Below, piece after piece: positions 1-64,000 of a stretch of 64,000 nt of DNA. This DNA comes from Dendrobates tinctorius (Eukaryota). The position numbers were made by a program, and so were the translations under genes. The notes under the pieces are model-generated. The model saw nothing but the letters and a program-made list of their open reading frames with translations, was not told where the DNA came from and did not search any database. Where the stretch lies: assembly GCF_039654945.1 (NCBI RefSeq), contig NW_027361714.1, positions 44,826,001-44,890,000 on the forward strand, read 5' to 3'. Numbering within the stretch: the first letter of the stretch is position 1; every line of letters starts with the position of its first letter.

Positions 1-1829
1 TTACTGGCTATTAAAATGGGGACCTGAAAAAAAAATGACATAGGGTCTCCATATAATTATTAACCAGCAAAGGATATGCAGACAGCTGCGGGCTGATATT
101 AATGGCCTAGGAAGGGGCCATGGATACTGCTCCCCAGGTTAAAAACATCAGCTCTCAGATTCCTCAGAAAAGGCACATCTCTAAAATGTGCCAATTCTGG
201 CACTTAGCCTCACTCTTCCCACTTGCCCTGTAGCGGTGGCAAGTGGGATGATAGTTGGGGGGTTGATGCCACCTTTGTATTGTCAGGTAACATCAAGCCC
301 CAAGGTTAGTAATGGAGATTCATCAATAAGACACCCTCATTACTAACCCCATAGTTTCATTGTAAGAAAACACACACACCCAGAAAAAAGTCCTTTAATT
401 GAAAGAATAATACAGACACCTTTAATAATCTTAATTAAACCATACGTATGACCTCACCCATTCCCCTGATGCCCTCATCATCTGCAAAAGAGTAAAAACA
501 AACAACAATATTCCTCACCTTTCAGCAGAGATACTGCTAATCCATATGTCCCACGACAGGTCTAACTCTGCAACATCTAGATGATAGGCTGCATGGTTGC
601 ATGATGAGACCATGCAGCCTGTCATCCAGCAGACACTGAGCACCTTGTGCTCAGTTTCTCTCTGTGAACTCCTATAGCCTATCTGATGGCACCACGAGAG
701 TGAGAAAGCTCTCCTGCTCACGGTGCCATCAGACAGGTCCTGCGAGTTCACAGCTAGTGAACTCACTTTACCTTTCTGAAGTCAGCAGGAGCGCCATGGG
801 AAAATCCACACTGAAATAATTCTTTCTTCTGTGACTAGCGTGATTCAGGATTCCAAATTTCATCTCTTTAGTGGCGCTGAAATTCAGCTGTGTACAGAGG
901 TGGTGCAGAGTAACAAAACTAATTTTTAGTTGCTAATACTGTGCTCCTACCTCAATATCTGAGCAACATGACTAGGAAAGTGAGGTTGTGGTGGAAGGGG
1001 AATTAGGCTTAGTGTTCAAGGTGTATGTGGGTTAATGTTTGTGAAAACAATATTGAACTAATAACGTCACGTCCTATCCAAAGACAACTGACAATTTCTG
1101 CTACTGGATGTTGTAGTTCTAAGTGTGTTGCATTGTTATCGCGTAATTGCAGTCTGTGATACCTTTAGTAGGGCTTCTGTGCCTGCTGTTGCTGCTGCTT
1201 CTGCAGATGTTAACACAAATTAGTGAAATTGTGATCAATCCTGCTTGGGTGTCCATCTGTTGAGTTGGATTTAGTGGAAGACGTATCAGTCCCTGTTATG
1301 CTATTTCTACTGTGGTGAAATTGATGCCACTTTGGTGTCTGACACTAATTTTTGGAAATGTGAACACTCCTGGTTGGGTGCCCATCTGCTGGGTTGGGTG
1401 TAGTGGAAGACCTGTCGGTCCCTACTATACTATTTCTACTAGAAAACTCAAGAATCGGAGTAAGCCATAAACCACCAAGCGTTATAAGCAAAGACAGATC
1501 CAATTTTTAATAATACACAGAAAACACATATAAAATGGCAAACGTATCCAGGAAAAAATTGAGACATATGGGGGAGGCATGGAGGTAAGAGAGGAGGGAA
1601 GACAGACCGCAATGTGGAAATAAGATCAGTAAGGCAAATACAGGAAATCACTCATAGCACCAGCCTAGCAGTAAGAACAGTAAAAATAAATTGCAGTGTG
1701 CGCTTCAAGTAAAGGACCGGTCATAAACAGCTCCTATCTGCTTACCCATAGTGTATTACAGCAGCTGTCGCCCACCCCCCCGCGACCCCTGATGTGCATT
1801 TTGCATTTAGCTTTATCCAAGGTAAAGCT

Positions 1830-2183
1830 ATGGCAGGGACGTCATGCACTGCTAACAAGCAGAGCACAACTGCCGGAAATCTCACCGGGACTATGCGCGC
1901 AGTGCAGTAAGTATTCATTGCACTTCAGTAGCGCGCAGTGTCAGCCACCGGCTTCCTGCTGCTGCCAGCAGTCACATGTGCCACTACTTAAGAGAAATGA
2001 ATATACATGAATATTCATTTTTCTTAAGTAGCGGCACACATGTCCGCCGACAGCAGCAGGAAGCTGGTGGCTGACACTGCGCGCTACTGAAGAGTAATAA
2101 ATACTCATTGCTCTCTGTGCGCACAGCCTGGGAGAGTATTTCGGCAGCTGTGCTCTGCTGTGTGAGCATGACGTCCCTGCCAT
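1830..2183. repeat. Palindromic MITE-type internal repeat (arms ~170 bp, centre ~2005); related sequence at 48730-49205
   Basis: ATGGCAGGGACGTCATGC...CTTAAGAGAAATGAATAT is mirrored by ATATTCATTTTTCTTAAG...GCATGACGTCCCTGCCAT. Confidence 0.75.
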
Positions 2184-2849
2184 GCGCTGCTTACAAGCAT
2201 AATGCAGATGCTGGTACCAGAGCAGGATGCTGTGAGGGAGCGCCGAGCAGGTAAGTGTAATGTTTTTTTTTTTTAAGTTTTCTAATAAAAATATAAATAA
2301 ATACTGGGAGGAAACTTTCGCAAACACGGGGAGAACATACAAACTCTTTGTTGTCCTTGGTGGGGTTGGAACACAGGACTCCAGTGCTGCAAGGCTGCTA
2401 ATGTTTTTGCATTGATGACTCAACGTATCTGGGGTTGGAAGCCAATCACTGCTATGCACATGTTGTGCCTCACAGCTGTCTTGGGGAAAACCACTTTCAA
2501 GATTGTCTTCAAGCATGTTTTGATACTGCAGCATGGGCGCGTCATTTTCCAGAGGGGGAAGCAACTGGCAAAATACCCTTTTGTATTGTGGATTAAACAG
2601 ACTGGCAACCCAATAGTCAGCACTATTTAGAATCCTAACAATACGGGCAACAATCATATTGCAAATAGTGCTGCAAGAAGGCACTCATGGTTTGGTCTCT
2701 TTTATGAGGTCCAAGTCCATAGTGATTGGTGGTGGTGTAGGGGGTGGACTGACCTATGGACCTGTTTGACGTGGAAAGAACATGTAAAAGATGATGTGCT
2801 CAATGCTTTATTATGTGTATGGATAACAGCTGGAATTAGTACAGGACGA

Positions 2850-3473
2850 TGTAGTAATGGGTATTGGCCACAAGATGGAGACAGAGAGCAGTGAGAAAAG
2901 GACTCAATAACAGCCTTAGGCTAGGGAAATCGCAGAGCCATGGTGGGCGGAGTCACAGGACTGGGAAGGAGATTTCCAGAAGGAGGAGATAAAAAGGAAG
3001 GAAAGTCCCAGGGGAGGGCAGACACCCCGGAGGAGGAGAGAAGCGAGAAGAGCTCAGGATAGGAAGAAGGAAGGAAAAGCTCAGGAGACATAGAAGTGAG
3101 AGAGACGGTCATTTAGAGAGGGTGTGGCCTGGAGAGGACAGCTGCAGGACAGGATGGCAGTGACTAACGGAGGTCTGGCGTACCGGACAGTTGGACACCA
3201 AAAAGTGAGTGTTACAGCGGGCAGACTCGGTCGGGGGAAGTGCTGTGGCCGTGGGCCTAACGGCAGCCACAGTGGAGGAACCCGGAGGGTTGACGCCCAT
3301 AAGAGTAGGAGGAGGCGACGAGTACCCGGGCCTGGAGCAGTAGCTGTCGTGTTGGCTGTGGATGTCAAGAGGACACCCAATAAAGTTGGACCTGGTTCAA
3401 CAAACTTCTGTGTCTGTCATCAGTCCGTCTCGCAGCCGAAATGGACCACCCCCCAGTCGGCACACATACTACA
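2850..3473 (+). mobile_element. Probable solo LTR inserted in the hAT remnant
   Basis: TGTAGTA...TACTACA inverted termini and AATAAA at ~3379; it interrupts the hAT sequence; TSD unclear. Confidence 0.55.
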
Positions 3474-4803
3474 GTGAGATAACACTCAAGCTTGCTTTCT
3501 CCATCCCCTCTTGGCAACTACAGACAATAGAGATGGAATCATTATTCTCTTCATCTCCTAACTTGCGCGTCCATAACCTCTTCTCGTCCTTTTTTTGGTC
3601 CTTCTCCATTTGTTCCTCCTATGGTAACTGCCTGGGAGATAACAGACCTGAACTTAGAGATATTGTTAACCCTAGGCATCCTCCTCTTCCCCCGTGACCA
3701 CCACCACCTTCCCCCCGCAGACTATTTAAAGTATGACAGTACTAGTGATGCTGATGATTACAGTGTCAGCACTAACCATCTTAGTAGCCATTTTGAAAAC
3801 ATGCAGAAGTGTGCAGAAGTCCTTCATCTGTGCCCACTCCGCAAGTGTGAATTGCTCCACGTCCAAACTGTGTTTTGCCAGGCTTAAATGTCATACTGCA
3901 CCAGGTCTCAGCACTGATGTCACAGTCACTGCAACATGTGCAGAGTTGAATTCCACGTTGTAGTTACTTTGCATATCAAACGGTTAAAAGCTAGTCCAAA
4001 AGATCTCTATACCAATCTAAGTGGAATGGTGGAAGTGAGCACACATCGACAGTGGTTTCTGCAGCAGCACATCCAGGCTGGGACAGTGGCGGAGAAATTA
4101 CTGTACCATCAGGTTGAGTATGCGAGCAATGCAAGGTGTGTGAGGTCAGTTTACCCCGCCATAGGGCTGCCACCATGTTGCACCTTTATCGCACACGGCC
4201 ATCTCTGGCTCCAGGTTGAGTGGAGACAGCCATTGCTCAAAGTCGACATGGATAGCTATCCACAACTCTTCATCTGTATGACTGCCATCTCCAAGGCATA
4301 TTAATTTAAACACTGCCTGATTGTGGTGAGCCCTGGATGATGCACAGTACAGATATTGGGGAATTTTCTGTGCAGTGTTGGAACAAGTGTTTCCTTAAGG
4401 CAGAAGTTGAGGATGCAGGTGGAGGCTTTACAGGTGGTGGAGGAGGCAGAAGCACTGGAGGAAGTGTTAGATACAGTGTTTTTTTCTGCAAGCCCTGGGG
4501 ATTCTAAGACTTACTGTCTAGTGACACCTTGGTGTCTAGTGCTTTAGCCCTCCATCACCTGATGTGTACTAGTTTATTTCTCCAACTCAAGCTGTTTAGT
4601 TCTCCAACCACTGTTGTCTATTAGTTAAGTTCTCCATGTTCTGGTGTTTATTTGTTTCGTTCTCCAATCATAGCTGTTTAGTAGTTTAGGTCTCCAACCT
4701 CTGTTGTCTATTAGTTTAGTTCTCCATATTCTGGTGTGTATTTGTTTCGTTTTCCAATCATAGCTGTTTAGTAGTTTAGTTCTCCAACCCCTTTTGTCTA
4801 GTA

Positions 4804-5992
4804 CAGGGTGGGCCATTTATATGGATACACCTAAATAAAATGGAAATGGTTGGTGATATCAACTTTCTGTTTGTGGCACATTAGTATATGGGAAGGGGGA
4901 AACTTTTCAAGATGGGTGGTGATCATGGCAGCCATTTTGAAGACGGTCATTTTGGATCCAACTTTATTTTTTTCAATGGGAAGAGGGTCATGTGACACAT
5001 CAAACGTATTGAGAATTTAACGAGAAAAGCAATGGTGTGCTTAGTTTTAATGTAACTTTATGCTTTCATTAGTTATTTACAAGTTTTTGAACACTTATAA
5101 AATGTATTCAAAGTGCTGCCCATTGTGTTGGATTGTCAATGCAACCCTCTTCTCCCACTTTTGACACACTGATAGCAACGGCACGGAAGAAATGCTAGCA
5201 CAGGCTTCCAGTATCCGTTTTTTCAGATGCTGCACATCTCGTATCTTCACAGCATAGACAATTGTCTTCAGATGACCCCAAAGATAAAAGTCTAAGGGGG
5301 TCAGATCGGGGGACCATAGTGGCCAATCAACTGGCCCACGACGACCAATCCTTTTTCCAGGAAACTGTTCATGTAGGAATGCTTGGACCTGAATCCCATA
5401 ATTGATGGTATGGTGTGGTATATGGGGTACAAAGATAGTGGGGCCATTCTTCATCAATGGAAACCTCAATGCCTCTGGATATCTGAAACTGCTACATGGT
5501 GATGTGTTGCTCTCTTTATGCACTGAAGATGGCACGTTCCCTGAGTTTTTCCAGCAAGATGGTGCACCACCACATTATGGGTGTTAGGTCCGAGCATTCC
5601 TACAAGGAATCTGACCCCCTTAGACTAGCATTTCTTCTGAGGTGTTCCTATCAGTGTGTCAAGAGTGGGAGAAGGGGGTTGCAATGACAATCCAACACAA
5701 TGGGCAGCACTTTGAAGACATTTTATAAGTGGTCATAAACTTGCAAATTAGTCATGAAAGAAAGTTACGTTGAAACCAAGCACACCATTGTTTTTCTTGT
5801 GAGATTCTCAATAAGTTTGATGAGTCACATGACCCTCTTCCCATTGGAAAAAATAAAGTTGGATCCAAAATGACCGACTTTAAAAAGGCCTCCATGGTCA
5901 CCACCCATCTTGAAAAGTTTCCCCCCTCCCATATACAAATGTGCCACAAACAGAAAGTTGATATCACCAACCATTCCCATTTTATGTAGGTG
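4804..5992. mobile_element. Foldback derivative of a DD41D (rosa/Visitor-type) mariner-like element
   Basis: TA|CAGGGTGGGCC left end. Minus strand carries GRRGPVDWPLWSPDLTPLDFYLWGHLK (5095-5400); plus strand carries VWCGIWG..FFQQDGAPPHYGC (5402-5587). Combining the two halves gives 41 aa between the second and third D. Arms are inverted copies; the right terminus is truncated. Confidence 0.8.
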
Positions 5993-6944
5993 CTATGATT
6001 GGAGAACAAAACAAATAAACACCAGAACATGGAGAACTTAACTAATAGACAACAGTGGTTGGAGAACTAAACTACTAAACAGCTTGAGTTGGAGAAATAA
6101 ATTAGTACACATCAGGTGATGGAGGGCAAAAGCACTAGACACCAAGGTGTCACTAGACACTAAGTCTTAGAATCCCCAAGGCTTGCGGAAGAAACCTTTG
6201 TATCTAACACTTCCTCCAGTGCTTCTGCCTCCCCCACCTCCTGTAGGGCCTCCACCTGCATCCTCAACTTCTGCCTTAAGGAAACACTTGTTCCAACACT
6301 GCACAGAGAATTCCCCCTCACTGACCCCACAGCCACCAGTCACCCAGTGCCCAATCAGTGAGAGGTAACTCCCCTGTCCATGCTTGCTCAGTCAGGTGTC
6401 ACTGCTGAAATGCACCCTGGACACACAGAGTTTTTCAGGGAATGAGTGATATTGTCTGTGACATGCTGGTGTACAGCAGGCACATCTTTCTTAGAGAAGT
6501 AATGGTGAGAGGGCAACTGTTACTGGGGGACTGCGATGGCCATCAGCTTTAAGAAGCCATCTGTATCCACAAGGCAGAAGGTCTGCATTTCCATGGTCAA
6601 TAGATTGGATTTGCCATGCAATAATCACAGGGATCACAGACCATGGGTCATGCAGAACCATTGTGCAACCATTGTAGCAAAGAGCTCTCAGTTGGGCAAT
6701 ATCCGCCAGAAAATTTACACAGTTGGGCGAAGATCATCTGAGGTTTATTGTTCACAATAATTAGTTCTCAGAAAACTAATGGTGAGCATACGGCATATCC
6801 ACCTCCGGATTAGAACGCATGGAATATGTGTATGTCCGGCCATACGATCATTTCTAACTCCACAATAACCCCACACTCCTTGCTGCCACCAACAATTCTG
6901 TTTTTAAAATAAGTTATAAATATAGGCCAATTGAACGCAATTCT

Positions 6945-7275
6945 TCTTTGGAGCTTCACTCCATCAGGGTCTTCCGTGCCCTCTCTCTTCAAGTAGTGGT
7001 CATATACCATCCCCCAGGTTCACCCACTCACTTCCTTGACCACTTTTCTACCTTGCTGCCACACTTCTGTCTTCAGATTTCCCAACCCTTATCCTGGGAG
7101 ACTTCAACAGCCACACCTCCCCAACTGCATCCCACCATCTATCTCTAGCCACTTCTTGTGGCTTCTCAAAACTTTCAACCTCTGAGACACACAAAGACAG
7201 TAACACCCCTGATCTGGTCTTTGTCCGGATCAGTTCAAACTCCTATCTAGAAAACTCACCTCTTACTCTTTCTTC
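6945..7275 (+). mobile_element. L2 LINE endonuclease fragment
   Basis: VVVIYHPPGSPTHFLDHF motif (VIYRPPG-type) and C-rich L2 composition; an L2-like 3' tail lies at ~9120-9270. Confidence 0.65.
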
Positions 7276-7385
7276 CCCATGAAATTAGGAGTATAACCAT
7301 AACTTACACATTTTTAGGTGCACCCTCAAAACACATCTTTTTAGGGCATCCTATCACATTCCCTAATCAAAGTCCTTTTTATATA

Positions 7386-9021
<1,636 letters not shown>

Positions 9022-10559
9022 TATAGCCAATTCTCTACTTCTCTGAACATAATTCACCATAAAACTCAACTGTACCCAAAAAAACCTCATGCAGCCTTTA
9101 TCTACCCACTATTTCCTCTTTGTAGATTGTAAGCTTTGAAGAGCGGTGTCATCATTATTTTAGCTGTAATTTTTTGATTATCGTAAACTTTGTAACTTTT
9201 TACTGTTTTATAAGAACTACTGACCTGTAAAGCTCTGAGGAATATGTTAGTGCTATATAAATAAAGGTCATTATTAGTAGTAGATTGAGGATGGTGAAGT
9301 ACAAGTTCTTAGCTTTGCCATATGTAGGAGGAAGCAATCTTACTACGAACACAACTGCACAAAGAGGGCTGACTGCTGTGCTGATACCGGGTGGAGTAGA
9401 GTGAACATGACAAGGTGCAGGCAGAGATGTTACGGTGGATTGAAAAAGATGGGGTGTGCTTGGTATCTAAGATCAGTCAAAAACAGCAGGAATGTCCACT
9501 TCCGTTTCAGCTGACAGGCTCTCACTCACCTCATCTGTTGCCGTTAAACAAGTGGAGGTTCTGCGGCCAGAGACCTGTGTGACAACACTTGCCACGGTGA
9601 GGGAGAGGGAAGAATCGGAAGATGCGGTTCATGGGGTGTACGGTGTTTTCTAGTCTGCATTCTAGCCCAGTTAGATTACCAGATTAATGCATGTTGATAG
9701 CGTATGTGCCAGTTCATGAATGTAGTAGTCAAATTGTTGAAATTTTTTTTTAACTCTACTGTCGTTTTTACCAAAGTTGGCAGATTTTTGTCATTTTTGG
9801 TCAGTCTGAAAAAAAAGACCCAAGCTTGCCAACTGCTGGCCAGTGACAGAGTTGGGGCTGAGGATGCATTGCTTGTAGTGGTTGCAAAACTGTGTCTGCG
9901 GGAAACCCCAATGTAACCTCCTCATCTTCCTCCTCCTCCTCTGCTGAGCTACTCAACTGCATGCCTCTGGGTTTACACCAAGTGTGATCTACTACCTCAT
10001 CGTCATCCTCTGTTCTCCCACCCGAGAGTCACCCTTCTCCTCTTCCTGCCCTAACTGCAAAGTACAGACCACGTGGGCCTCAAGTATCTGAGTCTCATCA
10101 GGAATTAATCGTCTCCACCCCCCCGGGGTTAACTTCTGTTGATGAGGCTTTGGATTCTGCTTGGACCCTACTTTGTCCGGCCCTGGATCAAATTGAAAAA
10201 AAAATTGGGCATCAGTGCAGATGATTTCCTCCTCGTGACTTTAAGAATCTTTGGAAAACACTTCCGATGCCCATGGCATAGAATGTGTGAACAGATCTGC
10301 AGATTTAGCCATCTGTGGTTCCCTATAGTCAGTTGGGCAGTTGGCGAGTTGTGACTTGGGGGGAAAACAAGGATAATTTGGATGCCACCTCTGAGGACTG
10401 TACTGTATGTGATGTTATGGTGGAGGAAGAGGCCACTTGATGCAGCGCTTGCCATCTACTGGAGTGCTTGTTCTTTCTGGCCCTCATCTAGAAAAGCATT
10501 CTGCTGTGCGTCTGCCAAAGAAAGGGAGTGGAGTAGCCTATCCAGTAACAGAATGTGTA

Positions 10560-10719
10560 AAAATTGCTCACTGCAGCAAAACATACTACTTCTCTTCTCT
10601 CATATCATACCTGTCTCACAACCCTAAACAACTATTCAGTACTTTAAATTCTCCCCTCCATCCACCAGCTCACCCTCCCTCTCCTTTCATATTAGCTGAA
10701 GACTTCGCCTCACTTCCTG
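10560..10719 (+). mobile_element. L2 LINE ORF2 fragment (continues at 12452-12585)
   Basis: YFSSLISYLSHNPKQLFSTLNS..AEDFAS, then TCELDP after the insertion. Confidence 0.7.
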
Positions 10720-12451
10720 CAGGGCCGCATATATAATGAGGTAATTTGAGCTGCCAGCTCAGGTGGCATCAAATCCCTGAAGAGAGGGGGCGGCACTGCG
10801 GCGCCGCCCTCTGCAGTCAGATAACGTGCCATGAAACAGAGTCTGTATACAGGGAGAACTAGAACTCCCAGCATAGCTGAATCTAGATGCTCTGCCCTGT
10901 GCGACCTCTCACCTATCACTAGACAACTCCCTCATGCAGCACAGCACACTCCAGCCTGCATCACCCCTCCCCTCACATGACCAGTCACATGACTGTGACA
11001 TCATCACAGGTCCTGTAGTCGCTCCTCTCCGGTTAATGCTCGGGTTACAGCGACGTTTGTGCAGCCAAAAAAGAGCCTTGTGCCCGGGTCTCTGGTACGT
11101 GCCGCCCCTCCCGTGCTGGGCACCCCCATCACATGAAGTGCGCCCTCCGGCTATGCGGTTAACCTCCTCAGTGTCTGAGATGCTGCTCTGCCCTGTCCAT
11201 TCCCTGTCGTGTCTGCAGTGCAGATGTGGAGTCCTCGTCCTGGACTCCTACCTATAAGCAGTGATGGAGCACTGCTGCTGTTCTATCCAAGTCTGTGGTA
11301 TCTGTACCCAGAGATTCCCCTGCTGATCAGCACTACAACTCCCAGCATGTGGCATGCTGCCTGTTCTATTAGGTATCACCCCCTGTATCTGACTTGGCAC
11401 CTGTCCAGTATGTAGCCCTGCTCTCCGACATCCACAATACAGCTGCCATTTGTCTGCTAATGACTGCCAGGGCTGTGTGCCCGCTGCTGTGCCATGGACA
11501 CGGCGAGGGATGAGCCTCGCTTCACCTCCATGCAGTATATTACACGCCCCATAGTGTTCAATATAGTATCATGCATCCCACAGTCTTCCATATTGCATAA
11601 TTGCCCATAATTCTGCATGGAGGGATATGTGGTGACCATAATTCTGCATGGAGGATGGAGGGATATATGGTGCACATAATTCTGTATGGAGGACTACATG
11701 GTGCCCATAATTCTGCATGGAGGGATATGCGGTGCCCATAATTCTATATGGAGGACTATGCGGTGCCCATAATACTGTATGGAGGACTATGTGGTGCCCA
11801 TAATACTGTATGGAGGACTATGCAGTGCCCATAATACAGTACTGTATGGAGGACTATGTGGTGCCCATAATTCTGTATGGAGGACTATGCAGTGCCCATA
11901 ACACTGTATGGAGGACTATGCGGTGTCCATATTTCTGTATGGAGGACTACGTGGTGTCCCATAATTCTGTATGGAGGAATATGTGGTGCCCATAATTTTG
12001 TATGGAGAGATACGTGGTTCCCATAATTCTGTATGGAGGACTATGCGGTGCCCATAGTTCTGTATGGAGGACTATGCGGTGCCCATAGTTCTGTATGGAG
12101 GACTATGCGGTGCCCATATTTCTGTATGGAGGAGTATGCGGTGCCCATAATACTGTATGTAGGGATATGTGGTGTACTGTATGCTGTGCCAGGCCTGTCA
12201 TTGCCATTAATTATCCCTCTTCTCGATTCTTCTGTGTGGTTCTTGTATGTGCGGTGATGGCACTGACATCCTTGTGTTCAAACATCTTTTCTCCATTTCT
12301 CTAAATTAAAATGTCCACTATTGTACAAATTTTTACAGGATAGACATAAATCTGTATGAGCCAGATTAATTTCTACTGATTTTAAAAATTTACTAGGGGG
12401 GGGACATTGTGCAGTTCTCCTCAGGCGGCAGAGAGACTAGGTTCACCCCTG
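10720..12451. mobile_element. Non-autonomous hAT element containing a ~30-bp minisatellite (~11600-12170)
   Basis: CAGGG...CCCTG termini; 8-bp TSD ACTTCCTG (10712-10719) / ACTACCTG (12452-12459); unit ATAATTCTGTATGGAGGACTATGCGGTGCCC. Confidence 0.8.
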
Positions 12452-12589
12452 ACTACCTGTGAACTTGATCCAATAACGTCCCACCTCATTCCAAACCATA
12501 CCACAGTCTTTATCCCAAGCCTAATCCACCTCTTCAACCTGTCACTAACTGGTGTCTTCCCCTCCTGATTGAAACACTACCATGCCAGA

Positions 12590-13320
12590 CCGCATATCAA
12601 ATATAAGGTTTGGGGGTCACTTGGGTAATAGTGATCACAAAATAATAAGTTTTCATATATCCTTTAATACATGAACCCCATGTAAGAGAGTTTACAAGGA
12701 CACTAAACTTCAGGAAGGCAAATTTCCAACGGATGAGAGATGATCTTAGTGCAATAAACTGGGACTATATCCTGAGACACAAAGATACACAAGGAAAATG
12801 GGAGACATTTATTAGCATCCTGAATAGGACCTGTGCACAATATATACTGTATGGGAAGAAACATGCTAGAAATAGGAGGAAACCACTATGGATAAATAGA
12901 GCTGTAAGGGGCACAATAAGTGACAAAAAGAAAGCAATTAAAGAACTAAAGCAAGTACGTAGTGATGAGGTATTAAATAAATACAGAAAATTAAATAAAT
13001 TCTGTAAAATGCAAATCAAGGCAGCAAAAGAGAGACTCATTGCCAGAGAAAGTAAAAATAATCCCAAAATATTCTTTAACTACATAAATAGTAAGAAGCT
13101 AAAAAATGATAGTGTTGGCCCCCTTAAAAATAGTCTGGGTAAAATGGTGGATGAGGAAAAAGCCAATATGCTAAATGACTTTTTTTTACAGTATTTACAC
13201 AAGAAAATCCCATGACAGATAACATGATCAGTTATAACAAAAATTCTCCATTAAATGTCACCTGCTTAACCCAGCAGGAAGTATGGCAGCATCTAAAAAT
13301 CACTAAAATTGACAAATCCT
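12590..13320 (+). mobile_element. CR1 LINE ORF2 fragment
   Basis: GHLGNSDH endonuclease end, TLNFRKANFQRMRDDL, KNNPKIFFNYINSK. Confidence 0.85.
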
Positions 13321-15486
13321 TTTCAGTACACTGCCGGTGAGACACCGAGATTGTGGGTACTGCACCTCCCGACCACCAGTCACCTTTCAGACCAGACAGC
13401 ACAAGTACCAAGAAGGAGAGTGTGTGGTGTGCAAATTCATATAGTGTCTTCAATAAAAAGGCGCGGTTACAGTATCCGCTCTGTATATTCAGAGCAATGA
13501 CGGAAGCTGCGGCGCCTCCGCCTCCATGACTGAAGCAAATGCTGGCGGGGGAATAAAGTTAATTTTCTCCCTGCTGCATTCGGCTGCATGCAGGAGCCGG
13601 ACAGCATAATGCCACTATTAACCTGCACAATAACACCATATCTGCAGGTTAACAGCGTTATTTCTGGTGACAGGTTCCCTTTAATTTTGTAGTACAAGAC
13701 TTCAATAAAATGGCGCTGGAAAGCGCAATATGCGCATGCGCTGACTCTGGCACCATTTTATTGAAGTTATATATTACAACGTTAACATAGCAGTGCACTA
13801 TGTTGACGATGTAGTATATTTCTTGAATAAAATGGCACCGGAGTCAGCACATGCGCATACCGCGATCTCCGTCACCATATTATTGAAGACACTGTATATG
13901 TGAATTCACAGACACAGTGTCTTTAAAAAAATGGTACCAGAAATGTGCCGATAAAAATTTTCTCCACCTGAGTAGAATGGGTTCAATAGCTAGTATACTG
14001 TATTTATTTTTGTATATAGATCTATATGTATATAAACAATATGACACCCTAGATTATTTATAGGATGGGATGTATGGATAGATAGATCAATCTTAAATAG
14101 AGAAATAGCTGTATAGCTATCCCCACCAAATTAAAATGGCGATACTGACACTTGGTACAGAGGTGAAGCAGGGGGAAATTATTTTTTTTTGGTATTCATT
14201 CATGGTGGCACTACCCACTACTGCAGCATTCAGCCCTAGACACCCGCCGTCTGGTGCCTAGTGGCAATACGGCCTTGATTTGGACCTTATTTTCACAATA
14301 TGTGAAGCCATGTCCTTCATTCAGCCAACCTGTTCTGTCAAAATGGTGTTCCCTTCTATAAGATGGAGGAGACTTAATAGCTGTCTTAATATCTGAAGGG
14401 TTGTCACAATGTAGACAGCTCATCCTTATTCTCATTTGCACATGGAAACACGAGAAGCAATGGGATGAAACCAGAGGTGTAGCTAGGGTTTTGGTTCAGG
14501 GGGAGGAACACTTCTCAGTGGTCCCCTAACCAGGTAACCTGGATTACAACTGGGTGACGCACCCTAATAGTGGATGTAGGAGAATCTCTGCAGATGACCG
14601 CACTGTTGCTGAAAATAATCTCTATATAAAGACCAACATTAATAATACCACCATATGGCCAGTGGTAGATACTAATCCTGCAGAACATAATGTATAACAG
14701 ATTACAGCACAATTATAGATGGCGACTTACAGCTGACTATCTTTCTGATGGAATCGTTCCCTTCTCACGTCTTTTCCATTTGGCCTAGACCAACATGACA
14801 ACTTCTTCCAGCCAGGACTCGTCTGTAGAGATTACAACAAAGACACAGTTCACTTCTCATATTTTCAGCACTGTCCCCAAAGGGAATATTTCCAACCTGC
14901 ACAAACTCCTCATCCTGCTGTTACCCCAATGCTGAGCTGCGGCTGCTGTATGTGACCCTATTACTGCACTTACTGTGTGGTTCTGTGTGCCCTCTAAATT
15001 CTAAAGCAACCTCACAGGGTGCAAGTGCCCTACAAAACAGTGCCCACATTTTGCCCCCTAGAAAGTAATAATGCCCTGTGTGCCACTTTGACAGTCACAG
15101 TAACCCGAGTTCCCCTATAACAATAAGTGCCCACTTTACAAATAATAATGCTCCGAGTCTCCCCCATGCACAGCTCCCCTATACACAGAATGATGCTCTC
15201 TTATACACAGTATAATGCCATTACTGCATATATACTGACATCTAAGTAGCCCCCAAACTGTTTGATGGCTCCAACACTGTATGATGGCCCCGTCACTGTA
15301 ATCTCCACATTGTATGATGGCCCCCTAGATAGCCTCCATATAGTATAATGCACCAGCTAGTCCTTGATATAATATAATGCGCCTCCATAAAATATAATAT
15401 ATTCTGCATAGGCAGACTCTATATAGTATAATGCACTCCCCATAGGCCTCCATATAATATAATGTACTCCCCATAGGAAGACTCTA

Positions 15487-16029
15487 CAGCTCTGGCAAAA
15501 ATTAAGAGACCACCACATCAAAACCCTATCATAGGCAGCCTATTTTCCAGACCTGAACCCCATGGAAAACCTCTGGAATGTAATCAAGAGGATGATGGAT
15601 AGTCACAAGCCATGAAACAAAGAGGAACTGCTTAATTTTTTTGCGCAAGAAGCAGTGTGAAAGACTGGTGGCAAGCACGCCAAGATGCATGAAAGCTGTT
15701 TTAAAAATCATGGTTATTCCACGAAATATTGATTTCTGAACTCTTCCTGAGTTAAAACATTAGTATTGTTGTTTCTAAATGATTATCAACTTGTTTTCTT
15801 TGCATTATTTGAGGTCTGAAAGCACTGTTTTTTGTTTTATTTTTTAATTTTGAATTTCTCCTTTTCAGAAAAAAACAACAAAATTTATTGCTTGAAAATT
15901 TGGAGACATGTTGTCAGAAGTTTTTAGACTAAAAGAACAATTTACACTTTACTCAAAAATATACATATAAAGAGAAAAATCAGACAAACTGAACATTTGG
16001 AAGTGGTCTCTTAATTTTTGACAGAGCTG
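15487..16029 (+). mobile_element. Internally deleted Tc1 inserted in a minisatellite-bearing MITE (~14472-16380)
   Basis: TA TSD, TIR CAGCTCTGGCAAAAATTAAGAGACCAC; retains the C-terminal PDLNPMENLW...HGYSTKY. Confidence 0.9.
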
Positions 16030-16726
16030 TATATTGTATAATGCACAAACATAGGCAGAATCTAATGTAATGTACCCCCATAGGCATACTCTAGTATAAT
16101 GCCCTCTCCTTAGGCAAACTTTATATAATATAATGCACCCCCCATAGGCAGACTCTTATAATGCACCCCCATAGGCCTACTCTAATATAATGCACCCCCA
16201 AACCAGACTAATATAATGCACCCCCATAGGCAGACTATGGTATAAGGCAGCCCCCCATAGGCAGAATCTATAGTATAATGAAGCCCCTCCATAGGCAGAC
16301 TCTATAGCATAATGCAGCCTCATAAAAAAATAAATACAATACTCACCTGAGTCACCTCTTCTCCTCGTTCCTCCGCACGCGATGACTCCAGCGCCATTTT
16401 ACTGAAGTAATATACTACAACGTTAACATAGCAGTGCACTATGTTGACAATGTAGTACATTTCTTGAATAAAATGGCACCGGAGTCAACATGTGTGCATA
16501 CCGCGATCTCTGTCGCTATATTATTGAAGACACTGTATATGTGAATTTGCAGAGAGTGTATTCAAAAAATGGCGCCATAAATGTACCAATAAAAATGCTC
16601 TCCACTCGAGCGTAGAACGGGTTCAATAGCTAGTATACTGTATTTATGTGCATATAGATATATATGTTTATAAACAATATGACACCCTAGAATATGTATA
16701 AGATGAGATGAATGGATGGATAGATA

Positions 16727-19307
16727 GAGGTGCTGCTCACAAAATTAGAAAATCATCAAAAAGTTAATTTATTTTAGTTGCAAAATACAATACAATACAA
16801 AAGTGAAACTCATTATATAGAGTCATTACAAACAGTGTGATTTATTTTAAGTGTTTATTTCTGTTAATGCTGATGATTATGGCTTACAGCCATTGAAAAC
16901 CCAAAAGTGAATTAGAATACTTTATAACACCAGCTTGAAAAATGATATTAAAATCTGAAATGTTGGCCTACTGAAATGTATATTCAGTAAATGCCCTCAA
17001 TACTTGGTCGGGGCTCCTTTTGCATCAATTACTGCATCAATGCGGCATGGCGTGGAGGCGATCAGCCTGTGGCACTACTGAGATGTTATAGAAGCCCTGG
17101 TTGCTTTGATCACATCCTTCAGCTCGTCTGCATTGTTGGCTCTGGTGTCTCTCATCTTCCTCTTGACAATACCCCATAAATTCTCTATGGGGTTAAAGTC
17201 AGGCGAGTTTACTGGCCAATCAAGCACAGTGATACTGTTGTTTCAAAACCAGGTATTGCTACTTTTAGCAGTGTGAACATGTGCCAACTTCCAAGTCCTG
17301 CTGGAGAATGAAATTTCCATCTCCAAAAAGCTTGTCGTCATAGGGAAGCATGAAGTGCTCCCCTTCTTCCCAGAGCCATAACTTTAATTTTTCCATCAAT
17401 ATGGCCATGTGAGTGCTTAATTTTTGTGGGACGAGTTGTACTTTTGAAACACATCATTGATTTTAGCATATCTTGTACTTGAAAAAGGGAAAAAAAAATT
17501 GCAAGTGCGGTGAAATTGCAAAAAAAAGTGCAATCTCACAAGTTTTTTGTTTGTCTTTTTTGCTAGGTTCACATAATGCTAAAACTGACCAGCCATTATG
17601 ATTCTCCAGGTCATTACGAGTTCATAGACACCAAGTGGTGAAAAAAAAAATCAAAGTTTGCTAAAAAAAAAAGAAAATAAAAATTGCGCCAATTTCCGAT
17701 ACCCATAGGGTCTCCATTTTTCGTGATCTGGGGGTGGTGAGGGCTTATTTTTTGAGTGCCGAGCTGACGTTTTTAAGGGTACTATTTATATGCAGATATG
17801 ATCTTTTGATTGCCCGTTATTGCATTTTAATGCAATATCGCGTTGACCAAAAAAACGTAATTCTGGTGTTTTGATTTTTTTTGCCGCTATGCCGTTTAGC
17901 GATCAGGTTAATCTTTTTTTATTGATAGATCGGGCGATTCTTAAAGCGGCGCTACCTATTGTGTATGTGTGATTTTTTTCTTAACTGTTTTATTTTGAAT
18001 GGGGCGAAAGGGGGGTGAATTAAACTTATATTTTTTTCATATTTTTTAAAACATTTTTTTAAAATTTTGGCATGCTTTAATAACCTCAATGGGAGGCTAG
18101 AAGCTGCCACAACTTGATCGGCTCTGCTACATATTGGCAATGAGCAGACCACAGGTGGTGCTCATAGCAATCCAGCATCAACAACCATAGAGGCCTCTGG
18201 TTGTTATGCCAACTCATCGCTAACCACCGATCACATGACGGGGGTTGGCGATGCACGTATTTCCGGCCCGGTGGCCAGAAGCGCTGGTTAAATGCCGCTG
18301 TCAGCGTTTGACAGCGGCATTTAACTAGTTAATAGGTGCGGGTGGACGGGCGTCCAATTGCAATAAGGGGTTAATATTTCCTGGTAGACGGCTGCGCTGA
18401 CTTTGGTCTTGATAACACACAGTCAACTTACACCAGCAGATGACATGATTCCCCAACCTGTCACTGATTGTGGAAACTTCACACTAGACCTCAAGCAGCT
18501 TGGAATGTGTGCCTCTCCACTCTTCCTCCAGACTCTGGGACCTTGATTTCAAAATGAAATGCAAAATTTACTTTAATCTGAAAGCAACACCTTGGACCAC
18601 TGAGCAACAGTCCAGTTCTTTTTCTCTTTGACCAAGGTAAGACGCTTCTGGTGTTGTCTATTAGTCATGAGTGGCTTGACACAAGGAATGAGACACTTGT
18701 TGCCCATGTCTGTGATACGTCTGTGTGTGGTGGCTCTTGAAGAAATTACTCCAGGCGGAAATCCTCTCTTTGTGAATCTCCTCCAAATTTTTGAATGGCC
18801 TTTTCTTAACAATCCTTTCAAGGCTGTGGTTATCCCGGTTGCTTGTGCACCTTTTTCTACCACAGTTTTTCCTTCCACTCAACTTTCTACTAATATGCTT
18901 GGATACAGCACTCTGTGAACAGCCAGCTTCTTTAGCAATGACCTTTTGTGACTTACCCTTCTTGTGGAGTGTCTCAATGACTGCCTTCTGGATATCTGTC
19001 AAGTCAGCAATCTTCCCAATGATTGTGGAGCCTACTGAAACAGCCAAAGGGCCCGAAACAGCCTAAGGGACCTTTTTAAATACTTAGGAAGCATTTGCAG
19101 ATGTTTTTTGTTAATTATTCTAATTTACTGAGACAATGACTTTTGGGTTTTCATTGGCTGTAAGCCATAATCATCAACATAAACAGAAATAAACAATTGA
19201 AATAGATCATTTTGTTTGTAATGACTCTATATGAGTTTCACTTTTTGTATTGAAAAACTGAAAAAAATAACTTTTTGATGATATGCTAATTTAGCGAGAA
19301 GCACTTG
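16727..19307 (-). mobile_element. Degraded Tc1 element interrupted by a piggyBac-type MITE
   Basis: TIRs (C)AGGTGCT.CTCACAAAATTAG / CTAATTTAGCGAGAAGCACTTG, TA flanks, HTH SQKVIAKEAGCSQSAVSKHI, GRKR, WSKVLLSD. Confidence 0.9.
17361..18370 (-). mobile_element. piggyBac-type non-autonomous element (same family as 41791-43638)
   Basis: Ends AGGGG|TTAA (18371-18374); reverse-complement similarity to 41791-43638. Confidence 0.75.
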
Positions 19308-20287
19308 TACTGTATTTCAAATTGACATGCTTTAGCACTACATAGTGCAACTTTTTTTGCTTATTGTATATGGAGATGGCTGCTCCTAGTATGCACCTGA
19401 TCACACTAGCTTGGAAGTGCCAGTCACTCTTTTGTCATTTGTATATTAGCTCTCTGACCGAGCACTCCGCCCTCCAGCATGTGGTGGATTTTAATTGCAA
19501 CAGGGTCCAACCTACCCATAAAATCAGACTGTGAAGAGAGGTATTCACCTCTACCCAGGAATTCAGACTTGAGTCTTAGGTATTCACACTAGAGACAGCA
19601 GTTTTGAGACCACCTTGTTGTTGGTTGCTGGGAATGCATAAAGTTGCCAAATTATGTGCTAAGTGTCTCATTTTTTTCCCTAATATCCAGAAGCAGTATA
19701 GCTATTCATATATTTCATATTGACATGCTTTAGCACTACAGAGTGCAACTTTTCATGCTCTCAGAATAGTCTAACAGGCTTTTTGTAGCTTAGTGACCCA
19801 GATGATGTCCGAGCTTCCTAAACGCTGCGATCGATATTGATTGCGGCATTTAGTAGTTAAACAGCTGGGAGTGGTGCGGGCACCGCTCCTGGCTATGAGA
19901 GCCAGGGCTTGCCTATCATGCAAAGTTCCTGGCACAGCTTCTGTGACACGCATGATCGCCATGACATACCTATACATCATCAGTCAGGAACCCCTATCCA
20001 ACCATGATGTATGTCCAATGTTGTGAAGGGGTTAATATATGTGACCTTGTAGGAAGGTCGATTACACAAGGTGTGGTTTCTTTAAAATTTAATGAATAAT
20101 AAACAATTTTAAGTTTTAGCAGTTTTTTTTCTAGTTTGGTTGTGTTTCCTTGTGACCACCTATTGCTTCTTTATACAGTGTATACAATTTTTGGTTTTCC
20201 TTCACTGTGTGTGTATATTTAACATTCCACACTTGTAGCCACAATGCTCACTCTGGACCATTACATTAATAAGACATTTACTGTACA

Positions 20288-23200
20288 TTAGAATCATAGA
20301 ATCGTAGAGTTGGAAAGGACCTCCTGGGCCATCTGGTCCAACCCCCTGCTCAAAGCAGGATTCGCTAAATCATCTCAGACAGATGTCTGTCCAGCCTCTG
20401 TTTGAAGACTTCTATTGAAAGAGAACTCACCACCTCTCGTGGCAGCCTGTTCCACTCATTGATCACTCTGTCAAAAAGTTTTTTCTAATATCTAATCTGT
20501 GTCTCCTCCCATTCAGTTTCATCCCATTGCTACTAGTCTTTCTTTGTGCACATGAGAATAAAGATGATCCTTCTACAATGTGACAGCCCTTGAGATATTT
20601 GTAGACAGCTATTAAGTCTCCTCTCAGTCTTCTCTTCTGCAAGCTAAACATTCCCAAATCCTGCAACCTTTCCTCATAAGACAGGGTTTGCAGACCGGTC
20701 ACTGTTGTGAGTTCATTCTCGGGTTCCCCTTCTGAACTCCCTCTGGTGGTGTCGGGAGGTGGTGATGCTGGTTTGATTGGTGGAGATCTGTCATCTCAGG
20801 ATGGGGATGATGATTGGATCTCGGGATTCTCAGATTGGATTTAAGACAGCCGCCGCCCTATTCAGTTGCTGGTGATTCCTTCTGCTTGTCAGCTCTTGGT
20901 TTTCAGCTCTGTTCCAGTCATCTAAAGCTAAGTTTTTCTGCTAATGTTCACACTTGATTTTGTTGGTCTATTCAGTTTTTGTGTGGTCTGCCAGACCCGG
21001 CTGGGGGCTGAGCTGAATTTCCACTCTTATTTATCAGTATTTTGACAATTGGCTTTTTGTCCCTTACTAGTTCGGTCTCTTTTTGCTCTGTCTCAGAATA
21101 TTCCAGAGTGCTGATATAGTGGGAGAAGTCTAGTGACTTCAGGGTTAATTTTGCTATCAGAAGTGTTGGACATTATTTTTGTAGGGTTTTTTGCAGGTTG
21201 CAGACAGTGACTTGCCTTTCCTTTCCTGTCTAGTTAGTTTGGGCCCCATCATTTGCTCAGCCTATTTTCCTGCCTGTGTTTGTGCCTTCATCTTGTTTCA
21301 CCGTCAATACATGTGTGGGGCTAACTATTCCTTTGGGGTCTGCTCTGGGGCAGTTAGTTTTCCCTTTTCTTGCTTTAGGCTTATGTAGTCCTCCGGCTGT
21401 GACGAGGCGTCTAGGAACATCGTAGGCACGCTCCACGGCTACTGCTAGTTGTGTGGTAAGATCAGGGATCTGCAATCTGCATAGTTACCAACTTCTCTGG
21501 TTTTCTGTGGCTTAGCTTGTTTTGTTTTTTTTTTTCTCCTCGGTGACCCATTCATAACAGGTCACCATTCTGGTCGCTCTTTTCTGAACTTGCTCCAGTT
21601 TGTTGAGGTCTTTTTTAAAATGTGGCGCCCAAAACTGGACACAGTATTCCAGATGAGGTCTGACCAAAGAGGAGTAGATGGCAATAATGACTTCACGTGA
21701 TCTAGACTGTATGCTTCTGTTTATACATCCTAGAAATGCATTTGCCTTTTTGCTGCTGCATCACGCTGGTGACTCATATTCAGTATGTGATCAATTAGTA
21801 TACCCAAGTCTTTTTCACATGTGCTGTTGCTTAGCCCTATTCCTCCCATTTTGTATATGCTTTTTTTATTTTTATTGCTAAGATGTAGTACTTTGCATTT
21901 TCCCTGTTAAAAACCATTCTGTTAGTTGCTGCCCACTGCTCCAGTTTATTTATATCTTTTTGAATCCTCTCTCTCTTCTCTAGTATTAGCTATCCCTCCT
22001 AGCTTTGTGTCATCAACAAATTTAATCAGTTTACCCTCAATTCCTTCATCTAAATCGTTAATAAAGATGTTGAACAATACAGGGCCCAGGACAGAGCCCT
22101 GTGGTACCCCACTTGAGACATTCTTCCAACTGGATGTGCAGCCATTTACAACCACTCTTTGGGTCCGATCACTAAGCCAGTTATGAATCCACCTAACAGT
22201 TGCCTTGTCCATTCCATACTTAGCCATTTCTTCAATAAGGATTGTGTGAGATACTTTGTCAAATGCTTTGCTGAAGTCAAGATATCCTATACCTACAGCA
22301 TTTTCCTGATCCACCCAATCAGTGATTCTGTCATAGAAGAAAATTAAGTTAGTCTGACATGACTTATTAGTTACAAACCCATGCTGACTCTGTTTAATCA
22401 CTTAATTCTTGTCCAGGTACTTACATACATGTTGTTTAATAATTTGTTCAAAGATCTTTCCTGGTATAGAAGTCATACTCACCGGCCTATAGTTCCCTAG
22501 GTCCACCTTCTTCCCCTTTTTGAAGATAGGAACATTTGCTCTTCTCCAGTCTTTTGGGACTTCTCCTGTTCTCCAAGAATTTTCAAAGATTTTGGAGAGG
22601 GGTTCAAAAATTTCTTCTGCTATCTCCTTCAGAACTCTGGGGTGTAATTCATCTGGACCTGGAGACTTGAATTCATTTAGGTTAGCTAAGTGTTTCCTCA
22701 CTAACTTTCTGTTTATAGATTTCCTGGATTCTTCTATTCCCTTAATAGGACAGTGAAGAACCGTTGATGTTACATTTCCTTTATGAGAGAAAACAGATGC
22801 AAAATAGGAATTTAAAAGTTTGGCCTTCTCAACATCCTGTCTTACCATTTCATCATTTTCATTCTGTAAAAATCCTATAGCATCTTTGACTTTTCTTTTA
22901 CTTTTGACATATCCCCAAAATCCTTATTGTTTTTGACATCTCTTGCAAGCCTCAATTCATTGTCATCTTTAGTAATCTGATTTGTGCCCTGCAATTTCTG
23001 CAGACAGCATTATATTCTTCTTTAGATATGCCTCCTTCTTTCCATTTTATAAACATTTCTTTCTTCCTTTTTAGCATGTGCTTAAGTTCTGTGTTCATTC
23101 ATCCTGGTTTCCTTAAACGCTTCCTATTCTTCCCTCTTTTCGGAATTGTTAACGATTGGGCTTTGAGAATTTCATTTTTCAAGATTTCCCATCCTTCCTG

Positions 23201-23948
23201 GACATTTTTGTCCTTAAGGATATCCAGCCATTGAATCCCTCCAATTCTCTTTCTGAATCCCTTAAAATCTGCCTTTCTGAAATCTAACCTTGACGTCTGA
23301 GTCTTCATAGGTCTTCCTCCTCTAGTTATCCAAAATAGCATGGTCGCTTCCTCCTAGGGTCCCAGCCACTTTTACTTCCTCAACCATTTCCTCCCTGTTT
23401 ATAAGGATTATATCCAAGGTAGCAGTTCCCCTTGTTTTCTCCCCTACCTTTTGAAACATAAAGTTGTCAGCAAATGAGGATAAGAATTTCCTTGACCTGT
23501 TAGTTTTGCCTGAGAGTGATTCCCAACAAATGTCAGGATTGTTGAAATCTCCCATGACAACTATGTCATTTTTTGGAGAACTCGGCCATTTGATGCATAA
23601 AGAGTTCATCCATATCTTCAGCTTGCACAGGCGGCCTGTAGTAAATGCCTACAATGGTGTCCTTTCCATTGTTCTGTCCTTGTATTCTTACCCAAACAGT
23701 TTCCACAGAACTCCCAGTCTCTGAAGCTTCAATCTCTGTGCCGATATACGCGTTTCTAACATACAATGCGACACCTCCTCCTCGTTTATCAAGTCTGTTT
23801 CTAGCAAATAAGTTGTATCCTTCTATCCTTGTATTCCAATCATGTGTATCGTCCCACCAAGTTTCAGTGATTCCAATGACATCATATTTCTTTTCCTGCG
23901 TTAGTAGTTCCATTTCTCCTTGTTTGTTGCCCATGCTTTGTGCATTAG
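20288..23948 (-). mobile_element. CR1 LINE copy 1: nearly complete ORF2 (APE endonuclease + RT), frameshifted and split by a solo LTR
   Basis: [60 protein letters not shown]; (ATTCTATG)n 3' tail at ~20288-20305. Confidence 0.95.
20703..21559 (+). mobile_element. Solo LTR (Gypsy-like) with 6-bp TSD GGTCAC
   Basis: TGTTGTG...CATAACA termini; GGTCAC at 20697-20702 and 21560-21565; the empty site is visible in CR1 copy 2 (~24383-24396). Confidence 0.9.
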
Positions 23949-23966
23949 TATTACAGTTTATTACTT

Positions 23967-25281
23967 AGAATCATAGAATCATAGAATCGTAGAGTTGGAA
24001 GGGACCTCCTGGGCCATCTGGTCCAACCCCCTGCTCAAAGCAGGATTCGCTAAATCATCCCAGTCAGATGTCTGTCCAGCCTCTGTTTGAAGACTTCCAT
24101 TGAAGGAGAACTCACCACTTCTCGTGGCAGCCTGTTCCACTCATTGATCACTCTAACTGTCAAAAAGTTTTTTCTAATATCTAATCTGTGTCTCCTCCCA
24201 TTCAGTTTCATCCCATTGCTTCTAGTCTTTCCTTGTGCAAATGAGAATAAAGTTGATCCTTCTACAATGTGACAGCCCTTTAGATATTTGTAGACAGCTA
24301 TTAAGTCTCCTCTCAGTCTTCTCTTTTGCAAACTAAACATTCCCAAATCCTGCAACCTTTCCTCATAAGACAGGGTTTGCAGACCGGTCACCATTCTGGT
24401 CGCTCTTTTCTGAACTTGCTCCAGTTTGTTGATGTCTTTTTTAAAATGTGGTGCCCAAAACTGGACACAATATTCCAGATGAGGTCTGACCAAAGAGGAG
24501 TAGAGGGAAATAATGACTTCACGTGATCTAGACTGTATGCTTCTGTTAATACATCCTAGAATTGCATTTGCCTTTTTTGCTGCTGCATCACACTGTTGAC
24601 TCATATTCAGTCTGTGATCTATTAGTATACCCAAGTCTTTTTCACATGTGCTGTCACTTAGCCCTATTCCTCCCATTCTATATATGCTTTTTCCATTTTT
24701 ATTGCCCAGATGTAGTACTTTGCATTTCTCCCTGTTAAAAACCATTCTGTTAGTTGCTGCCCACTTCTCCAGTTTATTTAAATCTTTTTGAATCCTCTCT
24801 CTCTCTTCTCTAGTATTAGCTATCCCTCCTAGCTTTGTGTCATCAGCAAATTTAATCAGTTTACCCTCAATTCCTTCATCTAAATCATTGATAAAGATGT
24901 TGAACAATACAGCGCCCAGGACAGAGCCCTGTGGTACCCCACTTGAGACATTCTTCCAACTGGATGTGCAGCCATTTACGACCACTCTTTGGGTCCGATC
25001 ACTAAGCCAGTTATGAATCCACCTAACAGTTGCCTTGTCCATTCCATACTTAATCATTTTTTCAATAAGGATTGTATGAGAGACTTTGTCAAATGCTTTG
25101 CTGAAGTCAAGATATACTATATCTACAGCATTTCCTTGATCCACCCAATCAGTGATACCGTCATAGAAGGAAATTAAGTTAGTCTGACATGACTTATTAG
25201 TTACAAACCCATGCTGACTCTGTTTAATCACTTCATTCTTATCCAGGTATTGACATACATGTTGTTTAATAATTTGTTCAA
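23967..25281 (-). mobile_element. CR1 LINE copy 2, 5'-truncated
   Basis: (ATTCTATG)n tail; highly similar to copy 1. Confidence 0.95.
24050..25231 (-). CDS. CR1 reverse transcriptase, open 393-aa C-terminal part (truncated, non-autonomous)
   Basis: [41 protein letters not shown]. Confidence 0.85.
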   Translation of the reverse strand: MIKQSQHGFVTNKSCQTNLISFYDGITDWVDQGNAVDIVYLDFSKAFDKVSHTILIEKMIKYGMDKATVRWIHNWLSDRTQRVVVNGCTSSWKNVSSGVPQGSVLGAVLFNIFINDLDEGIEGKLIKFADDTKLGGIANTREERERIQKDLNKLEKWAATNRMVFNREKCKVLHLGNKNGKSIYRMGGIGLSDSTCEKDLGILIDHRLNMSQQCDAAAKKANAILGCINRSIQSRSREVIISLYSSLVRPHLEYCVQFWAPHFKKDINKLEQVQKRATRMVTGLQTLSYEERLQDLGMFSLQKRRLRGDLIAVYKYLKGCHIVEGSTLFSFAQGKTRSNGMKLNGRRHRLDIRKNFLTVRVINEWNRLPREVVSSPSMEVFKQRLDRHLTGMI

Positions 25282-26092
25282 ACTTTTCATATTGTAGCCC
25301 AAATGTCCAGATATTAAAATCCCTTTAATATTCATAATAAATGGATATTTCTTTATGGAGATTTGTTTTTACTTTGATCTTAAAGCAAATTTTCTGTTGA
25401 TCAAGGTCAAAAATCAAATCAACTTATTCAATAATAAAACATGGAATAATTAAATGCAAGTATATTCTTAAAAATTAACTACTGTATATTTTGCTAATTC
25501 CACTATCTACTGTGTACTTACAAAATAATTGCCTTTGCATCTTGGCATTACATAATTTCTTCAATCTGCTTTTAAAAAAAAAAAATTTAAAAATTTGTAT
25601 CTTTTTACCAGTTTGTTAAGCAACGTAGGAACATGTGCAAGGATTATTGTGGTTCGCCCTTGGGGAATTTTTTATACTTCAATGCCCAAATGCTGCTAGT
25701 CTCACTTCTTTCTTTTTATCAATGGGTTTGTGTTGTGTCATGTGGCAAATGTAGGATTATCTAATTTTAATCCTGTTGACATCCTCCCAAGAGACCCAAA
25801 GGTTAAGTTTTCAATTTTCCACAACACACAATTGGTAAAAAACATGAATTTCAACCAGCTTTACAACATTGTATATTTAAACATATTTATTAAAATATAA
25901 ACTCATTGTGGGGTTTCAGATTAGCATATTCCTTCACTAAAAACAATTCTTCATCAAGATGGTACAAAATACAAAATTAATTCTAAAATAAAGTGCATAT
26001 TTGTTAATTTCAGTGATACAATTTCAATAAAATTTATAATTGCTTTTAACACCAAGGAACCCCCCCAAAAAATATATATACATATGTATATA

Positions 26093-27701
26093 CAGTGGGT
26101 ACAGAAAGTATTCAGACCCCTTTAATTTTTTCACTCTGTTTTATTGCAGCAATTTGGTAAATTCAAAAAAGTTAATTGTTTCTCATAAATCTACACTGTG
26201 CAACCCACCTTGACTGGAAAAAACCAGAAATGTAGAAATTTTTGCACATTTATTAAAAAAGAAAAGCTGAAATATATGGTCATAAGTATTCAGACCCTTT
26301 GCTCAGACACTCATATTTAAGTCACATGCTATCCATTTCCTTGTGATCCTCCTTGAGATGGTTCTACTCCTTCATTGGAGTCCAGCTGTATTTAAACTGA
26401 TAGGACTTGATTTGTAAAAGCACACACCTGTCTATACAAGACCTCACAGCTCACAGTGCATGTCAGACCAAATGAGAATCATGAGGTCAAAGGAACTGGC
26501 CAAGGAGCTCAGAGAAAGAATTGTGGCAAGGCACAGATCTTGCCAAGATTACAAAAGAATTTCTGCAATACTCAAGGTTCCTAAGAGCACAGTGACCTCC
26601 ATAATCCTTAAATTGAAGAAGTTTGGGACCACCAGAAGTCTTCTTAGACCTGGCAGTCCAGCCAAACTTAGCAATCATGGGAGAAGAGCCTTGGTGAGAG
26701 AGGTAAAGAAGAACCCCAAGATCACTGTGGCTGAGCTCCACAGATGCAGTAGGGAGAGGGGAGAAAGTTCCACAAAGTTGACTATCACTGAAGCCCTCCA
26801 CCAGTCGGGACTTTATGGCAGAGTGGCCCGACGGTAGCCTCTCCTCAGTGCTAGACATATTAAAGCCCACATAGAGTTTGCTAAAAAATACATGAAGGAC
26901 TCCAAAACTATGAGAAATAAGATTATCTGGTCTGATGAGATGAAGATAGAACTTTTTGTTGATAATTCTAAGTGGTATGTGTGGAGAAAGGCACTGTTCA
27001 TCACCTGCTCAATACAATCCCAACAGTGAAACATGGTGGTGACAGCATCATGCTATAGGGTTGTTTTGCAGCTGCAGGGACAGGACCACTGGTTGCAATT
27101 GAAGGAAAAATGAATGCGGCCAAGTACAGAGATATCCTGGATGAAAACCTCTTACAGAGTGGTCTGGACCTCAGACTTGGCCAAAGATTCACCTTCCAAC
27201 AAGACAATGACCCTAAGCACATAGCTAAAATAACAAAGGAATGGCTTCAGAACAACTCTGTGACCATTCTTGACAGGCCAAGCCAGAGCCCTGACCTAAA
27301 CCAAATTGAGCATCTCCGGAGAGACCTGAAAATGGCTGTCCACCAATGTTCACCATCCAACCTGACGGAACTTGAGAGTATCTGCAAGGAAGAATGGCAA
27401 AGGATCCCCAAATCCAGGTGTGAAAAACTTGTAGCATCATTCCCAAGAAGACTCATGGCTCTACTAGCTCAAAAGGGTGCTTCTACTCCATACTGAGCAA
27501 AGGGTCTGAATACTTAGGACCACGTAATATTTCAGTTTTTCTTTAATAAATTTGCTAACATTTCTGTTTTTTTTAGTCAAGATGGGGTGCAGAGTGTACA
27601 TTAATGAGGAAAAAAAAAAACTTTTTTGAATTTACCAAATGGCTGCAATGAAACAAAGAGTGAAAAATGCAAAGGGGTCGGAATACATTCCGTACCCACT
27701 G
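26093..27701 (+). mobile_element. Full-length Tc1 element with a pseudogenised transposase (26481-27496)
   Basis: TA TSD, TIR CAGTGGGTAC.GAA.GTATTC.GACCCC; [21 protein letters not shown]; stop at ~26835 plus a frameshift. Confidence 0.95.
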
Positions 27702-28142
27702 TATAGTTTAACATGTAGAGTTGATGACATGGATCCACCAATTAGATTCTTAGTGACACGTCTATAGCCTAAGACTGCAAATGTAAAACTTAGACATTGG
27801 AAGAAAAAATTATGAGGTAGGAGAGTGCCTTATTCTAAATTACGGTATACATTTTGAAATGTACAAAATTAGAAATTGTAGCCAGAAGATTGCTCTTGCA
27901 AGCGACACAATTTAATAATATATATACCGTATATATTAGCTGTTTGGAAAGAAAAGTATCTACAATTTTCCTTTATGTCACCTTTATTTTTGCAAGGGAT
28001 AAATATTTCTCCTCGATTTTCCGGTCAGTGCTTAAAAGTTGGATGTAGTGGGCTAAGTCGTCTGCAGATTAGTAGATGCCAATGTGCAGAAGATTGTATT
28101 ATTGAGATATCAGAATATAATAACTTGGTTTAGTGACTTATA

Positions 28143-29748
28143 CAGTGGGGAAAAAAAGTATTTAGTCAGTCAGCAGTAGTGCAAGTTCCACCACTTAAAA
28201 AGATGAGAGGCGTCTGTAATTTACATCATAGGTAGACCTCAACTATGGGAGACAAACTGAGAAAAAAAAATCCAGAAAATCACATTGTCTGTTTTTTTTT
28301 CATTTTATTTGCATATTATGGTGGAAAATAAGTATTTGGTCAGAAACAAGCAATCAAGATTTCTGGCTCTCACAGACCTGTAACTTCTTCTTTAAGAGTC
28401 TCCTCTTTCCTCCACTCATTACCTGTAGTAATGGCACCTGTTTAAACTTGTTATCAGTATAAAAAGACACCTGTGCACACCCTCAAACAGTCTGACTCCA
28501 AACTCCACTATGGTGAAGACCAAAGAGCTGTCAAAGGACACCAGAAACAAAATTGTAGCCCTGCACCAGGCTGGGAAGACTGAATCTGCAATAGCCAACC
28601 AGCTTGGAGTGAAGAAATCAACTGTGGGAGCAATAATTAGAAAATGGAAGACATACAAGACCACTGATAATCTCCCTCGATCTGGTGCTCCACGCAAAAT
28701 CCCACCCCGTGGGGTCAGAATGATCACAAGAACGGTGAGCAAAAATCCCAGAACCACGCGGGGGGACCTAGTGAATGAACTGCAGAGAGCTGGGACCAAT
28801 GTAACAAGGCCTACCATAAGTAACACACTACGCCACCATGGACTCAGATCCTGCAGTGCCAGACGAGTCCCACTGCTTAAGCCTGTACATGTCCGGGCCC
28901 GTCTGAAGTTTGCTAGAGAGCATTTGGATGATCCAGAGGAGTTTTGGGAGAATGTCCTATGGTCTGATGAAACCAAACTGGAACTGATTGGTAGAAACAC
29001 AACTTGTCGTGTTTGGAGGAAAAAGAATACTGAGTTGCATCCATCAAACACCATACCTACTGTAAAGCATGGTGGTGGAAACATCATGCTTTGGGGCTGT
29101 TTCTCTGCAAAGGGGCTAGGACGACTGATCCGGGTACATGAAAGAATGAATGGGGCCATGTATCGTGAGATTTCGAGTGCAAACCTCCTTCCATCAGCAA
29201 GGGCATTGAAGATGAAACGTGGCTGGGTCTTTCAACATGACAATGATCCAAAGCACACCGCCAGGGCAACGAAGGAGTGGCTTCGTAAGAAGCATTTCAA
29301 GGTCCTGGAGTGGCCTAGCCAGTCTCCAGATCTCAACCCTATAGAAAACCTTTGGAGGGAGTTGAAAGTCCGTGTTGCCAAGCGAAAAGCCAAAAACATC
29401 ACTGCTCTAGAGGAGATCTGCATGGAGGAATGGGCCAACATACCAACAACAGTGTGTGGCAACCTTGTGAAGACTTACAGAAAACGTTTGACCTCTGTCA
29501 TTGCCAACAAAGGATATATCACAAAGTATTGAGATGAAATTTTGTTTCTGACCAAATACTTATTTTCCACCATAATATGCAAATAAAATGAAAAAAAAAC
29601 AGACAATGTGATTTTCTGGATTTTTTTTTCTCAGTTTGTCTCCCATAGTTGAGGTCTACCTATGATGTAAATTACAGACGCCTCTCATCTTTTTAAGTGG
29701 TGGAACTTGCACTATTGCTGACTGACTAAATACTTTTTTTCCCCACTG
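28143..29748 (+). mobile_element. Intact young Tc1 element, Passport/Eagle(Glan)-like
   Basis: TA TSD and ~205-bp near-perfect TIRs (CAGTGGGGAAAAAAAGTATTTAGTCAG...). Confidence 0.97.
28510..29532 (+). CDS. Tc1 DD34E transposase, 340 aa, uninterrupted
   Basis: Paired-like [34 protein letters not shown] with 34 aa between D and E. Confidence 0.95.
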
Positions 29749-30263
29749 TATAGGCATCGTGGAGAAGTACTTTACAACACCCATAAGAGACAAGGGTTAC
29801 CAAAACCCTAGAATTTTAGGAGGGCAGATAAACTAGAAACTACTGGTAATAATATCTGGTAAACACATGATGTTGGTCCTCTATTATACTTCGCAACATG
29901 TTTGTCCGTTTTGAGTCTTCCTATATTAATACTTTCATCCGCCAACACCAGTCAATGGTATTCTAAGAGCTTTCCAGATAAGTAGAAATGTGGGCATGTT
30001 GCAAAAAGATAAGCCTAACATCAGTCTCTGGTGCTGTTAAAACATTGAAGATTACGGTAATTGGCAGACTTTGGTGTAATAAATAGTACCTTGTTCAAAA
30101 TACTGTTTTATTGGTTGCTTTCACTGTCTAAGAATATTCAGGACAAATTATAATAAATAATATTATATTAAAATTCTTACATTTCTTTCCTTCTAGACTT
30201 TACTATACTAACATAGTGGCTGGCGTCTACTGCACACTCTCTTTCATTTGGTCATTTGGCATT

Positions 30264-30477
30264 TTACTCATCCAGCTGAAATGCAATGTTTGTTTTTCCA
30301 ACATAGACTTGTTTCAAGGATTTCTTCTTTTTCGGCTTAACACTGCTCTCTTGCTTTGGTAAACCATGATTATTCAAGTCAGAACGTACAGGTGGTGGGA
30401 ATGTTGTCAGTAGATCCACAGGATGTGAAGCAAGTTCAGATGACTGTCTCATCTGCTGCATTTTCTGTCTCTGTTCA
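30264..30477 (-). CDS. Terminal coding exon of an unidentified host gene (EQRQKMQQ...GKTNIAFQLDE*)
   Basis: Acceptor TTTCTTTTAATAG, phase 2, 70 codons to TAA, non-repetitive; minus-strand AATAAA at ~30106-30111. Confidence 0.7.
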
Positions 30478-31942
30478 CTATTAAAAGAAACCATAAAATA
30501 CGTATCACTCTTAAGGCACTGGTAAAAGGGACGATAAATGACAGAATACACATTGTCATTTGAAAGGGAAACGGTCATCTGATTAATGATGCCCAAATCA
30601 CAGGGAGAAGGAATCAGATCCTGATTATGCGATTGCATCCAGGTATAATTCAGAGAAAATATAGTTTGACGATCTGGGCACCATAGCTACAGATGGGTCT
30701 GCCCAGTGCCACCCCCAGCTGGCTTCTCCCAGCAACACTCTAGGTGATCTACAGGTCTCTCCCATAGAGAGAGATCTGTCAACTCTATCAGAGCTGGGAA
30801 GAGACGAACGGTGACAGAACCAGGCTAGTCTTTTCTCAGCTATGGTCCCTGACTGGACTTATAATACATATTTAGTTCGTAACACCAGAGCTTTTAAGCG
30901 AAAAATAAACCTGGCTGCAATCACATAGGCTATGATTCATGCTGCATTTGGTATGGACAGCATCAAACATGTTACCTATAAAGGCAGTCTCTACTTTCTA
31001 ATCAAGTATCAATCTCAATTTCATAAATCAACATATACTGTATTTTTTTTTTTAACATTGGTTCCAGGAAGTTCCTGTTTTTTTATGTTTTCTGTGAATG
31101 AAGACTAATGCTTTTCCAGGGAGATACTCCATGTGATTATACATTGAAATAGTCAGAAAGAGCAAAGTTGATAACTATTTGGATACATAACAAAAAAGAG
31201 CTTTTTAATATAAAAGAAAAAAACCCGCTTTCAATAAAACTAAATTAAAAATGGTTGGAGCCATGCAGAATGGCATCGTAAGTCACATTTTCTCACAGGT
31301 TTTGCATCAGAGAAGATCAATTCAGACACTACCCATACAAGGCGGACAGTGTTCACGTAACCGCACAGCGCATACGCGGGATTACAGTGCCGATCAGGTC
31401 AGTATGACATTGATGGGAGGGGGTGATAGTATAATAAAATGATGAGGAAGTGATTTCTACCAGGCACCGCACGCCCCGGAGCCTGGAAGAAATCATTAAC
31501 ATAAAAGATTATATATCAATTTCTCAATGTCTACACTGCAGCTTTAAGACATACAGGTAAGACTGGTTTAACCATTCAATTACCTGTATGTCCATAGTAA
31601 TAGATAAAAATTGTCCAAGGTGGTGACAGATTCCCTTTAAGCCAAGATCAATAATGTACATTCATACGCTTTGTTTCTGTACAAAATCTACATTCTCCCA
31701 CTGCCTCCAACAGTTCACACTGTTGGTTGCTCTCTCACTTTCCTAAATAAAGTTATAATTTCACTCTGTACATAAGTTCTTACACTAAAAGAGCTTTTTA
31801 GTCTTAAGTTTGTGGCTGATGATCAAGCTAATACTACACATGATGGGGTGAAAATTATTTTCATCACATGAAGTCATCTACATATTTTAGAGTGTGCATA
31901 TTGATCTGCATTCATAGAATAGTGCTTGAGTAGGCACATCTA

Positions 31943-32496
31943 ATAAAAGGACTTTCACCAAATATTTCTTGTTGAACTGGACACACCATGTAATTATGAC
32001 TTCAGAGCGAAATAATTTTTTTTTTTTTTTAAATTATTATTTTGCTTCTCTATTGTGGAGATATTGGCAATCAAATATTTTGCACCTAATGGGTTAACTT
32101 CAATTAAGTCCAAGTGGGTATCATTAGATTTTTTTTTTTTACTGGGGGAAGGTACTTCCACCTCCTATATGACACTGACCAATGAAAAGCAGGCAGCAAC
32201 ATAGAAGTGCAGAAGAACCTGTGATGTCAACCGGGTCACATGACCTGAGTCCACACGTTCTGCCAGCTGGGGTGTACAGCCTAATTAAGCACTGAAGACA
32301 TATCACACCAGCCTAATAATATGCATTTGGACTTAACTAAAGTTAACTCTTTAGGAGGCAAATATTTGATTGCCAATATCTCTGCAACAAAGAGGCGAAA
32401 TATAGAATAAAAACAAACGTTTTATTCCACTCTGCATCCACTATTGGATGTAATGTCCAGTTCAACATAAAAAACATAGTAAAAGGTCCTCTTTAA
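31943..32496. mobile_element. Degraded Kolobok/T2-type palindromic MITE; related ends at ~13684 and ~31640
   Basis: AAAGGA...TCCTCTTTAA ends, internal inverted symmetry; GGTGACAG.TTCCCTTTAA termini at the other sites. Confidence 0.55.
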
Positions 32497-34205
32497 TAAT
32501 TTATCGACTTCCTCCATCCTTTCTTTAAGGGTATGCTCATACTAGCGTATAAAAAATGGGTCCCATTCTCATCCAGAAAAGTGGTACGATTTTTGTCTCA
32601 CTTGTCATCAGTGTGCTGTCCATATGCAATGTTTTTTTTTTTTTTACTCAACAGCTATTATTCTTTTACAGGACAATTTACAGTTTCCTATGCTACAGAA
32701 CCGTAAAAATCGGATCTTATACTGATGGTCCATATGTCATGAGATTTTTTTTTCTTGCACTGTACTAATTTCGGAGTGAACTGGCAGCATGTTGAATACA
32801 GCTGAGGAAAAATGCGCAGATCTGCACTGCCTCATTAAATATCATTGGTCCGAGTGCAATCCGATATTGTAACAGATTGCATTCGTCGGATTTATACAAT
32901 AGTTAGTAACACATCAAAAATGTTCAAAAAATGATCAAAAGGTGTACAAAAAAAAATAGTATCACTAAAAATGTCATCTCATCCTGCAAAGAATGAGGCC
33001 TCTCAAATTCAAATTTTTTCTATGTCGACCCATTTACGCAGCTGAGTTTGAGGCCCCCTGTACTAGTGTCAGAGAGCCTTAAAGAAATGGCAAGCACCTC
33101 CGGGCCTTTCAGTCATTTCACCTGAACAATTGATAATATAAATGAACAAGGGAGGAAGGAACACAAATAAAAGAACAAATTTATCTTATGGCAAATAATC
33201 CATAAATATTTTTGTAGCCTCTCATGACAGAATTAAAAATGGTATTTGTCTTTTTAAATACAGAAAACAGATTTCAACCAGCATTACTTGAATGTAGTCA
33301 CTATTATATGTACACAAATATACATTGTGGTTAGTAGAGAAATAAATATTAGGATTATTCTATTACTTCCTTTTTTATTTTACTCTTTTATGAAGGTTCG
33401 TTCACAACCATGTCACAGTTGGATAGGAAGAGTAATGGAAACCATAATAGATCTCACTGGAATTCAATGGGGTCAGTGCTGGTGGTATCCATCATATGAC
33501 TCAACTGGCACTATGTCATACATCAACATGGCACTAATGTGAACAAAACATTATTTGGGATGAAAGGGTGTCAGATTATAAAACTAAAATGGTAAAGGAA
33601 AGTGTCACACTGTGTGATTATGTCTAAATGTGGCCAATTGAGCAGAGCACACAGTAATGCTACTTATTTTGTGTTAAATAAATACATACCCCACCTCATC
33701 TAAGTTTATCTTTACTTATTTTACTCAGTTCTATTGCACCATTAATTTCCACGTACTTTACAGATATCATCACTATTACATTGGGGCTCACAATCTAAAT
33801 TCTCAAATCAGTATGTCTTTGGATGGTGGGAGGACACTGGAGTACGCAAACACGAGAACATACAAGCTTTTTGTAGATCATTGGTGGTGGGATTTGGACC
33901 CAGAAGTCCAGTGCTACAAAGCTATAGTGTTAAACACTGAACTGTAGTGCTGCCACGGCAGGCTTTATTCACAATTATTGGAAGTGTCAGGTAGTATTAG
34001 GTTATGTTCTTATAGCATGTCACCATCACATCAGTAGCTCTGTTGAGGCTTACGCCTGAAGTCCTTGAAATTGGAAATCAGACGTTTGCGTTGATAGGGC
34101 CCATTACTGTAAGGATGCAGACAGAGTCATTGTGTGCATTGTAATTCGACTAAATCCCATTTTCCAAGGTTTCAGACATAAACCCTAATCAGCCATGACT
34201 GTATA

Positions 34206-35607
34206 CAGTGCCTTGAAAAAATATACATACTGATTTTTTTTTCACACATTTTTTTACTTTTATACCCAAAAAAGTAAAGGAAAGGATACATGGTTTTGTA
34301 ATTATTTTCAAAATAAAAATCTTAAAATTGTGACCTACATTCATATTCAGCAGCTCTGAGTCAAATCTGTAGGACCACTTTTCACTGCTGCATATCTTTT
34401 GGAGTATGTCTCTACCAACTTTGAACATCTAGAAGTTAATATGTTTGCCCATTCTAGCTCAGTGAGATTGGATGGAGAGCATTTGTGAAGAGCAATTTTA
34501 AGGTCTTGCTACAGATTCTTAATGGGATTTAGGTCTGGATTGTGACTGGGCCATTCAAACAAATAGCTATGCTTTGCCCTAAATGATTCAATTGTAGCTC
34601 TGTCAGTATGTTTAGGGTCGCTGTCTTGCTGAAAGGTCAATTTACATCCCAGTCTCAAGTATTTTCCAGTCTCTAACCGGTTTTCCTCCAGGACTGCCCT
34701 GTATTTTTTCCCCATCAACTCTAACTAGCTTACCTGCCCCTGCTGAGGAAAAGCATTCCCACAGCATGATGCTGCCACTACCATGTTTAACAGTGAGAAT
34801 GGTGTTTTCAGGGTGATATGCAGTGTTAGTTTTCTGCCACATATGGCGTTTTGCTTTTAGCCCAAAAAGTTCTACTTTGGTCTCATCTGAATAAAGCATT
34901 GTCTTCTACATGCTAGCTCTGTGTCCCCTTAATGGCTTTTTGCAAACAAGACGTTTTATGGCTTGCTTTCAAAAAATGGCTTTCTTATTGCCACTATATC
35001 TCCATAGAGACCATCGGCCTATTGGCTGCTTCTCCAATTAATGCTCTTCTTGCTTGGGATTTCAGTTTAGATGGATGGTCATGTCTTGGTAGGTTTGCAG
35101 TTGTGTTATACGCCTCATTTTTGAATGATGGATTGAACAGTGCTTTGTGAGATGTTCAGAGCTTTGGCTATTTTTTGATAACCTAACCCTGCCTATCTCT
35201 TCTGCACAACTTTATTCTTGACAGGTCTGGTGTGTTCCTTAGATTTCATAATGCGGTTTGATCCTTAATGTTCTCAAACCAATGAGGCCTTCACAGAACA
35301 GTTGTAATAATACAGAGAATAAATTACACAGAGTTGGACTCAATTCAATAATTATGTGAATCATAGGGGCAATTGGTCACTCTGGATTTTAATTTAGGGG
35401 TATCAGACTACAGAGGGCTGAACAGAAATGCATATCACAATTTTCAAATTTTATTGGGAAAATAATTAGAAAACTATGTATCATTTCCTTTGTACTCCAC
35501 AAATGCTACTTTGTCTTAGTATATTAAAAAAAATTAATTTAGGTTTGCGGGTGTAACTTGAAAATGAGGAAAATGCCACAGGGTATGAATAATTTTTCAA
35601 GGCGCTA
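34206..35607 (-). mobile_element. Degraded Tc1 element
   Basis: TA|CAGTGCCTTGAAAAA TIR; [30 protein letters not shown]. Confidence 0.9.
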
Positions 35608-36022
35608 TAGTTCATTTTTACTATATAGAACATACAGTGGGGGGAAATAAGTATTTGATCCCTTGCTGATTTTGTAAGTTTGCCCACTGACAAAGACATG
35701 CACAGTCTATAATTTTAAGGGTAGGTTAATTTTAACATTGTATAAATTATATAAAAATATTTGCATTTTGCAGTGAGACATAAGTATTTGACCCCCTACC
35801 AACCATTAAAAGTTTTGGCTCCTACAGACTAGTTAGACTCTAATAATCAAATCGTTAGCTGCATCAAAGACAGCTGCCTTTACAAAAGACTCCTGTCCAC
35901 AGACTCAGTCAGTCAGACTCTAACCTCTACAATATGGACAAGACCAAAGCGCTTTCTAAGGATGTCAGGGACAAGATCATAGACCTGCATAAAGCTGAAA
36001 TGGGCTACAAAACCATAAGTAA

Positions 36023-37287
36023 AGGTACTGTCACACTTAGCGATGCACCAGCGATCCCGACCAGCGATATGACGCGGTCAGGATCGCTGGTGCATCGCTA
36101 AGTGGTCGCTAGTGAGCTGACACACAGGCAGATCTCACCAGCGACATCACTGGGGACGGGGGTCGCTACTTACCTGTCACACTAGGCGATCCTGCGTCCT
36201 CCCGCCCGGCTCCACGCTCGTCTCTCCACAGGAAGCGCTGCAGGAAGCTGACGACGAGAAACGGTCCAGCCTGTTCTCGCGCGATCAGCGATAAGCAGCG
36301 GGGGAGCGGTCGTAGGTAAGTATCACACACAGCGATATCTGTTATGAATATTTTTTCCTCCTCGGTGACACAAACAACAAGCTAAGTCTCAGAACACCAG
36401 AGAAGTTGGTATCTATGCAGATTGCAGGTCCCTGAACTTAACCGCACAACTAGCAGCAGTCGTGAAGCGTTCCTACGATGGTCCTAGATGCCTCGTCACA
36501 ACCGGAGAGCTACATAAGCCTAAAGCAGGAAGAGGAAAACTAACTGCCCCAGAGCAGACCCCAAAGGAAAGACAGCCCCCCACATGTATTGATGGTGAAA
36601 CAAGACGAAATTACAAACAAAGGCAGGAAAATAGGCTGAGCAAACGATGGGCCCCGGCTAACTAAACAGGACAGGAAAGGAAAGACACTGTCTGCAATCT
36701 GCCAAAAAAAACCTACAAAAATATCGTCCAACACTTCTGATAACAAAATTAACCCTGAAGTCACTAGACTTCTACACCTATATCAGCACTCTGAAATATT
36801 CTGAGACAGAGCAAAAAGAGGCCAATCCAATAAGGGACAAAAAGCAGCTTGGCAAATACTGATACATAGGAGTGGAAATTCAGCATAGCCCCAGCAGGGG
36901 CAGGCTGACCACACAAGAAACTGCACTGACCAACAAGCGCAAGTGTGAACAAAAGCAAAAAACAAACAACTTGAGAAGACTGGAAGAGAGCTGAAGTCCA
37001 GGACCTGAGAAGCAGACTGAATCACCAGCACAAGGATAGGGCGTCAGCTGTCTTATATCGAGTCTGATACTCCAGAGATCCAATCGTTATCTTCCTCATC
37101 AGGTGGCAGATCACTACCACTTAAACCAACCTCACTACCTCCTGTCACCACCAGAGGGAGAACGGGAGGGGAACTCTCAACTGGTGGAGCCGAAAATGAG
37201 TTCATAACAGATATCGCTAGCAATATCGCTATAACGTCACAAGTTATAGCGATATTGCTAGAGATATCGCTTAGTGTGACAGGCCCT
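36023..37287 (+). mobile_element. Harbinger/PIF-type MITE (family of 59375-60169), split by an LTR
   Basis: AGGTACTGTCACAC...GTGTGACAGGCCCT, 3-bp TAA/TTA flanks. Confidence 0.85.
36340..37209 (-). mobile_element. Solo LTR, same family as 20703-21559, 6-bp TSD GATATC
   Basis: TGTTATG...CATAACA termini; GATATC at 36334-36339 and 37210-37215. Confidence 0.9.
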
Positions 37288-38267
37288 TTAGACGCTGGGT
37301 GAGAAGGAGACAACTGGGGCACCATGCAAACCTCATCATCAACTACAAAAAACATCTGATTGCTGTGCTTGCCAACAAGGGTTTTGCCACCAAGTATTAA
37401 GTTTTGTTTTCCAGAGGGATCAAATACTTATTTCTCACTGCAAAATGCAAATACATTTAAATAATTTAAACAATGTAATTTTCTTGATTTTATTCTTGAT
37501 ATTCTGTCTCTCAATGTTAAAATTAACCTACCCTTAAAATTCTAGACTGTTCATGTCTTTGTCAGTGGGCAAACTTACAACATTAGCAAGGGATCAAATA
37601 TTATTTCCGCCACTGTATTAAGAAATTTTTATGCAGAAAGGCTATACAAAACTGAACTTTAGGCCAGTGATGTCTTTAGGAATGGACATCGAATGTAGAA
37701 TAGGGTAAGAACACCTTATAAACCTCAAACAACTAATATAGAATCCAACCGTAATAGCTAGATGTGTCGTACATTTGATGACATCTGTGCTACCATCATA
37801 AAACTAGTGAACACTATTGTTCATGGAAGCTACCACAGAGGAAACCACTGCACTCCAAAACACATCACAGCTTGTCGAATGTTTGCTAATGACCACCTGG
37901 ATATTTTACAATACTGAAGAACAATAGTTTGTGAATAGATGCAGATATTGCAGTTTTGGGAAACAGAAGGTATGCTGAGAGACAGAACTAGACTAAAATT
38001 TAGTACCAACAATGCATTGAGGAAACACAAAACTTGTTAAAAAATGATTCAAAATGCATAAGAAAATTAACATGATTGGAAATATGTTATCTAACTTTGC
38101 TTTAACATTATTTTACAGAGACCAATAGATCACAACTCCGTTTTTTGTTTAGGATGGCCTAGTCTGAATTCTGAATACAATACATTACATGTCTTGCATC
38201 AGACATCTCAAATACATATACAAAAATAAAATAATAGTGTAAAGTGGAGAATGCCGAAATACCTCTT

Positions 38268-38532
38268 TTTTTTTATATAGCGCTAACATATTCCGCAGCG
38301 CTTTACAATTTGCACACATTATCTTCACTGTCCCTGATGGGGCTCACAATCTAAATTCCCTATCAGTATGTCTTTGGAATGTGGGAGGAAACCGGAGTAC
38401 CCGGAGGAAACCCACGCAAACACAGGGAGAACACATACAAACTCCTTGCAGATGTTGTCCTTGGTGGGATTTGAACCCAGGACTCCAGCGCTGCAAGGCT
38501 GCAGTGCTAACCACTGAGGCACTGTGCTGCCC
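38268..38532 (-). mobile_element. tRNA-derived SINE with L2-like tail; decayed copies at ~2300-2400, ~33720-33955 and ~58310-58490
   Basis: Minus strand shows an A-box-like CCTCAGTGGTTAGCA, B-box GGTTCAAATCC, core GTTTGCGTGGGTTTCCTCCGG and tail GTAAAGCGCTGCGGAATATGTTAGCGCTATATAAA. Confidence 0.85.
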
Positions 38533-39094
38533 CACCTCTCTATGTCTACAAATGTGGGCTCTGTATTTCATTGCAAATATTAGTTACTAATAATCCATTG
38601 TAGAGAAGTCAGGTAGGCTATGGCTAAATCCCAGCTCTACAGGTTCTCACAAGATGACCTGGCTAGCATTGCATATAACTACACTAGCTGTTCTCCTTAG
38701 TCAGTTCAGAGAAGCTGACCAGACTAGTTGTGTCTTGGCGCTGAGGAGAAACAAGCCAGAATCCCTGTCTAAAAAAAAGTCTGCACAGGCCATGTACAGA
38801 GAACCTTAAGTAAAACTGGTTGCTATTGAAAATAGCCGTTTTGTTTGGTCGAGCTGGGGCTGGCTCAGCTGAGTAGGAGCAGCCAGGGTCTGTTCTGTTT
38901 AGTTAAAGCCTGGACAGGGAAAGAGGATTTATGTCTATGAGTTTATTTTTTTGCTGTTCAACCTTTGGAAAGCAATAAAAACTGCATGTTTGGACCAAAA
39001 CTGCACTGCTTGTGTGAACGCTACATAAGGCCTAATGCCTACCAAAGATAGTGAATGCCTACACAACATACACATTTTATATCAATATAATGCA

Positions 39095-41065
39095 CACCCT
39101 CACAGAAATCTTAAACACCTCAATCTACACTCACTGTCTGAATCCCTCCTCCCTTTTACAGACATAAGTTCCCTACACAATGCGGATGCCGCTGCCACTC
39201 TATACAACACCAGAATAGCTGCAGCTCTGGAATCGGTTGCCCCTCTCACACATACCAAAGCTCGTAAAATCAACAGACAGCCGTGGTACACCAGCCTGAC
39301 AAAAGAACTGAGACGAGCTTCCAGGGTTGCCGAGCAGAGATGGAAAAGATCACGCTCCAACGATGACTTCATCACATTCAAACTGTCCCTCACTACTTTC
39401 AAGGACACACTCCACCATTACAGAAGATTGACTCTCCACTCTACTCTCAAGATCACATCACACCACTTGTACACTTGACTCGATCCCATCCCACTTCATC
39501 CCAAACCTCACAACCGTCTTCATCCCAACACTAACCCATCTCTTCAACCTATCACTAACAACTGGTGATTTCCCCTCAAGCTTTAAACATGCCTCAATCA
39601 CACCTATCCTCAAAAACCCCTCTCTTGACTCATCCTCTGTATCTAGCTATCACCTTATATCACTTCTCCCCTATGCCTCAAAACTACTGGAACACGTCCA
39701 TCTTGAACTGTCCGCCCGCCTCTCTTCTTGCTCCCTCTTCAACCACCTACAATCTGGCATCCGGCCGCACCGCTCCACTGAAACTGCCCTAAGTAAGGTC
39801 ACCTATTATCCGCCAAGGCCAAGCAACATTACTCTGTCCTCCTCCTCCTGGACCTGTCCTCTGCCTTTGACACAGTGGACCATTCCCTATTATTACAGAC
39901 TCATCTCTTGGCATCACAAACTTGGCCCTATCTTGGATCTCGTCATACCTAACAGACCGGACATTCAGCATCTCCCACTCGCACACACCACCTCCTCACC
40001 TCTATGCTGATGACACACAGATCTACATCTGTGGACCAGATATCACCTCCCTACTAACCAGAATCCCACAATGTCTGTCTGCTATTTCATCCTTCTTCTC
40101 CGCTAGATTTCTAAAACTTAATATGGACAAAAGAGAATTCATCATCTTTCTCCCATCTCACTCGACCATCCCCCCAACGGACCCATCCATTAAAGTAAAT
40201 GGCTGCCCACTCTCCCCAGTCCCACAAGCTCGCTGCCTCAGGGTAATCCTTGACAATGATCTCTCCTTCAAACCACATATCCAAGCCCTTTCCACTTCAT
40301 GCAAACTTCAACTCAAAAATATTTCACGGATCCATACATTCCTCATCCAAGACTATGCAAAAACCTTAGTCCACACCCTCAACTCCCGCCTTGTCTACTG
40401 CAACCCCCTGCTCTGTGGCCTCCCCTCTATCACTCTCTTACCCCTCCAATCTATTCTATACTCTGCTGCCTGACTAATCCACCCGTCCCCCAGCTATTCC
40501 CCGGCCTCTCCCCTCTGTCAATCCCTGCACTGGCTCCCCATTACTCAAAGACTCCAGTTCAAAACCCTAACCATGGCATACAAAGCCATCTACAACCTTT
40601 GCCCTCCATACATCTGTAACCTCGTCTCCCGGTACTTACCCACACGCAACCGCCGATCCTCACAAGATCACCTTCTCTACCTCCCTCTTATCTCTTTTTC
40701 CCCACAATCACATTCAAGATTTCTCTTGCACATCACCCCTATTTTGGAACTCTCTACCACAACATATCAGACTCTCGCCTACAATGGAAAACTTCAAAAA
40801 GAACCTGAAGACCTCTCTCTTCCGACAAGCCTACAACCTGCAGTAACCACTGATTGACCAAGCCACTGCATGATCAGCTCTACCCTCGCCTCCTGTATCC
40901 TCACCCATCCCTTGCAGATTGTGAGCCCTCACGGGCAGGTTCATCTCTCCTCCTGTACGAGTTGCGACTTGCATTTTTTAAGATTACTGTACTTGTTTTT
41001 ATTATGTATACCCCTCCTCACATGTAAAGCGCCATGAAATAAATGGCGCTATAATAATTAATAAA
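39095..41065 (+). mobile_element. L2 LINE, degraded 3' part
   Basis: QPWYTSLTKELR, LDLSSAFDTVDH, HLYADDTQIY, LHWLP; tail GTAAAGCGCCATGAAATAAATGGCGCTATAATAA. Confidence 0.9.
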
Positions 41066-42800
41066 AATATACTTGACTGTATGAAATCTTTTACCTTATA
41101 CACTGATAATGTAAAACTCATGAGTTTTGTTTAGTACAGGAAGAAGAGGAATATGTGTTGACCCAGTGATCATGTATTTTCTGGGTGTAAGGAAGGAGCA
41201 AGAGCTGCTGGGTCCTATAAAATCCAGTCAGTTCCGCTATGCAGGCAGGAGGCTGAATTTCTCCTCTAACAAAGGCTAACAGACCCAGTTACAAGGGAAA
41301 TCGGGTATGTAAAAAGAAAAAGTATTTAAATATTGAGATGGCCCCCCAAAGTTTTATTATGATCTTATGGGGGGGGGGGGGGGGGGTCACAGCATGTGAA
41401 GTAAATGAAAACTAAATACATAAAAATAAAAAAAAAAACTCTTGCCAATCCAAATTGCTGCCACTAGCCTCACCCCATCAAAATCAAGCAAACAAAAACA
41501 ATGTTTGATGTATAAAAATAATTATTATGGAAAGAGAAACAAATTGGAAAATGTATTTTACTGGTCAGACACACATTTCCTTCATTTTTCCATTGATAGC
41601 TAATGATACTGGCAAAAATGAATATAACAAAAATGATGCCTCAAGTATCATAAAAAAAAAAAGGTACAAAAACTATTTGAATGTTCGAACGTGAACACAG
41701 TTTACAGCTCTTTAAACTGCATGTAGAAATATACAAGAAATTGCGCCTCATCAGGAACAGGCGTAAATGGCCTGATCTTCAACTGATTAACCACTTTCTG
41801 ACATCAGGCGTAATAGTACGCCGAAGTCCGATTCCCTCCCTTTGATGTGTGCTCCAGCGGTAAGCTCACATCTTTCCCGGGACACGTCAGCATTTTGAAC
41901 AGCTGACATGTGCCCAGAATAGCCGCGGGTGGAATCGTGATCCACCCACTGCTATTAACCTGTTTAACTCACACTTCCGGCCACTGGGCCGGAAAGCCGC
42001 CCACCGGTGACCCCGTCACGTAATCACGGGTCATCGGTTCATTGGCATGACAACCAGAGGACTCCTGGAGACCTCTATTGCTGTCACTACCGGCTTGCTG
42101 TGATCGCCACCCAGTGGTCGGCGCTCATAGCAAGTGAGTATTTCTACTACATAGAGGCAATCGGATCATTGCCTGTATGTGGCAGAGCTGATCGGGTTGT
42201 GGCAGCTTCTAGTCTCACATGGAGACTATTGAAGCATGCCAAAAGTTAAAAAAAAAAGTTTTAAAAAATATAAAAAAATAAAAAGTTCTAAAAAAATATA
42301 AAAGTTCAAATCACCCCCCTTTCGCCCCATTCAAAATAAAACTATATAAAAAAAATCAAACATACACATATCTGCTATCGAATATATATATATATATCCT
42401 GATCGCTAAACACCGTAGCTAGAAATAAAGTCAAAACGACAGAATCACGGTTTTTTTTTGGTCGCCACGACATTGCACTAAAATGCAATAATGGGCGATC
42501 AAAAGATCGGATCTGCACCAAAATGGTATCATAAAATCAAAAATAAGCCCTCAGCAAACCTGAGATCACGAAATATGGTATAGGAAAATGGCATTTTTTT
42601 TTTAAGAAAGTTTGGAATTTTTTTTCACCACTTAGATAAAAAAGAACCTATACAAGTTTGGTGTCTATGAACTTGTAATGTGAAAAATGAGGATGAATGA
42701 ACTCATGGAGATCAACATCCAACACTGCGGAGACACCATCACATGTTTCACAATGCATTGATTCTAGAGCAATGCCCCCATCTCTTATGGGAAATATGCA

Positions 42801-42841
42801 CACACTGATGAGGGGCAATACCCCGAAACAGCTGTCTGTGG
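42801..42841 (+). ncRNA. Minimal type I hammerhead ribozyme (predicted cleavage after 42836)
   Basis: caca-CTGATGA-gggg caata cccc-GAAA-cagct-GTC^-tgtg. Confidence 0.88.
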
Positions 42842-43139
42842 ATGGATACCATGTTTTGGCATAGGTGGTTTCCTTCATTGGAGACTGCCCTTCCTGTGGT
42901 TGTTCCTTCCCAGGGAAAGACCTGGCTAGTCATTGCTTGCATTGAGAAACATGTGACGGTGTCTCCGCAGCTTGTGTTTTGCATATTTCCCATAAGGGAT
43001 GGGGGCATTTCTCTAGAATCACTGCGTTGAGAAACATGTGATGGTGTCTCCGCAGTGTTGAATGTTGATCTCCATGAGTTCATTCATCCTCATTTTTCAG
43101 TCTTTTACTAGGCATTGCTCCTACTAGCCAGTTTCCTAC

Positions 43140-43183
43140 TCCACACTGATGAGGGGCAATACCCCGAAACAGCTGTCTGTGGA
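43140..43183 (+). ncRNA. Minimal type I hammerhead ribozyme (predicted cleavage after 43177)
   Basis: tccaca-CTGATGA-gggg caata cccc-GAAA-cagct-GTC^-tgtgga; 6-bp stem I, 4-bp stem II, palindromic short stem III. Confidence 0.92.
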
Positions 43184-44361
43184 TGGATACCATGTTTTGG
43201 CATAGGTGGTTTCCTTCATTGGAGACTGCCCTTCCCGTGGTTGTTCCTTCCCGGGGAAAGACCTGGCTAGCCATTGCTTGCGTTGAGAAACATGTGATGG
43301 TGTCTCCGCGGCTTGTGTTTTGCATATGAACTTGTAATGACCTGGAGAATCAAAATGGCAGGTCAGTTTTAGCATTTAGTGAACCTACTAAAAGAGCCAA
43401 ACAAAAAAAAAGTGTGGGATTGCATTTTTTTTGCAATTTCACTGCCCATGGAATTTTTTCCCCCGTTTTCTAGTACACAACATGGTAAGACCAATAGTGT
43501 TGTTCAAAAGTACAACTCGTAATGCAAAAAACAAGCCTTCACAAGGCCATACTGACGGAAAAATAAGTTATGACTCTGGGAAGAAGGGGAGCCCAAAATA
43601 AAAATGCAAAATCGAAAATACCTCCCGTCATGAAGGGGTTAAAAGGCTACGTACATCTTTGCATCGATTTTTTTTTGCTAATTTGCTTACTAAATGCTAA
43701 GTTCAGAAACTTTCTAAGAAGTCATCATTAAAATCTTACTGCTGCTACTGTAGTCCTTAATGTAACTAGGTGCACCGCAAAAATGTTACAAATCCATCAG
43801 AGTGCCTGTTCTGACAGCTCCAGATACTACAAGCAAAAATTGTCCAAACGAACAACATTTGACAGTCTCAAAGAATCGAAATTCCTAGTGGTACCTGCAA
43901 CTTCAGCCTTCTTAGAAGCTGAGAGCCAGCTGTATATAATTACCGTAGATTATAATATTATAATTTTTGTTTAGCTCTCACTACTACTAGGTGGCTAGTA
44001 ATAGCAAGTTAACAAACTGAAACCCTCTTCCCCAATATCTCAGTGCACCTTGAAATGTGAGGAATACTTCATATCTGTAAATGAAATGACTGATATCTGT
44101 TACAAAAGTAGTTTATTACAAGCAATTACAAAGCAATTATATAATAAATCTGCAGAGTGACAAAAATAAAATAAAAATAAATAAAAAGAAGACTGTTTCA
44201 GCAGGTAGTGATTAGATTACTTTTTTATTCAACAGTTAATATATATCTATTTACATTAGATGCAGTATATATATGAATAGATATATATACACACACTACA
44301 GAAAATTATTGGTCTGACATTATGAAACTTGACCAAAATCCCTTTAATTGATGCATCTTAC

Positions 44362-44441
44362 AGTGTCACAGGTGAGCCCGCATCTGTGTCATGTTGTGAC
44401 ATAAATTTCAGATCCTTTGACTTGCTGGTGATTGCTGACAT
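44362..44441 (-). CDS. Internal coding exon of the host gene (MSAITSKSKDLKFMSQHDTDAGSPVT)
   Basis: TGTTTTTGCAG acceptor, GTAAGA donor; only one frame is open; phase 0 in, phase 2 out, matching its neighbours. Confidence 0.7.
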
Positions 44442-44799
44442 CTGCAAAAACAACATATAGACAATAGAGTAGTATGTAAGGCAAAGAGGCCAAGTCTGTA
44501 CATCTTACAAACCCACCAGCTTCCTGGGGAAAGAGAGAATACACCCCATCTTTAATATGAAATCTCATATGAGGAACTGTGGTAGGAAATCGGTTTTGGC
44601 CCCACTTTCTCCTAGTTAAACATTTTTCAAGTGAGAAACAAACATTAGAAAATACTCAGGGTAAAATCTTGGCTGCACCTGTCTGTTCACCGGTTGTAGA
44701 GGTTTAGAAGACTAACCGCATGGAGCGACTGTATAAACTAAACGTGAAATAATCACTACTAGAGATGCTACTGGTGTGGATATGTATTTTACAGTCTAC

Positions 44800-44951
44800 C
44801 CGATGAAGCATCACAATAATGAGATAAGACACAAGAAAATAGCCCCGATTCTTGATGAAGCGCGCACTGGAGTAAAAAGTGACAAATTTATAAAGAGGTG
44901 TGCATCTCTTAATAATTCTGACATCGTTTTCAGCTGCCACTGCAAGTACAT
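44800..44951 (-). CDS. Internal coding exon of the host gene (VLAVAAENDVRIIKRCTPLYKFVTFYSSARFIKNRGYFLVSYLIIVMLHR)
   Basis: CTGCAG acceptor, GG|GTAGAC donor, phase 0 out, matching the next exon. Confidence 0.65.
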
Positions 44952-45125
44952 CTGCAGACTAAAGTACATTTCACAGCAAAGGGCACAAGGCCAAGTTGGC
45001 CGTGGCTATCAGAAAAACCTCAAAAGCCACTACATTTTTGTGCACTTATAAGGAGCCTAATCAAAGTAATCACAGTCATGGCTGAAAGTGTTGGTACCTT
45101 TGAAATTATTCCATAAAATAAAGTA

Positions 45126-46714
45126 CTGTATATACTCGTGTATAAGCTGACCCGTGTATAAGCTGACCCCCCTAATTTTGCCACAAAAAACTGGGAAACA
45201 TTAATTGACTCACGTATAAGCCTAGGGTGGAAAATGCAGCAGCTACTGGTAAGTTTCAAAAATAAAAATAGATGCCAATAAAAGTAAAATTAACTGAGAC
45301 ATCAGTAGGTTAAATGTTTTTGAATATCCATATTGAATCAGGTGCCCTATATAATGCTCCATACAGTTCATGATGGCCCCATAAGATGCTCCATACAAAA
45401 TACACCCCATATAATGCTGCACAAAGGTTAATAATGGCCCCGTAAGATGCTCCATAGAATATGCTGCCCCATAAGATGCTCCATAGATTATGCCCCCATA
45501 AGATGCTCCATAGAATATGCCACCATAAGATGCTCCATAGAATAGACCCCCATAAGATGCCCCATAGAATATGCCCCCATAAAATGCTCCACAGAATAGG
45601 CCCCCCCATAAGTTGCTCCATAGAATTTGCCCCATAAGATGCTCCATAGAATAGGCCCCCATAAGATGTTCCACAGAATAGGCCCCCATAAGATGCTCCA
45701 CAGAATAGGCCCTCAGGATGCTCCACAGAATAGGCCCCCATAGGATGCTCCACAAAATAGGTCCCCATAAGATGCTCCATAGAATATGCCCCCATAAGAT
45801 GCTCCACAGAATAGGCCCTCATAAGTTCATAGAATCATAGAATGGTAGAGTTGGAAGGGACCTCCTGGGCCATCTGGTCCAACCCCCTGCTCAAAGCAGG
45901 ATTCGCTAAATCATCCCAGTTAGATGTCTGTCCAGCCTCTGTTTGAAGACTTCCATTGAAGGAGAACTCACCACTTCTCGTGGCAGCCTGTTCCACTCAT
46001 TGATCACTCTAACTGTCAAAAAGTTTTTTCTAATATCTAATCTGTGTCTCCTCCCATTCAGCTTCATCCCATTGCTTCTAGTCTTTCCTTGTGCAAATGA
46101 GAATAAAGTTGCTCCATTGAATCCTCATATGCTGCTGCAAATAAAAAAAATGACATACTCACCTCTCCGTCGCTGTTGGCTCAGGACGCGGCACCCGAGA
46201 TATTCACCTGTCCACGCTCCCATGCTGCTTGCCGCTGTCTGCCACGTCATCTCTCAGTGACATTCAAGCAGCAGAGGGTGCGGCGTGCACTAACGATGTC
46301 ACCGCGCCCTCTGACCTGAACATCACAGAGGACGCGACAGACAGCGGTGAGCAGAGTGGGAATGGGGAACAGGTGAATATCGCTATACTTATCCCCCTGG
46401 CACGGTCTCTGCAGCTCCGTGCTCCCACGGTCTCCGGCACCTGCTTTCAGCGGTCACGTGGTACCGCTCATTAAAGACATGAATATACGCATTTTCATGT
46501 CTTTAATGAGCGGTACCATGTGACCGCTGAAGGCAGGCGCCGGAGACCGTGGGACAAGCAGGGGGGCTGCAGAGACAACGCCAGGTGGTATGATCTCTGA
46601 CACCCCCGCTCCCCCACCGACCCCCGGTATATGACTAGCGTATAAGCCGTGAAGGGGACTTTCAGCCCCAAAAAAATGGGCTGAAAAACTCGGCTTATAC
46701 GCGAGTATATAAGG
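45126..46714. mobile_element. pogo/Tigger-like MITE with a ~26-30 bp minisatellite (45345-45825)
   Basis: TA|CTGTATATACTCGTGTATAAG...CTTATACGCGAGTATATAAGG|TA. Confidence 0.8.
45827..46111 (-). mobile_element. CR1 3'-end fragment (copy 3) inserted in the minisatellite
   Basis: Near-identical to 23967-24255. Confidence 0.9.
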
Positions 46715-47730
46715 TATTTCTCCAAGAAAATTATTGCAATTACACATCTTGTTATACACATGTTTATTTCCTTTGTGTGTATTGGAACAACACAAAAAGA
46801 GAGGAAAAAAGGCAAGTTGGACATAATTTCACACAAAACGCCAAAAATGGTCCGGGAAAAATGGTCAGCACCCTCAACTTAATATTTGGGTGCATACCAT
46901 ATAATAAAATTCCTGCACCTTAACATCCAATTGAGGCATGAATAGGGAGTATGGGGGAGAAGCCCAGTACCTGGGTAGAGTTATATTTACAACCACTGGT
47001 CAAATAGTTGCCTGGTTATATTCGGGACAGGAAGCATGTTATCTCATCTCTAGATTATGCAAAATAGCAAGACAAATGCATATGACTTTCCTGTGATGTA
47101 GTGGGACTTTATCCCTGTATACCTTACTGGTTAGCTAGAACTGCTTCAGCATATCTATAGATGTACAATAATTATTCCGCTAATATTCAGAACTTTTTAT
47201 TAACGGCAGTTAATTTTTTGTTACAACATAATTATTTTTCATTCAGTGGGACTTTCTAGCTACAGAAACAAGGAGCTTCTATGAGTGCGGGTTTATCCCC
47301 CTCAATCACAAACATCTATATGTCTTAATGGGAGAAACTGTAAATTTTTCCAGAATTCAATCTTTTTTTTTCCCCATATCAGGAGGTATGGTTGTTATAT
47401 TGACCACCTCCTCCTGATAGGGGCAGGTAAGAGAATCAGCTATGAAATTTGTGGAGTGTCTCAATTGGATTGTAGCATCAACTTTCCAGATATTATGCTT
47501 TTACACTCCCCTAATGGAATTTCAGTTGTTTCATATAAAAAACCTTTAGCCACTAGTGCTACTTTGTTGCCAACATCATGTCATCCCAAACAAATGATTA
47601 AAAATATTCAGTTGGGAGAACTGATTCGTACCAAGAGGAATACTTCCTCAGACACCAAATTTCAATCAGAAGCAGCCTCAGTACATGAGCGATTACAAAA
47701 TCGAAAATCTCCAGTTTGGATGATTAAGAG

Positions 47731-48666
47731 TATGCAAATAAAGTCCATGGAGCCTCATTTCAGAGTCTCAAACACAGGACTAGCCAGATCTTCCTCCAGG
47801 GAAGTACCCAGCCAAGGAGTGGCTCCTTTCGGAAACCACCATTACCACCATATTAAGTGGCCCTTTAAGTCAATATCCAGCTCTTTACGAGGTTACAGAT
47901 ATGACAAGGGAAATACCAAGGCCAGGTATCCATCCACAGACAGCTGTTTCGGGGTTGGATACCTGGCCTTGGTATTTCCCTTGTCATATCTGTAAACTCG
48001 TAAAGAGCTGGATATTGACTTAAAGGGCCACTTAATATGGTGGTAATGGTGGTTTCTGAAAGGAGCCACTCCTTGGCTGGGTCCTTCCCTGGAGGAAGAT
48101 CTGGCTAGTCCTGTGTTTGAGACTCTGAAATGAGGCTCCATGGACTTTATTTGCATATTCGTATTTCCTTGGGAGCAATGCACCTAGGATTTCACTGAAT
48201 GAGCGCCTTTGCCGGCTGCCGCAGTGTTTTCTTTGACTGGTCTCCCTGAGGTCAGTGATTGTTTCGTGATGTTGGTCTACTAGGCATTGTTCCCACCTAG
48301 CCAGAATCCTACTCCACACTGATGAGGGGCAACACGACGAAACAGCTGTCTGTGGATGGATACCTGGCCTTGGTATTTCCTTTGTCATATCTGTAAACTT
48401 GTAAAGAGCTTGATATTGACTTAAAGGGCCACTTAATATGGTGGTAATGGTGGTTTCCGAAAAGAGACACTCCTTGGCTGAGTCCTTCCCTGGAGGAAGA
48501 TCTGGCTAGTCCTGTGTTTCAGACTCTGAAATGAGGCTCCATGGACTTTATTTGCATATTCGTACTTCCCAGGGAGCAATGCACCTAGGATTTCACTGAA
48601 TGAGCGCCTTTGCCGGCTGCCGCAGTGTTTTCTTTGACTGGTCTCCCTGAGGTCAGTGATGGTTTC
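47731..48666 (+). mobile_element. Non-coding hammerhead retroelement B (401-bp monomer) inserted in the Penelope remnant
   Basis: 14-bp TSD TGGATGATTAA(G/T)AG (47717-47730, 48667-48680); 225-bp inverted piece, then ~1.8 tandem monomers. Confidence 0.85.
48313..48356 (+). ncRNA. Type I hammerhead ribozyme with mutated stem II
   Basis: tccaca-CTGATGA-ggggcaacacgac-GAAA-cagct-GTC^-tgtgga; the inverted half-copy at 47933-47955 keeps the CCCC strand of stem II. Confidence 0.8.
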
Positions 48667-49881
48667 TGGATGATTAATAGGGCATAGAATACTGAACAAC
48701 ACATATAGACAGGATATTCTCAGAGAAAAGAATGCACATGTAGGAGCTGGCTGCTGTGGTTAACTCCTGTGCCCGCTGCTAAAGAGAAATTAATATTCAC
48801 TGCACTCCACGCCCATGGGAGTGGAAAGCGGTGAATATTCATCTCTCTAATAGCGGACATGCTGTTAGCCGCAGCCGCCGGCCTCCTGCAGCTTCCGGGC
48901 TTTCATGTGTGCCCGCTACTTAAGAGAATGAATATTCACTGCTCTCCACTCCCATAGGTGTGGGACAGCTTCCTGTTCTGATGCCAGCAGCTGATTTAAG
49001 AGTGTAAGCAAAGCATGGCAGTGACATCATATGGTGCCCACAAGCAGAAGATAACTGCCAGAATACTCACTGCTCCCCACGCCGGGACTATAGGCGTGTG
49101 GCGCAGTGAATATTCACTGATCTTTAATAGCTGGCACAGTGTTACCTGCATCCGCCAGGTGATCACATGTGCCCACTATTAAAGAGAATGAATATTCAAT
49201 GCTCTCAGAAGAGGAGAACATCGCAGGAAACTACTCTAGTAATCGTGAGTCTTTGTGGATCTATATATTACAAACTAGAACGCCGCAAGGCATGAATGTA
49301 AGACACGATTTACTATATCATTACGACTGATTTTCTCCCCTCTTCCTCAGATGTACTAGTGTTTTGCCATCTCTGTACAATGTTTTTATTTTATGAGATA
49401 TATGTTTTTATTTTGTCTATACTTTGCTCTATTTTGACACACCAAGGCCATGTGTCTCAAACAGGATATGATATAAAACGCTGCTTGATTAAAGACCTGT
49501 CAGTGTGCAATGCGTTTGCCAATCAGTTATTCCCAAAAAAAATTGTGATATCTTTGATATATTGTTTTTACATGGATCTAATAAAGTGAGTGATTTTGTG
49601 AACTTTCTGGGTGCTGGATTTTGGCTTTCTACTTTATTGCACACTTCTTTTGTAAACTACTCCAGGTCTATCATATTTGAAGGATGCCTTTTCCCAATGG
49701 CAATTTTAAGATCTCTCCACAGGTGTTCAATGGCATTCAGATCTGGACTCATTGCTGGCCACTTTAGAACTCTCGAGCATTTTATTTCCATACAGTTCCG
49801 GGTGCTTCTTGAAGTATGTTTGGAGTCTTTGTCCTGTGGAGGACCCATGAACTAGGAAGCAAACTCAGCTTTCTGAAACTA

Positions 49882-50037
<156 letters not shown>

Positions 50038-53037
50038 TCATTTTGTTTTTGGTAAACAGTAGAATGATGTGCTTTACCAAAAAACTCCATCATGGCCTCA
50101 TCTGTCCAAAAGATGCTTTCCCAGAAGGATCTTGGCTTATTCACATGCATTTTTGCAAATAGCAGTTTAGCATTTTTATGTGTGTGTCAGCATTGGTCAT
50201 CTCCTGGGTCTCCTGCCATAGCGTCTCATTTCATTCAAATATTGACGGATAGTTTGCACTGATGCTGATACACCCTGAGCATGCAGGACAGCTTGAATTT
50301 CTCTTGAGCTGCTAATCCAACATCCGGACTATCCTGCATTGCAACATTTCAGCAATTTTTCTCTGCTGCCCTCATCCAGGGGGAATAGCTACAGTGCCGT
50401 AGGTTGTAAACTTCTTAATTATGTTGCGCACCATGGATAAAGGAAAATCAAGATTTCTGGAGATGGACTTGTAACCTTGAGATTGTGGATATTTTTCAAT
50501 AAATTTGGTTCTCAAGCCCTCAGATAATGCTCTTCTCTTTCTGTTCTCCATGCTTAGTGTGGCACACTCAGACACACAATGCAAAGATTGAATGTCTCCC
50601 CTTTTTATCTGATATTTATATGATTTTCATATTGCGCACACCTGTTACTTGCTACAGGTGAGTTTGAATGAGCATCACATGCTTGAAACAAAGTTGTTTA
50701 CCCACAATTTTGGAAAGGTACCAACAATTTTGTCAGGTCCATTTTGGGGATGTATGAAATTATGTCCAATTTGCTTTTTTCTCATTTTTTTGTTGTTGTT
50801 CCAATACAAAAAAAAAAAATTCTGTGAGAAATACTTCATACAATTTCAAAGGTGTCAACACTTTGGCCATCCCTGTATCCACTGGTAGGTGATAACTGAT
50901 ACATCGGTGTAGTACCCCTAGTCATAAAACCACTGCCAGAAGGTGATAAATGGAGTGGAAGTTTACACATGCACCATGTTGCTTCATTCAAATCTATATC
51001 ACTAAAAATCATTAAAAAATACCCAAAGCTGCACTCCTCTATCTACATCAGTGTCAGACTTGAAAGGAGTAGTAGAGCTCATGGGCGATCTGCTGCTCTA
51101 TTCAACTGCTTCTGACAGTGGTCAGGGGAGCAAGTACTTAAGCCACCAAGTTCTGGCATCAAGAGGAACAGAAAGAGAGCAGCCGCAGCTCTGACTTCCT
51201 CCCTTTAGTTTTATCTGTTTACTACAAATCTTATAAGTGACTTCCATTGGTGACACGGCAGTTGTCTATGTGGTAGTCTTGTTCTATCCAGATGTGAACC
51301 AACAAAACCTTGGATATGCACCGACTGTTTAAGTGATGTATTATCTAAGGGTGTTCAGATCCTGTGGCTAGAGGGGCAGATACGTTGAGTCCTTCATATA
51401 GTCCCACAGAAAAAAGTTGCAAGGTGTCAGGTCTGCGGAAGCTAACACAAAATTGCAAATTGACCTGACAACGAATACTTTCAAACAGTCTGTGGGGGCC
51501 TAAGCTAGAAAAAATAACTTTCCCCAGTTTTCTACAGTCAAATCCCTTTACTTCCTGCAAAGGTTTTTTTTCTGATAAAGACCCCTCTAGACTCCTTGGG
51601 TCATCTAGGAAAAATGATTGGAGAAGAAAAGAGAGCTGTAATGAGCACTGAGTATGGGTGAGCGGATCAAATTGTGGGACTATGGTCCAGGTCAGTAAAA
51701 CCTAACTGCTAGAAGGGAAATCCACAAATCTCTTACCTTCATTGGCATGTAATTTGATTTGTCAGGGCTGGCACAATGTCTTTTGTATGATGTGACATAC
51801 AGATTAATTCAAATAAGTCCTGGCTGATCAAAAGCTGTGCTGGCAATATCGAAAGGTAAGAGATTCGTGGGACTCCTTCATAGCCACCAGGTAGCACTGA
51901 CCTGGATGCTGGACCGGAATTCTGCGAATCAATCTGTTCATCACTAGTCCTGAGTCATGCCAAGAGTTAAGCATCCTTAACATTCATGTGTGGGGTTACT
52001 TTTTATCAAAGAGAGTGGGCTCTCTCGCAATTTTACGTAAGAACACTGCCATGAATAAATAGTATTTAAACATCCTCCAATGGCAACTTCTTCAAACGAT
52101 CCAAAAGCTTTTTGGTGGTTAACAATTATTTTTCCAGCATGATGCAAGGCAAAATCGATAGGCTTTCATTTATCAAAGCGACTATGCCAGATTTCTGGCA
52201 TAAATAATTTTGAAAAAAATCACAATATTTTTGCACAACGCAGAGTGGCACAAAATGAAAGCAACTTCGCGTTTTCACACCAGTTTAGCCCAACTCCATC
52301 ACAATGGGCCAAGTTGGGCGTGTGACACCACAGCTTGTCCACTTCATGACGAGCTGCGCTATTCCTTACATTAGAAATCTTACACCAGTCCCTGCCCAGA
52401 GTAGGATTTGTGTCAAGGCACATGCTGCTTGTCAGACACACCGGATTCATTAAGGGAAATGTGCCCCTTAATGAATGAGGAGCATCTGACCCCAACACGC
52501 CCCTTCATTAAGATTGAAGAGGATTGGTGTGCACACAGTTGTCGACATGAGGTGTAGGCGGAAAGGGGTATGTTGATCCTGGTACATAAAGTCAGGAAAA
52601 TTCACTGCACACTCTTATTTCAAATGCAGATTAATTTATTTCAAACCACGTGTAGGTAGGCAGATATATGTTCAGAGACAATTAATTGGTGCAGGATATT
52701 GAGGAAACATAAGTGGTCACGGCACACAAACCAGAAGGCGCAGGAGACTGCGACTCACTTCTCTTCCTAAGCTTATACTCACTGCCTTTCCCCAACAGAG
52801 GCCACAAAAGTCATACTACCTATAAAAACAAAGCCTCCAAGAGCAACTGGATGATTAAGACGTGGGATTAAGTTGAAACATTACTTATGTCGCCTCAATA
52901 TCCTGCACCCAATAATTGTCTCAAAACATATATTTTCCTACCTACATATGGTATGAAATAAATTAATTTGCATCATGAAATAAGATTGTGCGGTGAGTTC
53001 TACTGCCTTCATTAAGATTGGCGTGAACATCATACTA

Positions 53038-53096
<59 letters not shown>

Positions 53097-53099
<3 letters not shown>

Positions 53100-55995
53100 G
53101 GGTAGCGCTGTCATTCAAGGTTGGGGGACACTCGCTTGGCAGCAAATAAATCACATCCGGTACGGGTTTTCCATAAAACAATATCAGTCCGTGAGGTTTA
53201 TTATTCAGCATAAACCAAAGGAAGCACCATAAGGTTCATATCAGCATAGCGTCCATTATATAGGCTATTCAGCCTCATCATTATCTCACCCGTCAGGGTT
53301 CCTTATGCGGCTTCACCATCGCATACGTTAGTTCCCTCCAGGGAGCTCTGAGGCACACATCGCCAATGCTCAACACAGCCGCTCCACAGGCTGTTAGCCA
53401 GGAGATTATTCTCCTCACGGGACCTTCCAAACTGGACCAATCAGGTCCCAGCATTCACACCTTGTGACGTACCCTGGCCACCTTATATGGTCCATAGCCA
53501 CGCCCACTTGGTCACATGGCTATGACCTCATCACAGGTCCTGCACACACTTACAAAGCCTTTTACTATAGGAATTTTCAGACACACCCCTGGGTGGATTT
53601 GTAGGTAACCAGAACCCGCCCATCTCTCTAGTTACCTGAAGACTTCTCCCTTACATTTAGAAACAACACCTCAGCAATGATATTGCTGATCACACATACA
53701 CAAGTCTCCATCTCAAAGCCACCCACTTTGAGATACATAACCATCCTTCAGGATTCTGCCACTCATCCGTTCTCTTGGGACATCCACACTGCGCCCCCGA
53801 GTGGACACTGGTCATTACACCACATACCCCGCCCCTCTGTTCAAACTTGTGGGGTTGAACACACAATCTTACACCAGGATCTCGAGACCGGGCACTCATT
53901 ACACCTTGCCCCATAGGTCGAGAGAACCGTCTCCCTCTGTCATCCGGCCTCATTTCTACGTTAGGCCTCCCCCGCCCCAGCGGTCAAAATATCGGTCATT
54001 GTCTTTGACCCTCCAGTTGCAGTCTGTATGCGTCATCAGACACTGTTTAGTCACCACCCTCCTAGAGTGCGCTTCGTCACCTGACCGTTCTCCCACTGAC
54101 CGGCTCTCCCAGTTGGTACGGTCATCAGTCTTAAATCGGTCCTACTGTCTGGCCTGAGTCTGACTCATTCAGCGTCTCACAGGAACTAATTTCTCTCAGC
54201 TTCGCACGGCCCATCGAACTGCCACTTGCTGACATTCTTCGGCCACCTGCCATGTCACTATTTGGAGGAACCCTTCGGTTCCTTACATCTTGGGTTGGAG
54301 GCGGCCGCCACCTGGTATTCCATACTTCTTTATTAATTCGCTGACGGTCCAGCCTCAACTGCTCAATTTCTTGCAGGTACCCCACTCGATACTCCACGAG
54401 CATCCGAAAGTCTCTCAGGCTCTCTGCGGAGCCAACCACCATGATGGGAATTCTACCCACTTCAATGGATACCTGATCTTCATCATCAGGAGGGATCCTC
54501 ACCCTGACCACACCGCCGATATTCACAAGGTCTTGCATTACCTTCCCGAATCTTCCAATAATTCTCCCAATCAGAGCTTTGGGTACCGGAACCACGTCTT
54601 TCCGCAAACCCAGCCGATCCATAGCCTCACCAGGTCCAGGGGCTCGGCGGGTGCTCTTCAGGACATCTGTCTCTGCCTGAGACTGCCCAACACGCGCGCC
54701 TCACCAGGTCCAAGGTAACACCACGTGCTCCTGGGATCCGACTCTGCTCCCAGGGCTGACCCTCCAGGACCTTTCCTCACTGAACCCTCCCAGTACACTG
54801 TCTTCCTCACTGACCCAGGTCAGTACCACACGAACACCTGTCCGATACCTGTGTCAGCCACACGGGTCACCGTTTTACTCATTGACCCAGGTCAGTACCA
54901 CACAAACACCAGTCCGTTTCTCCTGTGTTGCCCACACAGGTTCTCGGGTACCTCTTCTCCGCAGAGGCACCCTAGCAATTACCAGACTTTCTCCTGGGGA
55001 AGCAGCCGCACTGGGCTCACCGATCCGGACAGTGCCTTACTCACTAGGCCGCCCCATGGTTTCCAGAACCATAGCCAGACAGTGGCTTCCCCACTTGCAG
55101 GCTGTCACAGGCTCTGCTCACACGTGGCCGGTCCGCAGCACATCACACGGATTCCACAACCGTCAGCCCTCCTGGCTCAGCGTAGCTCTTTGCCACCGAA
55201 TTTTGCAGTCCTTATCCGTTGCTCCCAGCAACAAGGCTACACCACTGCCCATAGCCTTCTCCACCAATTGTGAGGTAGCGCTGTCATTCAAGGTTGGGGG
55301 ACACTCGCTTGGCAGCAAATAAATCACATCCGGTACGGGTTTTCCATAAAACCATATCAGTCCATGAGGTTTATTATTCAGCATAAAACAAAGGAAGCAC
55401 CATAAAGTTCATATCAGCATAGCGTCCATTATATAGGCTATTCAGCCTCATCATTATCTCACCCGTCAGGGTTCCTTATGCGGCTTCGCCATCACATACG
55501 TTAGTTCCCTCCAGGGAGCTCTCAGGCACACATCTCCAATGCTAACACAGCCGCTCCACAGGCTGTTAGCCAGGAGATCCTTCTCCTCAAGGGACCTTCC
55601 AAACTGGACAAATCAGGTCCCAGCATTCACACCTTGTGACCTACCCTGGCCACCTTATATGGTCCATAGCCACGCCCACTGGGTCACATGGCTATGACCT
55701 CATCACAGGTCCTTCACACACTTACAAAGCCTTTTACTATAGGCGGTTTCAGACACACACCTGGGTGGATTTGTAGGTAACCAGAACCCGCCTATCTCTC
55801 TAGTTACCTGAAGACTTCTCCCTTACACTTAGAAACAACACCTCAGCAATGATATTGCTGATAAGACATACACAAGTCTCCATCTCAAAGCCACCCACTT
55901 TGAGATACATAACTATCCTTCAGGATTCTGCCACTCATCCGTTCTCTTGGGACATCAACACAGCGCCCCCTAGTGGACACAGTGGTCATTACACC
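53097..55995 (-). mobile_element. Non-autonomous LTR retrotransposon (LTRs 53097-53824 and 55269-55995) in a (TA)n tract
   Basis: Two ~727-bp highly similar direct LTRs; PBS-like TGGTGGAGAAGGC (tRNA-Ala-type) after the 5' LTR; PPT AGAGGGGCGGGG before the 3' LTR; no RT, integrase or protease motifs. Confidence 0.9.
54131..54622 (-). CDS. FMR1/FXR1/FXR2-like KH2 domain + NES helix protein carried by the LTR element
   Basis: VPKALIGRIIGRFGKVMQDLVNIGGVVRVRI...VVGSAES...LVEYRVGYLQEIEQLRLDRQRI aligns without gaps to FXR1 [31 protein letters not shown]...FVGTKES...[22 protein letters not shown] (recalled from memory). Confidence 0.85.
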   Translation of the reverse strand: MDRLGLRKDVVPVPKALIGRIIGRFGKVMQDLVNIGGVVRVRIPPDDEDQVSIEVGRIPIMVVGSAESLRDFRMLVEYRVGYLQEIEQLRLDRQRINKEVWNTRWRPPPTQDVRNRRVPPNSDMAGGRRMSASGSSMGRAKLREISSCETLNESDSGQTVGPI

Positions 55996-56003
55996 TATAT
56001 ATG

Positions 56004-56085
<82 letters not shown>

Positions 56086-56358
56086 CATTGGTTCAAGCCT
56101 CTAAAACCTGGTTCAAACATTTTGGCTGGGGCATAACTATTGTGGGTGCAGGGGTTTGCGGAGGCATACAGGCCCTGAAGCCACAGTAGGTCCACAAGGT
56201 TCCTTTATTCCATATAAAAAAAAAAAGACAAATACTGTTAAAACCCGTGATATTTCGGGGACCCCCGCTAAGGCATTCAGTGGGGTAACTAAAAGCTCAT
56301 GGGCCGTAGTACACAATCTTTAATTTTAGTGGAAGTATAAAGGAGGATAGGTAGACAC

Positions 56359-57249
56359 TGTTAGGGTTGCAGATCACACTAAATATATAATATAAGGAAG
56401 TGCGATCGCAACCCAGGGTCCACCGTGCAGAGATGGAAAACTGCTGCTTAGTAATGGCGGAGTGCAAAGTGAACACCGGCGGGTTAACCAATGACCCGGT
56501 GTGCACAGGAGCAAACTCTTACTTCACAGAGCCGCTGAAAGAAACGCCGGAGCCTGTTAACTCCACAGGACTCGGCAGAGGAAGCGCATAGCGTAAGATC
56601 ACAGGACCAGATAAGTGCACAGGCTGCGCAAGGCGTTGCACAGGCGTGGCTGTCACTTGCCGCGGTACGATAGTGCCCTGCAGTGGGTGACACCATCGGA
56701 CGCTAGTGTGCAGAAGACTGGACTGCACTGTGGCGTATACACTAGCCACTGACAGGCGCTGACTAACCGCTAAACCCTAACAACAGACACAACCAAGGCT
56801 AGGGGTTTCCAATGAGTCAGTCACCAGATACATGCATTCATCATCAGACACTCCATAAGTATTTGAGTCTATACTAGCGCATGGCCATGCGGCCATGTGG
56901 CTCTTTTATAGCAGCGTCCTTCCGGGACCTTCCTAGTGGTCCAATGGGAGCAGCAATAGGACCTGAGCATGTGACATCAGACCTCCAATGAGAGGACTTC
57001 CCACGGGCATGCTCAGTGGACCGAAAGAAGTACTTAGTCCCAGTAGCTGCTCGCTGCTGGCTATTGCAGGTTACTATAGCTGAACCCTGATTAGCAGCAG
57101 TAACCAAGCCAACAGTAGTAGACTGAGCAAGACGCCAAGAACGACGTCTTTGCTGAGCAGGCTCCTCTGCGGCCGGACAGGAATGGGAGACAGCAGACGG
57201 CAAGGCTCGGGATTCCTGCTGTGCAGAGGCAGGAACCCGACGCCTAACA
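56359..57249 (-). mobile_element. Solo LTR
   Basis: TGTTAGG...CCTAACA inverted termini; TSD ambiguous. Confidence 0.75.
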
Positions 57250-58845
57250 CACTGTTGCCAATACATGCATAAACATTTAACTATAGAAGTGCTTTTCAAA
57301 TAGTCAAATACATTAATCTACTGTCAATGTACAAGGTCTTATTCTTCCTCCCATTTAGTTAGCATAAACTGACATTTTTAAATCCGTAAATACCTTCCAA
57401 TACTGGTGTTCTAATGTCCTAATAAATGTAACACACAGGATGACCACGTTGTAGAATATGTAGCTGCATAGAAATATTGCACCCTCACAGGCAAAGGCAT
57501 GCCTCTATTTGCTCAAGATAAAATTATTTCAATTGATTAGGTCTTTCCCTTCAAAGTCAATGTCAATATGTAATTTTTAGGTTATTTTATTTGACAACTA
57601 TGAAAGTACAGCTCAAAGGATTAAGGTTCCTCCTACAAGATAACAAACATCTAGTCAGGGCTCATCAATTTCGTTTGTCCAGCCTAACAGGTTCCAGAAA
57701 GCAATGAGGGGAAAAAAATGACGACATTCAGATCAAATGTCAACTAAAAACGCTTACACGAGTTTCAAGTAATTGATCACACACACAATGAGATGAGGTG
57801 TAAGGGAGGGGTGGTTTGGATCAGGAGCGGCCAAACTTTTTCATTAGGAGATCTACTTTTTATAGTGAAAAAATGTATTTAATCTAAAAAAGTAACCAGT
57901 GATGGCTATATTGTTCACATGTTACAAAATAACGAATTTAGTGCTGCTACACTGTTGGTCCCTGCAGGTAGCGGGAATGATAGTGTCATGTCTTGTATCA
58001 TGATCACTGAACTCACATGCCATATATGCAAACTTTAACAATGAGGTCAGTGACGGGGGGTCAGAGCAGCAGGGGCATTGGATTCAAGAAGTACCGTAAA
58101 TAATGATTATTCCCATATTTTATGCCTATATTTGGTCACGTTTGAATAAGAAAAATGCTTTATGAGCTATTGATCCCCATTGTGAGGTCAACAAACACTA
58201 GTAAAGTGCTTTCTCATACAAGGAACGCAAAGTGCAGCTATTTGGAGAGTTGTGGAGCATGGGCGTCAGTGGCTGCCATATAGATACAGATATCCAAGCA
58301 GCTATGAAAGTCATAGGAAGTCACTCTATAAATATATTTTTGGTGTATAGGAAGAAACCAAAGATAACATAGGAAACTCGTGCAAACACAGGGAGAACAT
58401 ACAAACTCTATGCAGATGTAGGCGTTCATCAGATTTGACCCAAGAAAACCAATTCTGCAAGGCAACAATGCTATCCTCCGAGCCATTGTGCTGATCTATT
58501 GCTTGGCCACTAGTATGGAAGTATGAAATCCTGCTTTATACCATTCCACAGTTTCTTACTACTAGAAAAATATTAATGATTAGAAAACTGGGTGTTACAG
58601 GTAGGAGGTGTTTCCCAGCACATTGTTACACTGTGCATTAAAGGGCTGCCAATGCAGACTGTGTAGCACACACACCTCTAACAAGAGAAATAAAAACACG
58701 CAGTTGCCAATTATTCATACATTTATATTTGGAATAGCAGCAAAAGGGCAAAAATGGAAATTTTAGATAAAGATGCTGCATTAAACATTACTTCTAGCAA
58801 ATACCGTATATGCTCCAGAAAAGATCAAGAGTGGTGAAAAGTTCT

Positions 58846-59339
58846 CGGTTTCACATTAGCGCTTTTTAAGCGCACGCATGGCCGGGGGTAGCTCCGCCCC
58901 CGAGCTGGCTCTCTGCCCGGCGTGCCCGCCCCTTGCTTGTATCGCCGCCTACTAGCGGACAGCGGCGCCTGCGATCGGCGCACCCTATCTTTAGCATAGG
59001 GTGCGCAGATCGTGCGCAGGCCGTGCGCTAGTTGCGCTTTGACCTGCGCTGCGCACTTTTGACGGTGCGCCGTGCGCGCCAAAATCAAACTTTTCGGATT
59101 TTGGCGCGCACGGCGCACCGTCAAAAGTGCGCAGCGCAGGTCAAAGCGCAACTAGCGCAGGCCTGCGCACGATCTGCGCACCCTATGCTAAAGATAGGGT
59201 GCGCCGATCGCAGGCGCCGCTGTCCGCTAGTAGGCGGCGATACAAGCAAGGGGCGGGCACGCCGGGCAGAGAGCCGGCTCGGGGGCGGAGCTACCACCGG
59301 CCGTGCGTGCGCTTAAAAAGCGCTAATGTGAAACCGGCC
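58846..59339. mobile_element. Near-perfect palindromic CpG-rich Harbinger-type MITE
   Basis: Arms 58846-59086 and 59097-59336 with a 10-nt loop; right end GTGAAACCGGCC|TTA. Confidence 0.85.
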
Positions 59340-59374
59340 TTAGTGGTACCATTAGAGTTGCATCGCTACAGTTA

Positions 59375-60169
59375 AGGTACTGTCACACTTAGCGATGTAC
59401 CAGCGATCCCGACCAGCGATATGATGCGGTCAGGATCGCTGGTACATCGCTAAGTGGTCGCTAGTGAGCTGCCACATAGGCAGATCTCACTAGCGACATC
59501 GCTGGGGACGGGGATCGCTACTTACCTGTCACACTAGGCGATCCTGCGTCCTCCCGCCCGGCTCCACGCGTCGCTCGTCCTCACAGCAGGAAGCGCCGCA
59601 GGAAGCTGACGACGAGAAACAGTCCTGAACGTTCTCGCGCGATCAGCGATAACCAGCGGGGGAGCGGGTCGCTGGTAAGTATCAGACACAGAGATATCAC
59701 TAGCAATATCGCTATAACGTCACTAGTTATAGCGATATTGCTAGCGATATCTCTTAAGGTACTGTCACACTTAGCGATGTACCAGCGATCCCGACCAGCG
59801 ATATGACGCGGTCAGGATCGCTGGTACATCGCTAAGTGGTCGCTAGTGAGCTGCCACATAGGCAGATCTCACTAGCGACATCGCTGGGGACGGGGATCGC
59901 TACTTACCTGTCACACTAGGCGATCCTGCGTCCTCCCGCCCGGCTCCACGCGTCGCTCGTCCTCACAGCAGGAAGCGCCACAGGAAGCAGACGACGAGAA
60001 ACAGTCCTGAACGTTCTCGCGCGATCAGCGATAACCAGCGGGGGAGCGGGTCACTGGTAAGTATCAGACACAGAGATATCGCTAGCAATATCGCTATAAC
60101 GTCACAAGTTATAGCGATATTGCTAGCGATATCTCTTAGTGTGACATGCCCTTTAGTGTGACATGCCCT
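59375..60169 (+). mobile_element. Two Harbinger MITE copies; the inner one (59757-60152) sits in the right TIR of the outer one
   Basis: TTA TSDs at 59372/60170 and 59754/60153; the copies are near-identical. Confidence 0.9.
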
Positions 60170-60329
60170 TTAGGGCTTGTTTCATTAAGACTCACATTAT
60201 ACATGCTAATCTTAACCCCTTCAAGCCTGTTTTCACCTTCATGACCAGGCCACACAATTTACAATTCTGACTAGTGTCACTTTATGTGGTAATAACTCTG
60301 GAACACTGCAACGGATCCCACAGATTCCC

Positions 60330-63300
60330 ACTGATACTAGAGAGGCTATTGCCATGCCGAATGGAAGGGCTCTGTACTGAACGTGTCTGATTATAGCATT
60401 TATGGAGACCGCTACTCTGAGAAACTTTTGGTAGTGATAGTATGTGTCTCTCAGATCTAGAACTGTCAAACCAGGAAAAAAGATTTTTACAGTTGTTTTT
60501 ATTGACTCCATTTTGAAAGTTTGGATCCTTAGGAACTTGTTCAACTTTTTCTCAATGCAGGATTAACTAAACAATCTCAGACAGAAGTCTGTCCTGCCTC
60601 TCTTAGATGACCTTTTGTGACAGCCTGTTCCACTCATTGATCACCCTAACTGTAAAGATGCAACCGAGGGTACAGGATTTGAAGGACGGATCATAGCAGC
60701 TGATAGATCTCCTCTGGAGGTCGGAGATTAGTTTACCATACTGGAGAGCCTTTGCTGTGCTCAGCAGGCCTGCTTATTCTTTCCCCGAATGTCCGCTATC
60801 ACACTCACGACTTTGGGATGTTTCTTCATGCTGCCGTATCTTTTGCCGTATCTTTTGCTGCTGCTGTTGCCTTGGCTGCAGCTGTTGTTCCTGAGGCTCC
60901 TTAGATACCTCCATTCTCAGAAGGGACCACCATAAGCTGTATTGAACACCTTCCTAGCGTTTCACCTGCCTTTTGAAGGTGAAAGCAGCCTCCAGTGTGT
61001 CCCCCCCAGCGTTTCCCAGCTCCATTGCCGGAAACTACTTCCGGTCACGTGACCACGCAATCGCGTCATTAGAAAGAGCCTCCGGCGCGTCCCACGAGTA
61101 TGGTGCAGTGTCTGCGCTCCTCCACCCTCCCATGAAGTCTCCCTGGACACACCGGTGGCGCTTCAGGATTCTGCACCAGCCAAAGTAGGGGAATATTCGC
61201 TGCCTGGATCGGTCTGGTCAGGCCTGGAAACGACGTCCATCTTCTTTAACAAACGAACTGATGTGAGGGAGAGGTACCGCCCTTTTATTCTGTGGGTTTC
61301 CTGTCCTTGAAGGGTGGATCCCCTCTCACCTTGATGCTGTCATGGGGGAGAGAGAAAACGCTGATGGGCTGTAAAAATTGGCACTTGCAGATAAGCATCC
61401 TGAATAACTACCGAAGGAAGAAATTGACCGATTACAAGGGTGTGATTACTAACCAGAATAACTCCATCTTGAAGCGACAAAGCCAAACCCATTTGTTCAG
61501 GTGACTTAAATCTAAAATAGGTCACATCGAGCCGTCCTTTTAGGGGATGACTAATAGATTTGAATAAAACCCCCTAAAGCGCTCTGAAACGGGAACACCT
61601 ACAATTACTCCTGTCTAAAGCAAGGAAGCTATCGCCTGGCTGAAACTGACTCACACTGGGAGATCTGGGAGGGAGAGAGCAAAAGAATCCATCCTGATGT
61701 AGATTGGTGAACTCTAATCTTTAACTCGGACAGATGACCTTCCTGACACAAAGATTGCTGATTGCCCAAAGCCATGCCTTCTGAAAAAGGAGGGGGCGGC
61801 CACCTACACAGGAAGAATCCCGATGGGGGGGGGGTCACACGTAAAGCATTGACCTTCCTGCTGTCACTGGACCCAGAGGGCCTAGCACCTGATCCAGAAG
61901 GATGTCTGGTGGGTGTTGGTCTAAAGGTAGCTCTCCTGGAAGACCTTTGGTCTGATTTCCTGACCCGACTTGTCTGATGCTGGAAACTGACGAAAGGGAC
62001 GGACATGCAAGGCCCCATGCCTCTGAAAAAGGACAGCTGGCCCTGGAGTGAGGAAGCAAGATGCTTCAGAAATGATATTCTCTAGCCTGGTTCCAAATAA
62101 GCGAGAGCCTGGAATGGTAGTCCTGTCAGCGATCTTTTTGAAGCTAGGTCTGCCCTCCACACCTTGAGCAACAGCATGTGCGAATCGCCATTAAATTACT
62201 TGCCACCTGGGTAGAGCACTCCGCCGCATCTAAGGATGCTGAACAGTGATACCTGCGCAATCTGATCCGCGATCTCAGCTAATTCCAAATCCTATGAACC
62301 AGACAAAAAAACGTTGTTGCAAATGCTTAGCCCACACCATCACCGCCAGGAAAGGCTGGGCAAAAGTCAAAACCTAGAGTGGTCACCACTAAGCAGAGTG
62401 GTCACCATAAACAAGTGAGATACCAGAGTGTCTACCCCTGGTGGAGTAGACCAAGAGGCCACCTGCTCTGCTGGAAAGGGACAGAACACCTCCAGAAAAC
62501 GACGCTTTTGAAAGGGTTTGGCTGTTGCCACGCTCTCTGTAAAACCTCTGTAAATTCCTCATGGTTAGAAAAAGATCTAGCTACGCACTTACCCCTCCTT
62601 AAAAAAAAACCTGCTTCAGACAGTGATAGAAAGAGCAGAAAAAACCTAGAAGAATCCACTAATTAGTGACACAAAACTGTTAGAGTGCTTAGTATCAGCT
62701 CCCAACAGCCTACCACATACACGTAATTTTTTGCCCTTGTAAGCTTGCTATCCCACAAGGAGGAAGACACCAATGAGCTTCTGTGCTCCACACAACTTAA
62801 AAGGTGTCGTGCTGTAAGGAGAAAGAGAAAGGTACAGAGCCAGATGGGCGGGAACCCGGCTTGCCAAGTCATGGCCGCTGAATGACTGAAATAGTTATCG
62901 CGCCGATTTGCCGGGTGTAACGCGGCCGCTGACTGTCTGGAAATGTTTTGCCCAATGATTGGCTGAAAGGATTCAGCCAGCTGCCTGGCCCAGTGCTCCA
63001 ACAGCCACATGCAATTGCAGTCTTCCCAATGGAACAGGAACCAAACCACCCAGCCCGCTGAGTGAGGGACACCTGCAGATTCACAGGTAGCCACGTGGCA
63101 CGGTCCCACTCCAGCCCACCGATCTGTCTAACCCCGACCAGCTAATTCCAAGGTGAACTCAGATGGGCAAGTACAACAGCCAGCAGCAGCACAATGCCCC
63201 TTCAAAAGGACAGGGGGAGGAGTGTGGAACAAGGGGGTGGGGTAAGCAAGGCTAGTGACAGGGTTATACTTACCTGTCCTGAAAATCCAGATCCCTTCAA

Positions 63301-63450
63301 CTTCTGCTCCATGCACATATGTGCGCTATGGAGGGTGGGGGGCGACAAGAGCTAGTTGGGTTACGGAACTCCGCCCAAGTACCTAACTACTGACAGTGCC
63401 ATGGGACATTGGTCCGGCCACACCGAAGCGAGAGGATACGTACTGAACAA
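60330..63450 (-). mobile_element. DIRS1-type tyrosine-recombinase retrotransposon fragments (at least two copies)
   Basis: RT motifs FKMESIKT..VLDLRDTYYH..QYRALPFG (60340-60545) and IQDAYLQVPI (~61375-61405); gag-like SRLFGTRLENIISEA; DIRS-like terminus TTTTCTCTCTCCCCCATGACAGCA at ~61358. Confidence 0.8.
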
Positions 63451-64000
63451 TTACAGCCTGTACTCTACGTCGCTACATGGGTAAAAGAAAGTGCACAATT
63501 ACACTCTGTTACTCAGAGACATCGATCTCAAAAACAAAAAGCAAAAACTTAGCAATAGTGATGAGCAAAGGTGCTTGGATAATGTCTTATCGAAATATGC
63601 TCCGGTGTTATCAGAGCATCTGGGAGTGCTCGTATATTATATTCGAGTCCCTGTGGCTGCGTGACAACCTCAACACATGTGAGGATTGCCTGTTTGTTAG
63701 GTAATCCGCACGTGTTGAGGCTGTTTCACAGCCGCAAATCATACAACCGCGGGGACTCGGAACATAATATGCGCGCACTCCCAGTTGTTCGGATAACACC
63801 TAAGCATGCTCGGATAAGACGTTTCCTAAGCAAGTTCTCTCATCAACAGACCTTTGCCTCCAACGGACACTATAAAAACCTGAGGAACCCTGACTCCAGC
63901 AGGTGAGATATAATCTGCTGGGGAGGAGCCAATTTTATTTAAATACAATAACAGTGTCAACCTCCAAGTGGCAGCAGACTTACTGTTTCAGGAAACCCTC

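Follow-up and report, generated by a model that had tools for sequence, protein, structure and literature searches.

The locus at 42666-43339 of the 64-kb window (the window being the whole stretch of DNA that was analysed) raises the question of what kind of element it holds, and of how a short repeat with two hammerhead ribozyme cores came to be inserted there. In our view, this insertion, here called element A, very probably arose by retrotransposition from a non-coding frog repeat that is present in many copies and belongs to the non-LTR retrozymes; for this family we propose a cycle of cleavage, circularisation and Penelope-type insertion. The sequence-only reading had placed the locus among the non-coding hammerhead repeats of the non-LTR retrozyme or satellite-2 kind, inserted as a partial tandem with an inverted copy at the 5' end and a target-site duplication (TSD) around it; this classification was right. 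The insertion is made up as follows.

42666-42680, no strand: left TSD copy, 15 bp, TATGAACTTGTAATG; direct repeat at 100% identity, single copy in the empty-site paralog
42681-42800, minus strand: inverted arm, the reverse complement of 42980-43099 over 120 nt, 95% identity
42801-42983, plus strand: direct unit, 5'-truncated, 183 nt, with the first CUGAUGA 4 nt after its start
42984-43324, plus strand: complete 341-nt unit in insertion phase, with terminus ...GTGTTTTGCA
43325-43339, no strand: right TSD copy, 15 bp, direct repeat
42837-43177, plus strand: predicted hammerhead-to-hammerhead RNA monomer, 341 nt, the distance between the predicted cut sites

Element A proper thus spans 42681-43324, and its direct part of 524 nt corresponds to 1.54 units of 341 nt, with a direct repeat of 186 nt (42801-42986 and 43142-43327, 97% identity, spacing 341). 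The inverted copy proposed earlier was borne out in full, and the only repeats present are the unit itself and this inverted arm; no LTR, PBS or PPT was found in the element (PBS and PPT by eye only). The period of 341 nt, with two hammerhead cores, lies inside the ~170-400 nt head-to-tail range of metazoan non-LTR retrozymes. At the end of the full unit, 3 nt (TAT) are common to element and target. Repeat comparison gave two perfect 15-nt direct copies of TATGAACTTGTAATG, for which the chance expectation of an exact 15-mer repeat within 1.4 kb is ~0.0009; the duplication in plant retrozymes is shorter, at 4 bp. The TSDs of Penelope-like elements (PLEs) are long and variable, and element A likewise has one.

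The host sequence is itself a repeat, and another copy of it in the window shows the target before insertion.

17357-18292, minus strand: another copy of the host repeat, uninterrupted, containing the empty site
17612-17626, minus strand: paralogous empty site, one 15-mer copy (14/15 identical), read straight through

At this paralogous site, which is without the element, the 15-mer is single and not pre-duplicated, which together with the two copies around element A upholds the perfect TSD claimed by the earlier reading. In addition, public contigs join ~42643-42676 directly onto ~43325-43337; four public runs, made up of assembled contigs that may derive from RNA or from DNA, include many contigs that skip element A in this way, and run X17 alone holds 63 contigs with the 5' flank immediately before 43325. 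Due to the uninterrupted paralog and the public contigs with the empty site, element A is a true insertion, and it was inserted into an older repeat. The family to which it belongs is abundant: in runs labelled with three organisms, the contigs that match it at ≥90% identity number from the hundreds to the thousands.

The same architecture is found a second time in the window, in a homologous insertion with a longer unit.

47717-48680, plus strand: element B, homologous retrozyme insertion with a 401-nt unit and the architecture of element A
47731-47951: inverted arm of element B
47953-48666: direct units of element B
48319-48350: hammerhead of element B, with helix II mutated

The TSD of element B is 13/14 identical. 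Both elements contain an octamer-like motif (TTTTGCAT in A, ATTTGCAT in B), a likeness to satellite 2 that is drawn by description; the satellite 2 promoter is of the snRNA type.

These observations bear on two alternatives that invoke no retrotransposition. Replication slippage or fold-back repair can yield tandem and inverted repeats, and the local amplification of retrozymes into satellites has been discussed (Li, Clavereau & Pollet, bioRxiv 2026, 10.64898/2026.07.22.740005), so that a rearrangement at the DNA level, in which a local tandem and inverted duplication seeds a satellite and RNA plays no part, might be considered. We regard it as very improbable, given the precise 15-bp host duplication that flanks the structure, the uninterrupted paralogous copies of the host repeat, the dispersal of the family at high copy, and the recurrence of this layout, bounded by a separate TSD, at an unrelated site 5 kb away, making two such sites in the window. 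Assembly trouble caused by the tandem and inverted structures of PLEs is a known hazard (Craig et al. 2021, PMC8557442), and element A is spanned whole by no public contig. However, the two TSD copies are perfect and mark the exact outer limits, specific substitutions tell the three repeat segments of A apart, and the layout recurs independently in element B, and we thus give hardly any credence to an artefact in the assembly of a high-copy repeat.

The hammerheads of element A are arranged as follows.

42805-42836, plus strand: hammerhead core 1, predicted cut after C42836; stem I of 4 bp, with its 5' strand replaced at the inversion joint
43132-43187, plus strand: hammerhead 2, complete
43134-36 and 43185-87, plus strand: distal stem of hammerhead 2
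43137-39 (TAC) and 43184 (T), plus strand: loop 1
43140-45 and 43178-83, plus strand: stem I
43146-52, plus strand: CUGAUGA
43153-56 and 43162-65, plus strand: helix II, with loop CAAUA
43166-68, plus strand: GAA
43169-70 and 43175-76, plus strand: helix III AC/GU, with loop AGCU
43177, plus strand: C17

The 32-nt cores at 42805-42836 and 43146-43177 are identical, which places the predicted cuts after 42836 and after 43177. The earlier claim of identical type I cores with these cuts thus stands, but the two ribozymes as a whole differ: at the second site helix I has 6 bp plus the distal stem and bears a UAC/U internal loop, whereas at the first it is reduced to 4 bp. The conserved type I core (CUGAUGA ... 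GAA-A ... U-C) is complete at both sites and is surrounded by three helices: helix II of 4 bp with a 5-nt loop, helix III of 2 bp with a palindromic tetraloop, and an open-ended helix I. When searched with a strict descriptor of type I (CUGAUGA, 4-bp helix II, GAA, A15.1-U16.1, 2-bp helix III, H17 and stem I), the 64 kb yielded exactly these two sites and 300 dinucleotide shuffles yielded no match, while a relaxed scan of the whole window for minimal, PLE-type hammerheads returned the same two sites and one match at 61987, which is probably due to chance. The exact 32-nt core had no matches in a metagenome scan.

The covariance-model check did not favour the motif, as no Rfam family reached gathering score or E-value thresholds for element A, the best scores being 16.0 and 15.3 bits for Hammerhead_3, with a gathering cut-off of 48.5. 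In our interpretation, this poor fit may stem from a helix III of just 2 bp and from the ~280-nt body that stem I encloses. The sequence-only reading had also described the motif as a "minimal" hammerhead of the Penelope type, which does not agree with its helix lengths: in the minimal hammerheads of PLE pLTRs helix II has 7-8 bp and helix I 4-5 bp and there is no helix III, whereas in element A these helices have 4 and 6 bp and helix III is present. Judged from sequence, and by the definition that Cervera & de la Pena gave in 2014 for canonical type I hammerheads of metazoans (PMC4209133), the motif belongs to this canonical form, like those of axolotl retrozymes.

The direct part of element A also informs on the template. 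Its longest ORFs have 111 and 81 aa and match nothing in Pfam, in agreement with the earlier statement that there is no real ORF, and no RT or GIY-YIG coding sequence is found within the TSD-bounded insert, which sets it apart from autonomous PLEs. The 341-nt period, the lack of an ORF, and a direct part (524 nt) longer than one unit point to a multimer or a circle as template, and not to a truncated coding element.

The insertion itself is of a familiar type. A partial tandem with an inverted copy is the hallmark of Penelope-like insertions (Craig et al. 2021, PMC8557442), as the earlier reading had held for the inverted 5' segment, and element A displays the partial tandem, the adjacent inverted 5' copy and the TSD, sharing with PLE pLTRs also the presence of a hammerhead in the repeat (PMC4209133, PMC8557442). 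This same architecture could be explained by a heavily 5'-truncated autonomous PLE, whose 3' pLTR itself holds tandem 341-nt hammerhead repeats, in which case there would be no independent non-coding family. Li et al. matched retrozyme consensus sequences to the ends of PLEs and placed them as sister to pLTRs (10.64898/2026.07.22.740005), and tandem hammerheads have been described in axolotl PLEs by Cervera and de la Pena (PMC7229834), which would suit such an origin. We nevertheless consider it unlikely, because nothing in the TSD-bounded insert encodes RT or GIY-YIG, the repeats recur at 341 nt and not at the several kilobases of a PLE unit, the hammerhead has the canonical retrozyme form and not the long helix II and missing helix III of the pLTR type, and the ORF-less layout is repeated in a second family, that of element B.

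No intact Penelope ORF was found within the 64-kb window. The RTs at 21.9-25.2 kb were rejected as a Penelope partner, since the adjoining APE endonuclease domain makes them LINE-like, and so was the RT remnant at 39-41 kb, which is LINE-like, with a YADD-type motif by eye. The segment 47285-47716 beside element B, a candidate PLE remnant, has no Pfam match, and its sole lead is a language-model pointer to PF26215.

From the anatomy of this retrotransposed copy and from its published relatives, we infer a cycle that would comprise transcription, cleavage, circularisation and the action of a Penelope-type reverse transcriptase. Multimeric copies would first be transcribed. Helix III is weak (2 bp), and its palindromic ACAGCUGU may then pair two motifs as a double hammerhead, which would cut after GUC to release 341-nt monomers with 5'-OH and 2',3'-cyclic phosphate ends; in a cofold of two hammerhead copies, the double hammerhead, whose helix III is formed by 8 bp of ACAGCUGU, is predicted at -46.1 kcal/mol, versus 2 x -20.3 (-40.6) kcal/mol for two separate monomers. 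The monomers could be circularised by a tRNA-ligase-type enzyme (RtcB), and the GIY-YIG endonuclease of a Penelope-like element would open a staggered break at which multimeric or circular RNA is reverse-transcribed. Priming of cDNA from both nicked strands would leave 1.54 direct units on one side and the 120-nt inverted piece on the other, with the 15-bp duplication flanking them. The copy at this locus is probably an inert product, and it is doubtful as an RNA source because the upstream hammerhead lost most of its stem I at the inversion joint.

Folding of the monomer indicates a further pairing inside the unit.

42922-42930, plus strand: 5' half of a long-range pairing, CTGGCTAGT, with partner 43123-43131, from the circular MFE of both families
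43123-43131, plus strand: 3' half of the long-range pairing, ACTAGCCAG, from the circular MFE and conserved in element B

The complementary pair noticed earlier, CTGGCTAG (42922-42929) with CTAGCCAG (43124-43131), is present, and both halves are kept in element B. The circular MFE of the 341-nt monomer is -104.8 kcal/mol (z = -1.73), and z-scores of -1.7 and -2.2 for families A and B are too weak to claim a selected rod-like circular fold. No compensatory changes between the two families were found in the hammerhead or in the CTGGCTAG/CTAGCCAG pairing, although both are conserved, and conservation of this kind makes the A/B comparison uninformative on structure.

Elements of this kind are already published, both as frog retrozymes and in their link to PLE pLTRs. 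Non-LTR retrozymes have been reported from axolotl and other amphibians (Cervera & de la Pena, NAR 2020, PMC7229834), where units of 331 and 353 nt have dimer-dependent hammerheads and monomers that were circularised in vitro by RtcB (PMC7229834). Element A resembles these axolotl Rtz_331 and Rtz_353 in unit size and hammerhead form, being a non-coding amphibian unit of ~330-350 nt that carries a single canonical type I hammerhead and is present in many copies; its 2-bp helix III and palindromic tetraloop are those of axolotl HHR_Amex2, and dimer dependence is thus expected. In contrast to their long array, it is a short dispersed insertion of 1.5 units with an inverted arm and a TSD. More recently, retrozymes were found in 7/7 amphibian genomes sampled, 57 Xenopus families were tied to Penelope pLTRs, and only one of nine Xenopus retrozyme dimers cleaved in vitro (10.64898/2026.07.22.740005). 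The Xenopus elements are similar by description, with an amphibian consensus mean of 316 bp, occurrence as monomers, dimers and multimers, and kinship to PLE pLTRs, but that preprint gives no account of TSDs or of inverted 5' arms in single insertions, such as element A has. Satellite 2 of newts and salamanders shares the ~330 bp unit and a type I hammerhead with a weak helix III, active as a dimer (PMC7229834, PMC4209133), but forms long tandem arrays instead of 1.5 units. Plant LTR retrozymes are likewise non-autonomous and non-coding, and their hammerhead-bounded RNA circularises (PMC4918200); their type III hammerheads in LTRs, PBS and PPT, 4-bp TSDs and mobilisation by Gypsy elements have no counterpart in element A.

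Given that hammerhead retrozymes of amphibians, including frogs, are already published, the locus alone adds little. Its value is modest and lies in a clean, TSD-bounded and ORF-less repeat with a canonical hammerhead, a paralogous empty site and an architecture typical of PLEs. What is new here is this empty site, the second element with its 401-nt unit, the canonical type I assignment and the truncated upstream stem I. The architecture gives structural support to the hypothesis of mobilisation by Penelope, for which the basis in the literature has so far been co-occurrence and sequence relatedness.

A comparison of the junctions shows that the cDNA start points lie at two positions of the unit which A and B have in common, but which are exchanged between the two ends. 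In each insertion, one nick would have started cDNA at a site X and the other at a site Y. Site X lies just after the octamer-like ...TTTGCA/TA, and site Y ~110-116 nt downstream of X; the inverted arm of A runs exactly from Y (...CATTTTTCA), where it has its outer end, back to X, where its inner end reads TGCA. It is conceivable, if rather doubtful, that Penelope-type machinery initiates at two defined sites of the retrozyme RNA, and that the mobile unit is an octamer-bounded permutation and not the hammerhead-cut monomer. If true genome-wide, such two-site initiation would offer a concrete model for the origin of PLE 'tails' and inverted copies, and junction positions that recur in two insertions might inform on the mechanism of Penelope integration.

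The direct units of A show six differences, and since five of these are CpG transitions, the units were near-identical at insertion. Non-CpG differences number 5/120 between the inverted arm and the direct copy and 1/184 between the direct units (Fisher p = 0.037), and in element B the second unit holds 7/11 private changes (p ~0.04 before correction). Unit-to-unit differences did not decide between a rolling-circle and a multimer template, the direct units of A differing almost only at CpGs. Since their insertion, these units have diverged mainly by CpG decay.

The insertion at 42681-43324 (element A) is best read as a frog non-LTR retrozyme, an ordinary copy that Penelope-type machinery put in place. 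Its parts are as follows.

Anatomy of element A (repeats from a repeat finder)
42666-42680 and 43325-43339: perfect 15-nt direct repeat TATGAACTTGTAATG
42681-42800 and 42980-43099: inverted arms, 120 nt, 95%
42801-42986 and 43142-43327: direct repeat, 186 nt, 97% identity, spacing 341 nt
42805-42836: hammerhead core 1, 32 nt, identical to core 2, predicted scissile bond after C42836
43146-43177: hammerhead core 2, 32 nt, identical to core 1, predicted scissile bond after C43177

The window contains no N bases. Within 1.4 kb, ~0.0009 exact 15-mer repeats are expected by chance. The flanks of element A are part of an older and very abundant repeat, a second copy of which (17357-18292, minus strand, same window) is uninterrupted at the site and carries a single 15-mer (17612-17626, 14/15 identical). 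Many contigs from four public runs link ~42643-42676 straight to ~43325-43337, and in 63 contigs of one public run the 5' flank stands immediately before 43325. These uninterrupted host-repeat copies are paralogous empty sites, which identify the 15-bp repeat as a target-site duplication (TSD) and element A as a true insertion. The perfect 15-bp TSD and the 120-bp inverted copy at the 5' end, both proposed in the sequence-only reading, are borne out. The host repeat (42166-42680 plus 43340-43592, and 17357-18292 on the minus strand) is very high-copy, with A-rich stretches, and its depth in the public contigs exceeds that of the retrozyme.

The direct part of element A, at 524 nt, is longer than one 341-nt unit and has no ORF between the repeats, so the template was a multimer or circle of the non-coding unit rather than a truncated coding element. 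The longest ORFs overlapping the element (111 and 81 aa) have no Pfam match, in line with the earlier statement that no real ORF is present. A partial tandem with an adjacent inverted 5' copy is described as the hallmark of Penelope-like insertions (PMC8557442). The direct units differ at six positions, five of them CpG transitions, and therefore were essentially identical at insertion and have decayed since. Non-CpG differences are in excess in the inverted arm (5/120 against the direct copy, vs 1/184 between direct units; Fisher p = 0.037), which does not fit well with a single homogeneous template. The unit also contains a duplicated 33-nt box (42938-42970 and 43023-43055, 85 nt apart, 94% identical); in the aligned unit of element B, the second retrozyme insertion in the window, we noticed no second copy that matches.

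A strict type I descriptor (CUGAUGA, 4-bp helix II, GAA, A15.1/U16.1, 2-bp helix III, H17, stem I) gave exactly two matches across the 64-kb window and no match in 300 dinucleotide-preserving shuffles; these are the two identical cores with 341-bp spacing, and predicted cuts after 42836 and 43177, that had been picked out from the sequence alone. The second motif is complete, with all three helices present.

Elements of the second hammerhead motif
43140-43145 with 43178-43183: stem I, 6 bp
internal loop: UAC opposite U, then a short distal stem
helix II: 4 bp, GGGG/CCCC, loop CAAUA
helix III: 2 bp, cap AGCU

Helix III and its cap make ACAGCUGU an 8-nt palindrome, and two copies of the motif cofold into a double hammerhead with an 8-bp helix III (-46.1 kcal/mol vs 2 x -20.3 for the monomers). 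The first motif has the same core, with the 5' strand of stem I replaced at the inversion joint, leaving 4 bp and no loop 1. Under published definitions (PMC4209133), the second motif falls in the canonical metazoan type I class, as does HHR_Amex2 from axolotl retrozymes (PMC7229834), and is not the Penelope min-HHR, in which helix II is long, helix I short and helix III absent. Rfam called neither motif, the best scores (16.0 and 15.3 bits, to Hammerhead_3) lying below the gathering cut-off of 48.5, perhaps because helix III has just 2 bp and stem I encloses a body of ~280 nt.

Retrozymes of this kind are already known and abundant. In axolotl and other amphibians, non-LTR retrozymes have been described whose hammerheads are of the canonical type I form and cleave as dimers; in vitro, the monomers were circularised by RtcB (PMC7229834). 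A 2026 preprint reports retrozymes in each of the seven amphibian genomes that it sampled and, in Xenopus, 57 families phylogenetically sister to Penelope terminal repeats (pLTRs), with in vitro cleavage in only one of nine Xenopus dimers (10.64898/2026.07.22.740005). For the present family, hundreds to thousands of contigs at least 90% alike were found in runs under three organism labels; these runs, and those behind the empty sites, are assembled contigs, none on record as RNA. The copy studied here is probably inert. Of the earlier classification, the class of non-coding hammerhead retrozyme stands, while the label 'minimal' and the assumption of an active RNA source do not.

Element B (47717-48680) has the same layout.

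Features of element B and octamer-like windows
TGGATGATTAAGAG / TGGATGATTAATAG: TSD, 13/14 identical
47731-47951: inverted arm, 221 nt
47953-48666: direct part, 1.78 units of 401 nt
48319-48350: hammerhead, helix II mutated in the direct copy
42984-43099, 43316-43327 and 48550-48558: octamer-like motif windows (elements A and B)

The CCCC strand of helix II is intact in its inverted arm. The two units can be aligned over most of their length, that of B having an extra stretch of ~70 nt, and the conserved blocks comprise the hammerhead plus ~45 nt before it and 14 nt after it, CTTCCC...CTGGCTAGT, the octamer-like TTTGCATA and a few others. The long-range CTGGCTAG/CTAGCCAG pair noted earlier inside the monomer is conserved in B and forms in the minimum-energy circular fold of each unit; the alignment of A and B gives no covariation in it, and the z-scores of the circular folds are weak (-1.7 and -2.2). 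Directly downstream, at 48758-49212, clustered direct and inverted copies of a ~23-60-nt motif (GAATATTCACTGC...) look like MITE-like or foldback repeats.

Reading the junctions of both insertions in one alignment of the units, we found that element ends fall at two recurrent positions, X and Y. Site X is the TSD-adjacent end of the direct 3' end of A (...GTGTTTTGCA; TAT shared with the target) and of the inverted arm of B (reverse complement of ...ATTTGCATA). At site Y, ~110-116 nt downstream, the inverted arm of A (...CATTTTTCA) and the direct 3' end of B (...GATGGTTTC) end six alignment columns apart. We roughly estimate the chance of two such cross-locus coincidences at ~1 in 1000; coming from two loci, the regularity is no more than suggestive. 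The inverted arm of A covers exactly the stretch from Y back to X, its overlap with the direct 3' end being the palindrome TGCA, so that element A amounts to one continuous stretch of 1.88 units with the last X-Y piece flipped to the other side. In a model that fits this arrangement, both nicks would have served as primers on a single RNA; the second primer would lie downstream of the first, and the cDNA made from it would have stopped at the point where the first had started. In B, the direct part starts ~6 nt after the predicted hammerhead cut and the inverted arm ends on reaching the 3' strand of helix II. The junctions show 0-4 nt of microhomology. The recurrent junctions of site X coincide exactly with an octamer-like motif (in A TTTTGCAT, in B a perfect ATTTGCAT), which could act as a promoter element or as the place where cDNA synthesis begins.

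No intact Penelope ORF was found in the 64-kb window. Two reverse transcriptase (RT) stretches do not look Penelope-like, the first given the APE domain beside it and the second given its LINE-like YADD RT.

21946-25231 (minus strand): LINE remnant, RVT_1 pieces adjoining an Exo_endo_phos (APE) endonuclease piece
39029-40854 (plus strand): LINE-like remnant, frameshifted RT with YADD motif

Element B itself interrupts a sequence (47285-47716 / 48681-48760) with an open frame and a YKKP...SCHP...-like stretch. Its 47285-47716 part has no Pfam hit, and a protein language-model search gave only a lead to PF26215 (HTH_animal) clusters co-occurring with RVT_1; in Penelope-like elements this domain lies between the RT and the endonuclease. 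The interrupted stretch is possibly a decayed Penelope-like ORF.

Elsewhere in the window, two overlapping 170-aa ORFs (45243-45822, minus strand) built of YGASYGG / LWSILWG-type repeats are probably a simple tandem repeat and not a gene. A Tc1/mariner (Sleeping Beauty-like) transposase ORF of 340 aa runs without interruption over 28510-29532 (plus strand), with HTH_Tnp_Tc3_2, HTH_SB and DDE_3 domains; the loose hammerhead-pattern match at 28964-29008 within it is due to chance.

What the first reader, a model, noticed from the sequence alone, without database searches (positions are those of the whole stretch)
53097..55995. LTR retroelement carrying a captured fragile-X-family (FXR/FMR1) KH domain as its only recognisable protein
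Seen: two similar LTRs with PBS and PPT around a 1.44-kb interior lacking pol. It contains a 163-aa open ORF in the element's sense with an intact GxxG loop (GRFG), GVVRVRI and the YL.E.EQLR helix, followed by an Arg-rich tail; a frameshifted KH1-like remnant (GPGG..QSRIPGARGVTLD, ~54710-54770) lies upstream. Known: this matches the KH2 + NES region of FMR1/FXR1/FXR2, with the short variable loop of FXR1/2; these proteins bind RNA, shuttle, and in flies associate with Argonaute/Piwi silencing. My by-eye gapless alignment gives roughly 40-45% identity with mostly conservative changes. Inference: an old mRNA capture kept under element-level selection, since high protein divergence sits in a recent insertion. 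It could act as a Rev-like RNA export/packaging factor or as a decoy of host silencing. One NES hydrophobic residue is lost (LRLDRQRI). I know no description of such an element.
Basis: partly seen in the sequence, partly recalled or inferred. Interest (0 to 1): 0.9.

Follow-up and report, generated by a model that had tools for sequence, protein, structure and literature searches.

The report
Frog LTR element carrying captured FXR1
This is a broken, roughly 8-million-year-old copy of a pol-less LTR retroelement family of poison frogs whose only protein was built from a captured piece of the host RNA-binding gene fxr1 and has been kept under selection across several frog genera, which I could not find described in print.

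Summary
Two 727/728-bp LTRs (95.7% identical) with a PBS and a PPT flank a 1.44-kb interior without pol. Its 163-aa sense ORF is a true FMRP/FXR KH2 domain (PDB 2qnd, E 4e-16; the AF2 model's top fold match is also 2qnd).

The window copy is a relic. A 2.4-kb internal deletion at 54624-54628 removed the start of a 700-1000-aa family ORF.

The family is real and high-copy:
- Seven LTR-flanked copies were fetched from Dendrobates tinctorius, two Ranitomeya species and Anomaloglossus baeobatrachus.
- None has pol; five have clean 4-bp target duplications.
- LTR pairs reach 99.7% identity.

The full protein has, in order, short repeats, a zinc-knuckle-like motif, a retropepsin-like domain, a coiled coil (dendrobatids), FXR1 KH0, KH1 (Anomaloglossus only), KH2 and the C-terminal core.

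The FXR1 part is intronless, while the host gene is split into at least 7 exons. It nests inside anuran FXR1 and shares one 5' breakpoint, so a single old capture is likely. dN/dS between subfamilies is 0.2-0.45.

The function is inferred, not shown: an element-encoded RNA-binding, self-associating Gag substitute. I rate it a new variant of a known kind (LTR transduction); no paper describing it was found.

The parts
55269..55995 (-). 5' LTR (727 nt) of the element, which reads on the minus strand
   Evidence: Direct repeat of 53097-53824, 95.7% identical. It ends ...CTCACA like relatives L002 and L003. Its first 3 bases read ATA where the 3' LTR and relatives read TGT.
55255..55266 (-). Primer-binding-site-like TGGTGGAGAAGG, 2 nt after the 5' LTR
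   Evidence: The same position in relatives reads TGGTGGAGAATGCGGGCAT (L006). I recall this as the complement of a vertebrate tRNA-Ala 3' end, but that was not verifiable with the tools.
54629..55254 (-). Non-coding leader.
   Evidence: Aligns with the leaders of L002 (4576-5221), L003 and L001 at 75-86% identity. Duplication. FXR proteins hit it only at E 2-8.
54624..54628 (-). Junction of a 2.4-kb internal deletion with 5 nt of microhomology. The deletion removed the rest of the leader and the N-terminal repeats, retropepsin-like domain, coiled coil and KH0.
   Evidence: Element positions 1128-1372 align to L002 4986-5221 and positions 1368-2899 align to L002 7615-9169. In a run of the same organism, other copies diverge from the window exactly here. 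They read on into the sequence encoding KAARRLELAR of the full ORF (loose end at 54628).
54131..54622 (-). 163-aa ORF: the C-terminal remnant of the family protein, starting at an internal Met
   Evidence: 79-80% identical to residues 529-697 of P0151; 2qnd, E 4e-16; P0001 at 83% identity, E 5e-76.
54383..54604 (-). KH2 domain (type I KH, beta-alpha-alpha-beta-beta-alpha) with GxxG loop GRFG and the short variable loop of FXR1/2
   Evidence: AF2 pLDDT is 89-97 outside the loop. Foldseek top hits are 2qnd_A/B, rmsd 2.4-2.6, 39-40% identity. Alignment A2.
54134..54385 (-). Long C-terminal helix with the NES-equivalent stretch (LRLDRQRI), then the start of the FXR C-terminal core and a disordered Arg-rich tail
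   Evidence: Pfam FXMRP1_C_core over residues 80-139, sub-threshold at 17.5 bits. Helix 66-103 and a disordered tail in the model. Alignment A2.
53839..54130 (-). Decayed continuation of the family ORF's tail, interrupted by stop codons
   Evidence: tblastn of P0003 residues 557-862 runs in one frame across this stretch into the LTR. Stops are visible in the translation.
53827..53838 (-). Polypurine tract AGAGGGGCGGGG, 2 nt before the 3' LTR
   Evidence: Conserved in all seven relatives (AGAGGGG...).
53097..53824 (-). 3' LTR (728 nt)
   Evidence: It starts TGTGGTGTA like relatives. The terminal A of ...CACA is missing at the (TA)n flank.
53038..53096 (.). (TA)n microsatellite flank, with a matching (TA)n at 55996-56082 on the other side: the insertion target. 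The target-site duplication is unreadable.

Best explanation
SHOWN.
- The feature is an internally deleted, decaying copy of a non-autonomous (pol-less) LTR retroelement family. The insertion is about 8 My old.
- Among the annotated genomes searched, the family appears only in dendrobatoid frogs (Dendrobates, Ranitomeya, Anomaloglossus).
- Intact members are 4.4-5.4 kb and carry a single 700-1000-aa ORF.
- The ORF is a chimera. Its N-terminal part looks retroelement-derived: QKGxES repeats, a CPxC knuckle-like motif and a retropepsin-like domain. Dendrobatid copies add a coiled coil.
- The rest is a 5'-truncated, intronless copy of host fxr1 running from KH0 through KH2 into the C-terminal core and an Arg-rich tail.
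- The window keeps only KH2 plus the C-terminal part.

INFERRED, capture. The fxr1 cDNA was acquired once, before Aromobatidae and Dendrobatidae split. The likely route is template switching onto a co-packaged host mRNA, or a retrocopy landing inside an element, taking the place where RT and integrase would sit. KH1 was lost later in the dendrobatid lineage.

INFERRED, mechanism (about 45% of my belief).
- The protein serves the element as a Gag/ORF1p-like factor.
- It self-associates through the coiled coil and binds the element's own RNA through KH2 and the Arg-rich tail.
- This would form an RNP that gets the RNA into the particles of an unidentified helper, which supplies RT and integrase.
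- Access to host FXR granules through KH0 is a possible extra.

The window copy itself most likely does nothing.
For: Structure of the window copy.

KH2 homology and fold.

High copy number:
- 7,000 contigs of one DNA run lie on 2.2 kb, with dozens of distinct variants per site.
- The element is also present in a second species.

Linkage to LTRs elsewhere:
- LTR pairs of 95.4-99.7% identity surround the ORF in L001-L007.
- 4-bp TSDs: TAAC, GCAC, ATAT, GCAT, ATAG.
- No RT or integrase domain in any member up to 999 aa.

Window deletion.

Donor and mode of capture:
- The best non-element hits are FXR1.
- In the tree, the element clade (support 94/97) sits inside anuran FXR1 (100/98), and the window groups with D. 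tinctorius copies (100/100).
- In R. imitator the host fxr1 region is split into at least 7 exons, while element copies are contiguous.
- The 5' breakpoint is the same (...FFKCMVDVPEDL) in Anomaloglossus and dendrobatid copies.

Selection:
- dN/dS is 0.2-0.45 over KH0 to C-core between subfamilies.
- The bootstrap upper bound of pN/pS is at most 0.64.
- LTRs of the same subfamily pairs are barely alignable.

Self-association: complex prediction on P0003 residues 330-470, two copies.
- Score 0.46 against a best control of 0.01.
- The runs agree in at least 45% of contacts, and partner pLDDT is at least 63.
- The mark was reached by 21 of 30 proteins solved as pairs of one chain and by 0 of 23 solved as single chains.

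Retropepsin-like N-terminus:
- DSG...(I/L)(I/L)G(R/Q)D motifs.
- Full-length but sub-threshold Pfam matches to Asp_protease_2 and RVP (E 0.05 and 0.18).
- Atlas feature hits of 0.92-0.94, nearly all retroviral protease clusters.
Against: - No RNA binding, expression or mobilisation was measured. The 'RNA?' runs are guesses, and contigs cannot show transcription.
- No autonomous partner was found.
- The retropepsin call is weak: AF2 pLDDT 54, and neither Foldseek nor a PDB profile search matched.
- dN/dS rests on eight sequences chosen because they were annotated as intact, and dS is partly saturated.
- Support for the single-capture node is 94/97, not starred, and long-branch attraction between two fast lineages is possible.
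- The KH1 loss coincides, to within 3 residues, with the 171-nt host exon. That could point to a second input from an exon-skipped host mRNA rather than a simple deletion.
- Anomaloglossus copies have no evident coiled coil, so it cannot be essential to the family.
Confidence: 0.7

Rival explanations
1. Decoy or hijacker. The FXR1-derived protein acts on the host rather than on the element's own RNA. Through KH0/KH2 it would join or poison host FXR1/FMRP RNP granules and their links to small-RNA silencing in the germline, which would lift repression of the element or of its helper.
For: - KH0, the region that I recall mediates interactions among FXR proteins, is retained and conserved (KH_9 E 1e-15 to 1e-25; dN/dS 0.2-0.5).
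- The Tudor/Agenet domains are absent, so the protein would be an incomplete FXR1.
- The GxxG loop changed from GKNG to GR(F/L/S)G in every element copy.
Against: - Nothing was tested here.
- The module evolves about ten times faster than host FXR1 on the tree. That fits less well with keeping a precise host interface, although arms-race evolution could produce it.
- The window copy lacks KH0.
Confidence: 0.15
2. Passive cargo. The fxr1 fragment is a hitch-hiker with no role. The family spreads only because of its LTRs, PBS, PPT and packaging signal, like ETn, VL30 or LARD elements.
For: - Non-autonomous LTR elements without any functional ORF are common (general knowledge).
- The window copy lost most of the ORF yet is otherwise a normal element, though nothing shows the deletion preceded its insertion.
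- Copies decay after insertion.
Against: - dN/dS is 0.2-0.45 with bootstrap bounds below 0.65, between subfamilies whose LTRs have diverged beyond alignment.
- ORFs of 700-1000 aa remain intact in many copies of three genera.
- The module has been retained since before the split of two frog families.
Confidence: 0.1
3. The 163-aa window ORF is itself a functional KH2-only mini-protein made by this locus.
For: - The frame is open for 163 codons.
- The KH fold is predicted with confidence and the GxxG loop is intact.
Against: - It starts at an internal Met created by a deletion junction that other copies do not share.
- 8 of the 10 codons where this copy departs from nearly all others are nonsynonymous.
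- One of those changes hits the nearly invariant Ser of the KSGVV motif.
- The ORF's original tail is broken by stops.
Confidence: 0.04

Closest known systems
Replication-defective transducing retroviruses with Gag-onc fusion proteins (for example Gag-Abl, Gag-Myc)
   Same: An LTR element in which pol has been replaced by a 5'-truncated, intronless host cDNA. The cDNA is fused in frame to an N-terminal retroelement-derived part, and the element depends on a helper for RT and integrase.
   Different: - This family is germline-resident and high-copy.
- It has persisted across several frog genera, with purifying selection on the cargo.
- The cargo is an RNA-binding protein rather than a growth regulator.
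- No exogenous virus is implied.
Plant LTR retrotransposons carrying captured gene fragments (maize Bs1 and similar; from my own knowledge)
   Same: Retrotransposon-mediated transduction of processed host gene pieces into a pol-less LTR element, producing a chimeric ORF.
   Different: - Those are low-copy and mostly young.
- Evidence that the cargo serves the element is weak.
- This family is in a vertebrate, is high-copy and has dN/dS well below 1.
Non-autonomous LTR elements mobilised in trans (mouse ETn/MusD, VL30; plant LARD/TRIM, BARE-2)
   Same: LTRs, PBS and PPT are present, there is no RT or integrase, amplification is through a helper, and internal deletion derivatives such as the window copy occur.
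   Different: Those carry no ORF or only a gag remnant. None is known to me to encode a host-derived RNA-binding protein.
LINE-1 ORF1p
   Same: What it may work like: a coiled coil for self-association, followed by a single-strand RNA-binding domain and a basic tail, encoded by the element whose RNA it coats.
   Different: - There is no homology: RRM versus KH.
- LINE-1 is a non-LTR element, and ORF1p is a trimer.
- RNA coating is not shown for the frog protein.
Host FXR1 (FMR1/FXR1/FXR2 family)
   Same: KH0, KH2, the NES-equivalent helix and the C-terminal core are homologous. The donor clade is anuran FXR1.
   Different: - The two Tudor/Agenet domains are absent.
- KH1 is absent in dendrobatid copies.
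- GKNG became GRxG.
- The branch is about tenfold longer.
- The gene is intronless and lies inside LTR elements.

Membership tests
LTR retroelement (structural definition) | Two long terminal direct repeats in the same orientation | tested here: met
   53097-53824 and 55269-55995, 95.7% identical.
LTR retroelement (structural definition) | TG...CA termini | tested here: inconclusive
   Relatives start TGTG and end ACA. In the window the 3' LTR starts TGTGG and the 5' LTR ends CACA. The outermost 3 nt at one end and 1 nt at the other, next to (TA)n, do not match.
LTR retroelement (structural definition) | PBS complementary to a tRNA 3' end next to the 5' LTR | not testable with these tools
   TGGTGGAGAAGG in the window and TGGTGGAGAATGCGGGCAT in L006. 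The match to tRNA-Ala is from memory. No tRNA gene was found in the sequences held, and no text match was found.
LTR retroelement (structural definition) | Polypurine tract before the 3' LTR | tested here: met
   AGAGGGGCGGGG at 53838-53827, conserved in seven relatives.
LTR retroelement (structural definition) | Target-site duplication | tested here: inconclusive
   For the window both flanks are (TA)n, so it is unreadable. The criterion is met in relatives: 4-bp TSDs in L002, L003, L005, L006 and L007.
LTR retroelement (structural definition) | Repeated in the genome | tested here: met
   7,000 contigs of one DNA run were laid on 2.2 kb, with dozens of variants per site. At least 17 annotated gene models exist in D. 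tinctorius.
Autonomous LTR retrotransposon or endogenous retrovirus | Encodes reverse transcriptase and integrase | tested here: not met
   No RT, RNase H or integrase domain in the window interior or in any family member.
Type I KH domain | Beta-alpha-alpha-beta-beta-alpha fold with a GxxG loop between the first two helices | tested here: met
   AF2 elements E7-14, H15-22, H24-36, E40-42, E57-64 and H66-103. GRFG loop. 36 PDB KH domains matched at E <= 1e-3, with 2qnd on top. Pfam KH_1 is above its cut-off.
FMR1/FXR1/FXR2 protein family (as a bona fide member) | N-terminal tandem Tudor/Agenet domains | tested here: not met
   No Agenet or Tudor_FRX1 hit in P0001-P0007 or in the longer members, while host proteins have them.
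FMR1/FXR1/FXR2 protein family (as a bona fide member) | KH0, KH1 and KH2 in tandem | tested here: not met
   The window has KH2 only. Dendrobatid copies have KH0+KH2 and lack FXR2 residues 225-279. Only the Anomaloglossus copies keep KH1.
FMR1/FXR1/FXR2 protein family (as a bona fide member) | FXR C-terminal core after KH2 | tested here: inconclusive
   The window scores 17.5 bits against a cut-off of 29.6. Clear in relatives: the L006 ORF scores 62.7 bits and P0006 scores 33.2 bits.
Retro-transduced host gene (captured cDNA) | Intronless where the donor gene has introns | tested here: met
   Host fxr1 of R. imitator has KH0 to C-core in at least 7 exons over about 7 kb. Element ORFs are contiguous.
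Retro-transduced host gene (captured cDNA) | Nested within the donor's clade on a tree | tested here: met
   The element clade sits inside tetrapod, then anuran, FXR1 (100/97 and 100/98) and is separate from FMR1 and FXR2.
Retropepsin (N-terminal domain of full-length relatives; absent from the window) | D(S/T)G catalytic motif, the C-terminal (I/L)(I/L)G(R/Q)D motif and the retropepsin fold | tested here: inconclusive
   Motifs are present in P0004, L006 and L007 but degraded in others. Pfam E is 0.05 and 0.18. Atlas feature scores are 0.92-0.94 to RVP clusters. The fold model has pLDDT 54 with no match.

The most novel reading that the evidence does not exclude
A pol-less LTR element swapped the usual retroviral RNA-packaging machinery for a stolen host RNA-granule protein (FXR1 KH0-KH2-C), later adding a coiled coil. 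This home-made Gag/ORF1p-like protein, or its interference with host FXR/FMRP-linked silencing, would be what let the family persist and amplify across the poison-frog lineage. If so, the family would be a contributor to these frogs' giant genomes.
Probability: 0.3. Interest if true: 0.85.

Novelty: new variant of a known kind. Interest (0 to 1): 0.72.

Why it matters
Gene transduction by LTR elements is known from oncogenic retroviruses and a few plant elements. In those cases the cargo is short-lived or of no use to the element.

Here a vertebrate germline element family has kept a host-derived RNA-binding module under purifying selection. It has done so since before two frog families split, and the family reached high copy number without encoding RT or integrase.

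- It offers a natural experiment on what a non-autonomous retroelement needs in order to compete for a helper's machinery.
- It bears on conflict between transposons and host RNP-granule or fragile-X-family pathways.
- It is relevant to the build-up of giant amphibian genomes.
- It has a practical side. RefSeq models of these elements are named 'fxr1-like', 'FMR1 homolog' or 'restin homolog', or are fused to unrelated genes. That contaminates gene-family analyses in frogs.

Tried and rejected
Searches that found nothing or were inconclusive:
- The search for homologous proteins with the 163-aa ORF found nothing. This is an effect of its length filter; the exhaustive phmmer search then found the family.
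- The Atlas search on the ORF gave only generic KH clusters at 0.83 or below.
- For the retropepsin-like domain, the profile search against PDB gave only a chance EAL hit. The AF2 model was poor (pLDDT 54) and Foldseek gave nothing at E <= 1e-3. Retropepsin therefore remains a lead supported only by motifs, sub-threshold Pfam matches and Atlas features.
- The search for an autonomous partner, using the N-terminal 200 residues of P0004, found only the family itself.
- The tRNA-Ala identity of the PBS could not be checked. There are no tRNA genes in the window or the loci, and neither sequence string occurs in the paper library.
- The conserved 36-nt leader motif of relatives is absent from the window.
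- Literature searches found no description of this element. That covers KH or FXR1 with retrotransposon capture, the D. tinctorius genome paper, and LTR transduction in vertebrates.

Readings considered and rejected:
- A chance ORF: rejected on E 4e-16 and the fold.
- An ordinary processed fxr1 pseudogene sitting by chance between two solo LTRs: rejected because seven LTR-flanked copies carry TSDs.
- A domesticated host gene: rejected because of high copy number, TSDs and near-identical LTR pairs.

Full report
**1. What is in the window**

The region holds two direct repeats, 53097-53824 and 55269-55995. They are 95.7% identical, with 28 mismatches and 2 gaps. No further copy of either repeat occurs in the 64-kb window.

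The element reads on the minus strand:
- After the 5' LTR (...CTCACA) comes AT and then TGGTGGAGAAGG, a PBS-like site.
- Before the 3' LTR (TGTGGTGTAATG...) lies the polypurine tract AGAGGGGCGGGG.
- The interior is 1,444 bp and has no pol.
- Both flanks are (TA)n, so a target duplication cannot be read.
- The outermost 3 nt of the 5' LTR and the last nt of the 3' LTR do not match the family termini.

LTR divergence (K2P 0.040) corresponds to about 7.9 My at the 2.5e-9 rate used for D. tinctorius LTR dating (PMC11152451). The insertion is therefore not recent.

**2. The ORF**

The ORF at 54131-54622(-) encodes 163 aa.
- It matches the KH2 half of the human FMRP KH1-KH2 crystal structure 2qnd at E 4.3e-16. 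Other KH proteins follow at E 3e-4 or worse.
- Pfam gives KH_1 just above its cut-off and FXMRP1_C_core below it.
- With a 40-row alignment (A2), AF2 gives a confident type I KH fold (pLDDT 89-97 outside the variable loop). It is followed by a long helix through the NES-equivalent stretch and then a disordered Arg-rich tail.
- Foldseek ranks 2qnd first (rmsd 2.4-2.6, 39-40% identity), ahead of 34 other KH structures at E <= 1e-3.
- Identity is 43% to Ranitomeya FXR1, 39% to Xenopus FMR1 and 41% to a frog FXR2.

**3. The ORF is a fragment of a larger family protein**

An exhaustive phmmer search found proteins of 367-895 aa that match the ORF far better than any FXR protein does. P0001 is 83% identical at E 5e-76, and P0002-P0007 are 50-56% identical.

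These proteins are RefSeq models from Dendrobates tinctorius, Ranitomeya imitator and R. variabilis. They are named 'uncharacterized', 'fxr1-like', 'restin homolog' or 'FMR1 homolog'. One 90% cluster alone holds 11 D. tinctorius models on different scaffolds.

They share FMRP KH0 (KH_9, E 1e-15 to 1e-25), a single KH domain and the FXR C-terminal core. This block sits at residues ~460-750, behind a long N-terminal part.

tblastn shows that the window keeps only the part equivalent to residues 529-697 of P0151.

At DNA level, the window's leader aligns to L002 4986-5221, and its KH2 part aligns to L002 7615 onward, with 5 nt of overlap. So 2.4 kb is missing at window 54624-54628.

In a run of the same organism, other copies diverge from the window exactly there. 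They read into the codons for KAARRLELAR of the full ORF (loose end at 54628).

The ORF's ATG is therefore an internal Met. The in-frame extension upstream of it is translated leader.

**4. The 'KH1 remnant'**

The stretch at 54697-54777 hits KH1 of FXR proteins only at E 2-8, the same as dozens of noise hits. It lies in the leader that full-length relatives also have, about 0.8 kb upstream of their start codon. Dendrobatid family members have no KH1 at all.

**5. Linkage to LTRs elsewhere**

Seven loci were fetched for family proteins. Each has the ORF between an LTR pair:

| Locus | Species | LTR identity | Element size |
|---|---|---|---|
| L001 | D. tinctorius | 98.5% | 5.05 kb |
| L002 | D. 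tinctorius | 98.1% | 5.37 kb |
| L003 | D. tinctorius | 95.4% | about 5.3 kb |
| L004 | R. variabilis | 99.7% | about 5.0 kb |
| L005 | R. imitator | 98.7-99.6% | about 4.4 kb |
| L006 | Anomaloglossus baeobatrachus | 99.1% | about 5.1 kb |
| L007 | Anomaloglossus baeobatrachus | 97.2% | about 5.3 kb |

- Five of the seven have perfect 4-bp target duplications (TAAC, GCAC, ATAT, GCAT, ATAG).
- All have TGT...ACA-type termini except L004, whose boundaries I could not set cleanly.
- All have a TGGTG... PBS except L004, and all have an AGAGGGG-type PPT except L007 (CACAGGGGG).
- None has room or domains for RT or integrase.
- The window's LTR aligns over its full length with those of L002 and L003 at 75-77%. 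It shares only its first 51 nt with L001.

**6. Copy number**

7,000 contigs of one DNA run of the window's organism lie on 2,172 bases. There are typically 20-90 distinct variant contigs per listed site. A second species' runs hold the element too.

The KH region is covered about as heavily as the LTR. The tool warns, however, that depth is not a copy number.

**7. Origin of the cargo**

- After the family itself, the best hits are FXR1 of salamander, lizards and frogs, ahead of FMR1 and FXR2.
- In a careful ML tree the element sequences form one clade (94/97). It is nested in tetrapod FXR1 (100/97) and then anuran FXR1 (100/98). FMR1 and FXR2 are separate starred clades.
- The window ORF sits in a D. 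tinctorius subfamily (100/100).
- The host fxr1 of R. imitator has KH0 to C-core in at least 7 exons spread over about 7 kb. Element copies are contiguous ORFs, so the cargo came from processed mRNA.
- Homology starts at the same mid-exon point (...FFKCMVDVPEDL) in Anomaloglossus and dendrobatid copies. That argues for a single capture before Aromobatidae and Dendrobatidae split. The Dendrobatidae crown alone is put at about 36 My (PMC11152451).
- Anomaloglossus copies keep KH1. Dendrobatid copies lack a block that equals the 171-nt host exon encoding KH1, plus 3 residues.

**8. Selection**

Nei-Gojobori dN/dS over KH0 to C-core between subfamilies and species is 0.20-0.45. Bootstrap 97.5% bounds of pN/pS are at most 0.64. 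The two near-identical D. tinctorius copies give 0.59 (0.31-1.26).

The coiled-coil and N-terminal parts give 0.25-0.65.

Caveats: there are only eight sequences, all but the window's annotated as intact ORFs, and dS is partly saturated.

The window copy looks neutral. At the best-supported sites where it differs from nearly all other contigs, 8 of 10 codons are changed nonsynonymously. One change hits a nearly invariant Ser. The original tail of the ORF is cut by stops.

**9. The rest of the family protein**

The N-terminus has QKGxES-type repeats and a CPxC motif. A segment with DSG...(I/L)(I/L)G(R/Q)D follows.
- This segment aligns end to end with Asp_protease_2 and RVP, but below threshold.
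- It draws almost only retroviral-protease clusters in the Atlas feature search, at 0.92-0.94.
- The fold test failed for lack of a confident model.

Dendrobatid copies then have a coiled coil. As two copies, P0003 residues 330-470 scored 0.46 against a best control of 0.01. The contacts are in-register and heptad-spaced over residues 332-385. The runs agree in at least 45% of contacts, and partner pLDDT is at least 63. The mark was reached by 21 of 30 proteins solved as pairs of one chain and by 0 of 23 solved as single chains. This supports self-association but does not show it.

**10. How it most likely works**

Shown: a pol-less LTR family with integrase-type insertions, a single chimeric ORF, an FXR1-derived RNA-binding module under purifying selection, and recent activity in three genera.

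Inferred:
- Capture was by template switching onto a co-packaged fxr1 mRNA, or by a retrocopy landing inside an element, downstream of the protease region.
- Mobilisation is in trans, by an unidentified helper.
- The protein's role is that of a self-associating RNA-binding factor that packages or protects the element's RNA, Gag/ORF1p-like. I give this about 45%.
- The main alternative is interference with host FXR/FMRP granules and silencing, at about 15%.
- Passive cargo is disfavoured by the selection signal.

**11. Known or new**

Transduction by LTR elements and non-autonomous LTR families are known kinds. A vertebrate, high-copy family whose conserved cargo is an FXR1 fragment was not found in the literature searched.

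I rate it a new variant of a known kind. The window instance itself is a dead copy; the interest lies in the family it reveals.

Noticed in passing
L006:6357-6392, L001:9787-9822, L005:5695-5731: A 36-nt leader motif is 94% identical between Anomaloglossus and dendrobatid elements, although the surrounding leader has diverged. It contains a small hairpin, GTGGA-loop-TCCAC. It could be a packaging or dimerisation signal. It is absent from the window copy, where it falls in the deleted part.
   Followed up: partly
L008:28505-28675 (host fxr1 exon) versus the element proteins: The KH1 block missing from all dendrobatid element copies equals the 171-nt host exon (residues 347-403 of P0010) plus 3 residues. 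Anomaloglossus copies keep it. A near exon-precise loss in an intronless cargo hints at later recombination with an exon-skipped host mRNA.
   Followed up: partly
window 54796-54939: A 72-bp tandem duplication (81-88% identical) in the element's leader.
   Followed up: no
window 53097-53824 versus 55269-55995: The differences between the two LTRs are 10 transitions and 18 transversions, an unusual excess of transversions for neutral decay.
   Followed up: no
window 52624-52714 and 52883-52973: 91-nt inverted repeat arms (87% complementary), 168 nt apart, just upstream of the element. This looks MITE-like.
   Followed up: no
L001:2990-4353, 5602-7490, 15971-22688: Three long tandem-repeat arrays flank the D. 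tinctorius element, with self-matches offset by about 56, 69 and 84 nt. The element sits in satellite-rich DNA.
   Followed up: no
P0040 (R. imitator CAJ0932843.1), P0004, P0002, P0006, P0287, P0296: Public annotations absorb this element family into gene models. One model named long-chain-fatty-acid-CoA ligase begins with the element's KH segment. Others are named 'restin homolog', 'fxr1-like' or 'FMR1 homolog'.
   Followed up: partly
alignment A2: All element copies share signature changes relative to every host FXR protein: GKNG to GR(F/L/S)G, FVGT to VVGS (dendrobatid copies), and EYH(I/L) to EYR(V/M) (all but one copy). These may mark a change in RNA specificity.
   Followed up: no
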